From contig NC_086108.1 of NCBI RefSeq assembly GCF_963921235.1, forward strand, positions 29,018,001 to 29,082,000: a stretch of 64,000 nucleotides of DNA. Reading direction: 5' to 3'. Position 1 is the first letter of the stretch, and each line of letters starts with the position of its first letter. The notes below the pieces were generated by a model that was not told where the DNA came from, made no database searches, and was given only the letters and a program-made list of their open reading frames with translations. Origin of the DNA: Mobula hypostoma (lineage: Eukaryota). This document shows positions 1 to 64,000 of this stretch, piece by piece. Made by a program: the position numbers and the translations under genes.

Positions 1-169
1 AGCTCATTCTAATATAGAGGTGTCCATAAAGCAGGCATTCTAAACCTGGATTAAGTATGTTTTATGGAAATGTAATACAACACTGAAGAAGGTTATTCTC
101 CTCTCAATGCAGTAGTCCCATCAGACCTATTCCCTAAAAGGCTTCTGAATTGGCTGCAGTGATGCCAGG

Positions 170-372
170 CTGTACACTCACTTCCGTGCACTTCAGTTCT
201 GAATGCTATTTGCTTACTTTGGTTGTTTGCACAATTTTTTTCAGTTGTTTTTTCTCTGCACGTTGGGTCTTCTTTTGTTTTAGTGGGTCTTATCGGGGGT
301 TCTTTGTGGTTGCTGGTAAGGAGATAAATCTCAAGGATGTATAAAACTTAGAACGTTAGAACTTTGAACTCT
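170..372 (+). repeat. 3' end of an interspersed non-LTR retroelement family with a (TTGAAC/TTGAATC)-like tail
   Basis: T-rich body ending ...GTAAGGAGATAAATCTCAAGGATGTATA...ACTTTGAACT. Related copies at ~41790-42137, ~45870-46312 and ~46520-46700. Confidence 0.5.
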
Positions 373-454
373 TTCCTGATTTTTCTGGATCTGAACAACT
401 TGCTCTCTCTTTTACGCTTGTCAACTCCATTTTATTTGGCACTTACTTATTGCA

Positions 455-625
455 ATGGGCAGTGTGCAGGAACAATTAACCTACTAGATCACCATTGGAA
501 TGTGGAGGGAACTGGTGCACCCAGGGGAAACTCACACAGTCACAGGGAGAGTGTGCAAACCCCACACCAACAGTCAGATTCGAAGCATCAGCCTTAGAAT
601 TGTGAGGCAGTAACACTATCTGACA
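455..625 (-). mobile_element. HE1/V-SINE-like tRNA-derived SINE, degenerate
   Basis: CACAGGGAGAGTGTGCAAACCCCACAC and GGAGGGAACTGGTGCACCCAGGGGAAACTCACAC are reverse complements of the V-domain core seen in the copies at 3699 and 23705. Confidence 0.65.
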
Positions 626-2429
626 ATTTACTAATTGAGGGCTGGCGAGTAAGTGCAGGGAGATGTGCTTCAAGGTTTAATGTTGAAGGAAGTGATCTAT
701 GGGAAAGGCAAAACCTTTCTCAAATTATTTGTGACTAAGTTCAATCCTTCAGACTGGTTCCCTAAAGCTAATTACCCTCTTACTGACGATTCAGTCCTGC
801 TTTGGAGAAGATTGTCAAAACTTTCGGTCATCGATTGTTCAATGAGGAGTGAAAATGAAAAGTGGTGACACGGAATCAAATGCAGTTAATTTATTCATGT
901 AAGAACAATCTTGCTGCCTAAATCAGCATGTAAACAATATAAATCTGATTTTCTTTCAAAATATTCTTAAAAACTTGGCATGGTGATAAATGAAGTTTGA
1001 TACTCCACCTGCCAGTTGGACATCTCTCAATTAAACCAGCACAAGTTGAATTGATCATGGATTACCAAGCAAAACATAAACACATTAACTTCACCCAGAC
1101 TCGTGAGGTAAACATTTACTCTCTGCCTTCTCACTGCAAATAACCTTTGTAACCTTTAACCATCTCTCCTCATTAGCAATGCAGATAATAGTCCTGGATT
1201 GGCATGGCATTGGCAGTGCAGCTGGTGAGGCAGACAGAGGAATAACTCATGGGTGGGCATGAATGGTCCTTGGGAAGTTGGAGATAATTGAAGGAGTCCC
1301 CTCTCTTATCAGAGGTTGAGATACTGTTCTGAGAATGTAGCACACTGACAATGGATGTCTACACTGATTCAATGCAGCATAAGCAGTTTTTGTTTCAAAT
1401 GAATCAGGTGGATAATTAAAATGAGCAGCTTTTCTCTACCAGCTAAATCAAGGCAGATGTGAGTGAAGTTACAATCCTTATTTCTGTATTTTATCTCCAC
1501 TCGGTACTGTTGAGACTTTTGTCATGATCTGTTTTTTTTTACATCAGATGCTATTTAATGTGCATCAGTTTAATATCACTGAATGCTATTAGCCTGCTCG
1601 TTAAACAAAAACAATTTTCCATCAACGTTATTACTTTTACTTTAAGCCTCACCAATTCTGGAACTGATCCAAGCTCATCTTTGGCTAGCTGGGATCTTGG
1701 GTTGTTTTCATTATCATCTGTTCTGTCCCTCTGTGCAACTGCTGGTTTTGATTTTGCATTGCAAGCTTTATAACTCGAGCTGCCTGTTTAATTCCATTCT
1801 ACTCTGCTTCACATATCCTCCATTGCTCGGGGACTTGAACCTTTTTGATCTTTAGTCCTTACTGAGCTCAAGATCCACTCTCAGCCATTGGGCATTTACC
1901 TAGTTTTCAACCTTTAAAATATTCCTCTGTGTCAGAATTTCTTCCAGATTTGGAATGTGATATTTTTTCAGATTTGTAACACAGCATAAGCAGTTCAAGA
2001 ACCATAATCTACAGCAACATTGAAAGCTCCAGTAAGTTCGGATGAAGCAGCTTGGTTTAAAAATCATGCCCCGGCTGATATATTTCCTGTTCTGTAGGTC
2101 TAAACTTTGGTCATGACTGGAGACCTTGCTCATCACTGGAGGCTCCAGTTAAGGCTGGAAGTATCAGTCAGGGCTAGAGGATATATTCAGGACTGGGTGG
2201 GGCTGGAGCATTTGGGACTGGAGGCCTTGGTCAGGCCTGGAGGCCACAATCACAGGCAGAGACTGCATTTGGGGTTGGGGTTGGAAACCAAAATCAGGAC
2301 TGAAGAACTCTGTTAGGGCTGGTGCCACAATTCGAGATCAAGGCACAGGAGGGTTTGGAAATCTCATTTGCAGTTGGGGCAACAGTTAGAACTGGAAGCC
2401 TTGTTGAGACTAGAGCCATTTCATCTCTT

Positions 2430-2570
2430 CCCCCTCCCCTTTTTCACATCAACCTGTCTGTCCTCGGCCTTCTCCACTGTCAGGATGAAGTCAAATGCAA
2501 ACTGGAGAACCCATCAGGTAGGTTACAAACCAATAGTATGAAAGTTAAATTTTCCAATTTCAGGTTACCC
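2430..2570 (+). mobile_element. Penelope-like element relic (GIY-YIG C-terminus)
   Basis: Translates LSVLGLLHCQDEVKCKLE...RLQTNSMKVKFSNFR, matching the C-terminus of ORF 41330-41713 (MSIHGLLYCKDEATVRLEEQ...LQPDGMNIDFSNFR). Confidence 0.7.
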
Positions 2571-3698
2571 ACAAACACTTGTTGACTATTACTTCTATAA
2601 GAAATCAATTAACATGAAGAACAAAGAGACTTACAACCTAAAGTTTAGTACATCTTCATCTTTATTAGTAGTCAAGTTACTCAGGCATGCCATCATACTA
2701 TCACTTTTGAATAACTCCACATTTGATTCACTATTCCAACTTATCACTCATTATATCAAACATAAGACTCATGATTCAGGCTTAAGCAGCATCTCTGTGA
2801 GATAAACTGGCTCAGTTTATCCCAATGGGTGTTGTAATCTTCTCTGAATCCCAAACTCAGGATCTTGCTTCTGTGATGGTTGATCCAGAATTCTCACTAT
2901 GATGTCCTTGATGGTCCATCTTTCAATGGTTTCTGCTGATTTCCTGGAGGTGTGTAGATGTACCCCTGTTCAGTTCCCTTGTGACTGTAAGGTCATTCAT
3001 TCAAAAGTCTAATAAACATAACACATCTGTTCCATTGCTTATACTTCCACCCTTCATTTCCATTGTGGTCACAATTGGATAATTTGGCTGAGGTGGCCGT
3101 CTAGCTCCATTTCCTCTTTATACCAGACTAGAGGGATCATGTAAAGGTTACTTCTTTTACCAGAATTCACATTGTGTTGACTTATTGTAAAGATTTAGTT
3201 GCTAGCCAATTGCTACACATGACAAAATGGTCCTCTTTCAATCTTCATGCATGTTCTCTCACACCTCCTCTTCTTTCTAGCCTCACCCACCCTGACGCCC
3301 ATTACCCAGTTACTTTTCCCTCTCCCAGCTGATCCCATTTGTCCATCATCCCTCCCCTAACTGATTCTAAATCACTCTTCTTACTAATCAAATTCCAGAA
3401 TCTATGTCCCTTTGTTTTCCCTGTACTTTTTCAGATTCAGACTCATTTATCAGGTGTACAGTACATCAGAACACACACTGTAAATGCGTCCTTTACATCA
3501 ACCAACACACCCATGGATGTGCTGGGCAGCAGCCTGCAGATGCCTTTGTCTCTTCCTCTGCTGTCTGTGATTTTGAAGTCCAGAGGCTCTACAAAGATAA
3601 CATGGTGAGGCACCCGATACCTGGTTCAGATCTGTATGGAGTTCAGGCAGATCAATTTGTCCAATCTGCACTGTAGACCTTCCCAACAGGAAGCCCTA

Positions 3699-3990
3699 GG
3701 GGCAGCGTGGTAGCGTGCTGGTTAGCACAACGCTTTACAGTACAAGCAACCCGGGTGTGCCCCACCATGCTTTCACAGTTTGTACATTCTCCCTTTGACC
3801 ATGTGGGTTCATCCCAGGTGCTCCGGTTTCTTCCCACAGTCCAAAGCCGGACGGGTTGGTGAGCTAATTGATCATTGTACATTGTCCCGTAATTCGGCTA
3901 AATTGGGGAACTGCTGGGCAGCATGGCTCAAATGGCCAGAAGGGCTTATTCTGTGCTGTATCTCAATAAACAAACAAATAAATAAACAAT
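3699..3990 (+). mobile_element. HE1/V-SINE-like SINE
   Basis: tRNA-like head GGGGCAGCGTGGTAGCGTGCTGGTTAGCAC, core TGTGGGTTCATCCCAGGTGCTCCGGTTTCTTCCCACAGTCCAAAG, CR1-like tail with (AAAT/AAAC)n. Confidence 0.8.
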
Positions 3991-6399
3991 GAAATAAAAG
4001 TCCTAGCCATGGCATCAATCAGTTTAGAGCAGGTTTGCACTAATTCTCCAAGAGCCATGTTATCAGTGATAATTAGACAATTAGGAGGGTTCCTTTGGGG
4101 TTGGTTAATACCGGGAATATCAATCCATGGTGAAAAGCACTAAGGCTCATGGGAATAAAGTGTACTGGGAATTGAACTAGTTTGTTGTTGCCTGCAATGC
4201 TTCCTACCCCAGCTGATGGGTGATAGAAAAATTACAGAACGGCATTGATTATCTTGGGAACAGAGTTACCAACACTTCAGTAGCAATAATCTCTTCAGTA
4301 CTGCAACCCAGCCTTGGAGAAAAACAAGCCAGCTAATAAAGTCCATGTTCATTTTGACTGTGCTTATCATTATAAATATCCTTTACATTTAGAACAATAA
4401 CTGTTGGATTGGATAGGTGGGTTTGGGGATAAGCTGGAAGTTAGCAATCTTTAGAAGAATCATCAGATGTATGCCCAACTAAAGAAATAAGAAAGTTAGA
4501 ACTTTTTTTACAAATGAAATATTTTCTCAATACATAGAGAGTTGCATTAAGTAAGCTGGGAGAGATGATAACAATACATACAAGGTAACCATTCTTGACA
4601 AGTGGATTCAGAATCCACTCTCTCAAACACATAAAATATTTTGTTAAATATTTCCTGTCAGGAAATAGAACTCACCAGTGACTTGTTTCTTCCTGAAATT
4701 TAGAGGCATCAGCAGCACCTTTGACTCACGTCAAATTTAAATCTGATCTCAATCCAATTACTCCATGCAATCATCTCATTTCATTCACATAATCGCGTTC
4801 CAGGTTCTCTGGACTTTTGCGTCATGTTTTGCATCCACTCAGGCAATGCCAATCAATTAAAGTTAGAGGGTGCTGGGAAATGCAGAAATAACCAAAACCA
4901 TAGTTGTTTGTACAAGTTCATCTACACTAACTGGAACATAATTGCAGAAACTTTTAGGAATTCGTATTGGGAATGAGTAGAGGATCTCAAATAGCTGTGC
5001 TGCCTGTTCAGACTGAATGGCCTCTTGGTGATGTAAATTCCACACAATGCTCTCCTAAGTCATAAAGGATAATTTCCTGCACAGTTTTAAACTATGGAAA
5101 ATATATAGCTGACACAGCTGGTGTTCACAGAAGTCTTCTTTAAAAAAATAAAATTTTTATCAAATTTAATGAGAAAAGTGTACTTGCTGACTACTTTGCC
5201 GTGAGTTATTTTATCATCTGCTTGTGTCAGGGGGCTCCGTCTTAATGAGGCGAGGGTTCACATCAGTCTTTCTACGCTTACCACTTGCATTTTCTGCACT
5301 GAAAGTTGATGTTCTGTGCCTTGAGTGATTAATCACTGTAAAAGTCACTTCTGGGCCATGGGCTTCAGATACCTGATCTTAATCTTCTGGTTCTGACAAG
5401 TGCTGCTTTCCACATTGACCCAAACAAGGTTATCCCACATCCAACCAATTTTTCATAGGGTTATATTGAAAAGACAGACTAAAATAATGTGAGCAAAGAC
5501 CCTGTGTAATCTTCTTTTCATGCAGTGTGTAGACAACCTGATTATATAATGTATGCACAGCTTCTCATGAAGATCTCCCTCAGGGGCAGGTATGGAGTGC
5601 TGTTAATGGGAAGTTAGTTGAGATATTAAATTAACTTTTATGATGTGTACACACCCCCAGTGGAAGTGTCCAACACTGACATTTTTATAATACTGGGATT
5701 GCAGGATTCCCCCCATCAACCCACATTTTTACCACTTCCAACATCACTACCAGTCATGGAATTGGGACTTTGACCTTAATGCACAAAAATGTGCCTTTAA
5801 GCAGTTTTAGGATTATAGACTGTCCAGCAATCCCATAACTATGATGAGCACCACGGTTAAAGAGAGACTGACCAATACTTTTACCATGTTACACACTGCC
5901 ATTTTATTGCCCATATTAAAATCTCTGCCCCCTTGCACACCATAGCACAAAATACAAACCAGCGGACAATTTACTGAAATTGAATCTAATGAGGATTCAC
6001 TTACAGTATTGTTACATTTATGGAATTGCATAATTAATTGTTCTTAATGCTCCTACAATAATCCAAATTTGAACTCTCCTGTTTGAAACCCATTTCCTTT
6101 ACCTTTTATATATTAGCACAGAATCTGCTGGCTTCAGTACCTTGGAAAGCCTTAATAACAAGTTAATATTCTGTTCTGTTCCTTCATTACATTCAGCCAA
6201 TTTTTTTTCATTCAATCTAGTGCCCGTTTTATTCCCTGTTCCACAATCTGCACTGCATCATGTGACATTCTTCTGATAGAGTATTGCTGTTTGAATAAAA
6301 GGCGTTATCATGTTCCCCAGTCTGTTTAAATTGAGACAATTGAGTAATTGATCTATTAAAATGAGATTACTACAAGTGATCTTAATTCACTGTCTGAAG

Positions 6400-6990
6400 T
6401 CATATTCCAAGGCTTTGGATCGTCAATGCACAGACATTATACGCAAATCTCAACAGTGGCAGGGATCAGTGTGTGAATGCTAAGGAAAAGGCTAAAGAAT
6501 TTGCAACCACAATCAGCCAGCCATGCCAAGCGGGTGATTTACCTTGGCTTCTTCCTGAGATCCCCAGATAAGCCAGTTTTCAGTCATTCAGTTCACCACA
6601 TAAAGTCAAGAAAAGGATGGGATTACTGAACATTGCAGTGACTATGGGACACTATCCCAGCTACAATACTGAGAACTGCTTTCCAAACACAGCCAAGCCT
6701 CCAACCATACAATTCTCATGTAGTTACCACACTGCCATCCACCCAACAATGTCGAAAATTGACCAGGTATGTCTTTTGAACAGAAAGAAGGAGATATCCA
6801 AATTGGCTAAATGCCACTCAGTCTATCTACTCTCACTTATCTGCAAAGTGATTGAACGTGTTGTTCACAGAGCAACAAAGTCACCTTTATTCTTCCATAA
6901 CCTGTTCGCTGATGTTCAATTTGGGATAATGCCAGGACTACTTATCTCCAGACCTCATCGTAACCATGGTCCAAAAGTGGAAAGAGAAAA
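6400..6990 (+). mobile_element. ancient CR1-group LINE RT relic
   Basis: ORF 6617-6997 contains SKIDQVCLL..KK..SKLAKCHSVYLLSLICKVIE...LFADVQFG, a decayed 'WK.A.V.P..KK....NYRPISLL..SK..E...QFGF' RT-entry motif. Same family at 38030-40030. Confidence 0.65.
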
Positions 6991-7009
6991 AAAGTGAGTT
7001 GGTATGACA

Positions 7010-7642
7010 GATTCGGATTATGAAGACATGTAGTCTTCTTTTATTGTCATTTAGTAATGCGTGCATTAAGAAATGATATATTATTTCCTCCGGTGTGATA
7101 TCACAAAACACAGGACAGACCAAGACTGAAAAAACTGACAAAACCACATAATTATAACATATAGTTACAACAGTGCAACAATACCATAACTTGATGAAGA
7201 AGTCCATGAGCACAGTAAAGTTCAAAGTTTCTCAAATGTCCCACATCTCACGCAGTCGGGAGAGGGAAGAAAAACTCTCCCTGCCATGCCGACCACAATC
7301 CGACTCTGAGTCATCCAAAAACTTTGAGCTCTGATCAGCTCTCTGACACTGAGTACTGAGCGCCATCTCTGTCTGAACGATTTGACCTCCTTCTCGGTTG
7401 CCAAAAGCAGGCAAGGCCAGGGATTTTGAGGCCTACCCTCCGAAAGATTCCCGACCGCGCAGTAATGACAGCCGCGAACGGGCGTTTCAGAAATTTCTCC
7501 AGATGTTCCTCTATGTTTTTATGTCCATTCTCCATCAAATCAGAATTGTCCACGGCCCCTATTTAACAGATACAATATCATTTTTCACTGGAGGGCTGCG
7601 CACACGCAGGTGCGTTGCCATCTTCTCCTCCGCCTTTCATTG
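7010..7642 (-). mobile_element. ~630-bp non-autonomous non-LTR retroelement
   Basis: Homologous end to end with 54163-54838. Minus-strand 5' end GGAGGAGAAGATGGC; 3' end GACAATAAAA...CATAATC. Possible ATGACA TSD (7004-7009/7643-7648). Confidence 0.75.
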
Positions 7643-7904
7643 ATGACATTACATGGTTGAATTCAGTTTTGAGATCCAAAAGCTATAGCATGCTAGTCAG
7701 AAAGTGAGAAGCTGTTTCTTAAATGGATGTTAGGCTTTGTTGGAACATTAGAAGAGGCCATTGGTTGGAATAGGAAATCAATGATATATACCCTTAAGAC
7801 ACAAATTCTGTTGATGTTTGGTATCCTGGAGATACTATGCTCCCCACAGCTTCTTGCTTCACTCTTTCATCTCCATCCACATTCACTCCCATACCCATGT
7901 TATT

Positions 7905-8050
7905 CAGAACATAATATTAAGACAAAATTAGGCCATTCAGCCCATTGAGTCTGCTCTGCAATTCAATCAACGCTGACTTATTATCCCTCAGTCCAGTTCT
8001 CCTGCCTTCTCCTCATAACCTTTGACACCCTGACTAATCAAGTAACTTTC
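7905..8050 (-). mobile_element. CR1 LINE 3' tail fragment
   Basis: AATTAGGCCATTCAGCCCATTGAGTCTGCTC...CCTTCTCCTCATAACCTTTGAC is the reverse complement of the CR1 3'UTR at 22190-22329. Confidence 0.75.
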
Positions 8051-8224
8051 ATCCTCCACCGTCCACAGAGACTGTGCCTTTTGGATCACAGACGCTGTGC
8101 TCCACTGGAAGCAGAATGTCGGTGGTGGAGTTGGTGGTGTCCTCCAGTGTTTGCTCAGCGGAAGACAAGATATATTGTGTTTGACTGCAGATTACTACTG
8201 CAACATTGCTGCTAATGATGTGGT

Positions 8225-8400
8225 CTTCCCTACAATGGAGAAACCGAAAGCCCATTGGGTGATAGCATTGAGGAACCCTTGCAGTCAGTCCATAAGGATG
8301 ACCTTGATCTTCTAGTTGCCTGGAATTTAAATCTTCACCACATTCCTAAATTGGATACCTCCAACAGTCTCTTAAACTTCAGTTTTCCAGTAGCTGTAGT
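8225..8400 (+). mobile_element. old Penelope-like GIY-YIG relic
   Basis: GAGAAACCGAAAGCCCATTGGGTGATAGCATTGAGGAACCCTTGCAGTCAGTCC...CTAGTTGCC resembles 'GET.RRLGDRF.EHL.SV...L.VA' of ORF 41330-41713. Confidence 0.5.
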
Positions 8401-8917
8401 AGACTGGTTGTTACTGTTCTTACCTCCTCTCTTTCTCTATTTCACCTCTATAAGGAATAAATTCAATGGGAATCTTGCTCAGCATGGACTAGTTAAATGG
8501 AAGGGTCTATCTCTGTGCTGCAAGACTCTAAACCTGCTCCAGGCAGATTGGCTGTGATCAGCCAGCAGCATCACCACTGTCAATCGTCCTTGGTCTCCAT
8601 CCTATTACAGAGCGTTCCTTTTGTTCTCCCCATCTCTTCCACTTCTCCTTAATTTAACACAGTCATTTCCTATATTTTTTGCCTGGTTCCCATAAAAATC
8701 TGGAGGGTTTCTCTCACTGACCCACTGGTTATTTGTAGCATTTATTTCAGATTTCAATATTTTCATTTCATTTATCTCTGCCATCAGATGCATTGTTTCA
8801 CCTGCAGGTTTTCCACCAAGTCATACACCATCCTGATTTTGACATGTATCATCAGTCTTCCAATCTTCCTTGTTCCAAATCCTAAAACTCCCTCCCCGAA
8901 AGTACCAAAAAAGCATG

Positions 8918-9146
8918 TGTGGTAAACCATATATATATGTTGTAACTGGTTAACTGCCTGGACACGCCCCTCTGCTGACTGCCCCTGTGGCTCCTCCCAC
9001 AGATCCCTGAATAAAGGCGTTTTCGCCCTGCTCCTCCGCCTCAGACCAAGGGCAGACACTCAGCATGGAGGTCACGTCTTACTGCGAATAAATGCCTTTC
9101 AGTATTTATCTTACTTCAGTCTTTTGGAATTATTAAAGGAGCTTCA
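8918..9146 (+). mobile_element. solo LTR (Gypsy-type, ~229 bp)
   Basis: TGTGGTAAACC...GCTTCA termini and internal AATAAA. Same family as the minus-strand solo LTR at 52679-52907. Degenerate TSD GCATG/TCACG. Confidence 0.85.
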
Positions 9147-9203
9147 TCACGTTCACCATCATTATTCACAACAGTTGGTCCAAACAGCTAACTCATTCCC
9201 AAT

Positions 9204-9940
9204 AACGAGACCTGGGTGTCATTATACACCAGTCATTGAAAGTGGGCATGCAGGTACAGCAGGCGGTGAAAAAGGCGAATGGTATGCTGGCATTCATAGC
9301 AAAAGGATTCGAGTACAGGAGCAGGGAGGTACTACTGCTGTTGTACAAGGCCTTGGTGAGACCACACCTGGAGTATTGTGTGCAGTTTTGGTCCCCTAAT
9401 CTGAGGAAAGACATCCTTGCCATAGAGGGAGTACAAAGAAGGTTCACCAGATTGATTCCTGGGATGGCAGGACTTTCATATGAGGAAAGACTGGATGAAC
9501 TGGGCTTGTACTTGTTGGAATTTAGAAGATTGAGGGGGGATCTTATTGAAATGTATAAAATCCTAAAGGGATTAGACAGGCTAGATGCAGGAAGATTGTT
9601 CCTGATGTTGGGCAAGTCCAGAACAAGGGGTCACAGTTTGAGGATAAAGTGGAAGCCTTTTAGGACCGAGATTAGGAAAAACTTCTTCACACAGAGAGTG
9701 GTGAATCTGTGGAATTCTTTACCACAGGAAACAGTTGAGGCCAGTTCACTGGCTATATTTAAGAGGGAGTTAGATATGGCCCTTGTGGCTAAAGGGATCA
9801 GGGGGTATGGGGGGAAGGCTGGTACAGGGTTCTGAGTTGGATGATCAGCCATGATCATACCGAATGGGGGTGCAGGCTCGAAGGGCCGAATGGCCTACTC
9901 CTGCACCTATTTTCTATGTCTATGTCTATGTTTCTATATC
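9204..9940 (+). mobile_element. 5'-truncated CR1 LINE (RT C-terminus + 3'UTR)
   Basis: ORF 9236-9835 with LYKALVRPHLEYCVQFWSP...RLRGDLIE...FFTQRVVNLWNSLP; (TCTATG)n tail. Confidence 0.95.
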
Positions 9941-11036
9941 TCCAGAACAATTATGGATGGTCAATAATTGCTAGTTTAGCCAGCAACACCCTGAAACAAA
10001 TAATAATAAATAAAGAATCAAAAGTAAAAGTCCTCTTCTGAATTCCAGAAACATTCTTGACTAATTTCCTTAATATTTGTTTGAAACAACAGTTGAAGTG
10101 ATAATAATTTTCAAGACTAATTTGTAAAAGCAGTCCAACCCTTTCCATAGTAATCCCAAGCACTTTCTGCAATTACCTGATCTTAATCTTTGCTAGCTTT
10201 TTCAAAGTAATACAGATGAAGGATGAAAGCCTGTGGCCTAATTTGATGTAATGCTCTATTTCCCCAGAGTTCAGTGTAAGGACTGAGCTCTTTTGCCTTC
10301 CAGTGTACCTCTTTTCCAATGATGTCATGATGGTAGAACACTGCACATTGAGCAGTTCCAGAGTTTCCCTTCAGCTTAATTGGAAATGTGATTGACCCTT
10401 AATCGAAATGACCCTGCCAACCATTCTGTTCATAGACAATTAGGGATGGGTGGTAAATGCTGTTCTTATCACTGATGCTATCTGCTGTAAATGTATATAA
10501 AAAATAGCGAAATGGAAAACAAAAATTATGGGAAGTGGTCATCGATGGGAAGACCAGTATTTATTGCCCATCCTTGTTGCCCTCAGAAGAAGGTGGGAAT
10601 TCTTTTGAAAAATCTAGTAATGTTTGAATAGATTCGGTGTGAAACACAATGATGTGTTGGTGAGAATCTCATAAAGTAGGACAGGAAAGGGTAGCAGCTG
10701 CTTTTTCCAAAAGACTATTTTGAAAGCCAGTCAGATCTTGATGATAATCTGACGAAGTGCCCTGTTTAGCAGTAGAAACTCAAGAGCTCTGGTCATAAGG
10801 TAATCCCAGGCTATCTCAGCAAATGATGTGTGCGTGCTTATTGTGCAGGCCTTTGTTTTGGCACTACTTGCTGAAATATGATGTTGATTTTAACTTCCAG
10901 CAGGTCACAAGGCTTCTGAAGAAAGAGAAATAGAGTTAACATTTTAGGTCAAAGATCCTTTTTCAGAAGAAAGAATCTTTTGGCAAAGAGTTTTGATGTG
11001 AAACATTGTTTCTTTTTCTGCAGATACTGTCTGACC

Positions 11037-14000
11037 ATATGACCACAAGATAGAGAAGCAGAATTAGAATTAGGCCATTTGGCCCATCGAGTCTGCTCCA
11101 CCATTCCATCATGGCTGATCCCAGATCCCACTCAACCCCATACACCTGCCTTCTCACCTTTGGTGCCCTGACCGATCAGGAAACAATCAACTTCTGCCTT
11201 AAATATACCCATGGACTTGGCCTCTACCAGAGTTTGTGGCAGAACATTCCACAGATTCACTAATTCCTCCTTCACTCTGTTCTATAGGGCCATTCCTCAA
11301 TTTTGAGGCTGTGCCCTCTGGCTCTGGATACCCCCATCATAAGAAACATCCTCTCCACATCCACTCTATCTTGTCCTTTCAACATTCGGTAGGTTTCAAT
11401 GAGAACCCTCCACACCCCCCCGCCCCCCCATATTCTTCTGAATTCCGGTGAGTACAGGCCCAAAACTGCCAAATGCTCCTCATATGTTAACCCCTGCATT
11501 TCCAAAATCATTCTCGTGAACTTCCACTGAACTCTCTCCAATGACAACACATCCTTTCTGAGATATGGGGCCCAGAACTGTTGACAATACACTGTCTGGC
11601 CTGACCAGTGTCTTATAAAGGTTCAGCATTATCTCCTTGCTTTTATATTCTATTCCCTTTGAAATAAATGCCAACATTGCATTTGCCTTCATTACCACAC
11701 ACTTTGCCTGTAAATGAACCTTTTGGAGGTCTTGCATGAGGACGCTGAAGTCCCCCTGCACCTCTGGTGTTTGAAACTTCTCCCCAATTAGATAATAGTC
11801 TGCACTATTGTTCCTTTTACCAAAATGTGTTATCATACATTTCCCAACACTCTATTCCATCTGCTACATTTTTGCCCATTCTTCCAATTTGTCTAAGTCC
11901 TGCTGCAAAAGCATTGCTTCCACAGCACTACCTCCCCCTCCACCTATTTTCATATAGTCCACGAACTTTGCCACAAAGCCATCAATTCCATTATCTAAAT
12001 AATTGACCAACAATGTGAAAAGCAACAGTCCCAATACTGTTCCCTGAGGAAAACAACTAGTCACCAGGAGCCAACCAGAAAAGGCCCCTTTTATTCCCAC
12101 TCGTTGCCTCCTGCCTGTCAGCCATTCCGCTATCCATGCCAGTATCTTTCCTGTAATGCCAAAGGATTTTAAGCAGCTTCATGTGTGGCACCTTATCGAA
12201 TGCTTTCTGAAAATCCAAGTAAATGATATCCACTGCCTCTCCTTTGTCCACCCTGCTTGTTACTTCCTTGAAGAACTCTTAACAGATTTGTCAGGCATGA
12301 TTTCCCTTTACAGAAACCATGCTGACTTTCACTTATTTTATCATTAGTCTCCGAGTACCTCGAAACCTTATCCTAAATAATAGACTCCAACAATTTTCCT
12401 ACCACTGAGATTAGACTAACTGGCCTATAATTTCCTTTTTTTTTGCCATCCTCCCTTTTTAAAGAGTAGAATGACATTGGCAATCTTCTAGTCCTCCGGG
12501 ACCATGCCAGAATCAAGTCATTCTTGACAGATCATGACCAATGCATTAGTTATCTCTTCAGCAACCTCTCTCAGGACTCTGGAATGTAGTCTATCTGGCC
12601 CAGGTGACTTATCCACCTTAAGTACTTTGAGTTTGCCTTGCACTTTTTCCTTTGCAATAGCAATGGCACTCACTCCTGCTCCCTAACACTCAGGGATCTC
12701 TGGCACACTGCTGGTGTCTTCCACAGCAAAGACGATTGCAAAGTACCTATTAGGTTCATCTGCTATTTCTTTATCCCCCATTACTACCTCACCAGTATCA
12801 TTTTCCAGTGGTGCAATATCAACTCTCACCTCCCTTTTACTCTTTATATAACTGGAGAAACTTTTGGTATCCTGCTTTATATTACTGGCCACTCTGCCCA
12901 TATATTTCATCTTTTCCCTTCTTAAATAGTTTCTTAGTTGCCTTGTGTTGGATTTTAAAAGCCTCCCAGTCATCCAACTTCCCATTCACTTTTACTACCT
13001 TATATGCCCTTTCCTTGGCTCTTATGCAGTCCTTAACTTCCTTTGTGCTGTGCAGGAGCTTTTGGAAAGCATCAAGTTGGATGAATCACCGGGACTGGAC
13101 GAGATGTACCCCAGGCCATTGTGGGAGGTGAGGGAGGAGAATGCTGAGCCTCTGGTGATGATCTTTGCTTTATCAATGGGGACAGGAGAGGTTCCAGAGG
13201 ATTGGAGGGTTGCGGATGTTGTTCCATTATTCAAGAAAGGGAGTACTGATAGCTCAGGAAATTTTAGATCAGTGGGTTTTACTGTAGTGGTTGGTAAGTT
13301 GTTGGAGAAGATCCTGAGAGGCAGGATTTATGAACATTTGGAGAGGCATAATATGATTAGGAATAGTCAGCATGGCTTTGTCAAAGGCAGGTCATGCTGT
13401 AAGAGCCTGATTGAATTTTTTGAGGATGTGACTAAACACATTGATGAAGGTAGAGCAGTAGATGTAGTGTACATGGATTTCAGCAAGGCATTTGACAAGG
13501 TACCCCATGCAAGGCTTATTGAGAAAGTAAGGAGGCATGGGATCCAAGGGGACATTGCTTTGTGGATCAAGAACTGGTTTGCCCACAGAAGGCAAAGGGT
13601 GGTTGTAGACAGGTCATGTTCTGCATGGAGGTCGGTGACCAGTGAAGTGCCTCAGAGATCTGTTCTGGGACTCCTGCTCTTCATGATTTTTATAAATGAC
13701 CTGGTTGAAGAAGTGGAGGGATGGGTTAGTAAATTTGCTGATGACACAAAGGTTGGGGTTGTTGTGGATAGTGTGGAAGGCTGTCAAAGGTTACCGCGGG
13801 ACATTGATAGGATGCAAAACTGGGCTGAGAAGTGGCAGATGGAGTTCAACCCAGGTAAGTGTGAGGTAGTTTATTTTGGTAGGTCAAATATGATGACAGA
13901 ATATAGTATTAATGGTAAGGCTCTTGGAAGTGTGGAGGATCAGAGGGATCTTGGGGTCCGAGTCCATAGGACACTCAAAGCAGCTGCGCAGGTTGACTCT

Positions 14001-16526
14001 GTGGTTAAGAAAGCATACAGTACATTGGCCTTCATCAATCATGAGATTGAGTTTAGGAGCCAAGAGGTAATGCTGCAGTTATATAAGACCCTGGTCAGAC
14101 CCCACTTGGAGTAGTGTGCTCAGTTCTGGTCGCCTCACTGCAGGAAGGATATGAAAACCATAGAAAGGGTGCAGAGGAGATTTACAAGGATGTTGCCTGG
14201 ATTGGGGAGCTTGCCTTATGAGAATAGGTTGAGTGAACTCAGCGTTTTTTCCTTGGAGCGACGGAGGCTGAGGGGTGACCTGATAGAGGTGTATAAGATG
14301 ATGAGAGGCAATGATCGTGTGGATGGTCAGAGGCTTTTTCCCAGGGTTAAAATGGCTAGCAAAAGAGGGCACAGTTTTAAGGTGCTTGGAGGTAGGTAGA
14401 GAGGAGATATCAAGGGTAAGTTTTTTACGCAGAGAGTGGTGAGTGCGTGGAATGGGCTGCCAGCGACGGTGGAGGAGGTGGATACGATAGGGCCTTTTAA
14501 GAGACTCCTGGACAGGTATATGGAGCTCAGAAAAATAGAGGGCCATGGGTAACCCTAGGTAATTTCTCAGGTAAGGACATGTTCGGCACAGCTTTGTGGT
14601 GTAGGTTTTCTATGTTTCTGTGTTTTGTCAGCCACGGTTGCCTACCCCTGTCACTTGAGAACTTCTTCCTCTGTGGGACATAGCTATCCTGTGCCTTGTG
14701 AACTGTTCCCAGAAACATCAGCCACCTGTGCTCTGCCATCATCTCCACCAGTATGCTCCTCCAATCCACCTGGGCAAGCTCCTCTCTCATTCCTCTGTAA
14801 TTCCCTTTATTCCTTTGTGATACTGATACATATGTCGCATGCTTCTCCCTCTCTAACTGTAGTATGAATTCAATCATATTATGATCACTATTTCCTAAGG
14901 GTTCCTTTATATTAGGCTTCCTAGTAAGATCTGGGTTATTACATCTCTTACCAACAAAGCCACACTGCTGCCTATGCCTTCCTTCCTATCCTTTTGATAC
15001 AAAGTATATCCTTTGATGTTAAGCACCCAACCATGACCTTGGTTCAGCCATGACTCAGTGATGCCCACAACATCATACCAACCATTCTCTAATTGTACCA
15101 CGTTTGTCCACCTTATTCCTAATGCTACACACATTTAAATACAGCACCTTCAGTCCTGCGTTCTTTACCCTTTTGAATTTTGCCTCTGTGGTACAATTTA
15201 ACTCTTTGCTCTGTCTGCATTTGTATCAAATCATTGGCTTGTCCTTCTTCACATTCATGTTATACTCATCATCCACTTGTAAGCCTGCTGGCTCATCCTC
15301 ATCTCTATCAAGCTGGTTCCCAGCCCCCTGCCATATTAGTTTAAACCACTCCCAACAGCTCTTGTAAATCTGCCCTCAAGAATATTGGTCCCCCTCAGAT
15401 CCAAGTGCTGCCCATCCTTTTTGTACAGGTCCCTCCTGCCCCAGAAGAGGTCTCAATTATCCAGAAATCTGAGTCTCTGACCCCTGCTCCAATTCTTCAG
15501 CCACACATTTATCTGCCACCTCATTCTATTCCTATCCTCGCTGTCACATGGCACAGGCAGCAATCCCGAGATTACTACCTTTGAGATCCTGCTTCTCAGC
15601 TTCCTTCCTAACTTTCTACGTTCTTTTTTCAGGACCTCCTCCCTTTTTCTTTCTATGTTTTGGTATTAATATGTACCACAACTTCTGGCTGCTCACCCAA
15701 CCTTTTCAGGATATTGTGGATGCATCCAGAAACATCTCAGAGCCTGGCACCTGGAAGGCAAACTACCATCCGTCTTTCCCTTTGCATCCACTGAATGGCC
15801 TATCTGTCCCCCGGACTATACGGTACCCTATAACTGCTGTCATCCTCTTCTGTTCCCTACCCTTCTGTGTCACAGGGGCCAGACTCAGTGCCAGAGGCAC
15901 GGCTGCTGTTGCTTCTCCGAGGCAGGTCATCCCCCCACCCCAAACATTACTCAAAATGGACTATTTATTATTGAGGGGGATGGCTACAGGAGTGCTCCCC
16001 ATTATCTGATTTTCCCCCTCCCCTCTCCTGACAGTCACCCATTTATCTGTCTCCTGTAGCCTTGGGGTGACTACCTCCCTGTAATTCCTGTCTATCACTG
16101 CCTCACTTTCACTAACAAGCTGAAGGTTATCGAGCTGCACCTCCAGTTGCCTAACACGATTTCTAAGGAGCTGCAGCTCGATGCATCTGGTGCAGACGTG
16201 GCCATCGGCGAGGCTGGAAGTCTCCTGGACATCCCACATCTGACACCCAGAACAGAACACTGGCTCTGTAGTCACATCCCCTTTTCTCTCTGGAGCTGAC
16301 TAAGAAATAAGGAATGAGCTTACCTAGAATCTGCCTGTACTCACTGAAGCCCTGTTGAGCCAAAGCCTTCCTACTGTGACTTGGACTACTCCAACGATGA
16401 CTGCTTCCATGATGATTGCTCCGCTTGGCCGTACCTCTCTTTTATAGAGACTGGGTTTCCTGTCGAAAATCTTTGTCGGACATGTGTGGGAATGCTCCGG
16501 CTGTATCTGTGCGGTTTTCCAATCAA
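11037..16526 (-). mobile_element. near full-length, frameshifted CR1 LINE (ORF1 zinc finger/SGNH esterase, ORF2 APE + RT), interrupted by 13047-14623
   Basis: ORF1 CSGCQMW...CTRCIELQLL (15961-16275) and AVIGYRIVRGTDRPF (15763-15954); APE YDVVGITESWL (14907-15134); RT YLDFQKAFDKVPH, KFVDYMK. TGACC TSD at 11032-11036/16527-16531 splits an old PLE repeat. Confidence 0.9.
13047..14623 (+). mobile_element. 5'-truncated CR1 LINE inserted antisense into the older CR1
   Basis: ORF 12945-14114 has an RT domain (YMDFSKAFDKVPH, KFADD); TTTGT TSD at 13042-13046/14624-14628; host reads through as TTCCTTTGT|CAGCCACGG. Confidence 0.95.
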
Positions 16527-17123
16527 TGACCTGCTGATTGTTTTCAGAATTCTCTTTTAGTTTGATCTGAATGATGAATCAGAACTTACTTTAAAAAAAT
16601 GGATTACTGTGTAACATAGTGGAGGGAGGCATCGATATCCAACCAAAATGTTTGTTGACTTCTTGAGAATGTTCGAGATTCAGAACTACAGAATAAAAAA
16701 ACGTCTAATTCCTCACATTGCTCTGAGCATCTTCTTATACTTCTGCCAGGATTTCTCTTTTTGAACAAGATATATCACAGTTTGAAGTAAAGTTAGGGGG
16801 AAAGAAAGCAACCGTTAATTGATTTGGAGCATAATTAAATTGCAGCGATAACTCCCGTTGTAATACGTTAGTTTTAAGGATTAAGCTGACAGTTAGTGCT
16901 TTCAGTTCACAAAGCATTCTTAACACTGTTAATGATTTTCTTAGATTCATTTCATAGTCACTAAGACATCAAACTGATATTGAATATCATCTGTCATCAC
17001 CTTACTCAGGGAACTTGATATGGTGTAACAATACGAGCTGAACTCAACAGTAGTACATTATCCAGCATGGGCTGATCCTTTCCAATACGTACTAAATGGG
17101 TAGTCAAGTAGTTGAAGTTATTA

Positions 17124-17755
17124 AAAAGTCCTTCCAGGTGAGGCAAAACTTCACCTGTGAATCAGCAAGGTTTGTCTATTGTGTTTGGTGCTCACGATCC
17201 AGCCTGCTCGGCATGAGTGAGACCCATTGTAAATTGGGAGACTGCTTCATCAAGAACTTGCACTCCATCTGCTTAAAGCGGAACTTCCCTGTGGCCAAAC
17301 ATGTTAATTCCCATTCCCATTCTTGTTCTGACATGTTGGTCCGCTCAGGGCGAGGAGCAATTCCTTAAATTCTGTCTGGATAGCCTCCAACCTGTTGGCA
17401 TGAATATTGATTTCTCCTTCCAGTAAAAGAAATTCCCTCATCCTCCCCTCTTCTTCTATTCCCTATGCTGTCCCCTTACCTCTTCTCACCTGTCTGTGAC
17501 CTTCCCTGGGTTGCCCTCCTCCTCCCCTTTCTCTTACAATCCATTCTCCTCTCCTATCACATTCCTTCTTTCCAATTTAACTGGCTTCACCTTCACCTTT
17601 TAACTATCCTCCTTCCCCTCTCTTTTTTATTCAGGCTTCTTCCCTCTTCTTTTCCAGTCCTGAAGAAAGTTGTCAGTCTGAAACATCAACTGTTTATTCA
17701 TTTCCATAGATGCTGCCTGACCTGTTGAGTTCTTCCAGCATTTTGTGTGTGTTAT
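17124..17755 (+). mobile_element. Penelope-like element 3' part (GIY-YIG relic + terminal repeat)
   Basis: SFQVRQNFTCESARFVYCVWCSR...ETHCKLGDCF; pyrimidine-rich 3'UTR; degenerate hammerhead-like GTCCTGAAGAAAGTTGTCAGTCTGAAACATCAACTG near 17657-17692. Confidence 0.85.
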
Positions 17756-17914
17756 TTGATGATAGCCAAGCATAAGTGACATCAGTAAAATCTATTCATT
17801 GATGACTATCATAAGGAATTATGCTAAGGGATATGGTATTTATTTTATGACCAGTGATGCACCATAAGTTATTGGATGAACATCTTACTGTTTTCTATAT
17901 CCATTAATGATTAG

Positions 17915-18825
17915 AATAGAAATGTAGGAAAATGGTCAGTAAGTTTGGAAATGACATGAAAATTGATTGTGTTGTTGATAGTGAGGAGAGCAGCTGTAGG
18001 CCGTGTGTTGATATTGATCAGTGGTGTTTTTGATATTGAGGAGGATAGATGCAGCCCACAGGTTGTGTCATTACTAGTAAGGAGGAAAGTTGTAGGTCTC
18101 AGGATGATATTGATCATTTAGTAAATTGGGCAGAACAATAGCAGGTGGAATGTAACCCTAATAATTGTGAGGTGATGCATTTTGAGAAGAATAATAAGTA
18201 TAGGACATACATTATGAATGGTAGCGCCCTGGAGAATGTAAAGGAACAGGGTAACCTTTCTGCACTGGTACAAAGATCCCTAAAGACGATAGCAGAGTAG
18301 ACAAGGTGGCAAAGAAGACATTCTGAATACCTGACTTCACTTTAACCATAGGATATAAGAGCGGGGGGTTTGGGGTTCTCATTTGGTCAGACTATGTATG
18401 GAATACTATGTTCATTGCTGTTTGCCAGGCTATAGAAAGGACTTGATTGCACTGGAAAGGGTGCAGAGAAGATTGACCAGGATGGTGTCTGGCATGGAGC
18501 CTTTCAATAAGCATTGGTGGTGAAATAAGGATGCCTTTCTTTTTGTAGCAGTGGTGACTTGGTAGAGACGTACAAAATGATGGTAGGCATAGATAGGGTA
18601 GGTAATGGGAAACTTCTTCCCATGTCTGAAACTGGAAGGGCATAGGCTTAGGGCAAAGGTTAAAAGCTTTGGAGGGATTCAGAGGAAGAGGTATTTTATA
18701 CCCAGATGAGTGTTGAAATTTGGAACACACTGTCTGTGTGGGTGATGGAGGCAGAGACCCCAATAATATTTAAGAAGTATCTCAATGAACTCTTATGTAT
18801 AGGCTATGGAACAGATGTTGGTATT
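17915..18825 (+). mobile_element. old CR1 LINE 3' fragment; tail resumes at ~22330-22372 and 22924-22970
   Basis: Decayed KFADD, W..EFN..KCEV.HF and LERVQRR motifs; tail GGACTGAAGGGCCTG after the hAT element. Confidence 0.75.
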
Positions 18826-21800
18826 CCAAAAATGAAGAAATACTCAAATGGTAAAAGAGTACAACTGTGGCTGACAGGGCAAATCAAAGCTATTGTAGAA
18901 GCAAAAGAAAGGGTATACAATAAAGCAAAAATTAGTGGGAAGGTAGAGGATTGGGAAGTCTCTAAAAACCTACAGAGAGCAACTAAAAAAAATTTAGAAG
19001 GCAAAAGATGAAATACGAAAGCAAGCTGGCAAATAATATCAAAGTGGATAGTAGAAGCTTTTTCAAGTATGTTAACAATACAAGAGAAATGAGAGTGAAT
19101 ATAGGACTGCTAGAAAATGAGGCAGGGGAAATAATAACGGGAGACAAGGAGATGGCTGATAAACTAAATGAGTATTTTGTGTCATTCTTCACTATGGAGG
19201 ACACTAGCAGTATGCCTGATGCTGTAGTGTGTGAAGGAAGAGAAGTGGGTGCAGTTACTGTTACAAGAGAGAAGGTGCTGAAAAAGCTGAGAGGTCTAAA
19301 GGTACATAAGTCACCCAGACCGGATGAACTGCATCCTAGGGTTCTGAAAGAGGCAGCATTAGAGATTGTGGTGGCACTAGAAATTATCTTTCAAAAATCA
19401 TTGGACTCTGGCATGGTGTCAGAGGACTGGAAAATTGCAAATGTTACTCCACTCCTTAAGAAAGCAGGAAGGCAGCAGAAAGGAAATTATAGACCAGTTA
19501 GCCTGACCTCAGTGGTTGGGAAGACGTTAGAGTCAATTGTTAAGTATGAGGTGATGGAATACTTGGTGACACAGGACAACATAGTATAAAGTCAGCATGG
19601 TTTCCTTCTGGGAAAATCCTGCCTGATGAAACTATTGGAATTCTTTGAGGAGATTACAAGTAGGATAGATAACGGGGATGCAGTGTGTGTTGTATATTTG
19701 GACTTTCAGAAGGGCTTCAACAAGGTGCCACACATGAGGTTGCTTACCAAGTTAAGAGCCCATAGTATTACAGGAAAGTTACTAACATGGTTAGAGCATT
19801 GGCTGATTGGTAGGATTCAGAGTGGGAATAAAAGAATCCTTTTCTGGTTGGCTGTCAGTGACTCGTGGTTTTCCGCAGGGGTCGGTGTTAGGATGACTTC
19901 TTCTTATGCTGTATATAAATGATTTAGATGATGGAATAGATGGCTTTGTTGCCAAGTTTGCAGATGATATGAAGATTGGTGGAGAGGTATGTAATGTTGA
20001 GGAAACAGGTAGAATGCAGAAGGACTTAGATTAGGAGAATGGGCAAGAAAGTAACAAATGAAATACAATGTTGGAAAATGCATGGTCAAGTACTTTGGTA
20101 GTAGAAATAAATGTGTGGAATATTTTCTAAATGGGGAGAAAATCCAGGAATCTGAAATGCAGAGGGACTTGGGACTCCTTGTGCAGAACACCCTAAAGGT
20201 TAACTTGCAGATTGAGTCGGTGGTGAGGAAGGCAAATGCCATGTTAGCAATCATTTCAAGAGGTCTAGAATACAAGAGCAAGGATATGGTGCTGAGGCTT
20301 TATAAAACACTGGTGAGGCCTCACCTTGGGTATTGTGAACAGTTTTGGGCCCCTCATCTTAGAAAAGATGTGCTGGCATTGGAGAGGTTCCAGAGGAGGT
20401 TCACAAGGATGATTCCAAGAATGAAAGGGTTATCATACAAAGAACGTTTGATGGCTCTGTGTCTGTACTTGCTGGAATTCAGCAGGATGAGGGGGGATCT
20501 CATTGAAACCTTTTGAATGTTGAAAGGCCTAGACAGAGTAGATGTGGATAGGATGTTTCCCATGGTGTGAGAGTCTAGGACAAGAGGGCACAGCCTCAGG
20601 ATAGAGGGGCACCCTTTCAAAACAGAGATGCTGAGAAATTTTTTTAGGCGGCAGGTGATGAATTTGTGGAATTGGTTGCCACATGCAAATGTTACTCTGC
20701 TATTTAAGAAGGGTGGGAGGCAGCAGAAAGGAAACTATAGACCTGTTAGCCTGACATCAGTGGTTGTGAAGTTGTTGGAATCAACTGTTAGGGATGAGAT
20801 TACAGAGTAATCACATGACAAGATAGGCCAAAGCCAGGATGGTTTCCTGAAAGTAAAATCCTGCCTGACTAACCTACTGCAATTCTTTGAGGAAATTACA
20901 AGCAGGGTAGACAAAGGAGATGTAGTAGATGTGGTGTACTTGGACTTTCAGAAGGCCTTTGACAAGGTGCCGCAAATAAGGCTGCTGAGCAAGAAAGAGC
21001 CTGTGGAATTACAGGGTACTTACTAGCATGGCTGGAGCATTGGCTGGTAGGCAAAAAACAGAGAGTGTGAATAAAGGGATTCCATTCTGGCTGGCTGTCG
21101 GTTACCAGTGGAGTTCCATAGGGTCAGTGTTGGGACTGCTACTTTTTACAATGTATGTCAATGATTTGGAGTATGGTATTAATGGATTTGTGACTAACTT
21201 TGCCAATGATACAAAGATAGGTGGAGGAATGGGTAGTGTTAAGGAAACAGAGAGCATGCAGAGGGATTTAGCTAGTTTAGGGGAATGGGCAAAGAAGTGG
21301 CAAATGAAATACAATGTTGGAAAGTGTATAGTCATGCACTTTGGTGGAAGAAATAAACGGGCAGACTATTATTTAGATGGGGAGGGAATTCAAAATGTAG
21401 AGATACAAAGGGACTTGGGAGTCCTTATGCAAGACACCCTAAAGGTTAACCTCCAGATTGAATTGGTTGTGGGGAAGGTGAATGCAATGTTGGCATTCAT
21501 TTCTAGAGATATAGAATATAAGAGCAGGGATATGATGTTGAGGCTCTATAAGGCACTTGTGAGACCACACTTGGAGTACTGTGTGCAATTTTGGGCTCCT
21601 TATTTTAGAAAGGATATACTGACATTGGAGACGGTTCAGAGAAGATTCACAAGAATGATTCCAGGAATGAAAGGGTTACTGTATGAGGAATGTCTGACAG
21701 CTCTTGAGCTGTATTCCTTGGAGTTCAGGAGAATGAGGGGGGATCTTATAGAAACATTCCGAATGTTAAAAGGCCTGAACTGATTAGATATGGCAAAGTT

Positions 21801-22329
21801 ATTTCCCATGGTAGGGGATTCTAGGACAAGAGGGCACGACTTCAGGGTTGAAGAACATCCATTTAGAACTAAGATGCGGAGAAATTACTTTAGTCAGGAG
21901 ATGGTAAATCTGTAGAATTTGTTGCCACGAGCGGCTGTGGAGGCCAAGTCATTGGGTGTATTTAAGGCAGAGATAGATAGATTCTTGATTAGCCAGGGCT
22001 TCAAAGTTTATGGGGTGAAGGCAGAGGAGTGGGGATGACTGGAAGAATTGGATCAGCCCCCATGATTGAATGGGGTAGCAGACTTGGGCTGAATGGTCTA
22101 CTTCTGCTCCTATATCTTATAGCTGTGGAGGCCAGGTCATTGGATGTATTTAAGGCAGAGGTTGATAGGTTCTTGATTGGACATGGCATCAAAGGTTATG
22201 GGGAGAAGGCCAGAAGCTGGGGTTGAGGAGGAGATAGGAAAAAAGGATCAGCCATGATTGAAAGACGGAGCAGACTTGATGGACCAGATGGCCTAATTAT
22301 GCTCCTATGTCTTATGGTCTTATGGTCTA
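18826..22329 (+). mobile_element. CR1 LINE ORF2 3' part, interrupted by a second CR1 at 20688-22120
   Basis: ORFs 19008-19589, 19626-19922 and 20058-20516 (EDWKIANVTPL.KK...NYRPVSLTS, YLDFQKGFNKVPH); TTGCCACATGCA|GCTGTGGAGGCC continues at 22121; (TTATGGTC)n tail. Confidence 0.9.
20688..22120 (+). mobile_element. nested 5'-truncated CR1 LINE, same orientation as host
   Basis: Second RT copy starting at ANVTLLFKKG; ORF 21028-21783; own 3'UTR ending CTGCTCCTATATCTTAT. Confidence 0.9.
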
Positions 22330-22372
22330 ATCAGGGTTAGGGTAAATGTATATCCATGGTCATCATATGGTG

Positions 22373-22923
22373 CAGGGATCCCCAACCTTTTTTGCATTGT
22401 GGACCGGTTTAATATTGACAATATTCTCACAGATCGGCCAACTGGGGGGGGGGGGGGCGGGTGGTGTTCAAGTAGGGTTTCCAACTTTCTTACTCCCAAA
22501 TAAGGGACAAAAGTAGCAGTCAAATATGGGACACTTGTGTTTACCCCAAGAAAGGCTATCATGACCATGAAGACTTGCGCGGGCACCTGTGTGCGCATAC
22601 GTGACGTGCGCATGTGTGTATGTGCTGATTTTTTTTCTACTAATCAGTTTTGGCTTAATCTTCCCGATTCTGTTAAGTGAAACTACACTGTACATACATT
22701 ACTTCTACTTTATATAGGCTATGTATTTATCATATCATTCCTACTGTATGTTATTTTAAGTTTTATGTGTTATTTGGTATGATTTGGTAGATTATTTCAA
22801 GTTCAACAGTGCATGACAGGGAATGAGGAAAGGTGCAGCTGACTCATGTAACTTCATATCACCAAATCATTTCCTCGCAGCCTGGTAGCACATGCTTTGC
22901 GGCCCGGTAGTTAGGGACCACTG
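22373..22923. mobile_element. non-autonomous hAT (Charlie-like) DNA transposon
   Basis: Perfect 8-bp TSD ATATGGTG (22365-22372/22924-22931); TIRs CAGGGATCCCCAACC / TAGTTAGGGACCACTG. Confidence 0.9.
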
Positions 22924-23539
22924 ATATGGTGGACTGAAGGGCCTGTTTTTATGTGGTTTGATTCTACAGCATGATTCTGTGATTAGTGGCACCTAAAGAA
23001 ATGAGAATAAAAGTTAACATTAACTAAATTGCTGTATATTGTTTAGTTGGCAAATGGTTTGACACAACTTAATGCTGAGATAGAAATCCTATCAATTTCC
23101 ATAATGATCCTCGAGACCAGACTACAATAATCCAGGAGGCAGTAAAAATGACCTGACTAAATGGGAGGCATCTGAACAGTGGGGGCTGTGATAACGATTA
23201 ACCCAAATTCACCCTCTACATCACTGACAAGTCAGCAGCTTCATGGTGCCTGCTAATTTCCATAAATTCAATCTGTAGTCACCAGTTCCCATACTGTTCT
23301 TTACTAGGACACAGGGCACGAGACGTTCATATCATTCATGCCTGGAATTACCAACAAATAGCCCGCAGAAAAGAGGAGGTGCATTGTGTCTGCTGATGGT
23401 ACTAAGATCAATCTGAATGCTGTGCTATGGAAGAAGCAATGATGGCTGGACATTGGTACAAATATTCTTCATAAACTGGCAATCACCAATCATTCTCTCA
23501 GGTACTTCACATTCACATGCATTGCTGCTTGAAAGTGCA

Positions 23540-24125
23540 CCTCCAGGCTCAATGGAAGCTTTTGTCCTGCTGTTATAAGACTGCTGAATGGGCCTCTTGT
23601 ACTCAAAGAGAGAATTCTTGTCCTCTCAACCTACCTTGTCATGGACCATGCACCTTACTGTGTACCTGCATCGAACTTTCTCTGTAATTGCAGCACTGTA
23701 TTTTGGGGCAGCATGGTAGCGTATGGCTAGCATGATGCTTTACAGTACCAACGACCCCGGTTCAATTCCCGCTGCTGCCTCTTAGTGGTTTGTACGTTCT
23801 CCTGTGACCGCATGGGTTTCCTCTCGGGGCTCACATTTCTTCCCACAGTCCAAAGACGTACTCGTTGTTAAGTTAATTGTTCATTGTACGTTGTCCCGTG
23901 GTTAGGCTAGGGTTAAATCAGGAGTTGCTGGGCAGTGTGGCTCCAAGGGCTGCAAGGGCCTATTCTGCACTGAATCTCAGAAAAATAATTTGTGCATTTT
24001 GTTATTGTTTTTCCCTTGTACCTCCTTGAAGTATTGTGTTTTGAAATGACCTGTATGGATGGCCTGGAAAACTAAGTTTTTCATTGTACTTTGGTACATG
24101 AGGCAATAATAAACCAAGTATCAAT
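23540..24125 (+). mobile_element. Rex1/Babar-like LINE 3' end, interrupted by a SINE
   Basis: CTCCAGGCTCAATGGAAGCTTTTGTCCTGCTGTTATAAGACTGCTGAATGG (RL..SF.PAVIRLLNG) plus 3'UTR homologous to 24740-25030. Confidence 0.7.
23705..23985 (+). mobile_element. HE1/V-SINE-like SINE
   Basis: GGGGCAGCATGGTAGCG head, B box GGTTCAATTCC, core TTTGTACGTTCTCCTGTGACCGCATGGGTTTCCTC; homologous to 3699-3990. Confidence 0.85.
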
Positions 24126-24160
24126 AACAATACTTGCACAGACACCACACCAAATCTTAA

Positions 24161-25376
24161 CCCTATTATCACCCATTTAACCACATCAGTCAAGCACATT
24201 GCAAGGTGGTCACTGGACACATTCCTCAAGAATGCTAAGTACTGAAGGAAGCTGTGACAATGAAGCAGCTTGCATGTGTTAGCCCCAGTATGATGGAGCA
24301 TTGGTCAGCTTGTGGGCACCGACGAGGCTCAAATAACTAAAGAAGGCAGCACACTCTTCCTGCTCTCGTCCTACTTCTCTTCTGATCTCTTCTAACCTAA
24401 AAGCTGCTTGTACTTTCCAACCTGTTCTCTCCATACCCTGTCCCTTTTAACTGCAGCTTTTTAAGAAGTGATATTAGTAAGGCACTGAAGAGCAAGTTAG
24501 TCAATTTCACCTTTGCTGGCATCTAGCTCGGTACCGGCATCATCTTAAACTGAACAAACACGAGATATGTGTGCGGTGACAAGTGAACTGCAGCCATGAC
24601 GAGCCTGCCCAGTTGCCCCTCCCTGAACTCTGCCTTGGTAAAACAGCCAACGTAATCAAAAACCCTACCCATCCCAGACATTCCCTCTTCTACCTCCTCC
24701 CACAGGGCAGAAGATACAAAAGCCTGAAAGCATGTACCACCAGGCTCAAGGACAGCTTCTATTCCTTTGATATAAGACTACTGAATAGACACCATACCCA
24801 TAAGATGGTTGCTTGACCATACGGTCTATCCTATCATGGTCCTTGCATCTTACTGTCTGCCTGCAATGCACTTTCTCTTTAACTGCAAAGTTTCATTTTG
24901 CATTCTGTTATTGCTTTTCCCTTGTACTACCTTGAAGTATTGTGTTGTGAAACGATGTGTATGAATGACATGAAAGACTATGTTTTTCACTGTACTTTGA
25001 TACTTATGAGAATAACAGCTAATTACCAATTAGGTGGAGAAAGAGTTTTTGCCGCTGAAAGTTGAGATGAGGACTTCTGCTGATGTGCAATAAAGGGATG
25101 AAAAGCATGTTCATGGTGGAATGAAGTGCCAACACTATTATCATGACCGTGATGTGGAATTGGTCAGCCAATACCTGGTTGCATCCAAATGAGCACCCAC
25201 CTAAACTCCGGCTGCTGCAACAAAGGTACTTTCTTCTGCATCTTAGCTCCCACTACCACCCACCCTTCAAGTCATGTGCAACATCACCAGGAAGCCCATT
25301 CATTGCTGGATGCAAATGTTTTGTGCACCATCTTGCTACATGCTTGACTGATATGGTTAAATAGACGACAATGGGG
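24161..25376. mobile_element. old piggyBac-like non-autonomous DNA transposon
   Basis: TTAA on both sides (24157-24160, 25377-25380); CCC...GGG termini; ~54-bp imperfect terminal inverted repeats (24161-24214 vs 25323-25376). Confidence 0.7.
24600..25030 (+). mobile_element. Rex1/Babar-like LINE 3' end
   Basis: ORF 24583-24816: ANVIKNPTHPRHSLFYLLPQGRRYKSLKACTTRLKDSFY..IRLLN, homologous to the C-terminus of ORF 56151-56753. Confidence 0.85.
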
Positions 25377-25589
25377 TTAAAAGTTTTCAACAGCAGCGAC
25401 ACGACCCTGAGAAAGTGTTGCAGCAAATATGCGAAGAAACCAAAAAAGATAAGGGTATCATAGTGATTGCTAAAAGAAAACAAACCAGCAACTATAGTCC
25501 AGTCAGGAGATGATCCCTGTAAATCTCTTCAGGCAAACAGGCTAAGCCAGAGAGTGCAGAGCTCCTGTGGGCGACAGAGTGGATAATGA

Positions 25590-25830
25590 GTACAGCTGTT
25601 GTCTCACAGGCACAGCTACTTGGGTTCAATCCTGACCTCTGCTGTTACCTCTGAGGAGCTTGCATGTTCTCACTGTAACTGTGTGGATTTCCTCGTGGTG
25701 TTCAGGTATCTTGTGCCATCCCAATGATAGGTTCAATGGCCACTGTAAATCTCCTCCAGGGTGCAGGTGAATGGTAGAATTTGGAAGGGGTTTATGAGAA
25801 GGGCCAGTTTTCCTGCTGTGTCCTTCTATG
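25590..25830 (+). mobile_element. degenerate HE1/V-SINE-like SINE
   Basis: B box GGGTTCAATCC followed by GAGCTTGCATGTTCTCACTGTAACTGTGTGGATTTCCTC. Confidence 0.65.
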
Positions 25831-26913
25831 ACACAATAGGGCAGTTATTAACATGGTGACCTGTCTGTTCTATACGCTGTAGACAGTCATCGTATACAGA
25901 CCTCTGCAAATCTATTTCTGATGGCAAGACATAGGGTCCTCCCAGTCAGTGGCCTTTGTGTCAGCTTATCCGTCACTTTTTACATCAAACCCTAATGCGA
26001 AATGCACAGCAGAATGCATGGGACCTAATTTCATCCTGTCATTCTGTGAGGTGACTATTTGGATTTGTTGTCGACTGTTATATCTCATACTTGAGCCACA
26101 TCAACCTACAGATTCTTGTTAAATTCAGATTTGCATTTAAGCAATATGTATATATCTTTGATGATGTTAAGCTCCATCAGTGTTTTGAAGTCATGACTTT
26201 AGACATTGGAGGAGGTTTCCCAGTTTGAAATGAAACACTTGCTATACTTTTGACCTTTGGGCTGATTAGGAGATGGAAACAAAAGCAATTTATTTCCAGA
26301 CAGCTATAATTCTGTTACCCAGTATTGCTGAAGAAAAGGATTAACAATGCTCAGAAGTACAGTTGTTTCAGTTTTCTCAATGTTCTTGGATGAATAATCC
26401 AGAGATTATTCATCCAAATTCGTGCCTTATCATGATGGTCTGAACATTTGAATTCAGTTTCAAAGATGTAGAAACTGCACATAAAGATGACATTAATGTT
26501 GGAATGTCCTAACATATATAGAACCGGTCCACTAACATACAAGCACTTCAAGAAGGAATCCTGCCAGCTTCATGCATTACGGTCCTTACATACGCGACTC
26601 AAGTCTCACAGTTAACTCTTAATTTCCCACTGCGTTTGGTTCCAAATGGATCTCATGTAAATTCCAATGTCTCATTGAGAAGTTGAATGTCAGTTTTTTT
26701 AAAAGAGCTGGCATCATCAGCAATTGTCACTCAGCCATTTAACAAAAAAGCAACCAGATCATCGGAAGGAAAATCCCCCCCAGTCCCCTTATTCAGCCTG
26801 GCCTAACTGTGATTCCATTGCACAACCAGCCTCTTACAGCTATTTAGATATAGTAAACTGCTTCAACAAGAACCATCTCACCATCTTTGGGCAAGTGGGA
26901 TGAGTAATGTACA

Positions 26914-27251
26914 GCAACACACATCAAAGTTGCTGGTAAACGCAGCAGACCAGGCAGCATCTCTAGGAAGAGGTACAGTCGACGTTTCAGGCCGAGACCC
27001 TTCGTCAGGACTAACTGAAGGAAGAGCTAGTAAGAGATTTGAAAACTGGAGGGGGAGGGGGAGATCCAAAATGATAGGAGAAGACAGGAGGGGGAGGGAT
27101 GGAGCCAAGAGCTGGACAGGTGATTGGCAAAAGGGATATGAGAGGATCATGGGACAGGAGGTCCGGGAAGAAAGGCAAGGGGGGGGAACCCAGAGGATGG
27201 GCAAGGGGTATATTCAGAGGGACAGAGGGAGAAAAAGGAGAGTGAGAGAAA
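26914..27251 (-). mobile_element. Penelope-like terminal-repeat insertion
   Basis: Highly similar to 40920-41250; 12-bp TSD GAGTAATGTACA (26902-26913/27252-27263). Confidence 0.9.
26976..27017 (-). ncRNA. minimal type I hammerhead ribozyme motif (PLE-associated)
   Basis: Minus strand reads CAGTTAGTC-CTGACGA-AGGGTCTCGGCCT-GAAA-CGTC-GACTG: core CUGANGA/GAAA, stem II, GUC cleavage triplet, stem I GTC/GAC. Confidence 0.7.
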
Positions 27252-27371
27252 GAGTAATGTACATATTGCCGCATGTTAGGAGTTAATTGAAAACAAAGCC
27301 AAAACATATTTGAAGTATTCCCTGCTCTTAAAGTTGATACTTGGAAAGAACTGAAATTTATAGCTTAATTA

Positions 27372-27690
27372 GCACAGCACAGTGGTAACACAGTTGATAT
27401 TGCTGCCATGCAACTCCAGCAACCCAAGTTCAATCTTGACCTTGGTCGATAAACCTTCGGAGTTTACAGGCTCTCTGTGACCCCATTTGCAATAGTTTCC
27501 TCCTCCATGCTGGAAGGTTAATTGGCTACTGTAAATCACCTCTAGTGTTAATAGGTGGCAGGAGAAACACAGGGGAAATGATGGGTATTTAAGAGAGATG
27601 TAGTTACAAAGAAATAAGTGTGTGAATTGGGCTGGTGGGATAGCTCTGAGAGCCACCATAAGCTGGATAGGCTGAGTATTGTAAGGAAGT
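27372..27690 (+). mobile_element. degenerate HE1/V-SINE-like SINE
   Basis: GCAGCACAGTGGTAACACAG head, AGTTCAATCTT B-box relic, AGGTTAATTGGCTACTGTAAAT core. Confidence 0.65.
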
Positions 27691-28534
27691 ACAAGATATG
27701 ATGTGTCTAAGAATTAAGTGCACTTTGCCTCTATGGAAACAACCTGATGTGAAAGATCTAGTGAAGATTACTTTAAAGCATTACCAAAGTTAAACACAAG
27801 CTGGGTAACTTTGTGAAGTGGTAGAATTTGCTGCAGCCCAATGTTAGCTGGTGAAGCCAAGAAAGATTATTCAATCCGTTCCACTTTCTAAGCCTCAGCA
27901 TTGGGGTAAAGGTACAGAAACACAGAAATTTGCTTTGTAGCATATGCATCTCAATCACACATACAAAAACATTACCAAAGTCCCCCAGAGTGATGAGATG
28001 GGATTGGACTACATTGGTAAGACTCTTCAACAAGAACAAAATGAGAGAGACTCCCAATGCAAAGAGTGCACAGGACATTATTTTGCAAATTTGACTCATT
28101 TTTATCGTCTTGGATTTAATCAGGTGAGTAACCTGCTATGTGTTTCTTTTAAATCCATCTGTGGCTCATCTGTTCCATCACAGGGACTCTTGAAATTATG
28201 AATCTTCACAACTTGTTCTGATATAAGAGGTCGTACAAGTTCTTCTTTCAAACCAATGTTAGACCTAAGATGTACCCATCAAGTTCTGATGAAGCATGTT
28301 GTTTGTGAACTTCTTTTCATCATTGTGACCTGATCCGGTTGAAGTCTTCCCCTTTCCAACGTTTCTTCTTTTACCCTGAAGTATCCCAGGAATACATCTG
28401 TACTGATGTATGGGGTGCCACTTAATGTAGGTTTTTTGCTCAGTGTCCTTCCTGTAATAACCATTTATAGTTTCCTATTAATGATGTTCTCTCTCGATTT
28501 AATACTTCCTTCTTCTGATTGGTTGAAGAAACTC

Positions 28535-28921
28535 TTTCACAATGCCAGGACTTCCAAAGATACATGGCTAATGACATATGTCTGAACAGTTGTCAGAGTT
28601 GTAGAGTCTTGTAGAGTTACAGAAACCTGCTAACCATCAAACACCCAGTTATGTTATTCCCATAGAAATCCCATTTTATTTTTCCACATTTCCATCAACT
28701 CCCCCAAAATTTTACTACTCATCCAGTTTGGGGCAAATTATAGTGGCCTACCAACCAACTCACACACTTGGTCACAAGGAGAACATTCACTCTCCACACA
28801 TGTAGAGCCCAAGGTCGGGACTGAACCCAGTTGTGAAGCTGCCAGGCACAGCTTGTATAGCCATGCCACTGTGAAACGTTGCAAACAGCAAGGCCTCACA
28901 ATAAGCAGTGTAGCAACAGAG
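28535..28921 (-). mobile_element. 3' part of a Deu-domain SINE relic (SacSINE1/AmnSINE-like), itself interrupted by a HE1-like SINE at ~28630-28870
   Basis: CACAATGCCAGGACTTCCAAAGATAC..GGCTAATGA and GCAAACAGCAAGGCCTCACAATAAGCAGTGT resemble the Deu-SINE 3' region as I recall it; continues at ~33620. Confidence 0.45.
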
Positions 28922-29220
28922 TTATAAAGAAATGTTCAGCACAGAAACAAGCGCTTTGGCCCAACTAGTCCATGTCAAACCATTTAAATTACCTACTCCC
29001 ATCAACCTGCACTGGGACATAGCCCTCCATATCCCTACCATCCATGTACCTATCCAAACTTCTCTTAAACTTTGAAATTGAGCACACATGCACCACTTGT
29101 GCTGGCAGCTCATTCCACACTCTCACCACCCTCAGACTGAAGAAACTCCCCCTCATGTTCCCTTTAAACTTTTCACCTTTCTCCTCTAACCCATGACCTC
29201 TGATTGTAGTCCCACCCAAC
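28922..29220 (-). mobile_element. CR1 3' end; continues at ~33574-33620 after the Gypsy insertion
   Basis: ORF 28989-29261: RGHGLEEKGEKFKGNMRGSFFSLRVVRVWNELP. Right flank CAGTGGTAAAAGCCCGCTTGAATTACCCTATCTATA continues the CR1. Confidence 0.85.
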
Positions 29221-30755
29221 TGTGTTATTATGTTTTCAGAATAAAGAACTTCAGTTCCCAATGAGCAATGCTAGGGATTCACCCGGATCTAAGCTATGAT
29301 GGTTAGCGGGTTACACGTGCTCAGCGCCGAACAGCAGTTCAGTAATAGTGTAAACCTGTGCCAAATTTGTCTTTATTAAGGACAACATAACATGGTTCAG
29401 AAGTCAGCGTAAGGTCTGAACATGGAGAATAAATGAATACTGTGAGCGACTGAGAAAGAGACACTCGTGACGTAGAGAAGCTGCTGGCCAGAGAACACGT
29501 TGTGTCCAGAGTTCTCAGAATGCAACAAAAAATTCAGGTGAGAAGCCAAGAGTTCCTGTCATGGATAAGCTGAGTCTTCCAACACCGATGTAGTTTACTG
29601 GCAATCTAATAGATAATTGGAAATGCTTCGTCAGTGATTTAATACATATTTTGCCGCAGGGTGGGAGTGACTGATGAAAAATTGAATTCATTATTTTTCT
29701 GCAAGTAATTGGCAAAGATACTTTGGACATCTATAACAGCTTTTAAATTGAAGAGACAGGCTTTACATTGGACACTCTGATGACAAAATTTGAGGAGACT
29801 TTTGTCCCAAGTAAAAAGATCACATTTGATGTATAAAGGTGTTAGCTTTGACCAATACTTTGCTGAGCTTCACACACTGAGTAAATCCTGAGAGCTCGGC
29901 AATTTGAGAGATTCACTAATTAGAGACAAAATGGTTTGTGGAATCCCAGATAATGTTCTCGGAGTAAGATTGCTCCATAAAAAAGACTTGGCACTGGGAA
30001 AAAGCTGTGAATATATGCAGGGCAGTGGAGACCACATGAGTACAAGGTGAGAAGCTGCCCAGGGCAGAAACAACTGTGCATACCATGGAAACAGAGGGGC
30101 AGCGCACAAGGCGTTACCCAAAGCAATAGCAAAGCAAAAAGGTAGTCTCAAACAGCAAATAGAGTAAATGTGGAGGTAGTCACATTCCAAAGATGCGTTA
30201 GGTTTATCAAACGTCCTTCAATAATTGTGGGAAGAAGAATCATTTTGCAAAATGCTGCAAAGTTGGGGCTACCAAGAGGAAGATGCACACAGTTGATGAG
30301 ACAATGGAGGAATTCTTTGTGGATTCTCTACAGACAGCTGGTGCTGGTAAGACAGAATGGTTTGTTCCAGTGACTGTGAATGAGACATAATTCTATTCAA
30401 GCTTGACAATGGAGCCCAGGTGAATCTAGTATCCACGGATGATTACAAGACTCTCAAAGAACAAGATTTACTTGGTGGTTAAAAGTGACAGGTTATACTG
30501 GAGAGAATGTTCCAGTAAAATAAGGCCATATATTGGCCTTCAAAGACATGGGACAACACCTAAAGGCAAAGCTACTGGTTGTAGAAAAAAAGAATACAGC
30601 CAATATTAGGTCTGAGCGCATGTAAAAAGCTCAACCTGGTGAAAAGAGTTTTCGTAGTGGCTTCACAGATCGAAGAAGACCACACAACACTCATGGAAGA
30701 GTACACAGATGTCTTTGAGGGACTCAGATGTTTATCTGGTGTACACTAAATTCAT

Positions 30756-31223
30756 ATGGATGAGACAGTAGCTCCTGTTGTCCATGTGTGCAGGAAAGTT
30801 CTGTTTGCATTTAGAGACAAACTCAAACAAAAGCTAGCACACATGGAACTGATAAATGTTATACAGAATAATGAAGATCCAACAGATAAGGTGAGCTCTG
30901 TGGTCATTGCGCAAAAGAACAATGGAACATTGCAGATATGTCCAAACCCAAGAGATCTCAATAAAGCTATCAAAAGAGTGTATTTTGAATCGCCAACATG
31001 GGAGAAGATCAGATCCCAGTTTGCAGGTGTCAAGTGGTTTAGCAAGCTCAACTCATCCTCTGGGTTTTGGCAGATGAAGCTTGATGAGACAAGTTTGTGG
31101 CTGTGTACTTTTAGCACACCCCAGGGAAGATATCACTTTTTTTGTCTACAACATGGGATTTGGTCCGCACCAGAAGTCTACCATAAAACCATCTCTATGA
31201 CCTACCTGGTATTGAGACTATGA
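30756..31223 (+). pseudogene. Gypsy reverse transcriptase fragment
   Basis: VVIAQKNNGTLQICPNPRDLNKAIKR...FSKLNSSSGFWQMKLDE...CTFSTPQGRY; a frameshifted MDDI motif follows. Confidence 0.85.
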
Positions 31224-33022
31224 TGGATGATATTATCATCTGGGGGTCCACCAAGGATAAACATGATGCATGACTGGGACAAGTGCTTGACGTGACATGG
31301 AATGTCAGTTTGAAATTAAATAAATTGAAGTGTGAGTTTGGTGTTCAGAAATTGACTTTCATAGGAGATGTCATTCTGAAGAAGGAGTGAAGCCTGAACC
31401 AAGAAAGACATCAGCCACTGAAAACATGGAGAGGTCCCAAAACAAGGAAGAGGTGAGATGTTTCTTGGGGATGGTGACTTACCTGGCTAAATTCATCCCT
31501 TGAATCTCTACTAGGTTACTCCTCGTGCAGCATAATGAGTGGATTTGGTCTCACAAGCAAGAAGAGTGTTTCCGGATGCTGAAAAGAGTCCTAACTGACG
31601 AGCCCATGTGGAAGTTTTATAATGCCAATGTGTATTCATGATTATTGGGCATGCAGAGCTGAACTGTCAGTAGTGGAAGATATGGTCTTCAAATGGAACA
31701 GGTTGTTTCCAGTGTTGCTATGCAAAGAAATACTCCAGAAACCATGATATATCTTGGTGAGGAAAAGTGTAAATGAAGAGCTTGTGAAATGATGTACTGG
31801 CCAAGAATGAAGCAAGACATCACCAACACCACTGCTTAACGTGAAATATGATTATCTACAGACCAAAGCAGTAAGCAGAACTGCTTCCACCACACCCTGT
31901 TCCAGACGGACCATACTTCAAAGTGGAATGGAATTGTTTGATTGTAATGGGAAGAGTCATATTGTTGTAACAGATTATTTTTCCAATTACCCAGAGGTTG
32001 CAACAATGCAATCAACATCCAGCAAAGCATTCATCACCTTCCTGAAAGGTGTGTTTGCGAGACATGGAGTTCCATGTGAAATAGTATCAGGCAATGGGTC
32101 CACAGTTTTCAAGCTGTGAGAAGCTGTGAGTCCTTTGTCAATGATTGGGGGTTTTGATATATAATTTCAAGCCAACACCACTCAATATCTAATAGCCTTA
32201 CAGAGAGTTCAGTCAAGGTAGCGAAGAGCCACGTGAAGAAAGCCCAAGATGGATGAAAGGATTTCCACAAAGGTCTGAAGATATACAGAAGTGTGCCACT
32301 GCAGAATGGCCCTTCACCAGCCCAAATGCTGATGGGTCAACATATAAGCACTAACATTCGAGTGCACGAAAACCTGTCGACACCTAAAGGAGCACACAAG
32401 GTCAAATTAGCTAAAGTGAAAGGGAAAGAAAAACAGAAACAGTATCATGACAAGATTATGAAAAGCCTACCCCTCCTGAAGCTTGGAGATCGTGTGAATC
32501 TGAGATCACTCTTCTGGCACATGGTCCATGAAAGGATATGTGCAAGAGGAAGTATCTCCACATTCTTACTGGATCCAGGTGAAGCAAGGGACTGAGTTTC
32601 TAATGCAAATCTGTTTCATTGGAGGATATGTCTTTTCACATAAGAAAAGGAACTGTGTAGATTTATGACCCAAAGCTCCAACTCATAGCTTTGATGTATT
32701 ACCTGTTAGTACACCAAAGGGGTCAGCCGATGTAATAAATGACCATGTCAGTCAGAGTTCTCAGAAAGACACAAATATTAATGCACAAAATGCAAGCAGT
32801 ACTCCTGAGGAAATGTATAGCAAACTAAGAAGAATCATTAATCCACCTCAGAGACTGATAGAAAGTTGTTGAGTGGATAAATGTCTACTCATTACGATTG
32901 AAGTTGAAAATTCAGGGGAAAAAAAGAAAAAGAACTGGCTACAGAATGTAGATATCTTTGTTGAAAAGGATTATTGTTCCTTATACGTTTAGGAGGATGT
33001 AATATTGTGTCTGTTTTTCTTT

Positions 33023-33370
33023 TTTTTTGACGTGTGCCTGTGTGCATGTGAGTCTGTGCATGTGTGTCTGTGTCTGCATGCGTGCACATCTGTGCATGTG
33101 CATCTGTGTCTGTGTGCATGCATCCGTGATGATGTCTTTTTCATGGCTTTTTACAAGGCACGGAGCGAGAGAGAGGCTGTGTGGCGCGCCACTCCCCACA
33201 CAGACATTTTCGCAGTATTTTTCCCTTTATTTTATGAGGTCGAGTTGTGATCTTGACACTCAACCCGGCATGAATAGAAAACGCACTCGGGAGCAGACCC
33301 GACTGGTTTCGAACCTAGGAACCTCCACTCTCTGGTCCGGCTCTGATGTCTTTGTGCCACCAGCCGGCCC
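33023..33370 (-). mobile_element. tRNA-derived SINE with (CA)-rich and poly(A) tail, inserted just upstream of the Gypsy PPT
   Basis: 16-bp TSD GTGTCT(G/A)TTTTTCTTT (33007-33022/33371-33386); minus-strand head GGGCCGGCTGGTGGCAC and B box GGTTCGAAACC. Confidence 0.85.
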
Positions 33371-33619
33371 GTGTCTATTTTTCTTTAAAGGGTGAAGATG
33401 TGTTATATATGTGCATAATAAAGAACTTCAGTTCCCAGTAGGAAATGTGGATGGTTCACCCAGGACTGGAAGCATTGATGGTAAACTGGTTGCATGCACT
33501 CAGAGTTGAAATGAACTCAGTGATAAAGTATTTACCCACACCAAGTTTATCTTTACTAAGAACAAATGTAACACCAAAGACAGTGGTAAAAGCCCGCTTG
33601 AATTACCCTATCTATATTC

Positions 33620-33895
33620 AATGACTGGATAATTAATTTTAATTATGTTTGTTGAGCGACAACCATTTGCCAGCATATTAGGGGGAGCTTACCTGATATT
33701 CTACAAAGTGCCTTATAACTTTTTTTCATTTTGAAAAGCCAATTGGACTTTGATTTAGCATCTTACGTGAAAAGACATGCCCTCCAATGAAACAGATTTG
33801 CACTAGAAACTCAGCCAACATTATGTGCTCATGTATCTGGTGTGAAATTTGAAACCACAACTTCTTAGCATAAGGATGAGATTGAAGCCACAAGT
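33620..33895 (-). mobile_element. Deu-domain SINE relic (SacSINE1/AmnSINE1-like), head and core
   Basis: TTGAGCGACAACCATTTGCCAGCA...GGGGAGCTTACCTG...AAAGTGCC...TTTAGCATCTTACGTGAAAAGAC...TGCACTAG...TCAGCC..ATTATGTGCTCA...TTGAAACCACAAC follows the block order of the reverse-complemented Deu-SINE consensus as I recall it. Confidence 0.6.
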
Positions 33896-35504
33896 TGGCC
33901 TAAATTTTAAAAAATTCAAATCTACCTTCATTGGACTATTCTCCAAATTATTAGCTTATATCAAAGGACATAAAGAAAACAAGACACCGAGTGGAAAAAA
34001 ATCCCATTTATGTTTGTACTCCTTGCTTAAAATTCTCTTTGTTTTATTGCTGTCTGACATTCTAACGTGGGAGGGGGTAAGGAAGTGCAAGTTCATTCTG
34101 ACAGCTGCTAACTGGATTATTTTAAAAATAGAATAGAATGGGAACATTTATTTACACTTACTTGAATCTTAATTCTATGTATAAATCCTCCAGATTTTTA
34201 TTTGCCTACTTCAATCTAATTGTTCAGTTTTTCCTTCATTCCTTTTATAAAAACCAAACACAATTTTATTATTTTCAAGTAACCGCCTTGGGAAAAGCTG
34301 AAGACACTCAGTTTTTCTAATGTTGTGTTGGTTAATTCTAGGTTGCTCTGAAACTATCTTTAATTGGAAAAAGCACTATATTTTTAACCTTGCATATCTT
34401 CTCTCCCATGGCTTTGATGTCTGCAGCTTCTGTTCATTTGATACTTATTTTCATTCAAGAATCATGATGCAAAGAGGGTCATTTTGTTTTTCCACATTCA
34501 TAATATGTGACTGATTATTGTCCCAGCAAGATACCCATCAAGTGAAGATCCAAGGCAGAACCTACAACTCCTATAAATTATACAATCTAGTGACTGGGCA
34601 TCTAATGGATAACAGTATTCAATGTGTATGCATGAAAGGCTGTCAAAGCTTCTAAACAGAATTCCCAACTTGTGACTCACTCAGCAAGTTCTAACTAAAT
34701 CCAAGCAAATAAAAGTGATTTAAAAAAATTATGAACGTTCTGAGAAAATGTCATCAACATTCATTTGTTTCTCTATCCACAAGACACTGCCAAACCAGCT
34801 GAGTATTTCTAGATTCCCTTGAATTTATTTCAGATTTCCATCATCTGCAGCATTGAAACAAATCTGGCCTGTTCTTATGGATACTGTAGAGAGACGACTG
34901 TCATTGCCTGCTGATAGCCCGTACATTAACAATTGTGCAATAGGTAGTGTAAAGGGAAAGTAGGATCCCTAGGGACTGAAGCTGATTTGCTATTTTTGTT
35001 AGACATCAATATATATTGTGCTATGTTAGTTCATAGAAATGAAGCACATGCTTGGCTGGTTCCTACTTCCATACCATCAACTGACTTAACTCAATCTACT
35101 TTGCTAACAAACAAAAATCAACAAGTCATCCATGAATAAATAACTGATAAAGACAATCAGAGAGGCTGAATGGCCTATATTTCTTTTTTTGTGATTTATT
35201 GCCCCCTTGCTAATGTACGATCTGGAAATGTGCATTGCGTGTATTGCCAGGATGTCTGATTGGATGTATTCCTCAGCGTTTCAGTACTGTGAGTTCTTTG
35301 CTCCAGTTACTCCTGCTCACTAGACCCTTGCCACTTGCTGATTCCCATGCTCATTCCCTCCAAGTACCCTTTCCACACTGAATGGAAAGTCAACACATCC
35401 TTTCTTTCCCAACTGGAATGCCCTTGATTCAGACACTGAAGGTAGTGGGTTTATGGAATGAGCTGTGAGTAGCTGAAGCAAGTACAATTACAATATTTTC
35501 AGGT

Positions 35505-35974
35505 ACATATATTACAGCTGGGGTGCCTAAGACTTTTGCAGAGTACTGTGTTTGTCAATGTGGTGTGAAGGACGAGTTTGTAAGCTTGGTGGGAACAAAG
35601 GACATTGGGAATGGCGAGGGTGGGTGCTGCAGGAGAGGTGTGGGACAAGTGGCAGACATACCCAGCACTGAGAGATCAGGCAAGGTCACTTGATTCCAAA
35701 CAATTGGTTTATAGTCCATTACAGAAAGTCTCTCTGGTGTTTTCCGCTCCCTTCCCCTTTTCCCAACCATGATTCCCCTCTCCCTGCCTCCTTCCCACTC
35801 TCAGTCCATGATAGAGACCCATATCAGAATTAGGTTTATCACCACGAACATACGCCATGAAATTTGTTTTTCTTTTTGCAGCAGCAGTACAGCGCAATCC
35901 ATAAAATTACTGAAGAATTGTTCAAAAGACTTAGGTACCCTAGCTATATATATGTCCCTAAGACTTTTGCACTG
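35505..35974. mobile_element. composite Tc1-TIR element, copy 1 (left outer TIR eroded)
   Basis: GGGTGCCTAAGACTTTTGCAGAGTACTG and TTCAAAAGACTTAGGTACCCTAGCTATATATATGTCCCTAAGACTTTTGCACTG modules flank an interior inverse-homologous to 38420-38815. Inserted in an old CR1 tail. Confidence 0.75.
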
Positions 35975-36065
35975 TACATGGTAAGGAAAAATTAAGAAGG
36001 CTATTGGCTAAATGCAGGCAAATGGAACTTTCTCAATTAAGCAACTTGGTTAGCATGGACAAGTG

Positions 36066-36565
36066 GGCATCACGGTACTGTAGCCATTACCATGATACTA
36101 TTACAGCTTGGAGTGTCGGATTAAGCATTCATTTCTAGCATCCTCTGTAAGTAGTTTGTACATCCATCCCGTGCAATGTGTGGGTCTTCTCCGAGTGCTT
36201 CAGTTTCTTCCCACAGTCTAAAGACGTACCCATTAGTAGGTTAATTGGTCATTGTAAATTGTCCCGTGATTAGACTAGGGTTAAATTGGGGGTTCACAAA
36301 CACAAGAAAATCTGCAGATCCAAACCAACACACACAAAGTACAGGAGAAACCCAGCAAGTCAGGCAGCATCTATGGAAAGGAGTTTTGGGCCAAGACCCT
36401 GGTACTGATAAAGGGTTTTGGCCCAAAATGTTGACTGTTTACTCTTTCCCATAGATGCTGCCTGGCCTGCTGAGTTCCTCTAGCATTTTATGTGTGTTTC
36501 TTTAAATTGGGGTTTGCTGGTTGGTGCGGCTCGAAGGGCCAATTCCACAGTTTATCTCTAACTAG
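36066..36565 (+). mobile_element. HE1-like SINE interrupted by a fold-back PLE unit (36295-36501)
   Basis: SINE core CAGTTTCTTCCCACAGTCTAAAGACGTACC; the insert is flanked by a ~13-bp TSD TTAAATTGGGG(G)TT (36281-36294/36502-36514). Confidence 0.75.
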
Positions 36566-37521
36566 AATAAAAATGTCTTAAACTTGTCTCTTCCTCCTCA
36601 AAGTTCAGTATTTTTCTAATAATAGAAACCATTGTGTTCAAAGAAAATGAAGAAAAAAAATCATTATGACTTTTATTCCACAGTTACCTCACAACAGGCA
36701 AGGACGCAGTTGATGTTATATTTAAGTCTCAGTTGTAGGGAGATAAACATACAAAGTGTGGTGCTACCACTAACTACTGCGTAGATTGCAGTTAATTCTG
36801 TTCCTGAAACATCTTTGGGGAGTTATAATTGAAAATGCAGGCGGAGAATCATTGAGAACACAATGTTGGAAGAAAAAGTAAAAGTCTGTCCTGAAAAAAA
36901 AACAACTTAGTACTTGCGTTGCCAAGCCCAGACAAGCTGCCAGTGTTACGTTTCCTTTCATGCTGACCAAGTAAATTAGTTTCTATTGGTGGAAACAGAT
37001 AGCTGATAAATTCAAGGCCATTTTGTGTGCTAGTGATGTTCACAACATCACTGGGTTATTTTGAAAGCAGCACTTCTAATTTTACATTTATTAAATAAAC
37101 ATTCTATTTTGTGCCAGATGTCCAGAAACAATGGAACTTGAAAGGGAGACATGACTGCGCAATAATCATAAAACCTACAGGTAAAACATTTAATAAAACA
37201 TAAAAGACAATTAATGTTTGAAAATATTGTGACCCATCTCAAGAGAAGGAAGGAAATCCGCTGAAGAATAACATTTGTTATTCTTTTGATGTCACATATA
37301 CACGCGCATTAGTTATTTCTTTCATCACTTTCTATCAGACGGATGACAGGAGTTCATCAGGGTAACTGATAACATAATAAGTGTATCTTCAGTTATTACA
37401 AAATAAATAAAATGTGCCAAATTTTTACTTCTGTCAGAAATTTCAGATAATTTGGCACTGACTCAAAAATGAGAAGACATCCAAATTAGTAACACATTTT
37501 AAAATTGGCACATAACCTAAG

Positions 37522-37554
<33 letters not shown>
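37522..37554. repeat. (CT)n microsatellite
   Basis: Directly visible. Confidence 0.95.
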
Positions 37555-37557
<3 letters not shown>

Positions 37558-38352
37558 ATTTCAAGTTGTGATATCAAAATTAAGAAATAAACATTACTGA
37601 GTTGAGAAGCAGATGCAAGATACAGATCAGTATTATGAGGTTGGTTTGGGAAAGTTGTACTGAAGTAAAAAGTCAACTACAATCTTATTAAAACAGACCA
37701 GAGAAGGCGAATAGTCTATTATAGTCTACTCCCACCTCTATCTCTTATGGATAGATGTCTCTGAGATTGAGAAAGCCATTGTAGTAAAGCATTGTACATG
37801 TTTTGAATGGGTTAGCAATCACTCATACTCTTCCTTCACTGATGATGCAAACTACAGAGAGAATCCATTCTGCACTTGATTTAGTCAGGACTACTGCCAA
37901 CTGCATTGGCTAATTCTGGGCACTCTGCATGCTTTTATTTCCAGTACGATATTCCTGTAAACTGCAGGCTAATGGTTATGTGTATGTTACTTCAAGAACT
38001 GGTCTATTGAACCTTTAAAGTGCATTTCATTATGATCCAGCTAATTACCTCCCAATCAGTCTACTTTCAACCTACTGCAAACTGATTCAAGATGGTGCCA
38101 GCAGTGCCATCAAGCGGTACTTACTCATGAATAGCCTATTCACCAATCTCCCAGTTTAGGATCGACCAAGACCATTCTGTTCCAGCCATCATAACAACTT
38201 GGTCCAAACACAGATGAAGGAACTGAATGGCAGGATGAAATACAGACTGGTTTTGTAATTGGCAGCGGTTGTCAGATTGTGACATTGAGGAGCCTTGGGA
38301 AAACTGATGTCAATATGCCTCATGGGTGAGATACTCAGATGCTGGAGTCATA

Positions 38353-38828
38353 CAATACTGAGCTTAAGTCTTAGGCACATATATAGCTGGGATGCCTCAG
38401 ACCTTTGCACAGTACTGTAGTAATTTTATGTATCGTACTGTCCTGCTGCAAAAAAAGACAAATTTCATGATATTTGTGAGTGATGATAAAACTGATTTTC
38501 ATATGGGTCTCTATTATGGACTGAGAATGGGAAGGGGGCAGGGAGAGGGGAATCATGGTTGGGAAAAGGGGAAGGAAGGGAAAGCAGTGGAGAGACATTT
38601 TGTAATGATCAAGTATCCAATTGTTTGGAATCAAATGACCTTGCCTGGTATCTCATTGCTCAGTGTGTCTGCACTCATGCCACCCACACGCCTGGCACTC
38701 CTTTGCCACCTGTTCCACACACCTCCCATGGTGCACACCCTTCCCATTCTCAAAATCCTTTGGTCCTGCCTGATTTACAAACTTGCTCTCCGCTCCACGT
38801 TGACAAATACAGTACTTAGGCACTCTAG

Positions 38829-38881
<53 letters not shown>

Positions 38882-38908
38882 TGTGTCTAAGAGTCTTGCA
38901 CAGTACTG
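38353..38908. mobile_element. composite Tc1-TIR element, copy 2, with internal (TA)n at 38830-38878
   Basis: Two short palindromes of the type CAGTACTGTGCAAAAGTCTTAGGCAC..GTGCCTAAGACTTTTGCACAGTACTG bracket the interior; TA on the left; host LINE resumes at 38909. Confidence 0.8.
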
Positions 38909-39354
38909 CACCTCACACAAAGGATGATGTCTGAAATACTGGAGATCAATTTTTCCTGCTCAAGGACATTACATCAGGGTGCTATCCAAAGTACAATCCT
39001 TCACAGCTGTTTCACTGATCAGCTCCTTTCCATCATTAGGCCAAAAGTGGGGTGTGTGTTAATGATTGTACATTGTTCAATCCCACTCCCAGTATCTCAG
39101 TAAATGAGGTCACTGTGGAGGAAGCACCAACAAATAAAACAACTTATGCCTGCTTGCAACAAGACCGAGACAATGTTCAGGCATATAGGCTGATAAGTAA
39201 CGTTGTGTCACAAGGCTGGCCAGCATGGCCATATCCAAAAATAGGGTCTAATGTCTTGCCCTCAACATTCAATGTTATTAGCACAGCTCCGTTCTCCCAC
39301 TTCAGTACTTTGGAGTTCACCATTACCAGAAACTTAAATGAACCAACCATATGC

Positions 39355-39754
39355 CATCTGGTGCAAAAGTCTTAGGCACCCTAGATGATTTTTTTGTATG
39401 GTTTCAGATAGTATGGCCTGCACAGAGTCCTGATCAAGGCTCTCTGGGGTTACCTAAGAGACCGAAGCAAGCAAGACAGTCAAAGTCAGCAGAAGAACTG
39501 TGGCAAGTTCTCCAAGATGCTTGAAACAACCTACCAGCCGATTTTCTTATAAATCTGCACAGTAGTGTACTGAAGAGGTTTGATGCAATTTTTTAAAGGC
39601 TGGTCAAACTAAATATTGATTTGATTGAGTTTTTTTACTGTCTACTGCTCTTTCTTTATCATAATTTTTTTGATATTTAGAAACATTTCATTTCATTATT
39701 TTTGAAAGCACCTTTGCTTTACAGAATTTATTACATGACTTTTTCACAGTACTG
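39355..39754 (+). mobile_element. internally deleted Tc1/mariner transposon
   Basis: TIRs GTGCAAAAGTCTTAGGCAC ... ACTTTTTCACAGTACTG|TA; interior TGGCCTGCACAGAGTCCTGAT = WPAQSPD, then EELWQVLQDA. Confidence 0.85.
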
Positions 39755-40519
39755 TAAATGCAGTCTTGATAAGCACAAGCTAGAGGGTTGATAACCTACA
39801 GGAAGTGAAGCATGTTGTCACACACCACTTTCCACAAGACACGAGTCAGGAGGGTGTTCAAACTACCTCCACCTGCCCGAATATGTATGAAAGCACTGTT
39901 GGCGTACCCTCATCAGAAAGACTGCAGTTGTTCGAGAAGGCAGCTCACCAATATCTTCTCAGTGGCAATTAATGATGGGCATTAAATGTAGGCCTTGCCG
40001 GTGGCACCCACATATTGGCGAGAAACAAACAGAATATATTCTTTGACATAACAACACCAAAACAAGTACCCAACAGTTCCCAGCCATGTCAAAATAGATG
40101 CTTCAGTCCTTTCAACTACATTAAATAGAGGCAGTTTAGCAGATACTGATATTAAGCCCATAATCCCTGAAGTCCTCAGACGTGCATTAGAAGTGTAGTA
40201 TAAACTTTGATTGCTTCACTTTCTCAGGCTTTGATTGATGTTGGAGTTATGTTGTTGTCTATCACCAAGTAGTTAACTCTCCTCAGACTAAGGGTCTCTT
40301 TCCACAATTTGTGTCTCCAGACAGAACTGTCTGGACAGAATTCAACCAAACAGATACCACCTATGCCATAAGATTGCCTACTTTCAGTAAAAATATTTGT
40401 GATTAAAAGGTAACTACTGACAGGGTCAGGCTGAGCGTGAAACTTATTTTTAGAGAGTATTTATTCTGGAGAATGCCTTTCCTCTGATTCACTTAATACA
40501 CAAAACAATTCCTTTTGAC

Positions 40520-40882
40520 CTTTGCACATACTGAAAGATAGAGCAACCACTGCTTTCTGAGGCAAATAATTCCAAGAATTTACAACTATCCGTACAGAGC
40601 AATTCTCCTCCTGACAGCCCTCTGTTCTGAAATACTGCTCTTTAGTTTGGGTGGTTAGGTTCCAAGTTAGAAGAAATAGCCCTTAACGTTTACCCTGCCG
40701 ATCCCTCTCAGAATGTTGCCTGCCTCTATGAAATCATCTCCCAACCCTCTTAACTCCTGTGAGCAAATAGCAATCTCACTCAACCTCTCCTCAGAGGACA
40801 ACACACTCTTTGCTGCATAAAGCAGGTGGTTCCTTTTTTTGATACAGAGACCTAAATTACATACAAACAAGGTCTAAAACAA
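40520..40882 (-). mobile_element. old CR1 3' fragment; probably continues at ~42140-42590
   Basis: ORF 40667-40870: LSSEERLSEIAICSQELRGLGDDFIEAGNILRGIGRV. Confidence 0.6.
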
Positions 40883-41257
40883 CGCAAACATGAGGAAAAC
40901 TGCAGAGGTTGGAATTTCAAGCAACACACATAAAAATTGCTGGTGAACGCAGCAGACCAAGCTGCATCTCTAGGAAGAGGTACAGTTGACGTTTCGGGCC
41001 GAGACCCTTCGTCGGAACTAACTGAAAGAAGAGATAGTAAGAGATTTGAAAGTGGGAGGGGGAGGGGGAGATCCGAAATGATAGGAGAAGATAGGAGGGG
41101 GAGGGATGGAGCTAAGAGCTGGAAAATTGATTGGCAAAAGGGATACGAGAGGATCATGGGACAGGAGGCCCAGGGAGAAAGAAAGGGGGAGGGGAGAAGC
41201 CCAGAGGATGGGCAAGGAGTATAGTGAGAGGGACAGAGGGAAAAAAAGGAAAGAGAA

Positions 41258-41300
<43 letters not shown>

Positions 41301-41770
41301 CGGATGGAGTATGAAGGGGAGGTGGGGCATTAACGGAAGTTAGAGAAGTCAATGTTCATGCCGTCAGGTTGGAGGCTACCCAGACGGAATATAAGGTGTT
41401 GTTCCTCCAATCTGACTGTGGCTTCATCTTTACAGTAGAGGAGGCCGTGGATAGACATATCAGAATGGGAATGGGACGTGGAATTAAAATGTGTGGCCAC
41501 TAGGAGATCCTGCTTTCTCTGGCAGACAGAGCATAGGTGTTCAGTGAAACGGTCTCCCAGCCTGCATCGGGTCTCGCCAATATATAGAAGGCCACATCGG
41601 GAGCACCGAACGCAGTATATCACCCCAGTCGACTCACAGGTGAAGTGTTGCCTCACCTGGAAGGACTGTCTGGGGCCCTGAATGGTGGTGAGGGAGGAAG
41701 TGTAAGGGCACATGTAGCACTTGTTCTGCTTACAAGGATAAGTGCCAGGAGGGAGATCGGTGGGAAGGGA
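40883..41770 (-). mobile_element. 5'-truncated Penelope-like element (GIY-YIG endonuclease + terminal repeat)
   Basis: 11-bp TSD GTC(T/A)AAAACAA (40872-40882/41771-41781); (AAAT)n at 41257-41300; mutated hammerhead motif at ~40983-41024. Confidence 0.9.
41330..41713 (-). pseudogene. Penelope-like GIY-YIG endonuclease domain
   Basis: FTCESTGVIYCVRCSRCGLLYIGETRCRLGDRFTEH...RLEEQHLIFRLGSLQPDGMN: VIY...CxxC..YIG pattern and GMN end typical of PLE endonucleases. Confidence 0.9.
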
Positions 41771-41789
41771 GTCAAAAACAATCGGATTT

Positions 41790-42137
41790 TAGGAAGTATT
41801 TAATCTCTTATGCTGTGTTTCTGATCACTCCTTTTGTTGCTATTTTGGGTGATTTTGATTGGGGCAGCCTGCAGATAATGAACTGAGCTGAACTGAACAT
41901 TCCTGGACTCTTTTGATTTTGTGCATTATATTCTTTGTTTTGCACTCATTTTTTGTTGCCCTTTGCATTTTTTTTTTGCGCATGGGGACATGATTTGGTG
42001 TTTTTCTTTGACCAGGTTCCATGGTTTTCTTTGTTTATGGCTGTCTGTGGGGAGACAAATCTCAGGGTATAGATATACTACATACTTCAGATATACTACA
42101 TACATATCATAAATGAACCTTGAATCTTTGAATCTTT
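41790..42137 (+). repeat. interspersed retroelement 3' end with (TTGAATC)n tail
   Basis: GGCTGTCTGTGGGGAGACAAATCTCAGGGTATA...AATGAACCTTGAATCTTTGAATCTT; homologous to 170-372 and 45870-46312. Confidence 0.6.
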
Positions 42138-42658
42138 GGAGAATGCCTTTTCTCTTAATGTACAAAAACAACCCCTTTGACCTTTGTGTGTAATATATAC
42201 TCAATGACAAAGCAGCCACTACACTGTTCAATCTATTCAATCTCAACAACACTTCCTTACCTCTGTTCTAGGAAGCTCCTTCCATTAAAGTCCCACCCCA
42301 TTTCGCTTCCCAATTGCTCATAGTAATGACATGTTTATATCAGCCATAAAGCCAAGATCCCTCTGTATGCTACCACTGACCACTTTCTCACCGTTCTTCC
42401 TCCCAAACTGAACAATCTCACATTTTTCCATCTGCCTTATCTTTGTCCATCCACTTAGCCTGTTTATATCTTTTTGCTACCTCTCTGCGTTCTCTCACTG
42501 CTCACATTCTCTCTTCATTTTGGAGCTGGTCCCTTTCCATTCTGTATTTATTCAGTCTCACCTGAATAGCTGAGAACCCATGACTGGTCTCCATTTCAGC
42601 CCAAAATTAAAAGATGAAAAACAAATCTGCTGGAAAAACAGTTCATCTGTGTTGTATA

Positions 42659-43329
42659 TGTAATGCCCTGGTTCATATTTTTACTGTTATGCAGTGTGTA
42701 TTTCATTTTGGCAGCTCTGTAAGAGTAGTTCGTTTTCAGTTTGCTCCATGTTCAGATTGTTTAGGTTATTGTTGAAGATAAGAGATGAGGAGAAATGTGT
42801 CCCATCCAAATAGGATGGACGAATTAAGGGGGGGGCGGTGTTTGTTTGATGAGTGACACTAAGGTTGGACTTGGGCTTATCTTTGGCGGGAGATGCTGGG
42901 GAGAACTGGTCATAGCATAAAATCTGGGGGGAAACCCATGTGCTCGAGATGGATTGTGAGCGACGTTCAGAAAATGGTGTGGGCATTCACGCTGACCAAG
43001 GACCCAGCACATGAGTGAGTGACAGAGATGTTCAAGATGATCTCCAACTTGTGCACATTTGACTGTTTAATTAAAATGGGCCCTTTTCTTTTTCTTCTTC
43101 TCTACTAATCCTTTAGTTAAGTTAAGATTCATAAATATAATTCCTTTAGTCGTATGCATTGTACTGAATGTTACTTCGTGGCACTAATTTGTAACAGAGT
43201 AGCAGATTATGCAGCATCCACACAGACCAGGGTTTGGCATGGGATCGAGCTGTCTCAATCTCACGAGTTTGGCAGGACTTCAGAGTACCTTCCCTAGACC
43301 TATGCAGCCAAAGAAACCAGGGTATTTCA
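42659..43329. mobile_element. solo LTR (~671 bp)
   Basis: TG...CA ends with imperfect inverted termini TGTAATGCCCTGG / CCAGGGTATTTCA; 4-bp TSD TATA (42655-42658/43330-43333). Confidence 0.8.
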
Positions 43330-43589
43330 TATATTTTACTTAATCATATTCTCCAAGCTCAATTTTTTAACAGCACCCATTCAAAGTGTCTATGTGAAGA
43401 GATGGAATCAACTTTGATCAAAATAATCCAACACACTAAACATATGAAAGCAACGGTCAAAATGATCTCACTGGAGTTTTAATCAACACTTATAACTGAT
43501 CCAAATCATGAAAATATGACAGAGCAGGGAAGACTGGAACTTGTAACACAAAAGTTACAGGTTGTAACATTGTACTTACAGCTGCATCT

Positions 43590-45215
43590 GTATTTACTCT
43601 GGAGAGGAAACAGAGTCTATCCATGTGAGCAAATGCAGCAGTAAGGTCATGGACCTCACAGATTTCAGAGGAGGAGGAGGTGTTTGCTGTCTTGAGGCAG
43701 ATTAGGGTGGATAAACTCCCAGGCCCTGACTAGGTGTTTGCTCAGACTCTGGGGGAGGGTAGTGCAGAAATTGCAGGGGCAATAGCAGAGATATTTCAAA
43801 CACCGTTAGCAATGGGTGAGGTGCCAGAGGATTGGTGGGCAGCTAATGTTGTTCTGTTGTATAAGAAAGATTCTAAGAATAAGCCAGGAAATTATAGGCC
43901 TGACATCAGTAGTGGGAAAGTTATTGAAAGGTTTTCTAAGGAACTGGATATATAAGTATTTGCATAAACAGGGACAGATTAGGGATAGTCAAAATGACTT
44001 TATACATGCTAAGTCGTGTCTGACCAATCTTCTTGATGTTTTTCAAGGAAGTTGCCAGGAAAGTCGATGAAGGCAAAGCTGTGGATGTTGTTTTCATGCA
44101 CTTTAATAAGGCCTTTGACAAGGTCTTGCTTGTGTGGTTGGTCAAGAAGGTTCAATCGCTTGGCATTCAAAAGGAGGTAGTAAATTGTATTAGACTTTGG
44201 CTACGCAGAAGAAGCCAGAGAGTGGTAGTAGGTGGCTGCCTCTGTCTGGAGGCCTATGACTAGTGGAATGCCACAGAGATTAGTGCTAGGTCCATTGTTT
44301 GTCATCTACATCAATGATCTGGATGTTAATGTGGTTAACTGGATCAGCAAATTTGGAGATGACACCAAAATTGGAGGTGTAGTGGACAGTGAGGGAAACT
44401 ATCAAAGCTTACAGTAGGATCATGACCAGCTGCAAAAAGGGGCTGAAAATAGCAGATAGTATTTAATGCAGGCAAGTGTGATGTTTCGCACTTTGGGAGG
44501 ATCAACAAGGGTAGGTCTTACATGGTGAGCGGTAGGGCATTAAAAAGTGAGAAATACGGATCAATAATTTCTTGAAAGTGGCATCACTGGTAAAAAGGTG
44601 ATAAAGAAATCTTTTGGCACATTGGCATTCATAAATCAATATATTAAGTACAGGAGTTGAAATTGTATCAGATGTTGATGAGGCCTAAGTTGAAGTATTG
44701 TGTGCAGTTTTGGTCACCTACCTACAGGAAAGATGTAACTTACATTGAAAGATGTAACTTACAGAAAAAATTTACACGGATGTTGCCAGGACTTGGGGAC
44801 CTGAGTTACAGGGAAAGATTGAATAGGTTTGGACTTCATTCCCTGGAATGTAGAAGATTGAGTGGAGATTTGATAGACAAAATTGTGAGGGGTATAGATA
44901 GGGTAAAGCTTTTTCCATTGAAGTTGGGTGAGGTTACAACTAGAGGTCATAGGTTAAGGGTGAAAGGTGAAATGTTTAAGTGGAGCATGAAGGGGAACTT
45001 CTTCACTCAGAGGGCGGTGAGAGTGTGGAACAAGCTGCCAGCACAAATGGTGGATGCGGGGTTGATTTCAACATTTAGGAGAAATTTGGATAGGTACATG
45101 GATGGGAGGAGTATGGAGAGTTATGGTCTGGGTGCAGGTTGATGGGACCAGGCTAATAATGCAGCACAGGCTAGATGGGCTGAAGGGCCAGTTTCTGTTC
45201 TGTTGTGTTCATGTC
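43590..45215 (+). mobile_element. 5'-truncated CR1 LINE, frameshifted RT
   Basis: EVPEDWWAANVVLLYKK, FMHFNKAFDKV, KFGDDTKIGG, YCVQFWSPTYRKD, FFTQRAVRVWNKLP. Confidence 0.92.
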
Positions 45216-45869
45216 ACATGGAGTGGGATTGGAAATCATATATTATCAGCTGTATTGACACATTTAGGTAGCACGTCAGATTATCAAATCATTGAGATTT
45301 GAACTCTTCAGTAGTGCCATCATTAGTTACAGTGCTGGAAAAGTCATCTTATGAATTAAACAGGCTGAATAACAGGCAGCAGATGCCTGACAGAATTACT
45401 TGCTGTATAGGCTCCATAAATTTTGGGTGCATTGACTGATACATTGTCTTACTCTTGAAATGACCGTGCTGCAGGTTTTCAAACAGTAGAGCTCAGACTG
45501 TCTCCAGTCACCTTGCTGATGTTTTCTGTTTACCTCTTGAAGTAATATTCCCATTACTTTACTACCACAGACAGATTTAGTCCTTGAGTTTCCTGTCTGC
45601 CCACCTGACGTTATGTCATTTCCAAATGACCTCTGGTTGAACCTTTGACCCCCACCCCCCCCATTGCTCTTTTGTACCATTTGATCACGTTTTTCATTGA
45701 ATGTAAAGATCACTCACTTTCACTGTATCAGGCTGCTCACTGTGAAAAGGTGTAACCAGCATGTGTGTAGTTGTAGCGGCCACGTCACAGACATGATCCT
45801 TACCTACCGCTATTTGCCGGATCTTTCTCTGTGTTAATTGCATGCCCCTATTTCGTCGATTAAAGCAAC

Positions 45870-46312
45870 GAGAGAGATTGAAACATCGAGGTGAATGCAG
45901 ATGGTGAGCCCTGGCTACTTGCCTTTTGATCATTGGTGGGTTTGCTCTGCTGCCAGAGAGGGGAGCCTGTGTGGCCTGTCACTGTGCCTGGAGGATGTTA
46001 CCAAGGTTTTCTGCATTTTGGATATGGATATGGATATGGTGTGGACTATGGACTATGGACTTTTTTCAGTCTTATAGTTTTTTAGATTCTGCACTTTTTG
46101 CCCGATCTTTCTCTATTTGTTGTGCGATGGAAGGGGGATCTGGGGGTCGATGTTCCTGTACCATTTTTGTTCGTTTTGTTGTGCGACGGAGGGGGGATTT
46201 GGGGGTTGATGATTGTTTTGCTGCTCTTTTTTTTAGTTTCATGGCTACCTGGAGAAGAGGAATTTCAGAGTTGTATACTTTGATAGTAAATGAACTTTTG
46301 AATCCTTTGAAG
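45870..46312 (+). repeat. interspersed retroelement 3' end with (TTGAA) tail
   Basis: ATGGCTACCTGGAGAAGAGGAATTTCAGAGTTGTATACTTTGATAGTAAATGAACTTTTGAATC; related to 41790-42137. Confidence 0.55.
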
Positions 46313-47254
46313 TCCCTAATTACAAAAGTCATTACATTTCAAAAATAATTAATTGCCTGTAAAATCTATTTCGTGATCCAGAGATTTAGACTAAAAATCC
46401 AGAAGATATTGTGGTAGAGAAGTTGGGACCATGGGGACATTCTATTAAAGAAGTTTCTACAGCATCTGTTAAATAGATCCGGCTCAAGTCACCGTAGAGA
46501 GCATGTCCATCATTCCCTTTTTTTCCTCTATCCTTTTGTATGTGCACAGTTTTTTTGTTTTTTGGCAGGTTGGTTGTTTGTCTGTCCTGTTGGGTACCAG
46601 TTTTCATTGATTCTATAGTGTGTCTTTCATTTACTGCAAGAGAATGAATCTCATGGTTGTATATGGTGACATATCTGTACTTTGATGAGTTCACAGGAAA
46701 AATGAACAAAAGGCAATGCTGATCTGACCTCAATACTGACAACTGGTACCTAGAGCTTCAGTCAACATCCTTGTATGGTGTTAAACAGCGTCAGCATGTT
46801 GGGAAAGGACTTCTGTTACCTCCAGCACCACTACCACCATTACCATCAGTTGTTTGTTGATTTAGTCTGGCTTTGATGTGGTACATGCTTTCTATACTTA
46901 ATTCAAGTTGCAGAGGGGATACAAGTCCTGAAAAACTTTCTGCTATTGAGACTTGGTGTTATAGAGTCATAGGTCATTCAACACAGAAACAAGTCACTTG
47001 TCCCACCATTTCCCTGCCAACAGTCTATACTAACCCATTTATCTGCAATTGTTCCGTTTCTTCCTGTGCTTCAGCAAAACAGTGCTCATGAAGTCCTGAT
47101 AAAGGTTCTTGGCCCAAAACATTGGCTGTTTATTCCTCTCCATAGATGCTACCTTACTTGCTGAGGTCCTCCATCACAGTGGGAGTGTTGCTCAAGATTT
47201 CCAGCATCTGCAGAATCTGTTGTATTTGTCAGTGTTCACCTAGATCAGTGGTTC

Positions 47255-47969
47255 CTCATCCCAACTATGAAGCATGGTGGAAGGAGCATTAAGGAGCTTT
47301 GCTACCTCAGGGCCCGGACAGCTTGCAATTGTTGAGGGAACAATGAATTCAAAATTGCATCAAGACATTTTACATGACAGAGTCAGGTAGCAGTCCATCA
47401 CCTGAAGCTTAATAGAAGTTAGATAATGCGACAAGACAATGATCCAAAAGACAAGAGTAAATTAACAACAGAATGGTTTGAAAAGAAGAAAATTTGTGTT
47501 TTGGAATGGCCAAGTCAAAGACCTGACCTTAATCCTATAGAAATGTTGTGGAAAGATCCGATCAAGCAGTTCATGCAAGGAAGCCCACCAACTTCCCAAA
47601 GCTGAAGCAGTTTTGTAAGGAGGAATGGCCTAAAATTCCTCCAAGCGATGTGCAGGACTGATCAACAGTTACTAGAAGTACTTGGGTGAAGTTATTGCTG
47701 TGCAAGGGCGTGGGGGGGGGGGCAGGATGGGGATCACACCAACTACTGAAAGCAAAGGTTCACATACTTTTTCCAACAAATACATGTAATACTCGATCAT
47801 TTTTCTCAATAAATAAATGAACAATTGTAATGTTTTTTGAGTCATTTATTTAAGTGGGTTTTCTTTATCTAGTTTTAGGACTTACATGAAGATCTGATCA
47901 CATTTTAGGTCATATTTACACAGAAATATTAAAAATTCTACAGGGTTCACAAACTTTCTAGCATTAGTA
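47255..47969 (+). mobile_element. Tc1 transposon 3' half (transposase relic + right end)
   Basis: [31 protein letters not shown]; repeated GGTTCACATACTTT / GGTTCACAAACTTT sub-terminal motif. Confidence 0.9.
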
Positions 47970-48604
47970 TAATATCCTTATTTTTTGAAGTAATGTTTTG
48001 GAATTTTACCATCCCTTTCTGAATTCTGCAAGTTACAATACATTTTTCCTTAGTGAATGAAAGTTAGAAGCATTTCCTGACTATCCTTTTGCTCTTAATA
48101 TACATATGAAGAACTGTAGGATTATCCTTACTTTGGATTGCATAATGTTTGGCTGTGGACAAGGGTGCTTTAGAAGCTAGTCCCCTGTAATGCAGCAAAG
48201 ATGAAAGTGTAGGTTGAAACGACATGGAACAAGGAAAGGAATTGGAAAAGCCAGATGGAGGACAAGGCTTTTCAGGTGAATATCATATCCAGCCACCTGA
48301 ATCTCAGCAAGGAACAAATAGCCAGCTGTTGATATTTTGAGAAGGATGTCATTATTGAAACCTGCCATCTGTTGCAGCCACAACTGAGACTCTATGGAGA
48401 AGGCTTGCATGATATGTGACTATCCAGTTTACTTGTGAAAGGATCATTAATTTATTTGGCTCAGGACAGGTGACATTTACAACATAACCGGGAATGTTTG
48501 GGAGATGTTGATTGTTGATCCCTGAAGCTCACAGATGGGTACTTTTGGAGTGATAGAATCATACAGCTCAGAAACATGCCTTCAGACCAATATATTTTGG
48601 TGGA

Positions 48605-49319
48605 AACAGAATTAGGTTTAATATCATCGCATATGTCATGAAATTTGAAATTTGTTGTCTCTGGGGCAGCAGTACAATGCAATATCTAATAATGAAGAAC
48701 AAACATGAATTACTGTAAGTATAAACATATATATAAATAGTTGAATAAGTAGTGCAAAAATAAAAAAATAGTGAGTAGTTCATGGGATCAATGTCCATAC
48801 AGAAATTAGATAGCAGAGAGATTGAGGCTGTTCCTGAATCATTGAGTGTGCACTTTTAGGCTCCTGTACTTCCTTCCTGATGGTAGCAATGAGAAGAAGG
48901 CATGTATTGGCTGATGGAGGTACTTAATGATGGATGCCGCCTTTTTGGAGCATTGCTCCTTGAAGATGTCCTGGATACTATGGAGGCTAGTGCTCACGAT
49001 GGAGCTGACTAAGTTTATAACTCTCTGCAGCTTTTTTTGATCCTGTGCAGTAGACCCCCATTCCAGATGGTGATGCAGCCGGTTAGAATGCTCTCCACAG
49101 TACATCTGTAGAATTTTCTGATTGTCTTTGGTGACATACCAAACCTCCTCAAACTCCAAGTTGCTGTCATAGCTTCTTTGTAGCTGCATCGATATGTTAG
49201 GCCCGGGATAGATCCTCAGAGATACTGACACCCAGGAACTTGAAATTGCTCACTGTTTTTACTTCTGATCCCTCTATGAGAATTGGTGTGTGTTCCCTCA
49301 TCTTATCCTTTCTGAAGTC
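48605..49319 (-). mobile_element. Rex1/Babar-like LINE 3' part; continues at 54921-55085 after the Gypsy insertion
   Basis: ORF 48839-49231: KKLQRVIN...KKAASIIK..HQPIHAFFSLLPSGRKYRSLK. Split at the 'IVDFR' codons (TCTGAAGTC|CACAAT). Confidence 0.9.
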
Positions 49320-49618
49320 TGTTGTAATGTGAGCATTATTAAAAGTAAGTTAATACTAATTAGGATAATGGGGGGGGGGGTTTACTTCTGGTGTGCTATA
49401 GTGTTCCCGCCATGCCGTACGGGTTGTAAAAGCCTCTGTATGTACATAACAGTTTGACGTTCAAAGTAAAGTTGTTTCTTTGGGCATGAAGTTGTCGAGT
49501 GTGCCTTTTTCAAGGTAGAAGTTACCACATATTTTTGGCAACGAGATAAACTGGTTCTGTGGATGTGTCGGCACGTTTCGAATGGGAGCAGCAGCGCCAA
49601 TAAGGGCCTCACATTCAG

Positions 49619-50400
49619 GTGGCTACGTTTGGAACTATTGTTGAATTTGTGGAGTTAACGGAGGACTGGCCAGAGTATGGGGAAAGGTTGGGACACTTCT
49701 TCTGTGCTAATGGAATTACTGAGGAGGTAAAGAAGCACTCTATTCTCCTGAGTGCATGTGGGGTGAAGACTTACAAGCTAATAAGGAATTTAGCCACACC
49801 GCGGAAACTGGGGGACATTCCATATGACGAACTGGTCAAGCTCGTGGGGAACCACTACAATCTGAAACCTTCTGTGATAGTCCAACGGTGTAAGTTTCAC
49901 AGCCGTTTCAGGAAGCCAGGTCAGTCTGTAGCCAATTTTGTGGCCAAGCTTCGGCAGTTGTCGGAGCATTGTGATTTCGGAGCGGTGTTGGAAGACATGC
50001 TCCGTGATCCATTGGTATGCGGCATTAATAATGACGGTATACAATGCCGCCTGTTCAGGGAAACCCCACCGTTGACTTTCAAAAGAAAGCCTTAGAGATT
50101 GCCCAAGGCATGGAGATGGCTGCTAATAATGTCAAAGATATCCAGAAAGGGCATCGGGGGGTCGCAGTCGGCGGCAGTGTGCGAAGTCAGGAGGGAGACT
50201 GGTAAACAGGCAAAGCAGGTGGAATGTTTCCGGTGTGGAGGGATGCATTATGCAAATGATTGCAAATTCAAAGACACTGTCTGCCATGCTTGTAGCAAAA
50301 AGGGACATTTAGCAGAACTTCAAAGGGTAAGGTTAAGCCTGGGCAGGGGAGAGCTCAACAGGCTCAGGCAGCCACACACCATCTAGAAGAAGCAGATGAA
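49619..50400 (+). pseudogene. Gypsy gag (frameshifted), two zinc knuckles
   Basis: QSVANFVAKLRQLSEHCDFG..LEDMLRDPLVCGI; CFRCGGMHYANDC and CHACSKKGHL. Confidence 0.9.
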
Positions 50401-50415
50401 GAGGCAGCGTTTGCA

Positions 50416-53400
50416 GTGGAAACTGACGTGGAACCACCTGAACCATATTATGCCACAGTCACTGTCAGGGGAAAGGACATGAAGTTTGAGATTGATTCAG
50501 GGGCTACTGCATCGGTCATTAGTGAGGAGACCTACAGGAGGACATGGGGGTCCAACCTGACTCCCATTAGACCGTCAAAGCTCAAACTTAGGACGTAGAC
50601 GGGGCAGCCCATACCTCATTTAAGGGTGTTATATGTGGACATTTCAGCCGGGGGTCAGAAGGCTGAAACCAGGGTAGTGATAGCTAAGGGCAGGGGGCCC
50701 AGTCTTTTGGGTCGTGATTGGCTTCGCAAAATCCTGCTAAACTGGCATGAAATCAAGTATGCGCACACGATGGAGGACGTTCTGCAGCGGTACAGTGACG
50801 TTTTCAGGGACGAGCTGGGCACACTGAAGGGTGTGACAGTGAAACTCCATGTCGACCCTGAGGCCACACCTCGTTTTTTTAAGCTCAGGTCAGTGCCCTA
50901 TGCCATGAAAGGCAAAGTCGAGGAGCAGCTGGAACGTTTACAGAGGCTGGGCATTATTGAGCCTGTCCAGTTTTCATGGTGGGCGGTTCCCATTGTTCCA
51001 GTTTTGAAGGCAGACAAAACGGTGAGGATATGTGGGGATTATAAGCTTACGGTGAATCAGGTCTCTAGGCTGGAGGAGTACCCATTGCCACGGGTGGATG
51101 ACCTGTTCGCGACCCTGTCAGGGGGTAAGCTGTTCACAAAGCTGGAGATGAGTCACGCCTATCAACAGCTGCTGCTCGACGAGGATTCAAAGGAGTACGT
51201 CACAATTAATACGCACAAGGGATTATTCAAGTACAATCGCCTGGTGTTTGGAGTGGCATCCAGCCCTGCCATTTTCCAAAGGACAATGGACACTTTGCTG
51301 CAGGGGATTCCACACGTAGCAGTGTACCTTGATGATATTTTGATCATGGAGGCTACGGAGGTGGAGCATTTGGCTAATTGAGAACGGGTGCTGAAGAGGC
51401 TCTCAGACGCAGAGCTGCAGTTGAAATGCGGAAAATGTGTGTTCCTGGCATCGAGAGTGACTTACCTGGGGCACACGATCACTGATGAGGGGCTTTCCCC
51501 TGTGGAGGACAAAGTGGGAGCTATTAAGGAGGCCCCAAGCCCCAAGACCATCATGGAACTCAGATCATTTTTGGACATGGTGAATTATTATGGCAAGTTT
51601 CTTCTTGACCTCTCAAAGGTTTTGACCCCACTGTATAAGCTGCTTCACAATGACACTAAGTGGCAGTGGGATGAAGAGCTGGAGAAAGCTTTCAAGGAAG
51701 TGAAAGAACTCCTCCACTCAGCGAAGCTGCTTGTTCACTATGACCCAGACAAGGAGATCACCCTTGCATGCGATGCCTCGCCCAATGGAGTCGGGGCAGT
51801 TCTCTCACATGTAATGGAGGACTGTTCAGAGAAGCCTATTGGTTTTGCTTCACGTACCCTGACAGCTGCTGAGAAGGGTTATTCACAGCTAGACAAAGAA
51901 GGTCTGGCCATTGTTTTTGCGGTCAAATGCTTTCATCAGTATCTTTATGGATGCGTATTTACAATTTATACGGACCATAAACCACTGATGAGCCTGTTCA
52001 GTGAGACTAGATGCATCCCACCGCTAGCCTCAGCCAGGATACAGCGTTGGGCTCTTACATTGTCAGCCTACCGGTACACTATAGTGTACAGAGCGGGTGG
52101 GGATAGTGCAAACGCCGATGCACTGAGTCGACTACCTTTATCTGAGACACGTATTACTACATATGTGCCTCCAGAGACTGTGTTTTCATTGGAGAGGCTG
52201 TCAGAGACACCTGTAAAGGCAACTCAGATCAAGCAGTGGAGAGAGAGGGACCCAGTCCTGTTCCAAGTCAAGACTTGTCTTTTACAAGGTTGGCCCAGAG
52301 TCGTGGAAGGAGAGGAACTGAGGCCTTATGCCAAACGCAAGACAGAACTCAGTCTGCAGGATGGCTGCATTTTCTGGGGGGGGGGGGGGCGAAGGTCATT
52401 GTGTCTCCCCCTGGCCATTCACAGATTGTGGAGGAAATTCATAAGACTCATCCAGGGGTGTCTCAAATGAAAAGCCTTGCAAGATCCTATGTTTGGTGGC
52501 CAAGAATGGATCAGGATCTGGAGAACAAGGTAAAGTCATGCACACAATGTTAGACTAATCAAAATATGCCACCACCAGCTCCTTTGCACCCATGGGAGTG
52601 GCCAGACCACCCCTGGTTGAGGCTACATTTGGACTTTGCTGGCCCTTTTATGGGGCAGATGTTTCTTGTAATGGTAGGTGAAGCATCTTCAATTACTCCA
52701 AAAGACTGAGGTTTGGTAAAATACTGAAAGGCTTTTATTCGCTGTACAATATGACCTCCACAGTGAGTGTCTGCCCCCGGACTGAGGGGGAGGGGCAAGG
52801 CGAACACCTTTATACAGGACTCTGTGGGAGGAGCCACAGGGGCAGTCAGCAGAGGAGTGTGTCCAGACAGGCAACCGAGTTACAACATATATACATGGTT
52901 TACCACAGTAGGTGAGCATCTAAATGGATTGAAGCTCACATCATGAGCAACATCACAGCCCCCTCAACCATAGACAAACTTAGGCAACTGTTTGCGGTTC
53001 ATGGGTTGCCTGACACTCTGGTCACTGATAATGGCCTGACGTTCACCAGTGAGCTGTTCAGTGAGTTCATGCAGCAGAATGGCATTCGTCACATTCGGAC
53101 GGGCCCTTTCCACCCAACCTTCAATGGTTTGGCCGAGCGGGCTGTTCAGACAGTGAAGGAAGGCCTGAAGCGGATGACAGGGGACTCTCTTAGCATACGG
53201 CTTTCACGTTTCCTGTTTAAATACCGCCTCACGCCACAGACTACGACTGCCCGCACTCCAGCAGAGATGCTGATGGGGCGTAGGCCCAAGTCAAGATTGG
53301 ACCTGCTGCGCCCGGACATGAAGGCAAAAGTGAAGAGAAAGCAGGAAAAGCAGAAGGAGGGACGTGATCAACATGCGCGAGAGAGACAGTTAAAACCGGA

Positions 53401-53821
53401 TGACAATGTCTATGTGAGAAACAATCAACAATGGCTGCCTGGGGTTATTCTTAAACAGAGTGGTCCCGTCTCCTATGTTGTTAAGTTGACTGATGGGCAT
53501 GTTTTCCGCAGACGTCAGGACCATGTGCATCTGCGTCATGATACCGGCTCAGAGGCAGACAGCTCCATGGAGTTTCCATTTGTGAGACAGACTATAGTGG
53601 AAGTATGTCCACCAGTGACTTTGCCAGAGGGAGAGACGCTGGCAGCGGGGTCAGGGTCCCCTGAAGAAGATGGACATTCTCACGCAGACACACAGACCCC
53701 TCTCATGCCCTCAACACCAGACCCACCCAAACCACCATCACCAACGGTGCCTGCTGGGTCACTGGGGGTAGTGCACACATCACAGGGCACTCGTAAACCT
53801 CCTGACAGACTGAATCTTTGA
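50416..53821 (+). pseudogene. Gypsy pol (protease, RT, RNase H, integrase) with stops and a solo-LTR insertion
   Basis: IDSGA protease; ICGDYK, GVASSPAIFQ, YLDD RT; LACDAS, YSQLDKE, YTDHKPL RNase H; H..HPG..MKSLARSYVWWP, LVTDNG, NGLAERAVQT integrase. Confidence 0.95.
52679..52907 (-). mobile_element. solo LTR of a second Gypsy-type family inside the integrase gene
   Basis: Perfect 5-bp TSD GTAGG (52674-52678/52908-52912); reverse complement starts TGTGGTAAACC and ends GCTTCA, as at 8918-9146. Confidence 0.92.
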
Positions 53822-54162
53822 CAGAACAGTTTTTTTTTGTTGTTGTTGGATTGAATGTTGAATCTGTCATGTTTTCCAGATTTTTTGTATTGATAGACTG
53901 TTGCTGAGATACTAGTATAAGTTTTCAGGGGTACGCAAGTTAATAACACCACTGTTTTTGTTTTTACATTTGGGGAATGTTAGATTTTAAAGGGGGAGAA
54001 GTGTTGTAATGTGAGCGTTATTAAAAGCAAGTTAATACTAATTAGGAAAATGGGGGGGGCGGGGGGTTACTTCCGTTCTTTTTACTTCCGATGTGCTTCT
54101 GTAAATAGTGTTCCCACCATGTCATACGAGTTGTAAAAGCCTCTGTATGTACATAACGGTTT

Positions 54163-54838
54163 AGATTATGAGGACACTCAGTCCTCATTTATTGTCATTT
54201 AGAAATGCACGCATTAAAAAATGATACAATGTTCCTCCAGTATGATATCACAGAAACACAAGATAGACCAAGACTAAAACTGACAAAAACCACATAATTA
54301 TAACATATAGTTACAACAGTGCAAAGCAATACCATAATTTGACAAGAGCAGACCATGGGCACAGTAAAAAAAAGTCTCCAAGTCCCGATAGCCCCAACAT
54401 CTCACGCAGACGGTTGAAGGAAGAAAAACTCTCCCTGCCGTGAACCTCCAGCGCCGCAAACATGCCGATGCAGCATCCTGGTAGTACCCGACCGCAGTCC
54501 GACTCTGAGTCCGTCCAAAAACTTCGAGCCTCCGACCAGCCCTCCAACACCGAGCACCGAGCATCATCTCTGCCGAGAGCTTCGACCCCGACCTCAGCCG
54601 CCAAGCAACAGGCAAAGCCGAGGACTTGGGGCCTTCCCCTCTGGAGATTTCGGATCACACAGTAGCAGCAGCAGCGAAACAGGCATTTCAGAAGTTTCAC
54701 CAGATGTTCCTCCGTGCTCTCACGTCTGCCTCCATCAAATCAGAATTGTGCACGGCATCCTACTTGACAGATAACAGATATTCATCACCGGAGAGGCCGC
54801 GCGTGCTGCGTCATGTCGCCATCTTCTCCTCCTCACAG
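54163..54838 (-). mobile_element. ~676-bp non-autonomous non-LTR retroelement inside the Gypsy 3' LTR
   Basis: 8-bp TSD AA(C/T)GGTTT (54155-54162/54839-54846); absent from the 5' LTR; homologous to 7010-7642. Confidence 0.9.
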
Positions 54839-55214
54839 AATGGTTTGACGTTCGAGATAGAGTTGCTTCTTTGGGCATGAAGTTGTCGAGTGTGCCTTTT
54901 TCAAGTTAGAAGTTTCCACAAAGTCCACAATCATTTCTTTGGTCTTACTAACATGAGTGCTAGGTTGTTACTGTGACACCACACAATTAACTGATATATC
55001 TCACTCCTGCACACCCTGTCGTCACCATCTGAAATCCTATCAACAATAAGCTGTGTCATCAGCAAATTTATAGACAGCATGAATCCTTGTAAGCCCTACC
55101 TGTCTCTGTCTAAATTCCTGATTCCATTATCTTCTCTGGCAGCATGTCTCAGAGATCAAACTTAGTCTGTTCTCTATTGTTTAACAGCAGCAGAGATCAG
55201 ATGTTGCTGATTCC

Positions 55215-55500
55215 TGAACAAGGTACTCCAAGTTGCAATGTGCCATTGATTGTACACACATCATATTGGATACTGCATGCTAATACAACTCTCTACTGAA
55301 CCAGAAGGGATTCCATGTCATCAACTGGTGTGAGGCCTCAGACTATGCCTGCAGGACAATGAATATACAGGGATCATTAATACCATGACAGTCATTACAA
55401 TGTCTTCTGCTTTGGGCAAGTCCATGTTAAGAGTGAACTTTGAGTCACTAATGGAAATCAGAAGCTGGGGGATGACGGAAGCATGGCTAATGACTGGCAC
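55215..55500 (+). pseudogene. PIF/Harbinger (HARBI1-like) transposase relic
   Basis: Across frames: LQCAIDCTHI, NQKGFHVIN, HDS, LG....WLMT, in the order of the Harbinger DDE motifs GAIDCTH / NRKGFHS / HDS / LGD.GY..WLMTP. Confidence 0.65.
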
Positions 55501-56103
55501 AGGATCTACACACGTGTACATCACATGTAAAACTAAAAGCCAATAGAATAGGCTTTCAATGTGTTGCATCATTTTTCCATTCATGAAAATCAGCTGGTCC
55601 AGATGAAGAGTCAACCAAAATGTCGACTGCTCAGTTCCCTTCACAGATGCTGTCTAATCTGCTGATTTTCGACAACATTTTGTGTGATGGACGATAAATG
55701 ATGGCCCTTGGAAAATCATGCAGACACATCTACATCCTATGAAGACGTCCATAGTAACACACACAAAATGCTCGAGGAACGCATCAGGTCAGGCAGCATT
55801 TATGGAGAGGAATGAACTGTCAACATTTTGGGCTGAGATCCTTCATTAAGACTGGAAAGGAAGGATGAAGAAGCCAGAACATCCATCATCTTCCATTATA
55901 ATCATTTATTTTCTGGAATGGTGTTGAGGAGGGTAGTGTAGAGGTGCATCGCCTTGTTTGGCCCCTCATATGCCTCATCAAAGAAATAAATAAAGGTATC
56001 TGCTTCATTAATATTAAGTCCATGAGGAAGTCATTCAAATGAGCTGGCAGAGCCAAATTAACTTGCATCAAATGCTGGAGGAACTCAGCAGGTCAGGCAG
56101 CCT

Positions 56104-57013
56104 CGGGGGGTAATGATGAGTTTGAGTATAGAGAGGAAATTAAGAACCTGGTGGCATGGTGTGAAGACAATAACCTATCCCTCAACGTCAGCAAGACGAA
56201 GGAATTGGTTGTTGACTTCAGAAGGAGTAGCAGACTGCATGACCCAATTTACATCGGTGGTGCTCAAGTGGAACAGGTCAAAAGCTTTAAGCTCCTTGGG
56301 GTCAATATCACAAATGACCTGACTTGGTCCAACCAAGCAGAGTTCATTGCCAAGAAGGCCCACCAGCGCCTTTACTTCCTGAGAAAACTAAAGAAATTTG
56401 GCCTGTCCCCTAAAATCCTCACTAATTTTTATAGATGCACCGTAGAAAGCATTCTTCTAGGGTGCATCACAACCTGGTATGGAAGCTGTCCTGTCCAAGT
56501 CCGAAAGAAGCTGCAGAAGATCGTGAACATGGTACAGCACATCACACAAACCAATCTTCCGTCCGAGGACTCACTTTACACCGCACGCTGTTGGAGCAGT
56601 GCTGCCAGGATAATCAAGGACATGACCCACCCAGCCAACAGACTTTTCGTCCCTCTTCCCTCCGGGAGAAGGCTCAGGAGCTTGAATACTCATACGGCCA
56701 GATTTGAGAACAGCTTCTTTTCAACTGTGATAAGACTGCTGAACGGATCCTGACCCGGATCTGGGCCATACCCTCCAAATATCCAGACCTGCATCTCAGT
56801 TTTTTTGCACTACCTTACTTTCCATTTTTCTATTTTCTATTTATGATTTATAATTTAAATCTTTAATATTTACTAATTTTTACTATTTTTAATATTTAAT
56901 ATTTGTAAACCAGGGAGCGGGAAGCGCAGTATCAAATATTGCTGTGATGATTGTACGTTCTAGTATCAATTGTTTGGCGACAATAAAGTATAAAGTAAAA
57001 TAAAGTAAAGTAA
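56104..57013 (+). mobile_element. Rex1/Babar-like LINE, 5'-truncated
   Basis: ORF 56151-56753: WCEDNNLSLNVSKTKELVVDFRR...KKAHQRLYFLRKL...SFFSTVIRLLN; (TAAAG)n tail; AGCCT TSD (56099-56103/57014-57018) within a PLE repeat. Confidence 0.93.
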
Positions 57014-57375
57014 AGCCTTTATGGTAGAGAATAAACAGCCAATGTTTCAGGCCCTGACCCTTCCTTAGGGCTGGAAATGAAAGGGGGAGAGCCAGAATAA
57101 GAAGGCGTGGGATTGTGAAGGAATACATACTAGAAGGTGAAAGGAGAAGAGGAAGGAATCTGATAGGAGAGCAGAGTGGATCATGGGAGAAAGGGTAAGG
57201 GGAGGGGAACCAAGGGAGTGATGGGCAGGTGGGAAAAGAAGGGTAAGAGGAAAGCCAGAATACAGAATGGAAAAAGAGAGAAGGGGAAGAAATTACTGGA
57301 AGTTAGAGAAATCAATGCTCATTTCATCAATATGGAGGCTACCCATATGGAATATGAGGTGTTGCTCTTCCATTA
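57014..57375 (-). mobile_element. old Penelope-like 3' region; left part at ~56066-56103
   Basis: ATGTTTCAGGCCCTGACCCTTCCTTAGGGCTGGAA (decayed hammerhead region), purine-rich body, GGAGGCTACCCATATGGAATATGAGGTGTTGCTC (GIY-YIG end). Further fragments at ~34735-34850, 47090-47225, 55595-55690, 55755-55880 and 59235-59360. Confidence 0.75.
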
Positions 57376-60300
57376 CATGCTGCCTACTTTGCAGTCAATA
57401 GATGTGTTAGTCCTGCACCACAACCCAGAAGCCCATCATTGTAGGGTATGCAAATTCCAATGACATAACAGCTTATGAATTTGACGTTCCTTAAGAAAAA
57501 CCTAGAAATAAAAAAAACACTTGCAGCTGAAATATTGAGTCGATATGCAAATTCCATTTATCAATAAGTCACACACTAATATGGTTAATTCCCAGTTGCC
57601 CTCTGCTGTGACCTAGCTAGCCATCTGCTGTAATGAGACAATAATCACCAGCTTTGCTGGCAAAAACCACATTGCGAGAATTAATTAAAGCTAATAGTGA
57701 ATCACCATCAGTTTCCACGTCACTTGTCTCAACATTTTTGTGAAGCATAGAACAGCAATAATAGATTTTTATTTTCTCTCTGGCAGTGTCATTCTTCTCT
57801 CCACTAGTAATAATCACTAAAATGTAATCTAGTTAATGCGTATGTTTACATTAATACTTTTGATTCATTAATAGTTAATGAATTATCTGCTCTGTAATTA
57901 TGCTTCCCTCCTAGACGTAGTGGATGTGTCTGCTTCAGAATTAAAGGCATCTTTGATCCCAAGGGATTTGCACAGCAGCAAGAGATGAAGGATATTTAAA
58001 GACTATAAACAAGCATGTAAGGTAACTATTCACTGTGCTGATTCCAAATGTTTCTAATTGTTGTACATAAGATTTTTATCATTGTACATTATTTGTTCCT
58101 CTATCTCCCACAGCATTTCCAGCAACTAGAGATTGTGTAAACACTTTTTCTTAGTTATTGCATAATGATTCAGTTCTCTGACAGGAGCTAAGTGTTCTGG
58201 CGTTACTGTCTGGGCTTTCAATCTGATGAATGTAATTCACAGCACTATAGAACTAGAGGTGCAATGAGTTCATTCAACAAATGATAAACTTCTGAACAAC
58301 CAGAAGGTGACTCATGAACTGCTTTTTTTTTATTTTAAAAGAAAGCAGGTTTATTTGTAACCTGCTTCGGTTTCTCTCTAAGTAAGGTCTAATTACCACA
58401 ATCTGGTCAAATTAAAAGATGTCAAAGATGATTTAAGGGGAAGGTAGTGAGTGAAATCTCCCATGGATGAATATTATGTGTACTCAGCTTTGTAAATCTC
58501 CCCAAACCCTAATAAAAATATGGGTTAGTTTACTTCATGAACTACAAGAATGAAAAAGGTGCGTCCTGGTGAGCACTAAGATAATTACAGTTAGCTGGAA
58601 CTGTGGTTGGTTCCTCAGTGGTCTCTTAGATTATGAACCATCGCTGACTCCTGTCCAATGACTCCTGGTGGAAAATGAGGATATTTAAACATTAGTTAGA
58701 TTTCAGTTTGTCTCTTTTGTGGCATCCTGCCAGAAAGCAAAGTATCCGCTGTGTACAATTAGTCTCAGATGGTGATAGAGTCACCTTCAGTGTTATAATC
58801 CAGATTAGGACAGCAATTTCGGTGAAATTGGGGAGGTATTGGAGATGGGTGGCTGAAAGGAAGGTATATATTTTTTCTAATTTCTTGATTATCACTGATG
58901 TGCTTTGCTTTGTAATTTGCTGATAAGGTATCAACCGGGCCTGAGTTGTAAATACAGTCAGGGTGGAGCTTAAGTATAATTAGCAAACATCGAGGGCACA
59001 CACATATACATTTATAATGTGTCTGTATTTAAAATTACCTTCCAAAAGTAGTCAGATTTAAGTTCCAATTATGTCCCTGAATGTAACTGATTTCAATGTA
59101 GATTAGTATTAGTGTCAAATGGCCAAAGTATAAAAACCTGAGAAAAGCATTTCGCAGCACACAATCCTGCTTCAGAAGACAGTTTGGAAATGATTTCATA
59201 TCAGTACTTATCAACAAACAGTCTGAGTAATCAATCACAAACACAAGAAAGTCTGCAGAAATCCAAAGCAATGCACGAAATGCTGGAGGAGCTCAGCAGG
59301 CCAGGCAGAAAATAGAAGAAAATAAACAGTCGACATTTCAATCTGAAACCCTTCTTCAAGCCTGAGTAATGGCTTCCATACAGGATTAAAAACAGCTTTA
59401 TTTCACTTTAGGAAGCCTTCAGAATGACTTTGAACCAGCTGAATGATCCACATCAAATTGTAGCCTTCCAAAACAAGCCAATTTTTCAAAAGATTCATAC
59501 AGAATGCTTTTAACCTCTCTTGCCTTCTGAAGGGAGAATCACCTCTCAGTTGGGGGTGGTGTCATTTCATATCACTCAGATGTGAGGTATCAGCCAGTTA
59601 TTTAGTTTGTCCTGCGGGTAAGAAGCTAAGATTGAACACGCACATAGGCTAAATCTGGTAGTCTTAACTAATAGGAATATACATTGATTTGTAATTTCCT
59701 TTTAAATTTTACTAAACTGTGGTAAATTAGATGATCGCACAGTAAGATGGCTTCCAAAATGGTTCCTTTGTAACCATGGATTACCTCAGGAAATGTCCCT
59801 CTGTGGATGAGAGTGGGGGCCGTAGGAAGGACGAGCAACCTAACTGTGTCACCGTAGTTCAGGGAGCCGTTCAAGAGGGGGAAAGAAAAGAAATGTAGTG
59901 GTAATTGGGGATAGTATAGTCAGGGGAATAGACAGAGTTTTCTGTTGTGAGGATAGAGAGGCCCAAAGGCTGTGTTGCCTGCCTGGTGCCCGGGCATATC
60001 AGACCTGCAGAGAAATTTACAGTGGGAGGGGAAAGATCCAGTTGCTGTGGTCCATGTGGGTACCAATGACATAGGTAGAATGAGGAAAGAGGTTCTGCTG
60101 AGGGAATTTGAGCAGCTAGGGATTAAATTAAAAAGCAGAACTAAAAAGGTCATAATCTCTGGATTGCTATCTGAGTCATGTGCAAATTGGCATAGGGTTA
60201 AGAAAATTAAGGAGTTAAATGAGTTTACTTCATGAACTACAAGGCTGATGTGCACATCAAGGATTGATGTGTGAGAAGTGGGTTTGCATTCATGGAAAAT

Positions 60301-61123
60301 TGGCAGCAGTATTGGGGAAGGAGGGAACTGTACCAATGGGATGGGCTCCACCTGAACTGTGATGGGACCAGGATTCTAGCGAATCGCATAACTAGGGCTG
60401 TGGATGGGGTTTTAAGCTAAATAGTATGGGGGTGGGTTCAACAGATGGGAGAAGTAAAGTAAGAAAGAAAAGTATGGATAAAGATCAAGAAAAAGCAAAA
60501 GTTAAAAAAGAAAAAAGTAAGAGTGGAGTAAAGAAAAGTCAAGTGCAAAAGAGTAAAAGATTACAAGATTGTAAAAGCATAATGAGTGTAAAGGGCACTT
60601 TATTTGAATGCTTGTAGTAATCAAAACAAGATCAGTGAACTTGTGGTACAAATCAGTATAAGGGGGTATGATTTAGTGACCATTACAGAGACATGGTTGC
60701 AGGGTGGACAGGACTGGGAATTAAATATCCGAGGATATCAGGTAATACGGAAGGCTAGGCAGATAGGTAAGGGAGGTGGGGTAGCACTCTTAACTAAAGA
60801 TGAGATCAGGGCAATAGTGAGAGACTATTGGATCTAAGATCTAAGGAGCAGAATATTGAATCCATCTGGGTAGAGATTAGGAATAGTAAAGGGAAAAAAT
60901 CACTATTGGGAGTCGAATGATAACATTACAGTGGCACAGGCAATAAACAGAGAAATATCTGAGGAATGTAAGAATGGAACAGCAGTTATCGTGGGGGACT
61001 TTAACTTGCACATAGATTGTGTGAATCACGTTGGTCAAGGCAGTCCTGAGAAGGACTTCATAGAATACATCCATGATGGCTTTCTTGAACAGCATGTTAC
61101 TGAACCTACAATGGAACATGCTA

Positions 61124-61466
61124 CTCACATCAAAGTTGCTGGTGAACGCAGCAGGCCAGGCAGCATCTCTAGGAAGAGGTACAGTCGACGTTTCAGGCCG
61201 AGACCCTTCGTCCTGACTCTTAGCTCCATCCCTCCCCCTCCTGTCTTCTCCTATCATTTTGGATCTCCCCCTCCCCCTCCCACTTTCAAATCTCTTTCTA
61301 TCTCTTCTTTCAGTTCGTCCTGACGAAGGGTCTCGGCCCGAAATGTCGACTGTACCTCTTCCTAGAGATGCTGCCTGGCCTGCTGTGTTCACCAGCAACT
61401 TTGATGTGTGTTGCTTGAATTTCCAGCATCTGCAGATTTCCCTGTGTGTGTGTGTGTGTGTGTGTG
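61124..61466. mobile_element. fold-back Penelope-derived insertion with (TG)n end
   Basis: 11-bp TSD GGAACATGCTA (61113-61123/61469-61479; 13 bp with one mismatch); arm 61124-61212 is the inverse of ~61322-61410. Confidence 0.9.
61311..61352 (+). ncRNA. minimal hammerhead ribozyme motif (one stem III change)
   Basis: CAGTTCGTC-CTGACGA-AGGGTCTCGGCCC-GAAA-TGTC-GACTG. Confidence 0.55.
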
Positions 61467-62448
61467 AGGGAACATGCTATCTTAGATATGGTCCTGTGCA
61501 ATGAGACAGGTAGAATTAGTGATCTTGTAGTTAGGGATCCTCTTGTAAAGAGTGGTCACAGTATGGCTGAGTTTCTCATACAAATGGAGGGAGCAATAGT
61601 TCGATCTAAAATCAATGTATTATGCCTAAACAATGACGATTACAATGGGATGAGGGAGGATTTGACTAGTGTAGACTGGGAACACAGGCTATATGGTGGG
61701 ATGGTTGAGGAACAGTGGAAAACTTTCAAAGAGATTTTTCACGGTGCTTAACAAATTATGCTCCAATTAAAAACAAAGACAGTATGGGTGGGGAGAGCCA
61801 GCTTTGCATAACTAAGGAAACAAAAGAAGGCATCAAACTAAAAGCTCGTGCATACAAAGTCATCAAGAGTAGTGGGATACTGAAAGATTGGGAAAACTTT
61901 AAAAAGCAACAAAGAACTACTAAGCGAGCAATAAAGAAAGGGAAGCTAGACCAGCGAAAATAAACTAGCACAGAATATAAAAACCAATAGTAAAAGTTTT
62001 TATAATTATATAAAGCAGAAAAGGGTGAACGTGAAAGCAGGAGAATGAGAAGGGGGAAATTATATTGGGTAATGAGGAAATGGCCAAGGCTTTGAATGGC
62101 TATTTTGTGTCGGTCTTCATGGTGGAAGAAATATCTAACCTGCCAAAGAGAGATGTTATGGATGCGATGGGAGGTGAGGATCTTGATGCAATAGCTATCT
62201 GTAAAGAGGTAGTGCTGAGCAAACTTATGGGCCTGAAGATAAACAAGTCCTCTGGTCCAGATGGAATCCATCCCAGGGTACTGAAAGAAATGGCAGAAGT
62301 TATAGTAGAGGCTTTGGTGATAATTTACAACAATTCTCTGGATTCTAGGCAGGTCCCAGCAGATTGGAAGAAGGTGAATGTCATGCCACTGTTCGAAAAA
62401 AGATGTATGTGAAAGGCAGGTAACTATAAGCTAGTTAGTTTAACATCT

Positions 62449-62675
62449 CAAACAACAGGAATTCTGCAGATGCTGGAATTTCAAGCAACACACATAAAAG
62501 TTGCTGGTGAATGCAGCAGGCCAGGCGGCATCTCCAGGAAGAGGTGCAGTTGATGTTTCAGGCCGAGACCCTTCGAAGGGTCCTGACGAAGGATCTCGGC
62601 CTGAAACGTCGACTGCACCTCTTCCTAGAGATGCTGCCTGGCCTGCTGCGTTCACCAGCAACTTTTATGTGTGTT
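62449..62675. mobile_element. 227-bp fold-back Penelope-derived element
   Basis: Perfect 15-bp TSD GTTAGTTTAACATCT (62434-62448/62676-62690); ~90-bp inverted arms around a short spacer. Confidence 0.92.
62580..62615 (+). ncRNA. minimal type I hammerhead ribozyme motif
   Basis: GTC-CTGACGA-AGGATCTCGGCCT-GAAA-CGTC-GAC; predicted cleavage 3' of 62610. Confidence 0.65.
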
Positions 62676-62750
62676 GTTAGTTTAACATCTGTAGTTGGGA
62701 AAATGCTTGAAGCTATCATTAAAGAAGAAATAATGAAGCATCTGGAAACA

Positions 62751-64000
62751 AATATTCTTGCAGGTAGGTTTGCTAGAGAGGCTCCAGTGGATTTAAACTA
62801 GATACAAAGGGGGAGGGGAACAAGAGTGTAGGAACAGATGGAGGGGAGAAGGAAGAAAAAGAAGATAGTAAAGTTGTTAATGATAAACAGAGAGTAAGAG
62901 GTGGAGAATTTCTTAACTGCATTTATTTTAATGCTAGGAGAATTGTAAGAAAGGTCAATGAGCTTAGAGCATGAATTTATACCTGGAAATATGATGTTGT
63001 ATCTATTAGTGAAACATGGTCGCAGGAGGGGTGTGATTGGCAACTAAATATTCCTGGATTTCATTGCTTCAGGTGTGATTGAATCAGAGGGACAAGAGGG
63101 GGAGGTGTTGCATTGCTTGTCAGAGAAAATATTACAGCGGTGCTCTGACAGGATAGATTAGAGGGCTCATCTAGGGAGGATAATTGGGTGGAACTGAGGA
63201 ATGGGAAAGGTGTAGTAACACTTATAGGGGTATATTATGGACCACCAAATGGGAAGCGAGAATTGGAGGAGCAAACTTGTAAGGAGATAGCAGATATTTG
63301 TAGTAAACACAAGATCGTGACAGTGGGAGATTTTAATTTCCCACAATTAGACTGGGAAGCTCATACTGTAAAAGGGCTGGATGGTTTGGAGTTTGTAAAA
63401 TGTGTACAGGATAGTTTTTTTGCAGCAATACATAGAGGTACCAACTAGAGAAGGGGCAGTGTTGGATCTCCTATTAGGGAATGAGATAAGCCAGGTGATG
63501 GAGGTATGTGTTGGGGAGCACTTTGGGTCCAGTGATCACAATGCCATTAGTTTCAATATAATTATAGAGAAGGATAGGTCTAGACCTAGGGTTGAGATTT
63601 TTGATTGGAGAAAGGTTAACTTTGAGGAGATGCAAAAGGATTTATAAGGAGTGGATTGAGATAAATTGTTTTATGGGAAGGGTGTAATAGAGAAATGGAG
63701 GTCATTTGAAAGTGAAATTTTAAGGGTACAGAATCTTTATGTTCCTGTTAGCTTGAAAGCAAAGGTTAAAAGTTTGAGGGAGCCATGGTTTTCAAGGGAT
63801 ATTGGAAACTTGGTTTGGAAAAAGAGAGATATCTACAATGAATATAGGCAGCATGGAGTAAATGAGGTGCTCGAGGAATATAAAGAATATAAAAAGAATC
63901 TTAAGAAAGAAATTAGAAAAACTAGAAGAAGATACGATTTTGCTTTGGCAAGTAAGGTGAAAATAAATGCAAAGGGTTTCTACAGTTATATTAATAGCAA
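62751..64000 (+). mobile_element. another CR1 LINE (end of ORF1, ORF2 APE domain) running off the window
   Basis: NILAGRFARE...LN* (ORF1 end); YDVVSISETW, IGVYYGPP, VGDFNFP, LDLLLGN, GSSDHN. Confidence 0.9.

What the first reader, a model, noticed from the sequence alone, without database searches (positions are those of the whole stretch)
26976..27017. Hammerhead ribozyme motif in the Penelope-like terminal repeat, in many copies across the window
Seen: minus strand CAGTTAGTC-CTGACGA-AGGGTCTCGGCCT-GAAA-CGTC-GACTG has the CUGANGA and GAAA boxes, a short stem II, stem I (GTC/GAC), a GUC triplet and only the palindrome ACGT where stem III should be. Intact or near-intact copies lie at 61311-61352 and 62580-62615; decayed ones at ~17657, 36400, 40983, 47092, 55820, 57038 and 59327. 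At 17124-17755 and 40883-41770 the motif is on the same strand as, and downstream of, the GIY-YIG ORF. Established: Penelope-like elements carry minimal type I hammerheads with palindromic stem III that cleave mainly as dimers. Inference: this genome has a high-copy ribozyme-bearing PLE family; about ten motif copies in 64 kb would imply a very large genome-wide load.
Basis: partly seen in the sequence, partly recalled or inferred. Interest (0 to 1): 0.7.

Follow-up and report, generated by a model that had tools for sequence, protein, structure and literature searches.

The report
Known minimal hammerhead in ray retrotransposon
The flagged bases are a real copy of the small self-cutting RNA motif that Penelope-like jumping genes are already known to carry, here in a dead, shortened copy in a ray genome, so the catch is correct but ordinary in kind.

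Summary
Observation confirmed. 26976-27013 (minus) is a complete minimal type I hammerhead: all 11 invariant core bases, 4-bp stem II, 5-bp stem I, ACGU palindrome instead of helix III. It sits near the 3' end of a 338-bp 5'-truncated Penelope-like element (PLE) bounded by a perfect 12-bp target duplication. The element's endonuclease (41333-41788) has the GIY-YIG fold and the Neptune/Nematis CX4CxxC linker, and is 92% identical to a Mobula ray protein. Of 13 aligned, only the index copy keeps core, palindrome and stem II together; the others show CpG-biased decay. Diverged subfamilies match only over the hammerhead, and stem I covaries across 103 unrelated metagenome hits. This is the min-HHR class of Cervera and de la Pena 2014; this scan has noted it many times in this genome and in sharks. 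Cleavage was not tested, and the active fold is not thermodynamically favoured. One lead: 8 of 15 arms begin within -9..+7 of core C3 and none at the predicted cut, which suggests uncleaved templates and a termination hotspot at helix I. Interest low.

The parts
26976..27013 (-). Minimal type I hammerhead motif (index copy): stem I 27013-27009/26980-26976, CUGACGA 27008-27002, extra A 27001, stem II 27000-26989 with G10.1-U11.1 wobble, GAAA 26988-26985, ACGU palindrome 26985-26982, predicted cut between 26981 and 26980
26914..27251 (-). 5'-truncated PLE copy (pseudo-LTR only, short untailed 3' end) that carries the index motif
   Evidence: blastn 88% over 337 nt to the 41k copy; contig depth jumps only over 26908-27271
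26902..26913 (.). Target site duplication, 12 bp, copy 1
   Evidence: identical to 27252-27263
27252..27263 (.). Target site duplication, 12 bp, copy 2
41333..41788 (-). 3' end of the PLE ORF: CX4CxxC linker, GIY-YIG endonuclease with CCHH residues (152 aa open)
40880..41332 (-). Pseudo-LTR of the 41k copy with hammerhead (C3=41014; U4 and G1.1 mutated) and long tailed end
17108..17757 (+). Old-subfamily PLE fragment: broken GIY-YIG 17108-17417, hammerhead C3=17660 (palindrome and stem II decayed), short end
57036..57373 (-). Old-subfamily PLE fragment: last codons of endonuclease 57373-57296, decayed hammerhead C3=57068, 3' end replaced by other sequence
61113..61479 (.). Head-to-head inverted PLE insertion in a LINE: minus arm (untailed, starts inside the core) plus plus arm (tailed, C3=61320); 11-bp duplication 61113-61123 / 61469-61479
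62434..62690 (.). Head-to-head inverted PLE insertion in a LINE: minus arm tailed, plus arm untailed (C3=62583); both arms start inside the hammerhead; 15-bp duplication 62434-62448 / 62676-62690
36281..36512 (.). Head-to-head inverted old-subfamily insertion: minus arm tailed, plus arm untailed (C3=36405); both arms start inside the hammerhead; 11-bp duplication 36281-36291 / 36502-36512
47092..47229 (+). Short old copy starting at stem I, tailed; G8 and G12 mutated; 9-bp near-duplication (1 mismatch) at 47080 / 47230
55595..55691 (+). Short old decayed copy starting near stem I; boundary not fixed by a duplication
55749..55880 (-). Short old decayed copy, about 30 nt of upstream pseudo-LTR, C3=55850
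59232..59361 (-). Short old copy starting at the core, tailed; 9-bp duplication 59223-59231 / 59362-59370
56047..56104 (-). 3'-end-only fragment of the same family, no hammerhead, inside a LINE ORF

Best explanation
The motif is the minimal type I hammerhead (min-HHR) built into the pseudo-LTR of a Neptune-type Penelope-like retrotransposon that has amplified massively in a ray genome. It is under selection in the master elements, not in the scattered copies. Shown: anatomy, PLE context, sense orientation about 320 nt past the ORF stop, target duplications, conservation between subfamilies, CpG-biased decay of copies. Inferred from the literature: one motif has no helix III, so two copies (in a tandem pLTR-ORF-pLTR transcript, or in trans) pair through ACGU/ACGU, swap stem I strands and cut 3' of GUC, slowly and probably with help from the element's own protein. 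Reverse transcription primes from a GIY-YIG nick at one of two RNA sites about 65 and 100 nt downstream of the cut site, which gives untailed and tailed ends. Priming from both nicked strands gives the head-to-head inverts inside a target duplication. The index copy is an isolated 338-bp dead-on-arrival insert with no partner in cis and is most likely inert.
For: Complete core in the index copy. Endonuclease with GIY-YIG (Pfam PF01541, E 3.7e-4, 21.2 bits, just under the 22.6 cut-off) and CX4CxxC, 92% identical to a Mobula hypostoma protein whose upstream part carries an RT 'YIDD' motif. Motif in sense and downstream of the endonuclease in 3 of 3 window copies that keep both. In 122 metagenome loci picked on core plus palindrome only, the unspecified stem I pairs at 94%, 93%, 73%, 53% for positions 1-4 and falls to 25-26% at 5-6 (103 distinct hits, four Watson-Crick pair types). 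Three or more pairs form in 32 of 59 distinct flank sets against 8.1 (max 16) on shuffling. 18 of those 122 loci have a GIY-YIG hit, 16 of 20 motif-hit pairs in sense and upstream. Subfamily divergence begins at the hammerhead's edges (loose ends at 26975: 601 contigs; 27012: 840). Changes fall on CpG columns (33 of 126) more than on others (22 of 271), p 3e-6. All 3 inverts have one tailed and one untailed end, as described in PMC8557442 and explained in PMC11167929.
Against: No cleavage data for this motif. ViennaRNA does not favour the active fold: hammerhead-like monomer -7.0 against MFE -11.0 kcal/mol (probability 0.0006); double hammerhead -11.5 against dimer MFE -30.3; stem I pair probability 0.0 in longer context (a 2D model that ignores tertiary stacking). 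The index copy, 4 of 6 young window arms and about 68% of summed contig depth carry U at 11.1 (G-U in place of the conserved G10.1-C11.1). None of 15 arms starts at the predicted cut. No Rfam hammerhead hit. No full-length element or tandem pair in the window, and no RT phylogeny was made.
Confidence: 0.9

Rival explanations
1. The motif descends from a hammerhead, but in this ray family it is kept mainly as a non-catalytic signal (protein-binding or folding element, splice acceptor or RT stop next to the priming site). Cleavage plays little part in making new copies.
For: 0 of 15 arms begin at the cut site, 8 begin in the 5' half of the motif. G10.1-U11.1 is the majority form. The active fold is disfavoured. 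In the anole PLE, hammerhead mutants did not affect insertion in vitro and no RNA-seq reads ended at the cut (PMC11167929). A pyrimidine tract plus AG directly precedes stem I in both subfamilies, and the Drosophila virilis intron ends at helix I (PMC4209133).
Against: All catalytic bases and both stems are kept across subfamilies and across distant animals, with compensatory stem I changes, which is what selection for catalysis predicts. The anole motif does cleave when protein is added. This rival is compatible with the best explanation on identity and differs only on use.
Confidence: 0.3
2. The short copies are a separate non-autonomous SINE-like or retrozyme family whose unit starts at the hammerhead and is mobilised by PLE protein, not truncated PLEs.
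For: 6 of 12 insertion events have an arm starting in the hammerhead. Vertebrate retrozymes derive from PLE pLTRs and occur in one chondrichthyan (bioRxiv 10.64898/2026.07.22.740005). A few contigs show a head-to-tail repeat of the 35-nt motif.
Against: No tandem arrays in the window. The 5' starts scatter over about 16 nt and three sit at inversion junctions. Short and long copies share the same subfamily marks and the same two 3' ends, and both subfamilies have endonuclease-bearing long copies.
Confidence: 0.1
3. Chance resemblance to a hammerhead inside an ordinary repeat.
For: The bare two-box pattern is at chance level in the window; no Rfam hit; stems are short.
Against: It has the features that the min-HHR descriptor did not require (extra base 9a, G10.1, palindromic 15.2/16.2), the expected place in a PLE, and a covarying stem I in unrelated loci.
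Confidence: 0.02

Closest known systems
[quoted passage not shown]
   Same: Type I topology, no helix III, palindromic 15.2-16.2, extra base between 9 and 10.1, 4-5 bp helix I, place in the pLTR, mostly single truncated copies, some opposite-strand pairs close together.
   Different: Helix II is 4 bp here (7-8 bp in Schistosoma). The dominant young subfamily has G10.1-U11.1. Density is far higher (14 per 64 kb). Cartilaginous fishes are not named in the parts read; the supplement was not seen.
PLE hammerheads cleaving as dimers (Lunse, Weinberg and Breaker, RNA Biol 14:1499; paper not held, title seen in a reference list; summarised in PMC6765202, passages read)
   Same: Same motif class and the same proposed dimer mechanism.
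   Different: Activity of this ray sequence was not tested.
PAc, Poseidon element of Anolis carolinensis (Frangieh et al. 2024, PMC11167929; parts 1-2 of 4 read)
   Same: Hammerhead upstream of two RT start sites that give tailed and untailed ends; both target strands nicked and extended; uncleaved RNA used as template.
   Different: Poseidon clade without the CX2-5CxxC linker. Its ORF starts inside the hammerhead, which could not be checked here.
Neptune/Nematis EN+ PLEs (Craig et al. 2021, PMC8557442; passages read)
   Same: C-terminal GIY-YIG with CCHH, CX2-5CxxC linker, 5' truncation, inverted pLTRs, 30-40 bp tail at one end, hammerhead in the pLTR.
   Different: Neptune versus Nematis was not resolved by RT phylogeny here.
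Non-LTR retrozymes (bioRxiv 10.64898/2026.07.22.740005; part 1 of 5 and passages read)
   Same: Type I hammerhead derived from PLE pLTRs; found in one chondrichthyan.
   Different: Defined by tandem units that each carry a hammerhead; copies here are dispersed or inverted.

Membership tests
PLE min-HHR | CUGANGA and GAAA boxes plus UH, in type I order | tested here: met
   Index copy has all 11 invariant bases and C17; 4 of 13 aligned arms do
PLE min-HHR | No helix III; palindromic 15.1-16.1 | tested here: met
   ACGU in the index copy and in 4 of 6 young arms; 0 of 7 old arms keep it (CpG decay to ATGT or ACAT)
PLE min-HHR | Extra nucleotide between 9 and 10.1 | tested here: met
   A in 13 of 13 aligned arms
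PLE min-HHR | G10.1-C11.1 pair | tested here: inconclusive
   G-U in the index copy; C in 6 of 13 arms; C in about 32% of summed contig depth. Still a pair, but not the canonical one
PLE min-HHR | Helix I and II supported by covariation | tested here: met
   Met for the motif class: stem I 94/93/73% paired, stem II unspecified pairs 82/66% (related sequences are not independent). The ray subfamilies keep the same stem I sequence, so they show conservation, not covariation
PLE min-HHR | Located in the pLTR, sense to the ORF | tested here: met
   3 of 3 window copies that keep endonuclease sequence
PLE min-HHR | Self-cleavage as dimer | not testable with these tools
   Needs an in vitro assay; the only raw-read runs laid 0 reads and contigs cannot show ends
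EN+ Penelope-like element | C-terminal GIY-YIG endonuclease with CCHH | tested here: met
   PF01541 E 3.7e-4, below the gathering score; CxxC..H..H read from the translation
EN+ Penelope-like element | Telomerase-like RT upstream in the same ORF | tested here: inconclusive
   Absent from the window (all copies truncated); the 92%-identical homolog P0002 has a YIDD motif upstream; no Pfam RT hit on it
EN+ Penelope-like element | 5' truncation, inverted pLTRs, tail at one end | tested here: met
   3 of 3 inverts have one tailed and one untailed end inside 11-15 bp duplications
Neptune/Nematis clades | CX2-5CxxC linker before the endonuclease | tested here: met
   CKQNKCYMC in P0001; definition from PMC8557442
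Neptune clade proper | RT phylogeny | not tested
   No RT in the window; no tree built
Non-LTR retrozyme | Tandem units each with a hammerhead | tested here: not met
   No head-to-tail pair among 14 arms

The most novel reading that the evidence does not exclude
In this ray PLE family, cDNA synthesis ends or switches template preferentially at the 5' strand of hammerhead helix I and the CUGANGA box, not at the cleavage site. 8 of 15 arms (6 of 12 insertions, 5 of the 6 arms of the three inverts) start within -9..+7 of C3, and none at +28. The hammerhead region would then set the ends of most short and inverted insertions through an RNA 5' end, a splice junction or a protein-bound fold on uncleaved RNA. 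A genome with this many copies would give a nucleotide-level record to test whether PLE hammerheads cut the RNA that is reverse-transcribed.
Probability: 0.25. Interest if true: 0.45.

Novelty: new member of a known kind. Interest (0 to 1): 0.17.

Why it matters
As a kind it adds nothing: min-HHRs in fish PLEs were described in 2014. Its value is scale. 14 motif arms in 64 kb is about 220 per Mb if the window is typical, against a few thousand per genome reported for coelacanth and Xenopus. A young family with sharp target duplications offers very many natural insertion junctions. These could answer the open question of whether PLE hammerhead cleavage shapes the template RNA, which in vitro work on the anole element left doubtful.

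Tried and rejected
Rfam scan: no hammerhead model hit at E up to 10; the mir-789 hit (46 bits, gathering 100) is the 62.4-62.7k inverted insertion, rejected. Two-box pattern count: at chance level, not used as evidence. No whole genome is held, so no genome-wide count or subfamily tree. The ray-specific pattern found 0 matches in viral contigs. Two raw-read DNA runs laid 0 reads, so no test; the guessed-RNA run is contigs only and cannot show ends or strand. Summed contig depth (15.7-15.9 million over the motif, 8.4 on unique flanks) is not a copy number, as the tool states, and that run may be the assembly's own sample; used only as 'very highly repeated'. Whether core positions are free of variants is inconclusive because 17 of 57 rows were not shown. 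5'-end clustering at the hammerhead was not seen in metagenome families (4 of 89 hits share 10 nt or less upstream with a family mate), so it is not general; those hits were selected for an intact core. The splice-acceptor idea at stem I was not supported or excluded by the loose ends shown (679 rows hidden). Thermodynamic folding gave no support for the active fold. The Lunse et al. paper is not held.

Full report
Observation. By hammerhead numbering, C3 is 27008, the CUGACGA box is followed by one extra A (27001), stem II is GGGU/GCCU around a CUCG loop (27000-26989), then GAAA (26988-26985), C15.2-G16.2-U16.1-C17, and stem I UAGUC/GACUG. The predicted cut lies between 26981 and 26980. The two-box pattern alone is at chance level in this window (10 matches, 6.2 +/- 2.8 expected) and Rfam gives no hammerhead hit, so the case rests on context and structure. 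An nhmmer search with the 105-nt end unit gave 15 hits at E up to 1, 14 of them at E 2e-3 or better and one doubtful at E 0.42. A profile of the part downstream of the cut found one more arm without the motif (56047-56104), two weak hits at E 0.47 and 0.86 that I dropped, and one hit at E 0.45 in the reversed-window control.

What carries it. The index motif lies near the 3' end of a 338-bp insert (26914-27251) bounded by a perfect 12-bp duplication. The insert is 88% identical over 337 nt to the copy at 40.9-41.3k. That copy continues upstream into a 152-codon open frame (41788-41333) with a CX4CxxC linker and a GIY-YIG endonuclease (Pfam PF01541 E 3.7e-4, 21.2 bits against a cut-off of 22.6). 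Its best homolog is a Mobula hypostoma protein at 92% identity; 9 of the 12 hits are from Hypanus sabinus, 2 from Mobula and 1 has no species name, so the host is a ray. The linker marks the Neptune/Nematis clades (PMC8557442, passages); no RT tree was made. In all 3 window copies that keep endonuclease sequence (17.1k, 41.3k, 57.3k) the motif is on the same strand and downstream.

Structure evidence. I scanned metagenome contigs with a pattern that fixes the core and palindrome but leaves stem I and most of stem II free. Stem I positions 1-4 pair in 94, 93, 73 and 53% of distinct hits, with A-U, C-G, U-A and G-C all seen at position 1; positions 5-6 fall to 25-26%. Three or more pairs form in 32 of 59 distinct flank sets against a shuffled mean of 8.1 and a maximum of 16 in 5,000 shuffles; free stem II pairs form in 82 and 66% of 68 distinct cores. 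These hits fall into families and are not independent. 18 of the 122 loci have a tblastn hit to the ray endonuclease, and in 16 of 20 motif-hit pairs it is upstream on the same strand. So the motif is a general PLE min-HHR, and the ray sequence is one instance.

Conservation within the host. Window copies fall into a young group (6 arms) and an old group (8 arms, 7 aligned). Group majorities agree at 31 of 37 columns across the hammerhead, 11 of 18 just downstream, 4 of 14 upstream and 32 of 42 further downstream. In contigs of a public run whose unique flanks match the window with no difference (possibly the assembly's own sample), 132,678 records were laid, and the other subfamily stops matching at 26975 (601 contigs) and 27011-27012 (316 and 840), the edges of stem I; a guessed-RNA run shows the same edges (112 and 119). 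The upstream loose ends have low agreement and may include 5'-truncated copies. Individual copies decay neutrally: 33 of 126 cells differ at CpG columns against 22 of 271 elsewhere (p 3e-6). 4 of 13 aligned arms keep all 11 invariant bases, and only the index copy also keeps ACGU and a 4-bp stem II. Position 11.1 is U in the index copy, in 4 of 6 young arms and in about 68% of summed depth, far above the 10-16% seen at the listed CpG sites, so a master subfamily with a G10.1-U11.1 wobble is likely (inference).

Copy number. 14 motif arms in 64 kb is about 220 per Mb if the window is typical. Summed contig depth over the motif is 15.7-15.9 million against 8.4 on the flanks; the tool states that this is no copy number. 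Allowing up to 31-fold overcounting from overlapping short contigs still leaves about 60,000 (my inference). No genome was held for a direct count.

How it works. Established for the class (PMC4209133, parts 1-2 of 4 read; PMC6765202, passages): a min-HHR has no helix III, single motifs do not cleave, and dimers cleave weakly by pairing the palindromes. For the anole PLE (PMC11167929, parts 1-2 of 4 read), cleavage needed the element's protein, both target strands were nicked and extended, RT began at two RNA sites that define the tail, and hammerhead mutants still inserted. The window fits this. 3' ends come in a short and a tailed form. Three head-to-head insertions (36.3k, 61.1k, 62.4k) lie inside duplications of 11, 11 and 15 bp, each with one tailed and one untailed arm, as expected if both nicks prime. 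Against activity: ViennaRNA gives the hammerhead-like monomer -7.0 against an MFE of -11.0 kcal/mol, and the double hammerhead -11.5 against -30.3. This 2D model ignores tertiary stacking, but the result agrees with the low activity reported. The index copy has no partner in cis and is probably inert. Cleavage was not tested: two raw-read DNA runs laid no reads, and contigs cannot show ends.

One lead. 8 of 15 arms begin within -9..+7 of C3 (36.4k both, 47.1k, 55.6k, 59.4k, 61.2k, 62.6k both; the 62.6k minus arm read by eye because the alignment ran through the fold-back junction, and 55.6k has no duplication to fix its start). None begins at the cut (+28). Counting insertions, 6 of 12 are affected; three simple length models give P of 3e-6 to 4e-4 before correction for choosing the interval afterwards. 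Metagenome families do not show this (4 of 89). A pyrimidine tract and AG precede stem I in both subfamilies, and the D. virilis intron ends at helix I (intron context in PMC2377424, passages), but no splice junction was seen here. The sample is small and this stays a lead.

Novelty. The class, its presence in Neptune PLEs of fishes, the dispersed truncated copies and the opposite-strand pairs are all in the 2014 paper. A 2026 preprint reports hammerhead retrozymes in one chondrichthyan (part 1 of 5 and passages). Four literature searches showed no paper on this ray family; the supplements of the 2014 paper were not opened, those of the preprint are closed, and the Lunse et al. paper is not held, so any of them may list it. 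Earlier notes of this scan record the same family many times in this genome and in sharks; they are unchecked AI notes and were not used as support. Verdict: new member of a known kind, interest 0.17.

Noticed in passing
window 36281-36512, 61113-61479, 62434-62690: Three head-to-head inverted PLE insertions, each inside an 11-15 bp target duplication, each with one tailed and one untailed arm; 5 of 6 arms start inside the hammerhead.
   Followed up: partly
window 26989 (position 11.1): U in place of C at 11.1 is the majority form in laid contigs (about 68% in X1, 74% in X14), pointing to a successful master subfamily with a G-U closing pair of stem II.
   Followed up: partly
window 27012 to 26974-26978 (joints): A few contigs (depth 37-146 against 8.4 single copy) show the 35-nt hammerhead repeated head to tail, a possible natural minimal dimer elsewhere in the genome.
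   Followed up: no
window 27015-27040 minus; 17630-17657 plus: Pyrimidine tract plus CAG directly before stem I in both subfamilies, like a 3' splice site.
   Followed up: partly
window 49604-53821 plus: LTR-retrotransposon-like coding region in several frames with stops (gag-like, RT PF00078, integrase PF00665); similar 86-nt repeats at 49444 and 54835 may be its terminal repeats.
   Followed up: no
window 9200-9835, 11070-14600, 18990-22300, 43800-45140, 60700-63000: Many decayed LINE (CR1-like by recalled resemblance; RT PF00078 for 12930-14111) fragments; two of the inverted PLE inserts sit inside one of them.
   Followed up: no
window 2445-2564 plus and 8219-8332 plus: Two more old GIY-YIG fragments (tblastn E 5e-7 and 2e-5) with no recognisable hammerhead downstream.
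   Followed up: partly
proteins P0004, P0005, P0009, P0013: Ray gene models named as kinase-domain, mucin, chitinase-domain and ABHD14A isoforms include this PLE's endonuclease sequence: either exonisation or annotation artefacts.
   Followed up: no
L013 and L058 (601-681); L035, L043: Metagenome loci with inverted junctions at or near the hammerhead, like those in the window.
   Followed up: no
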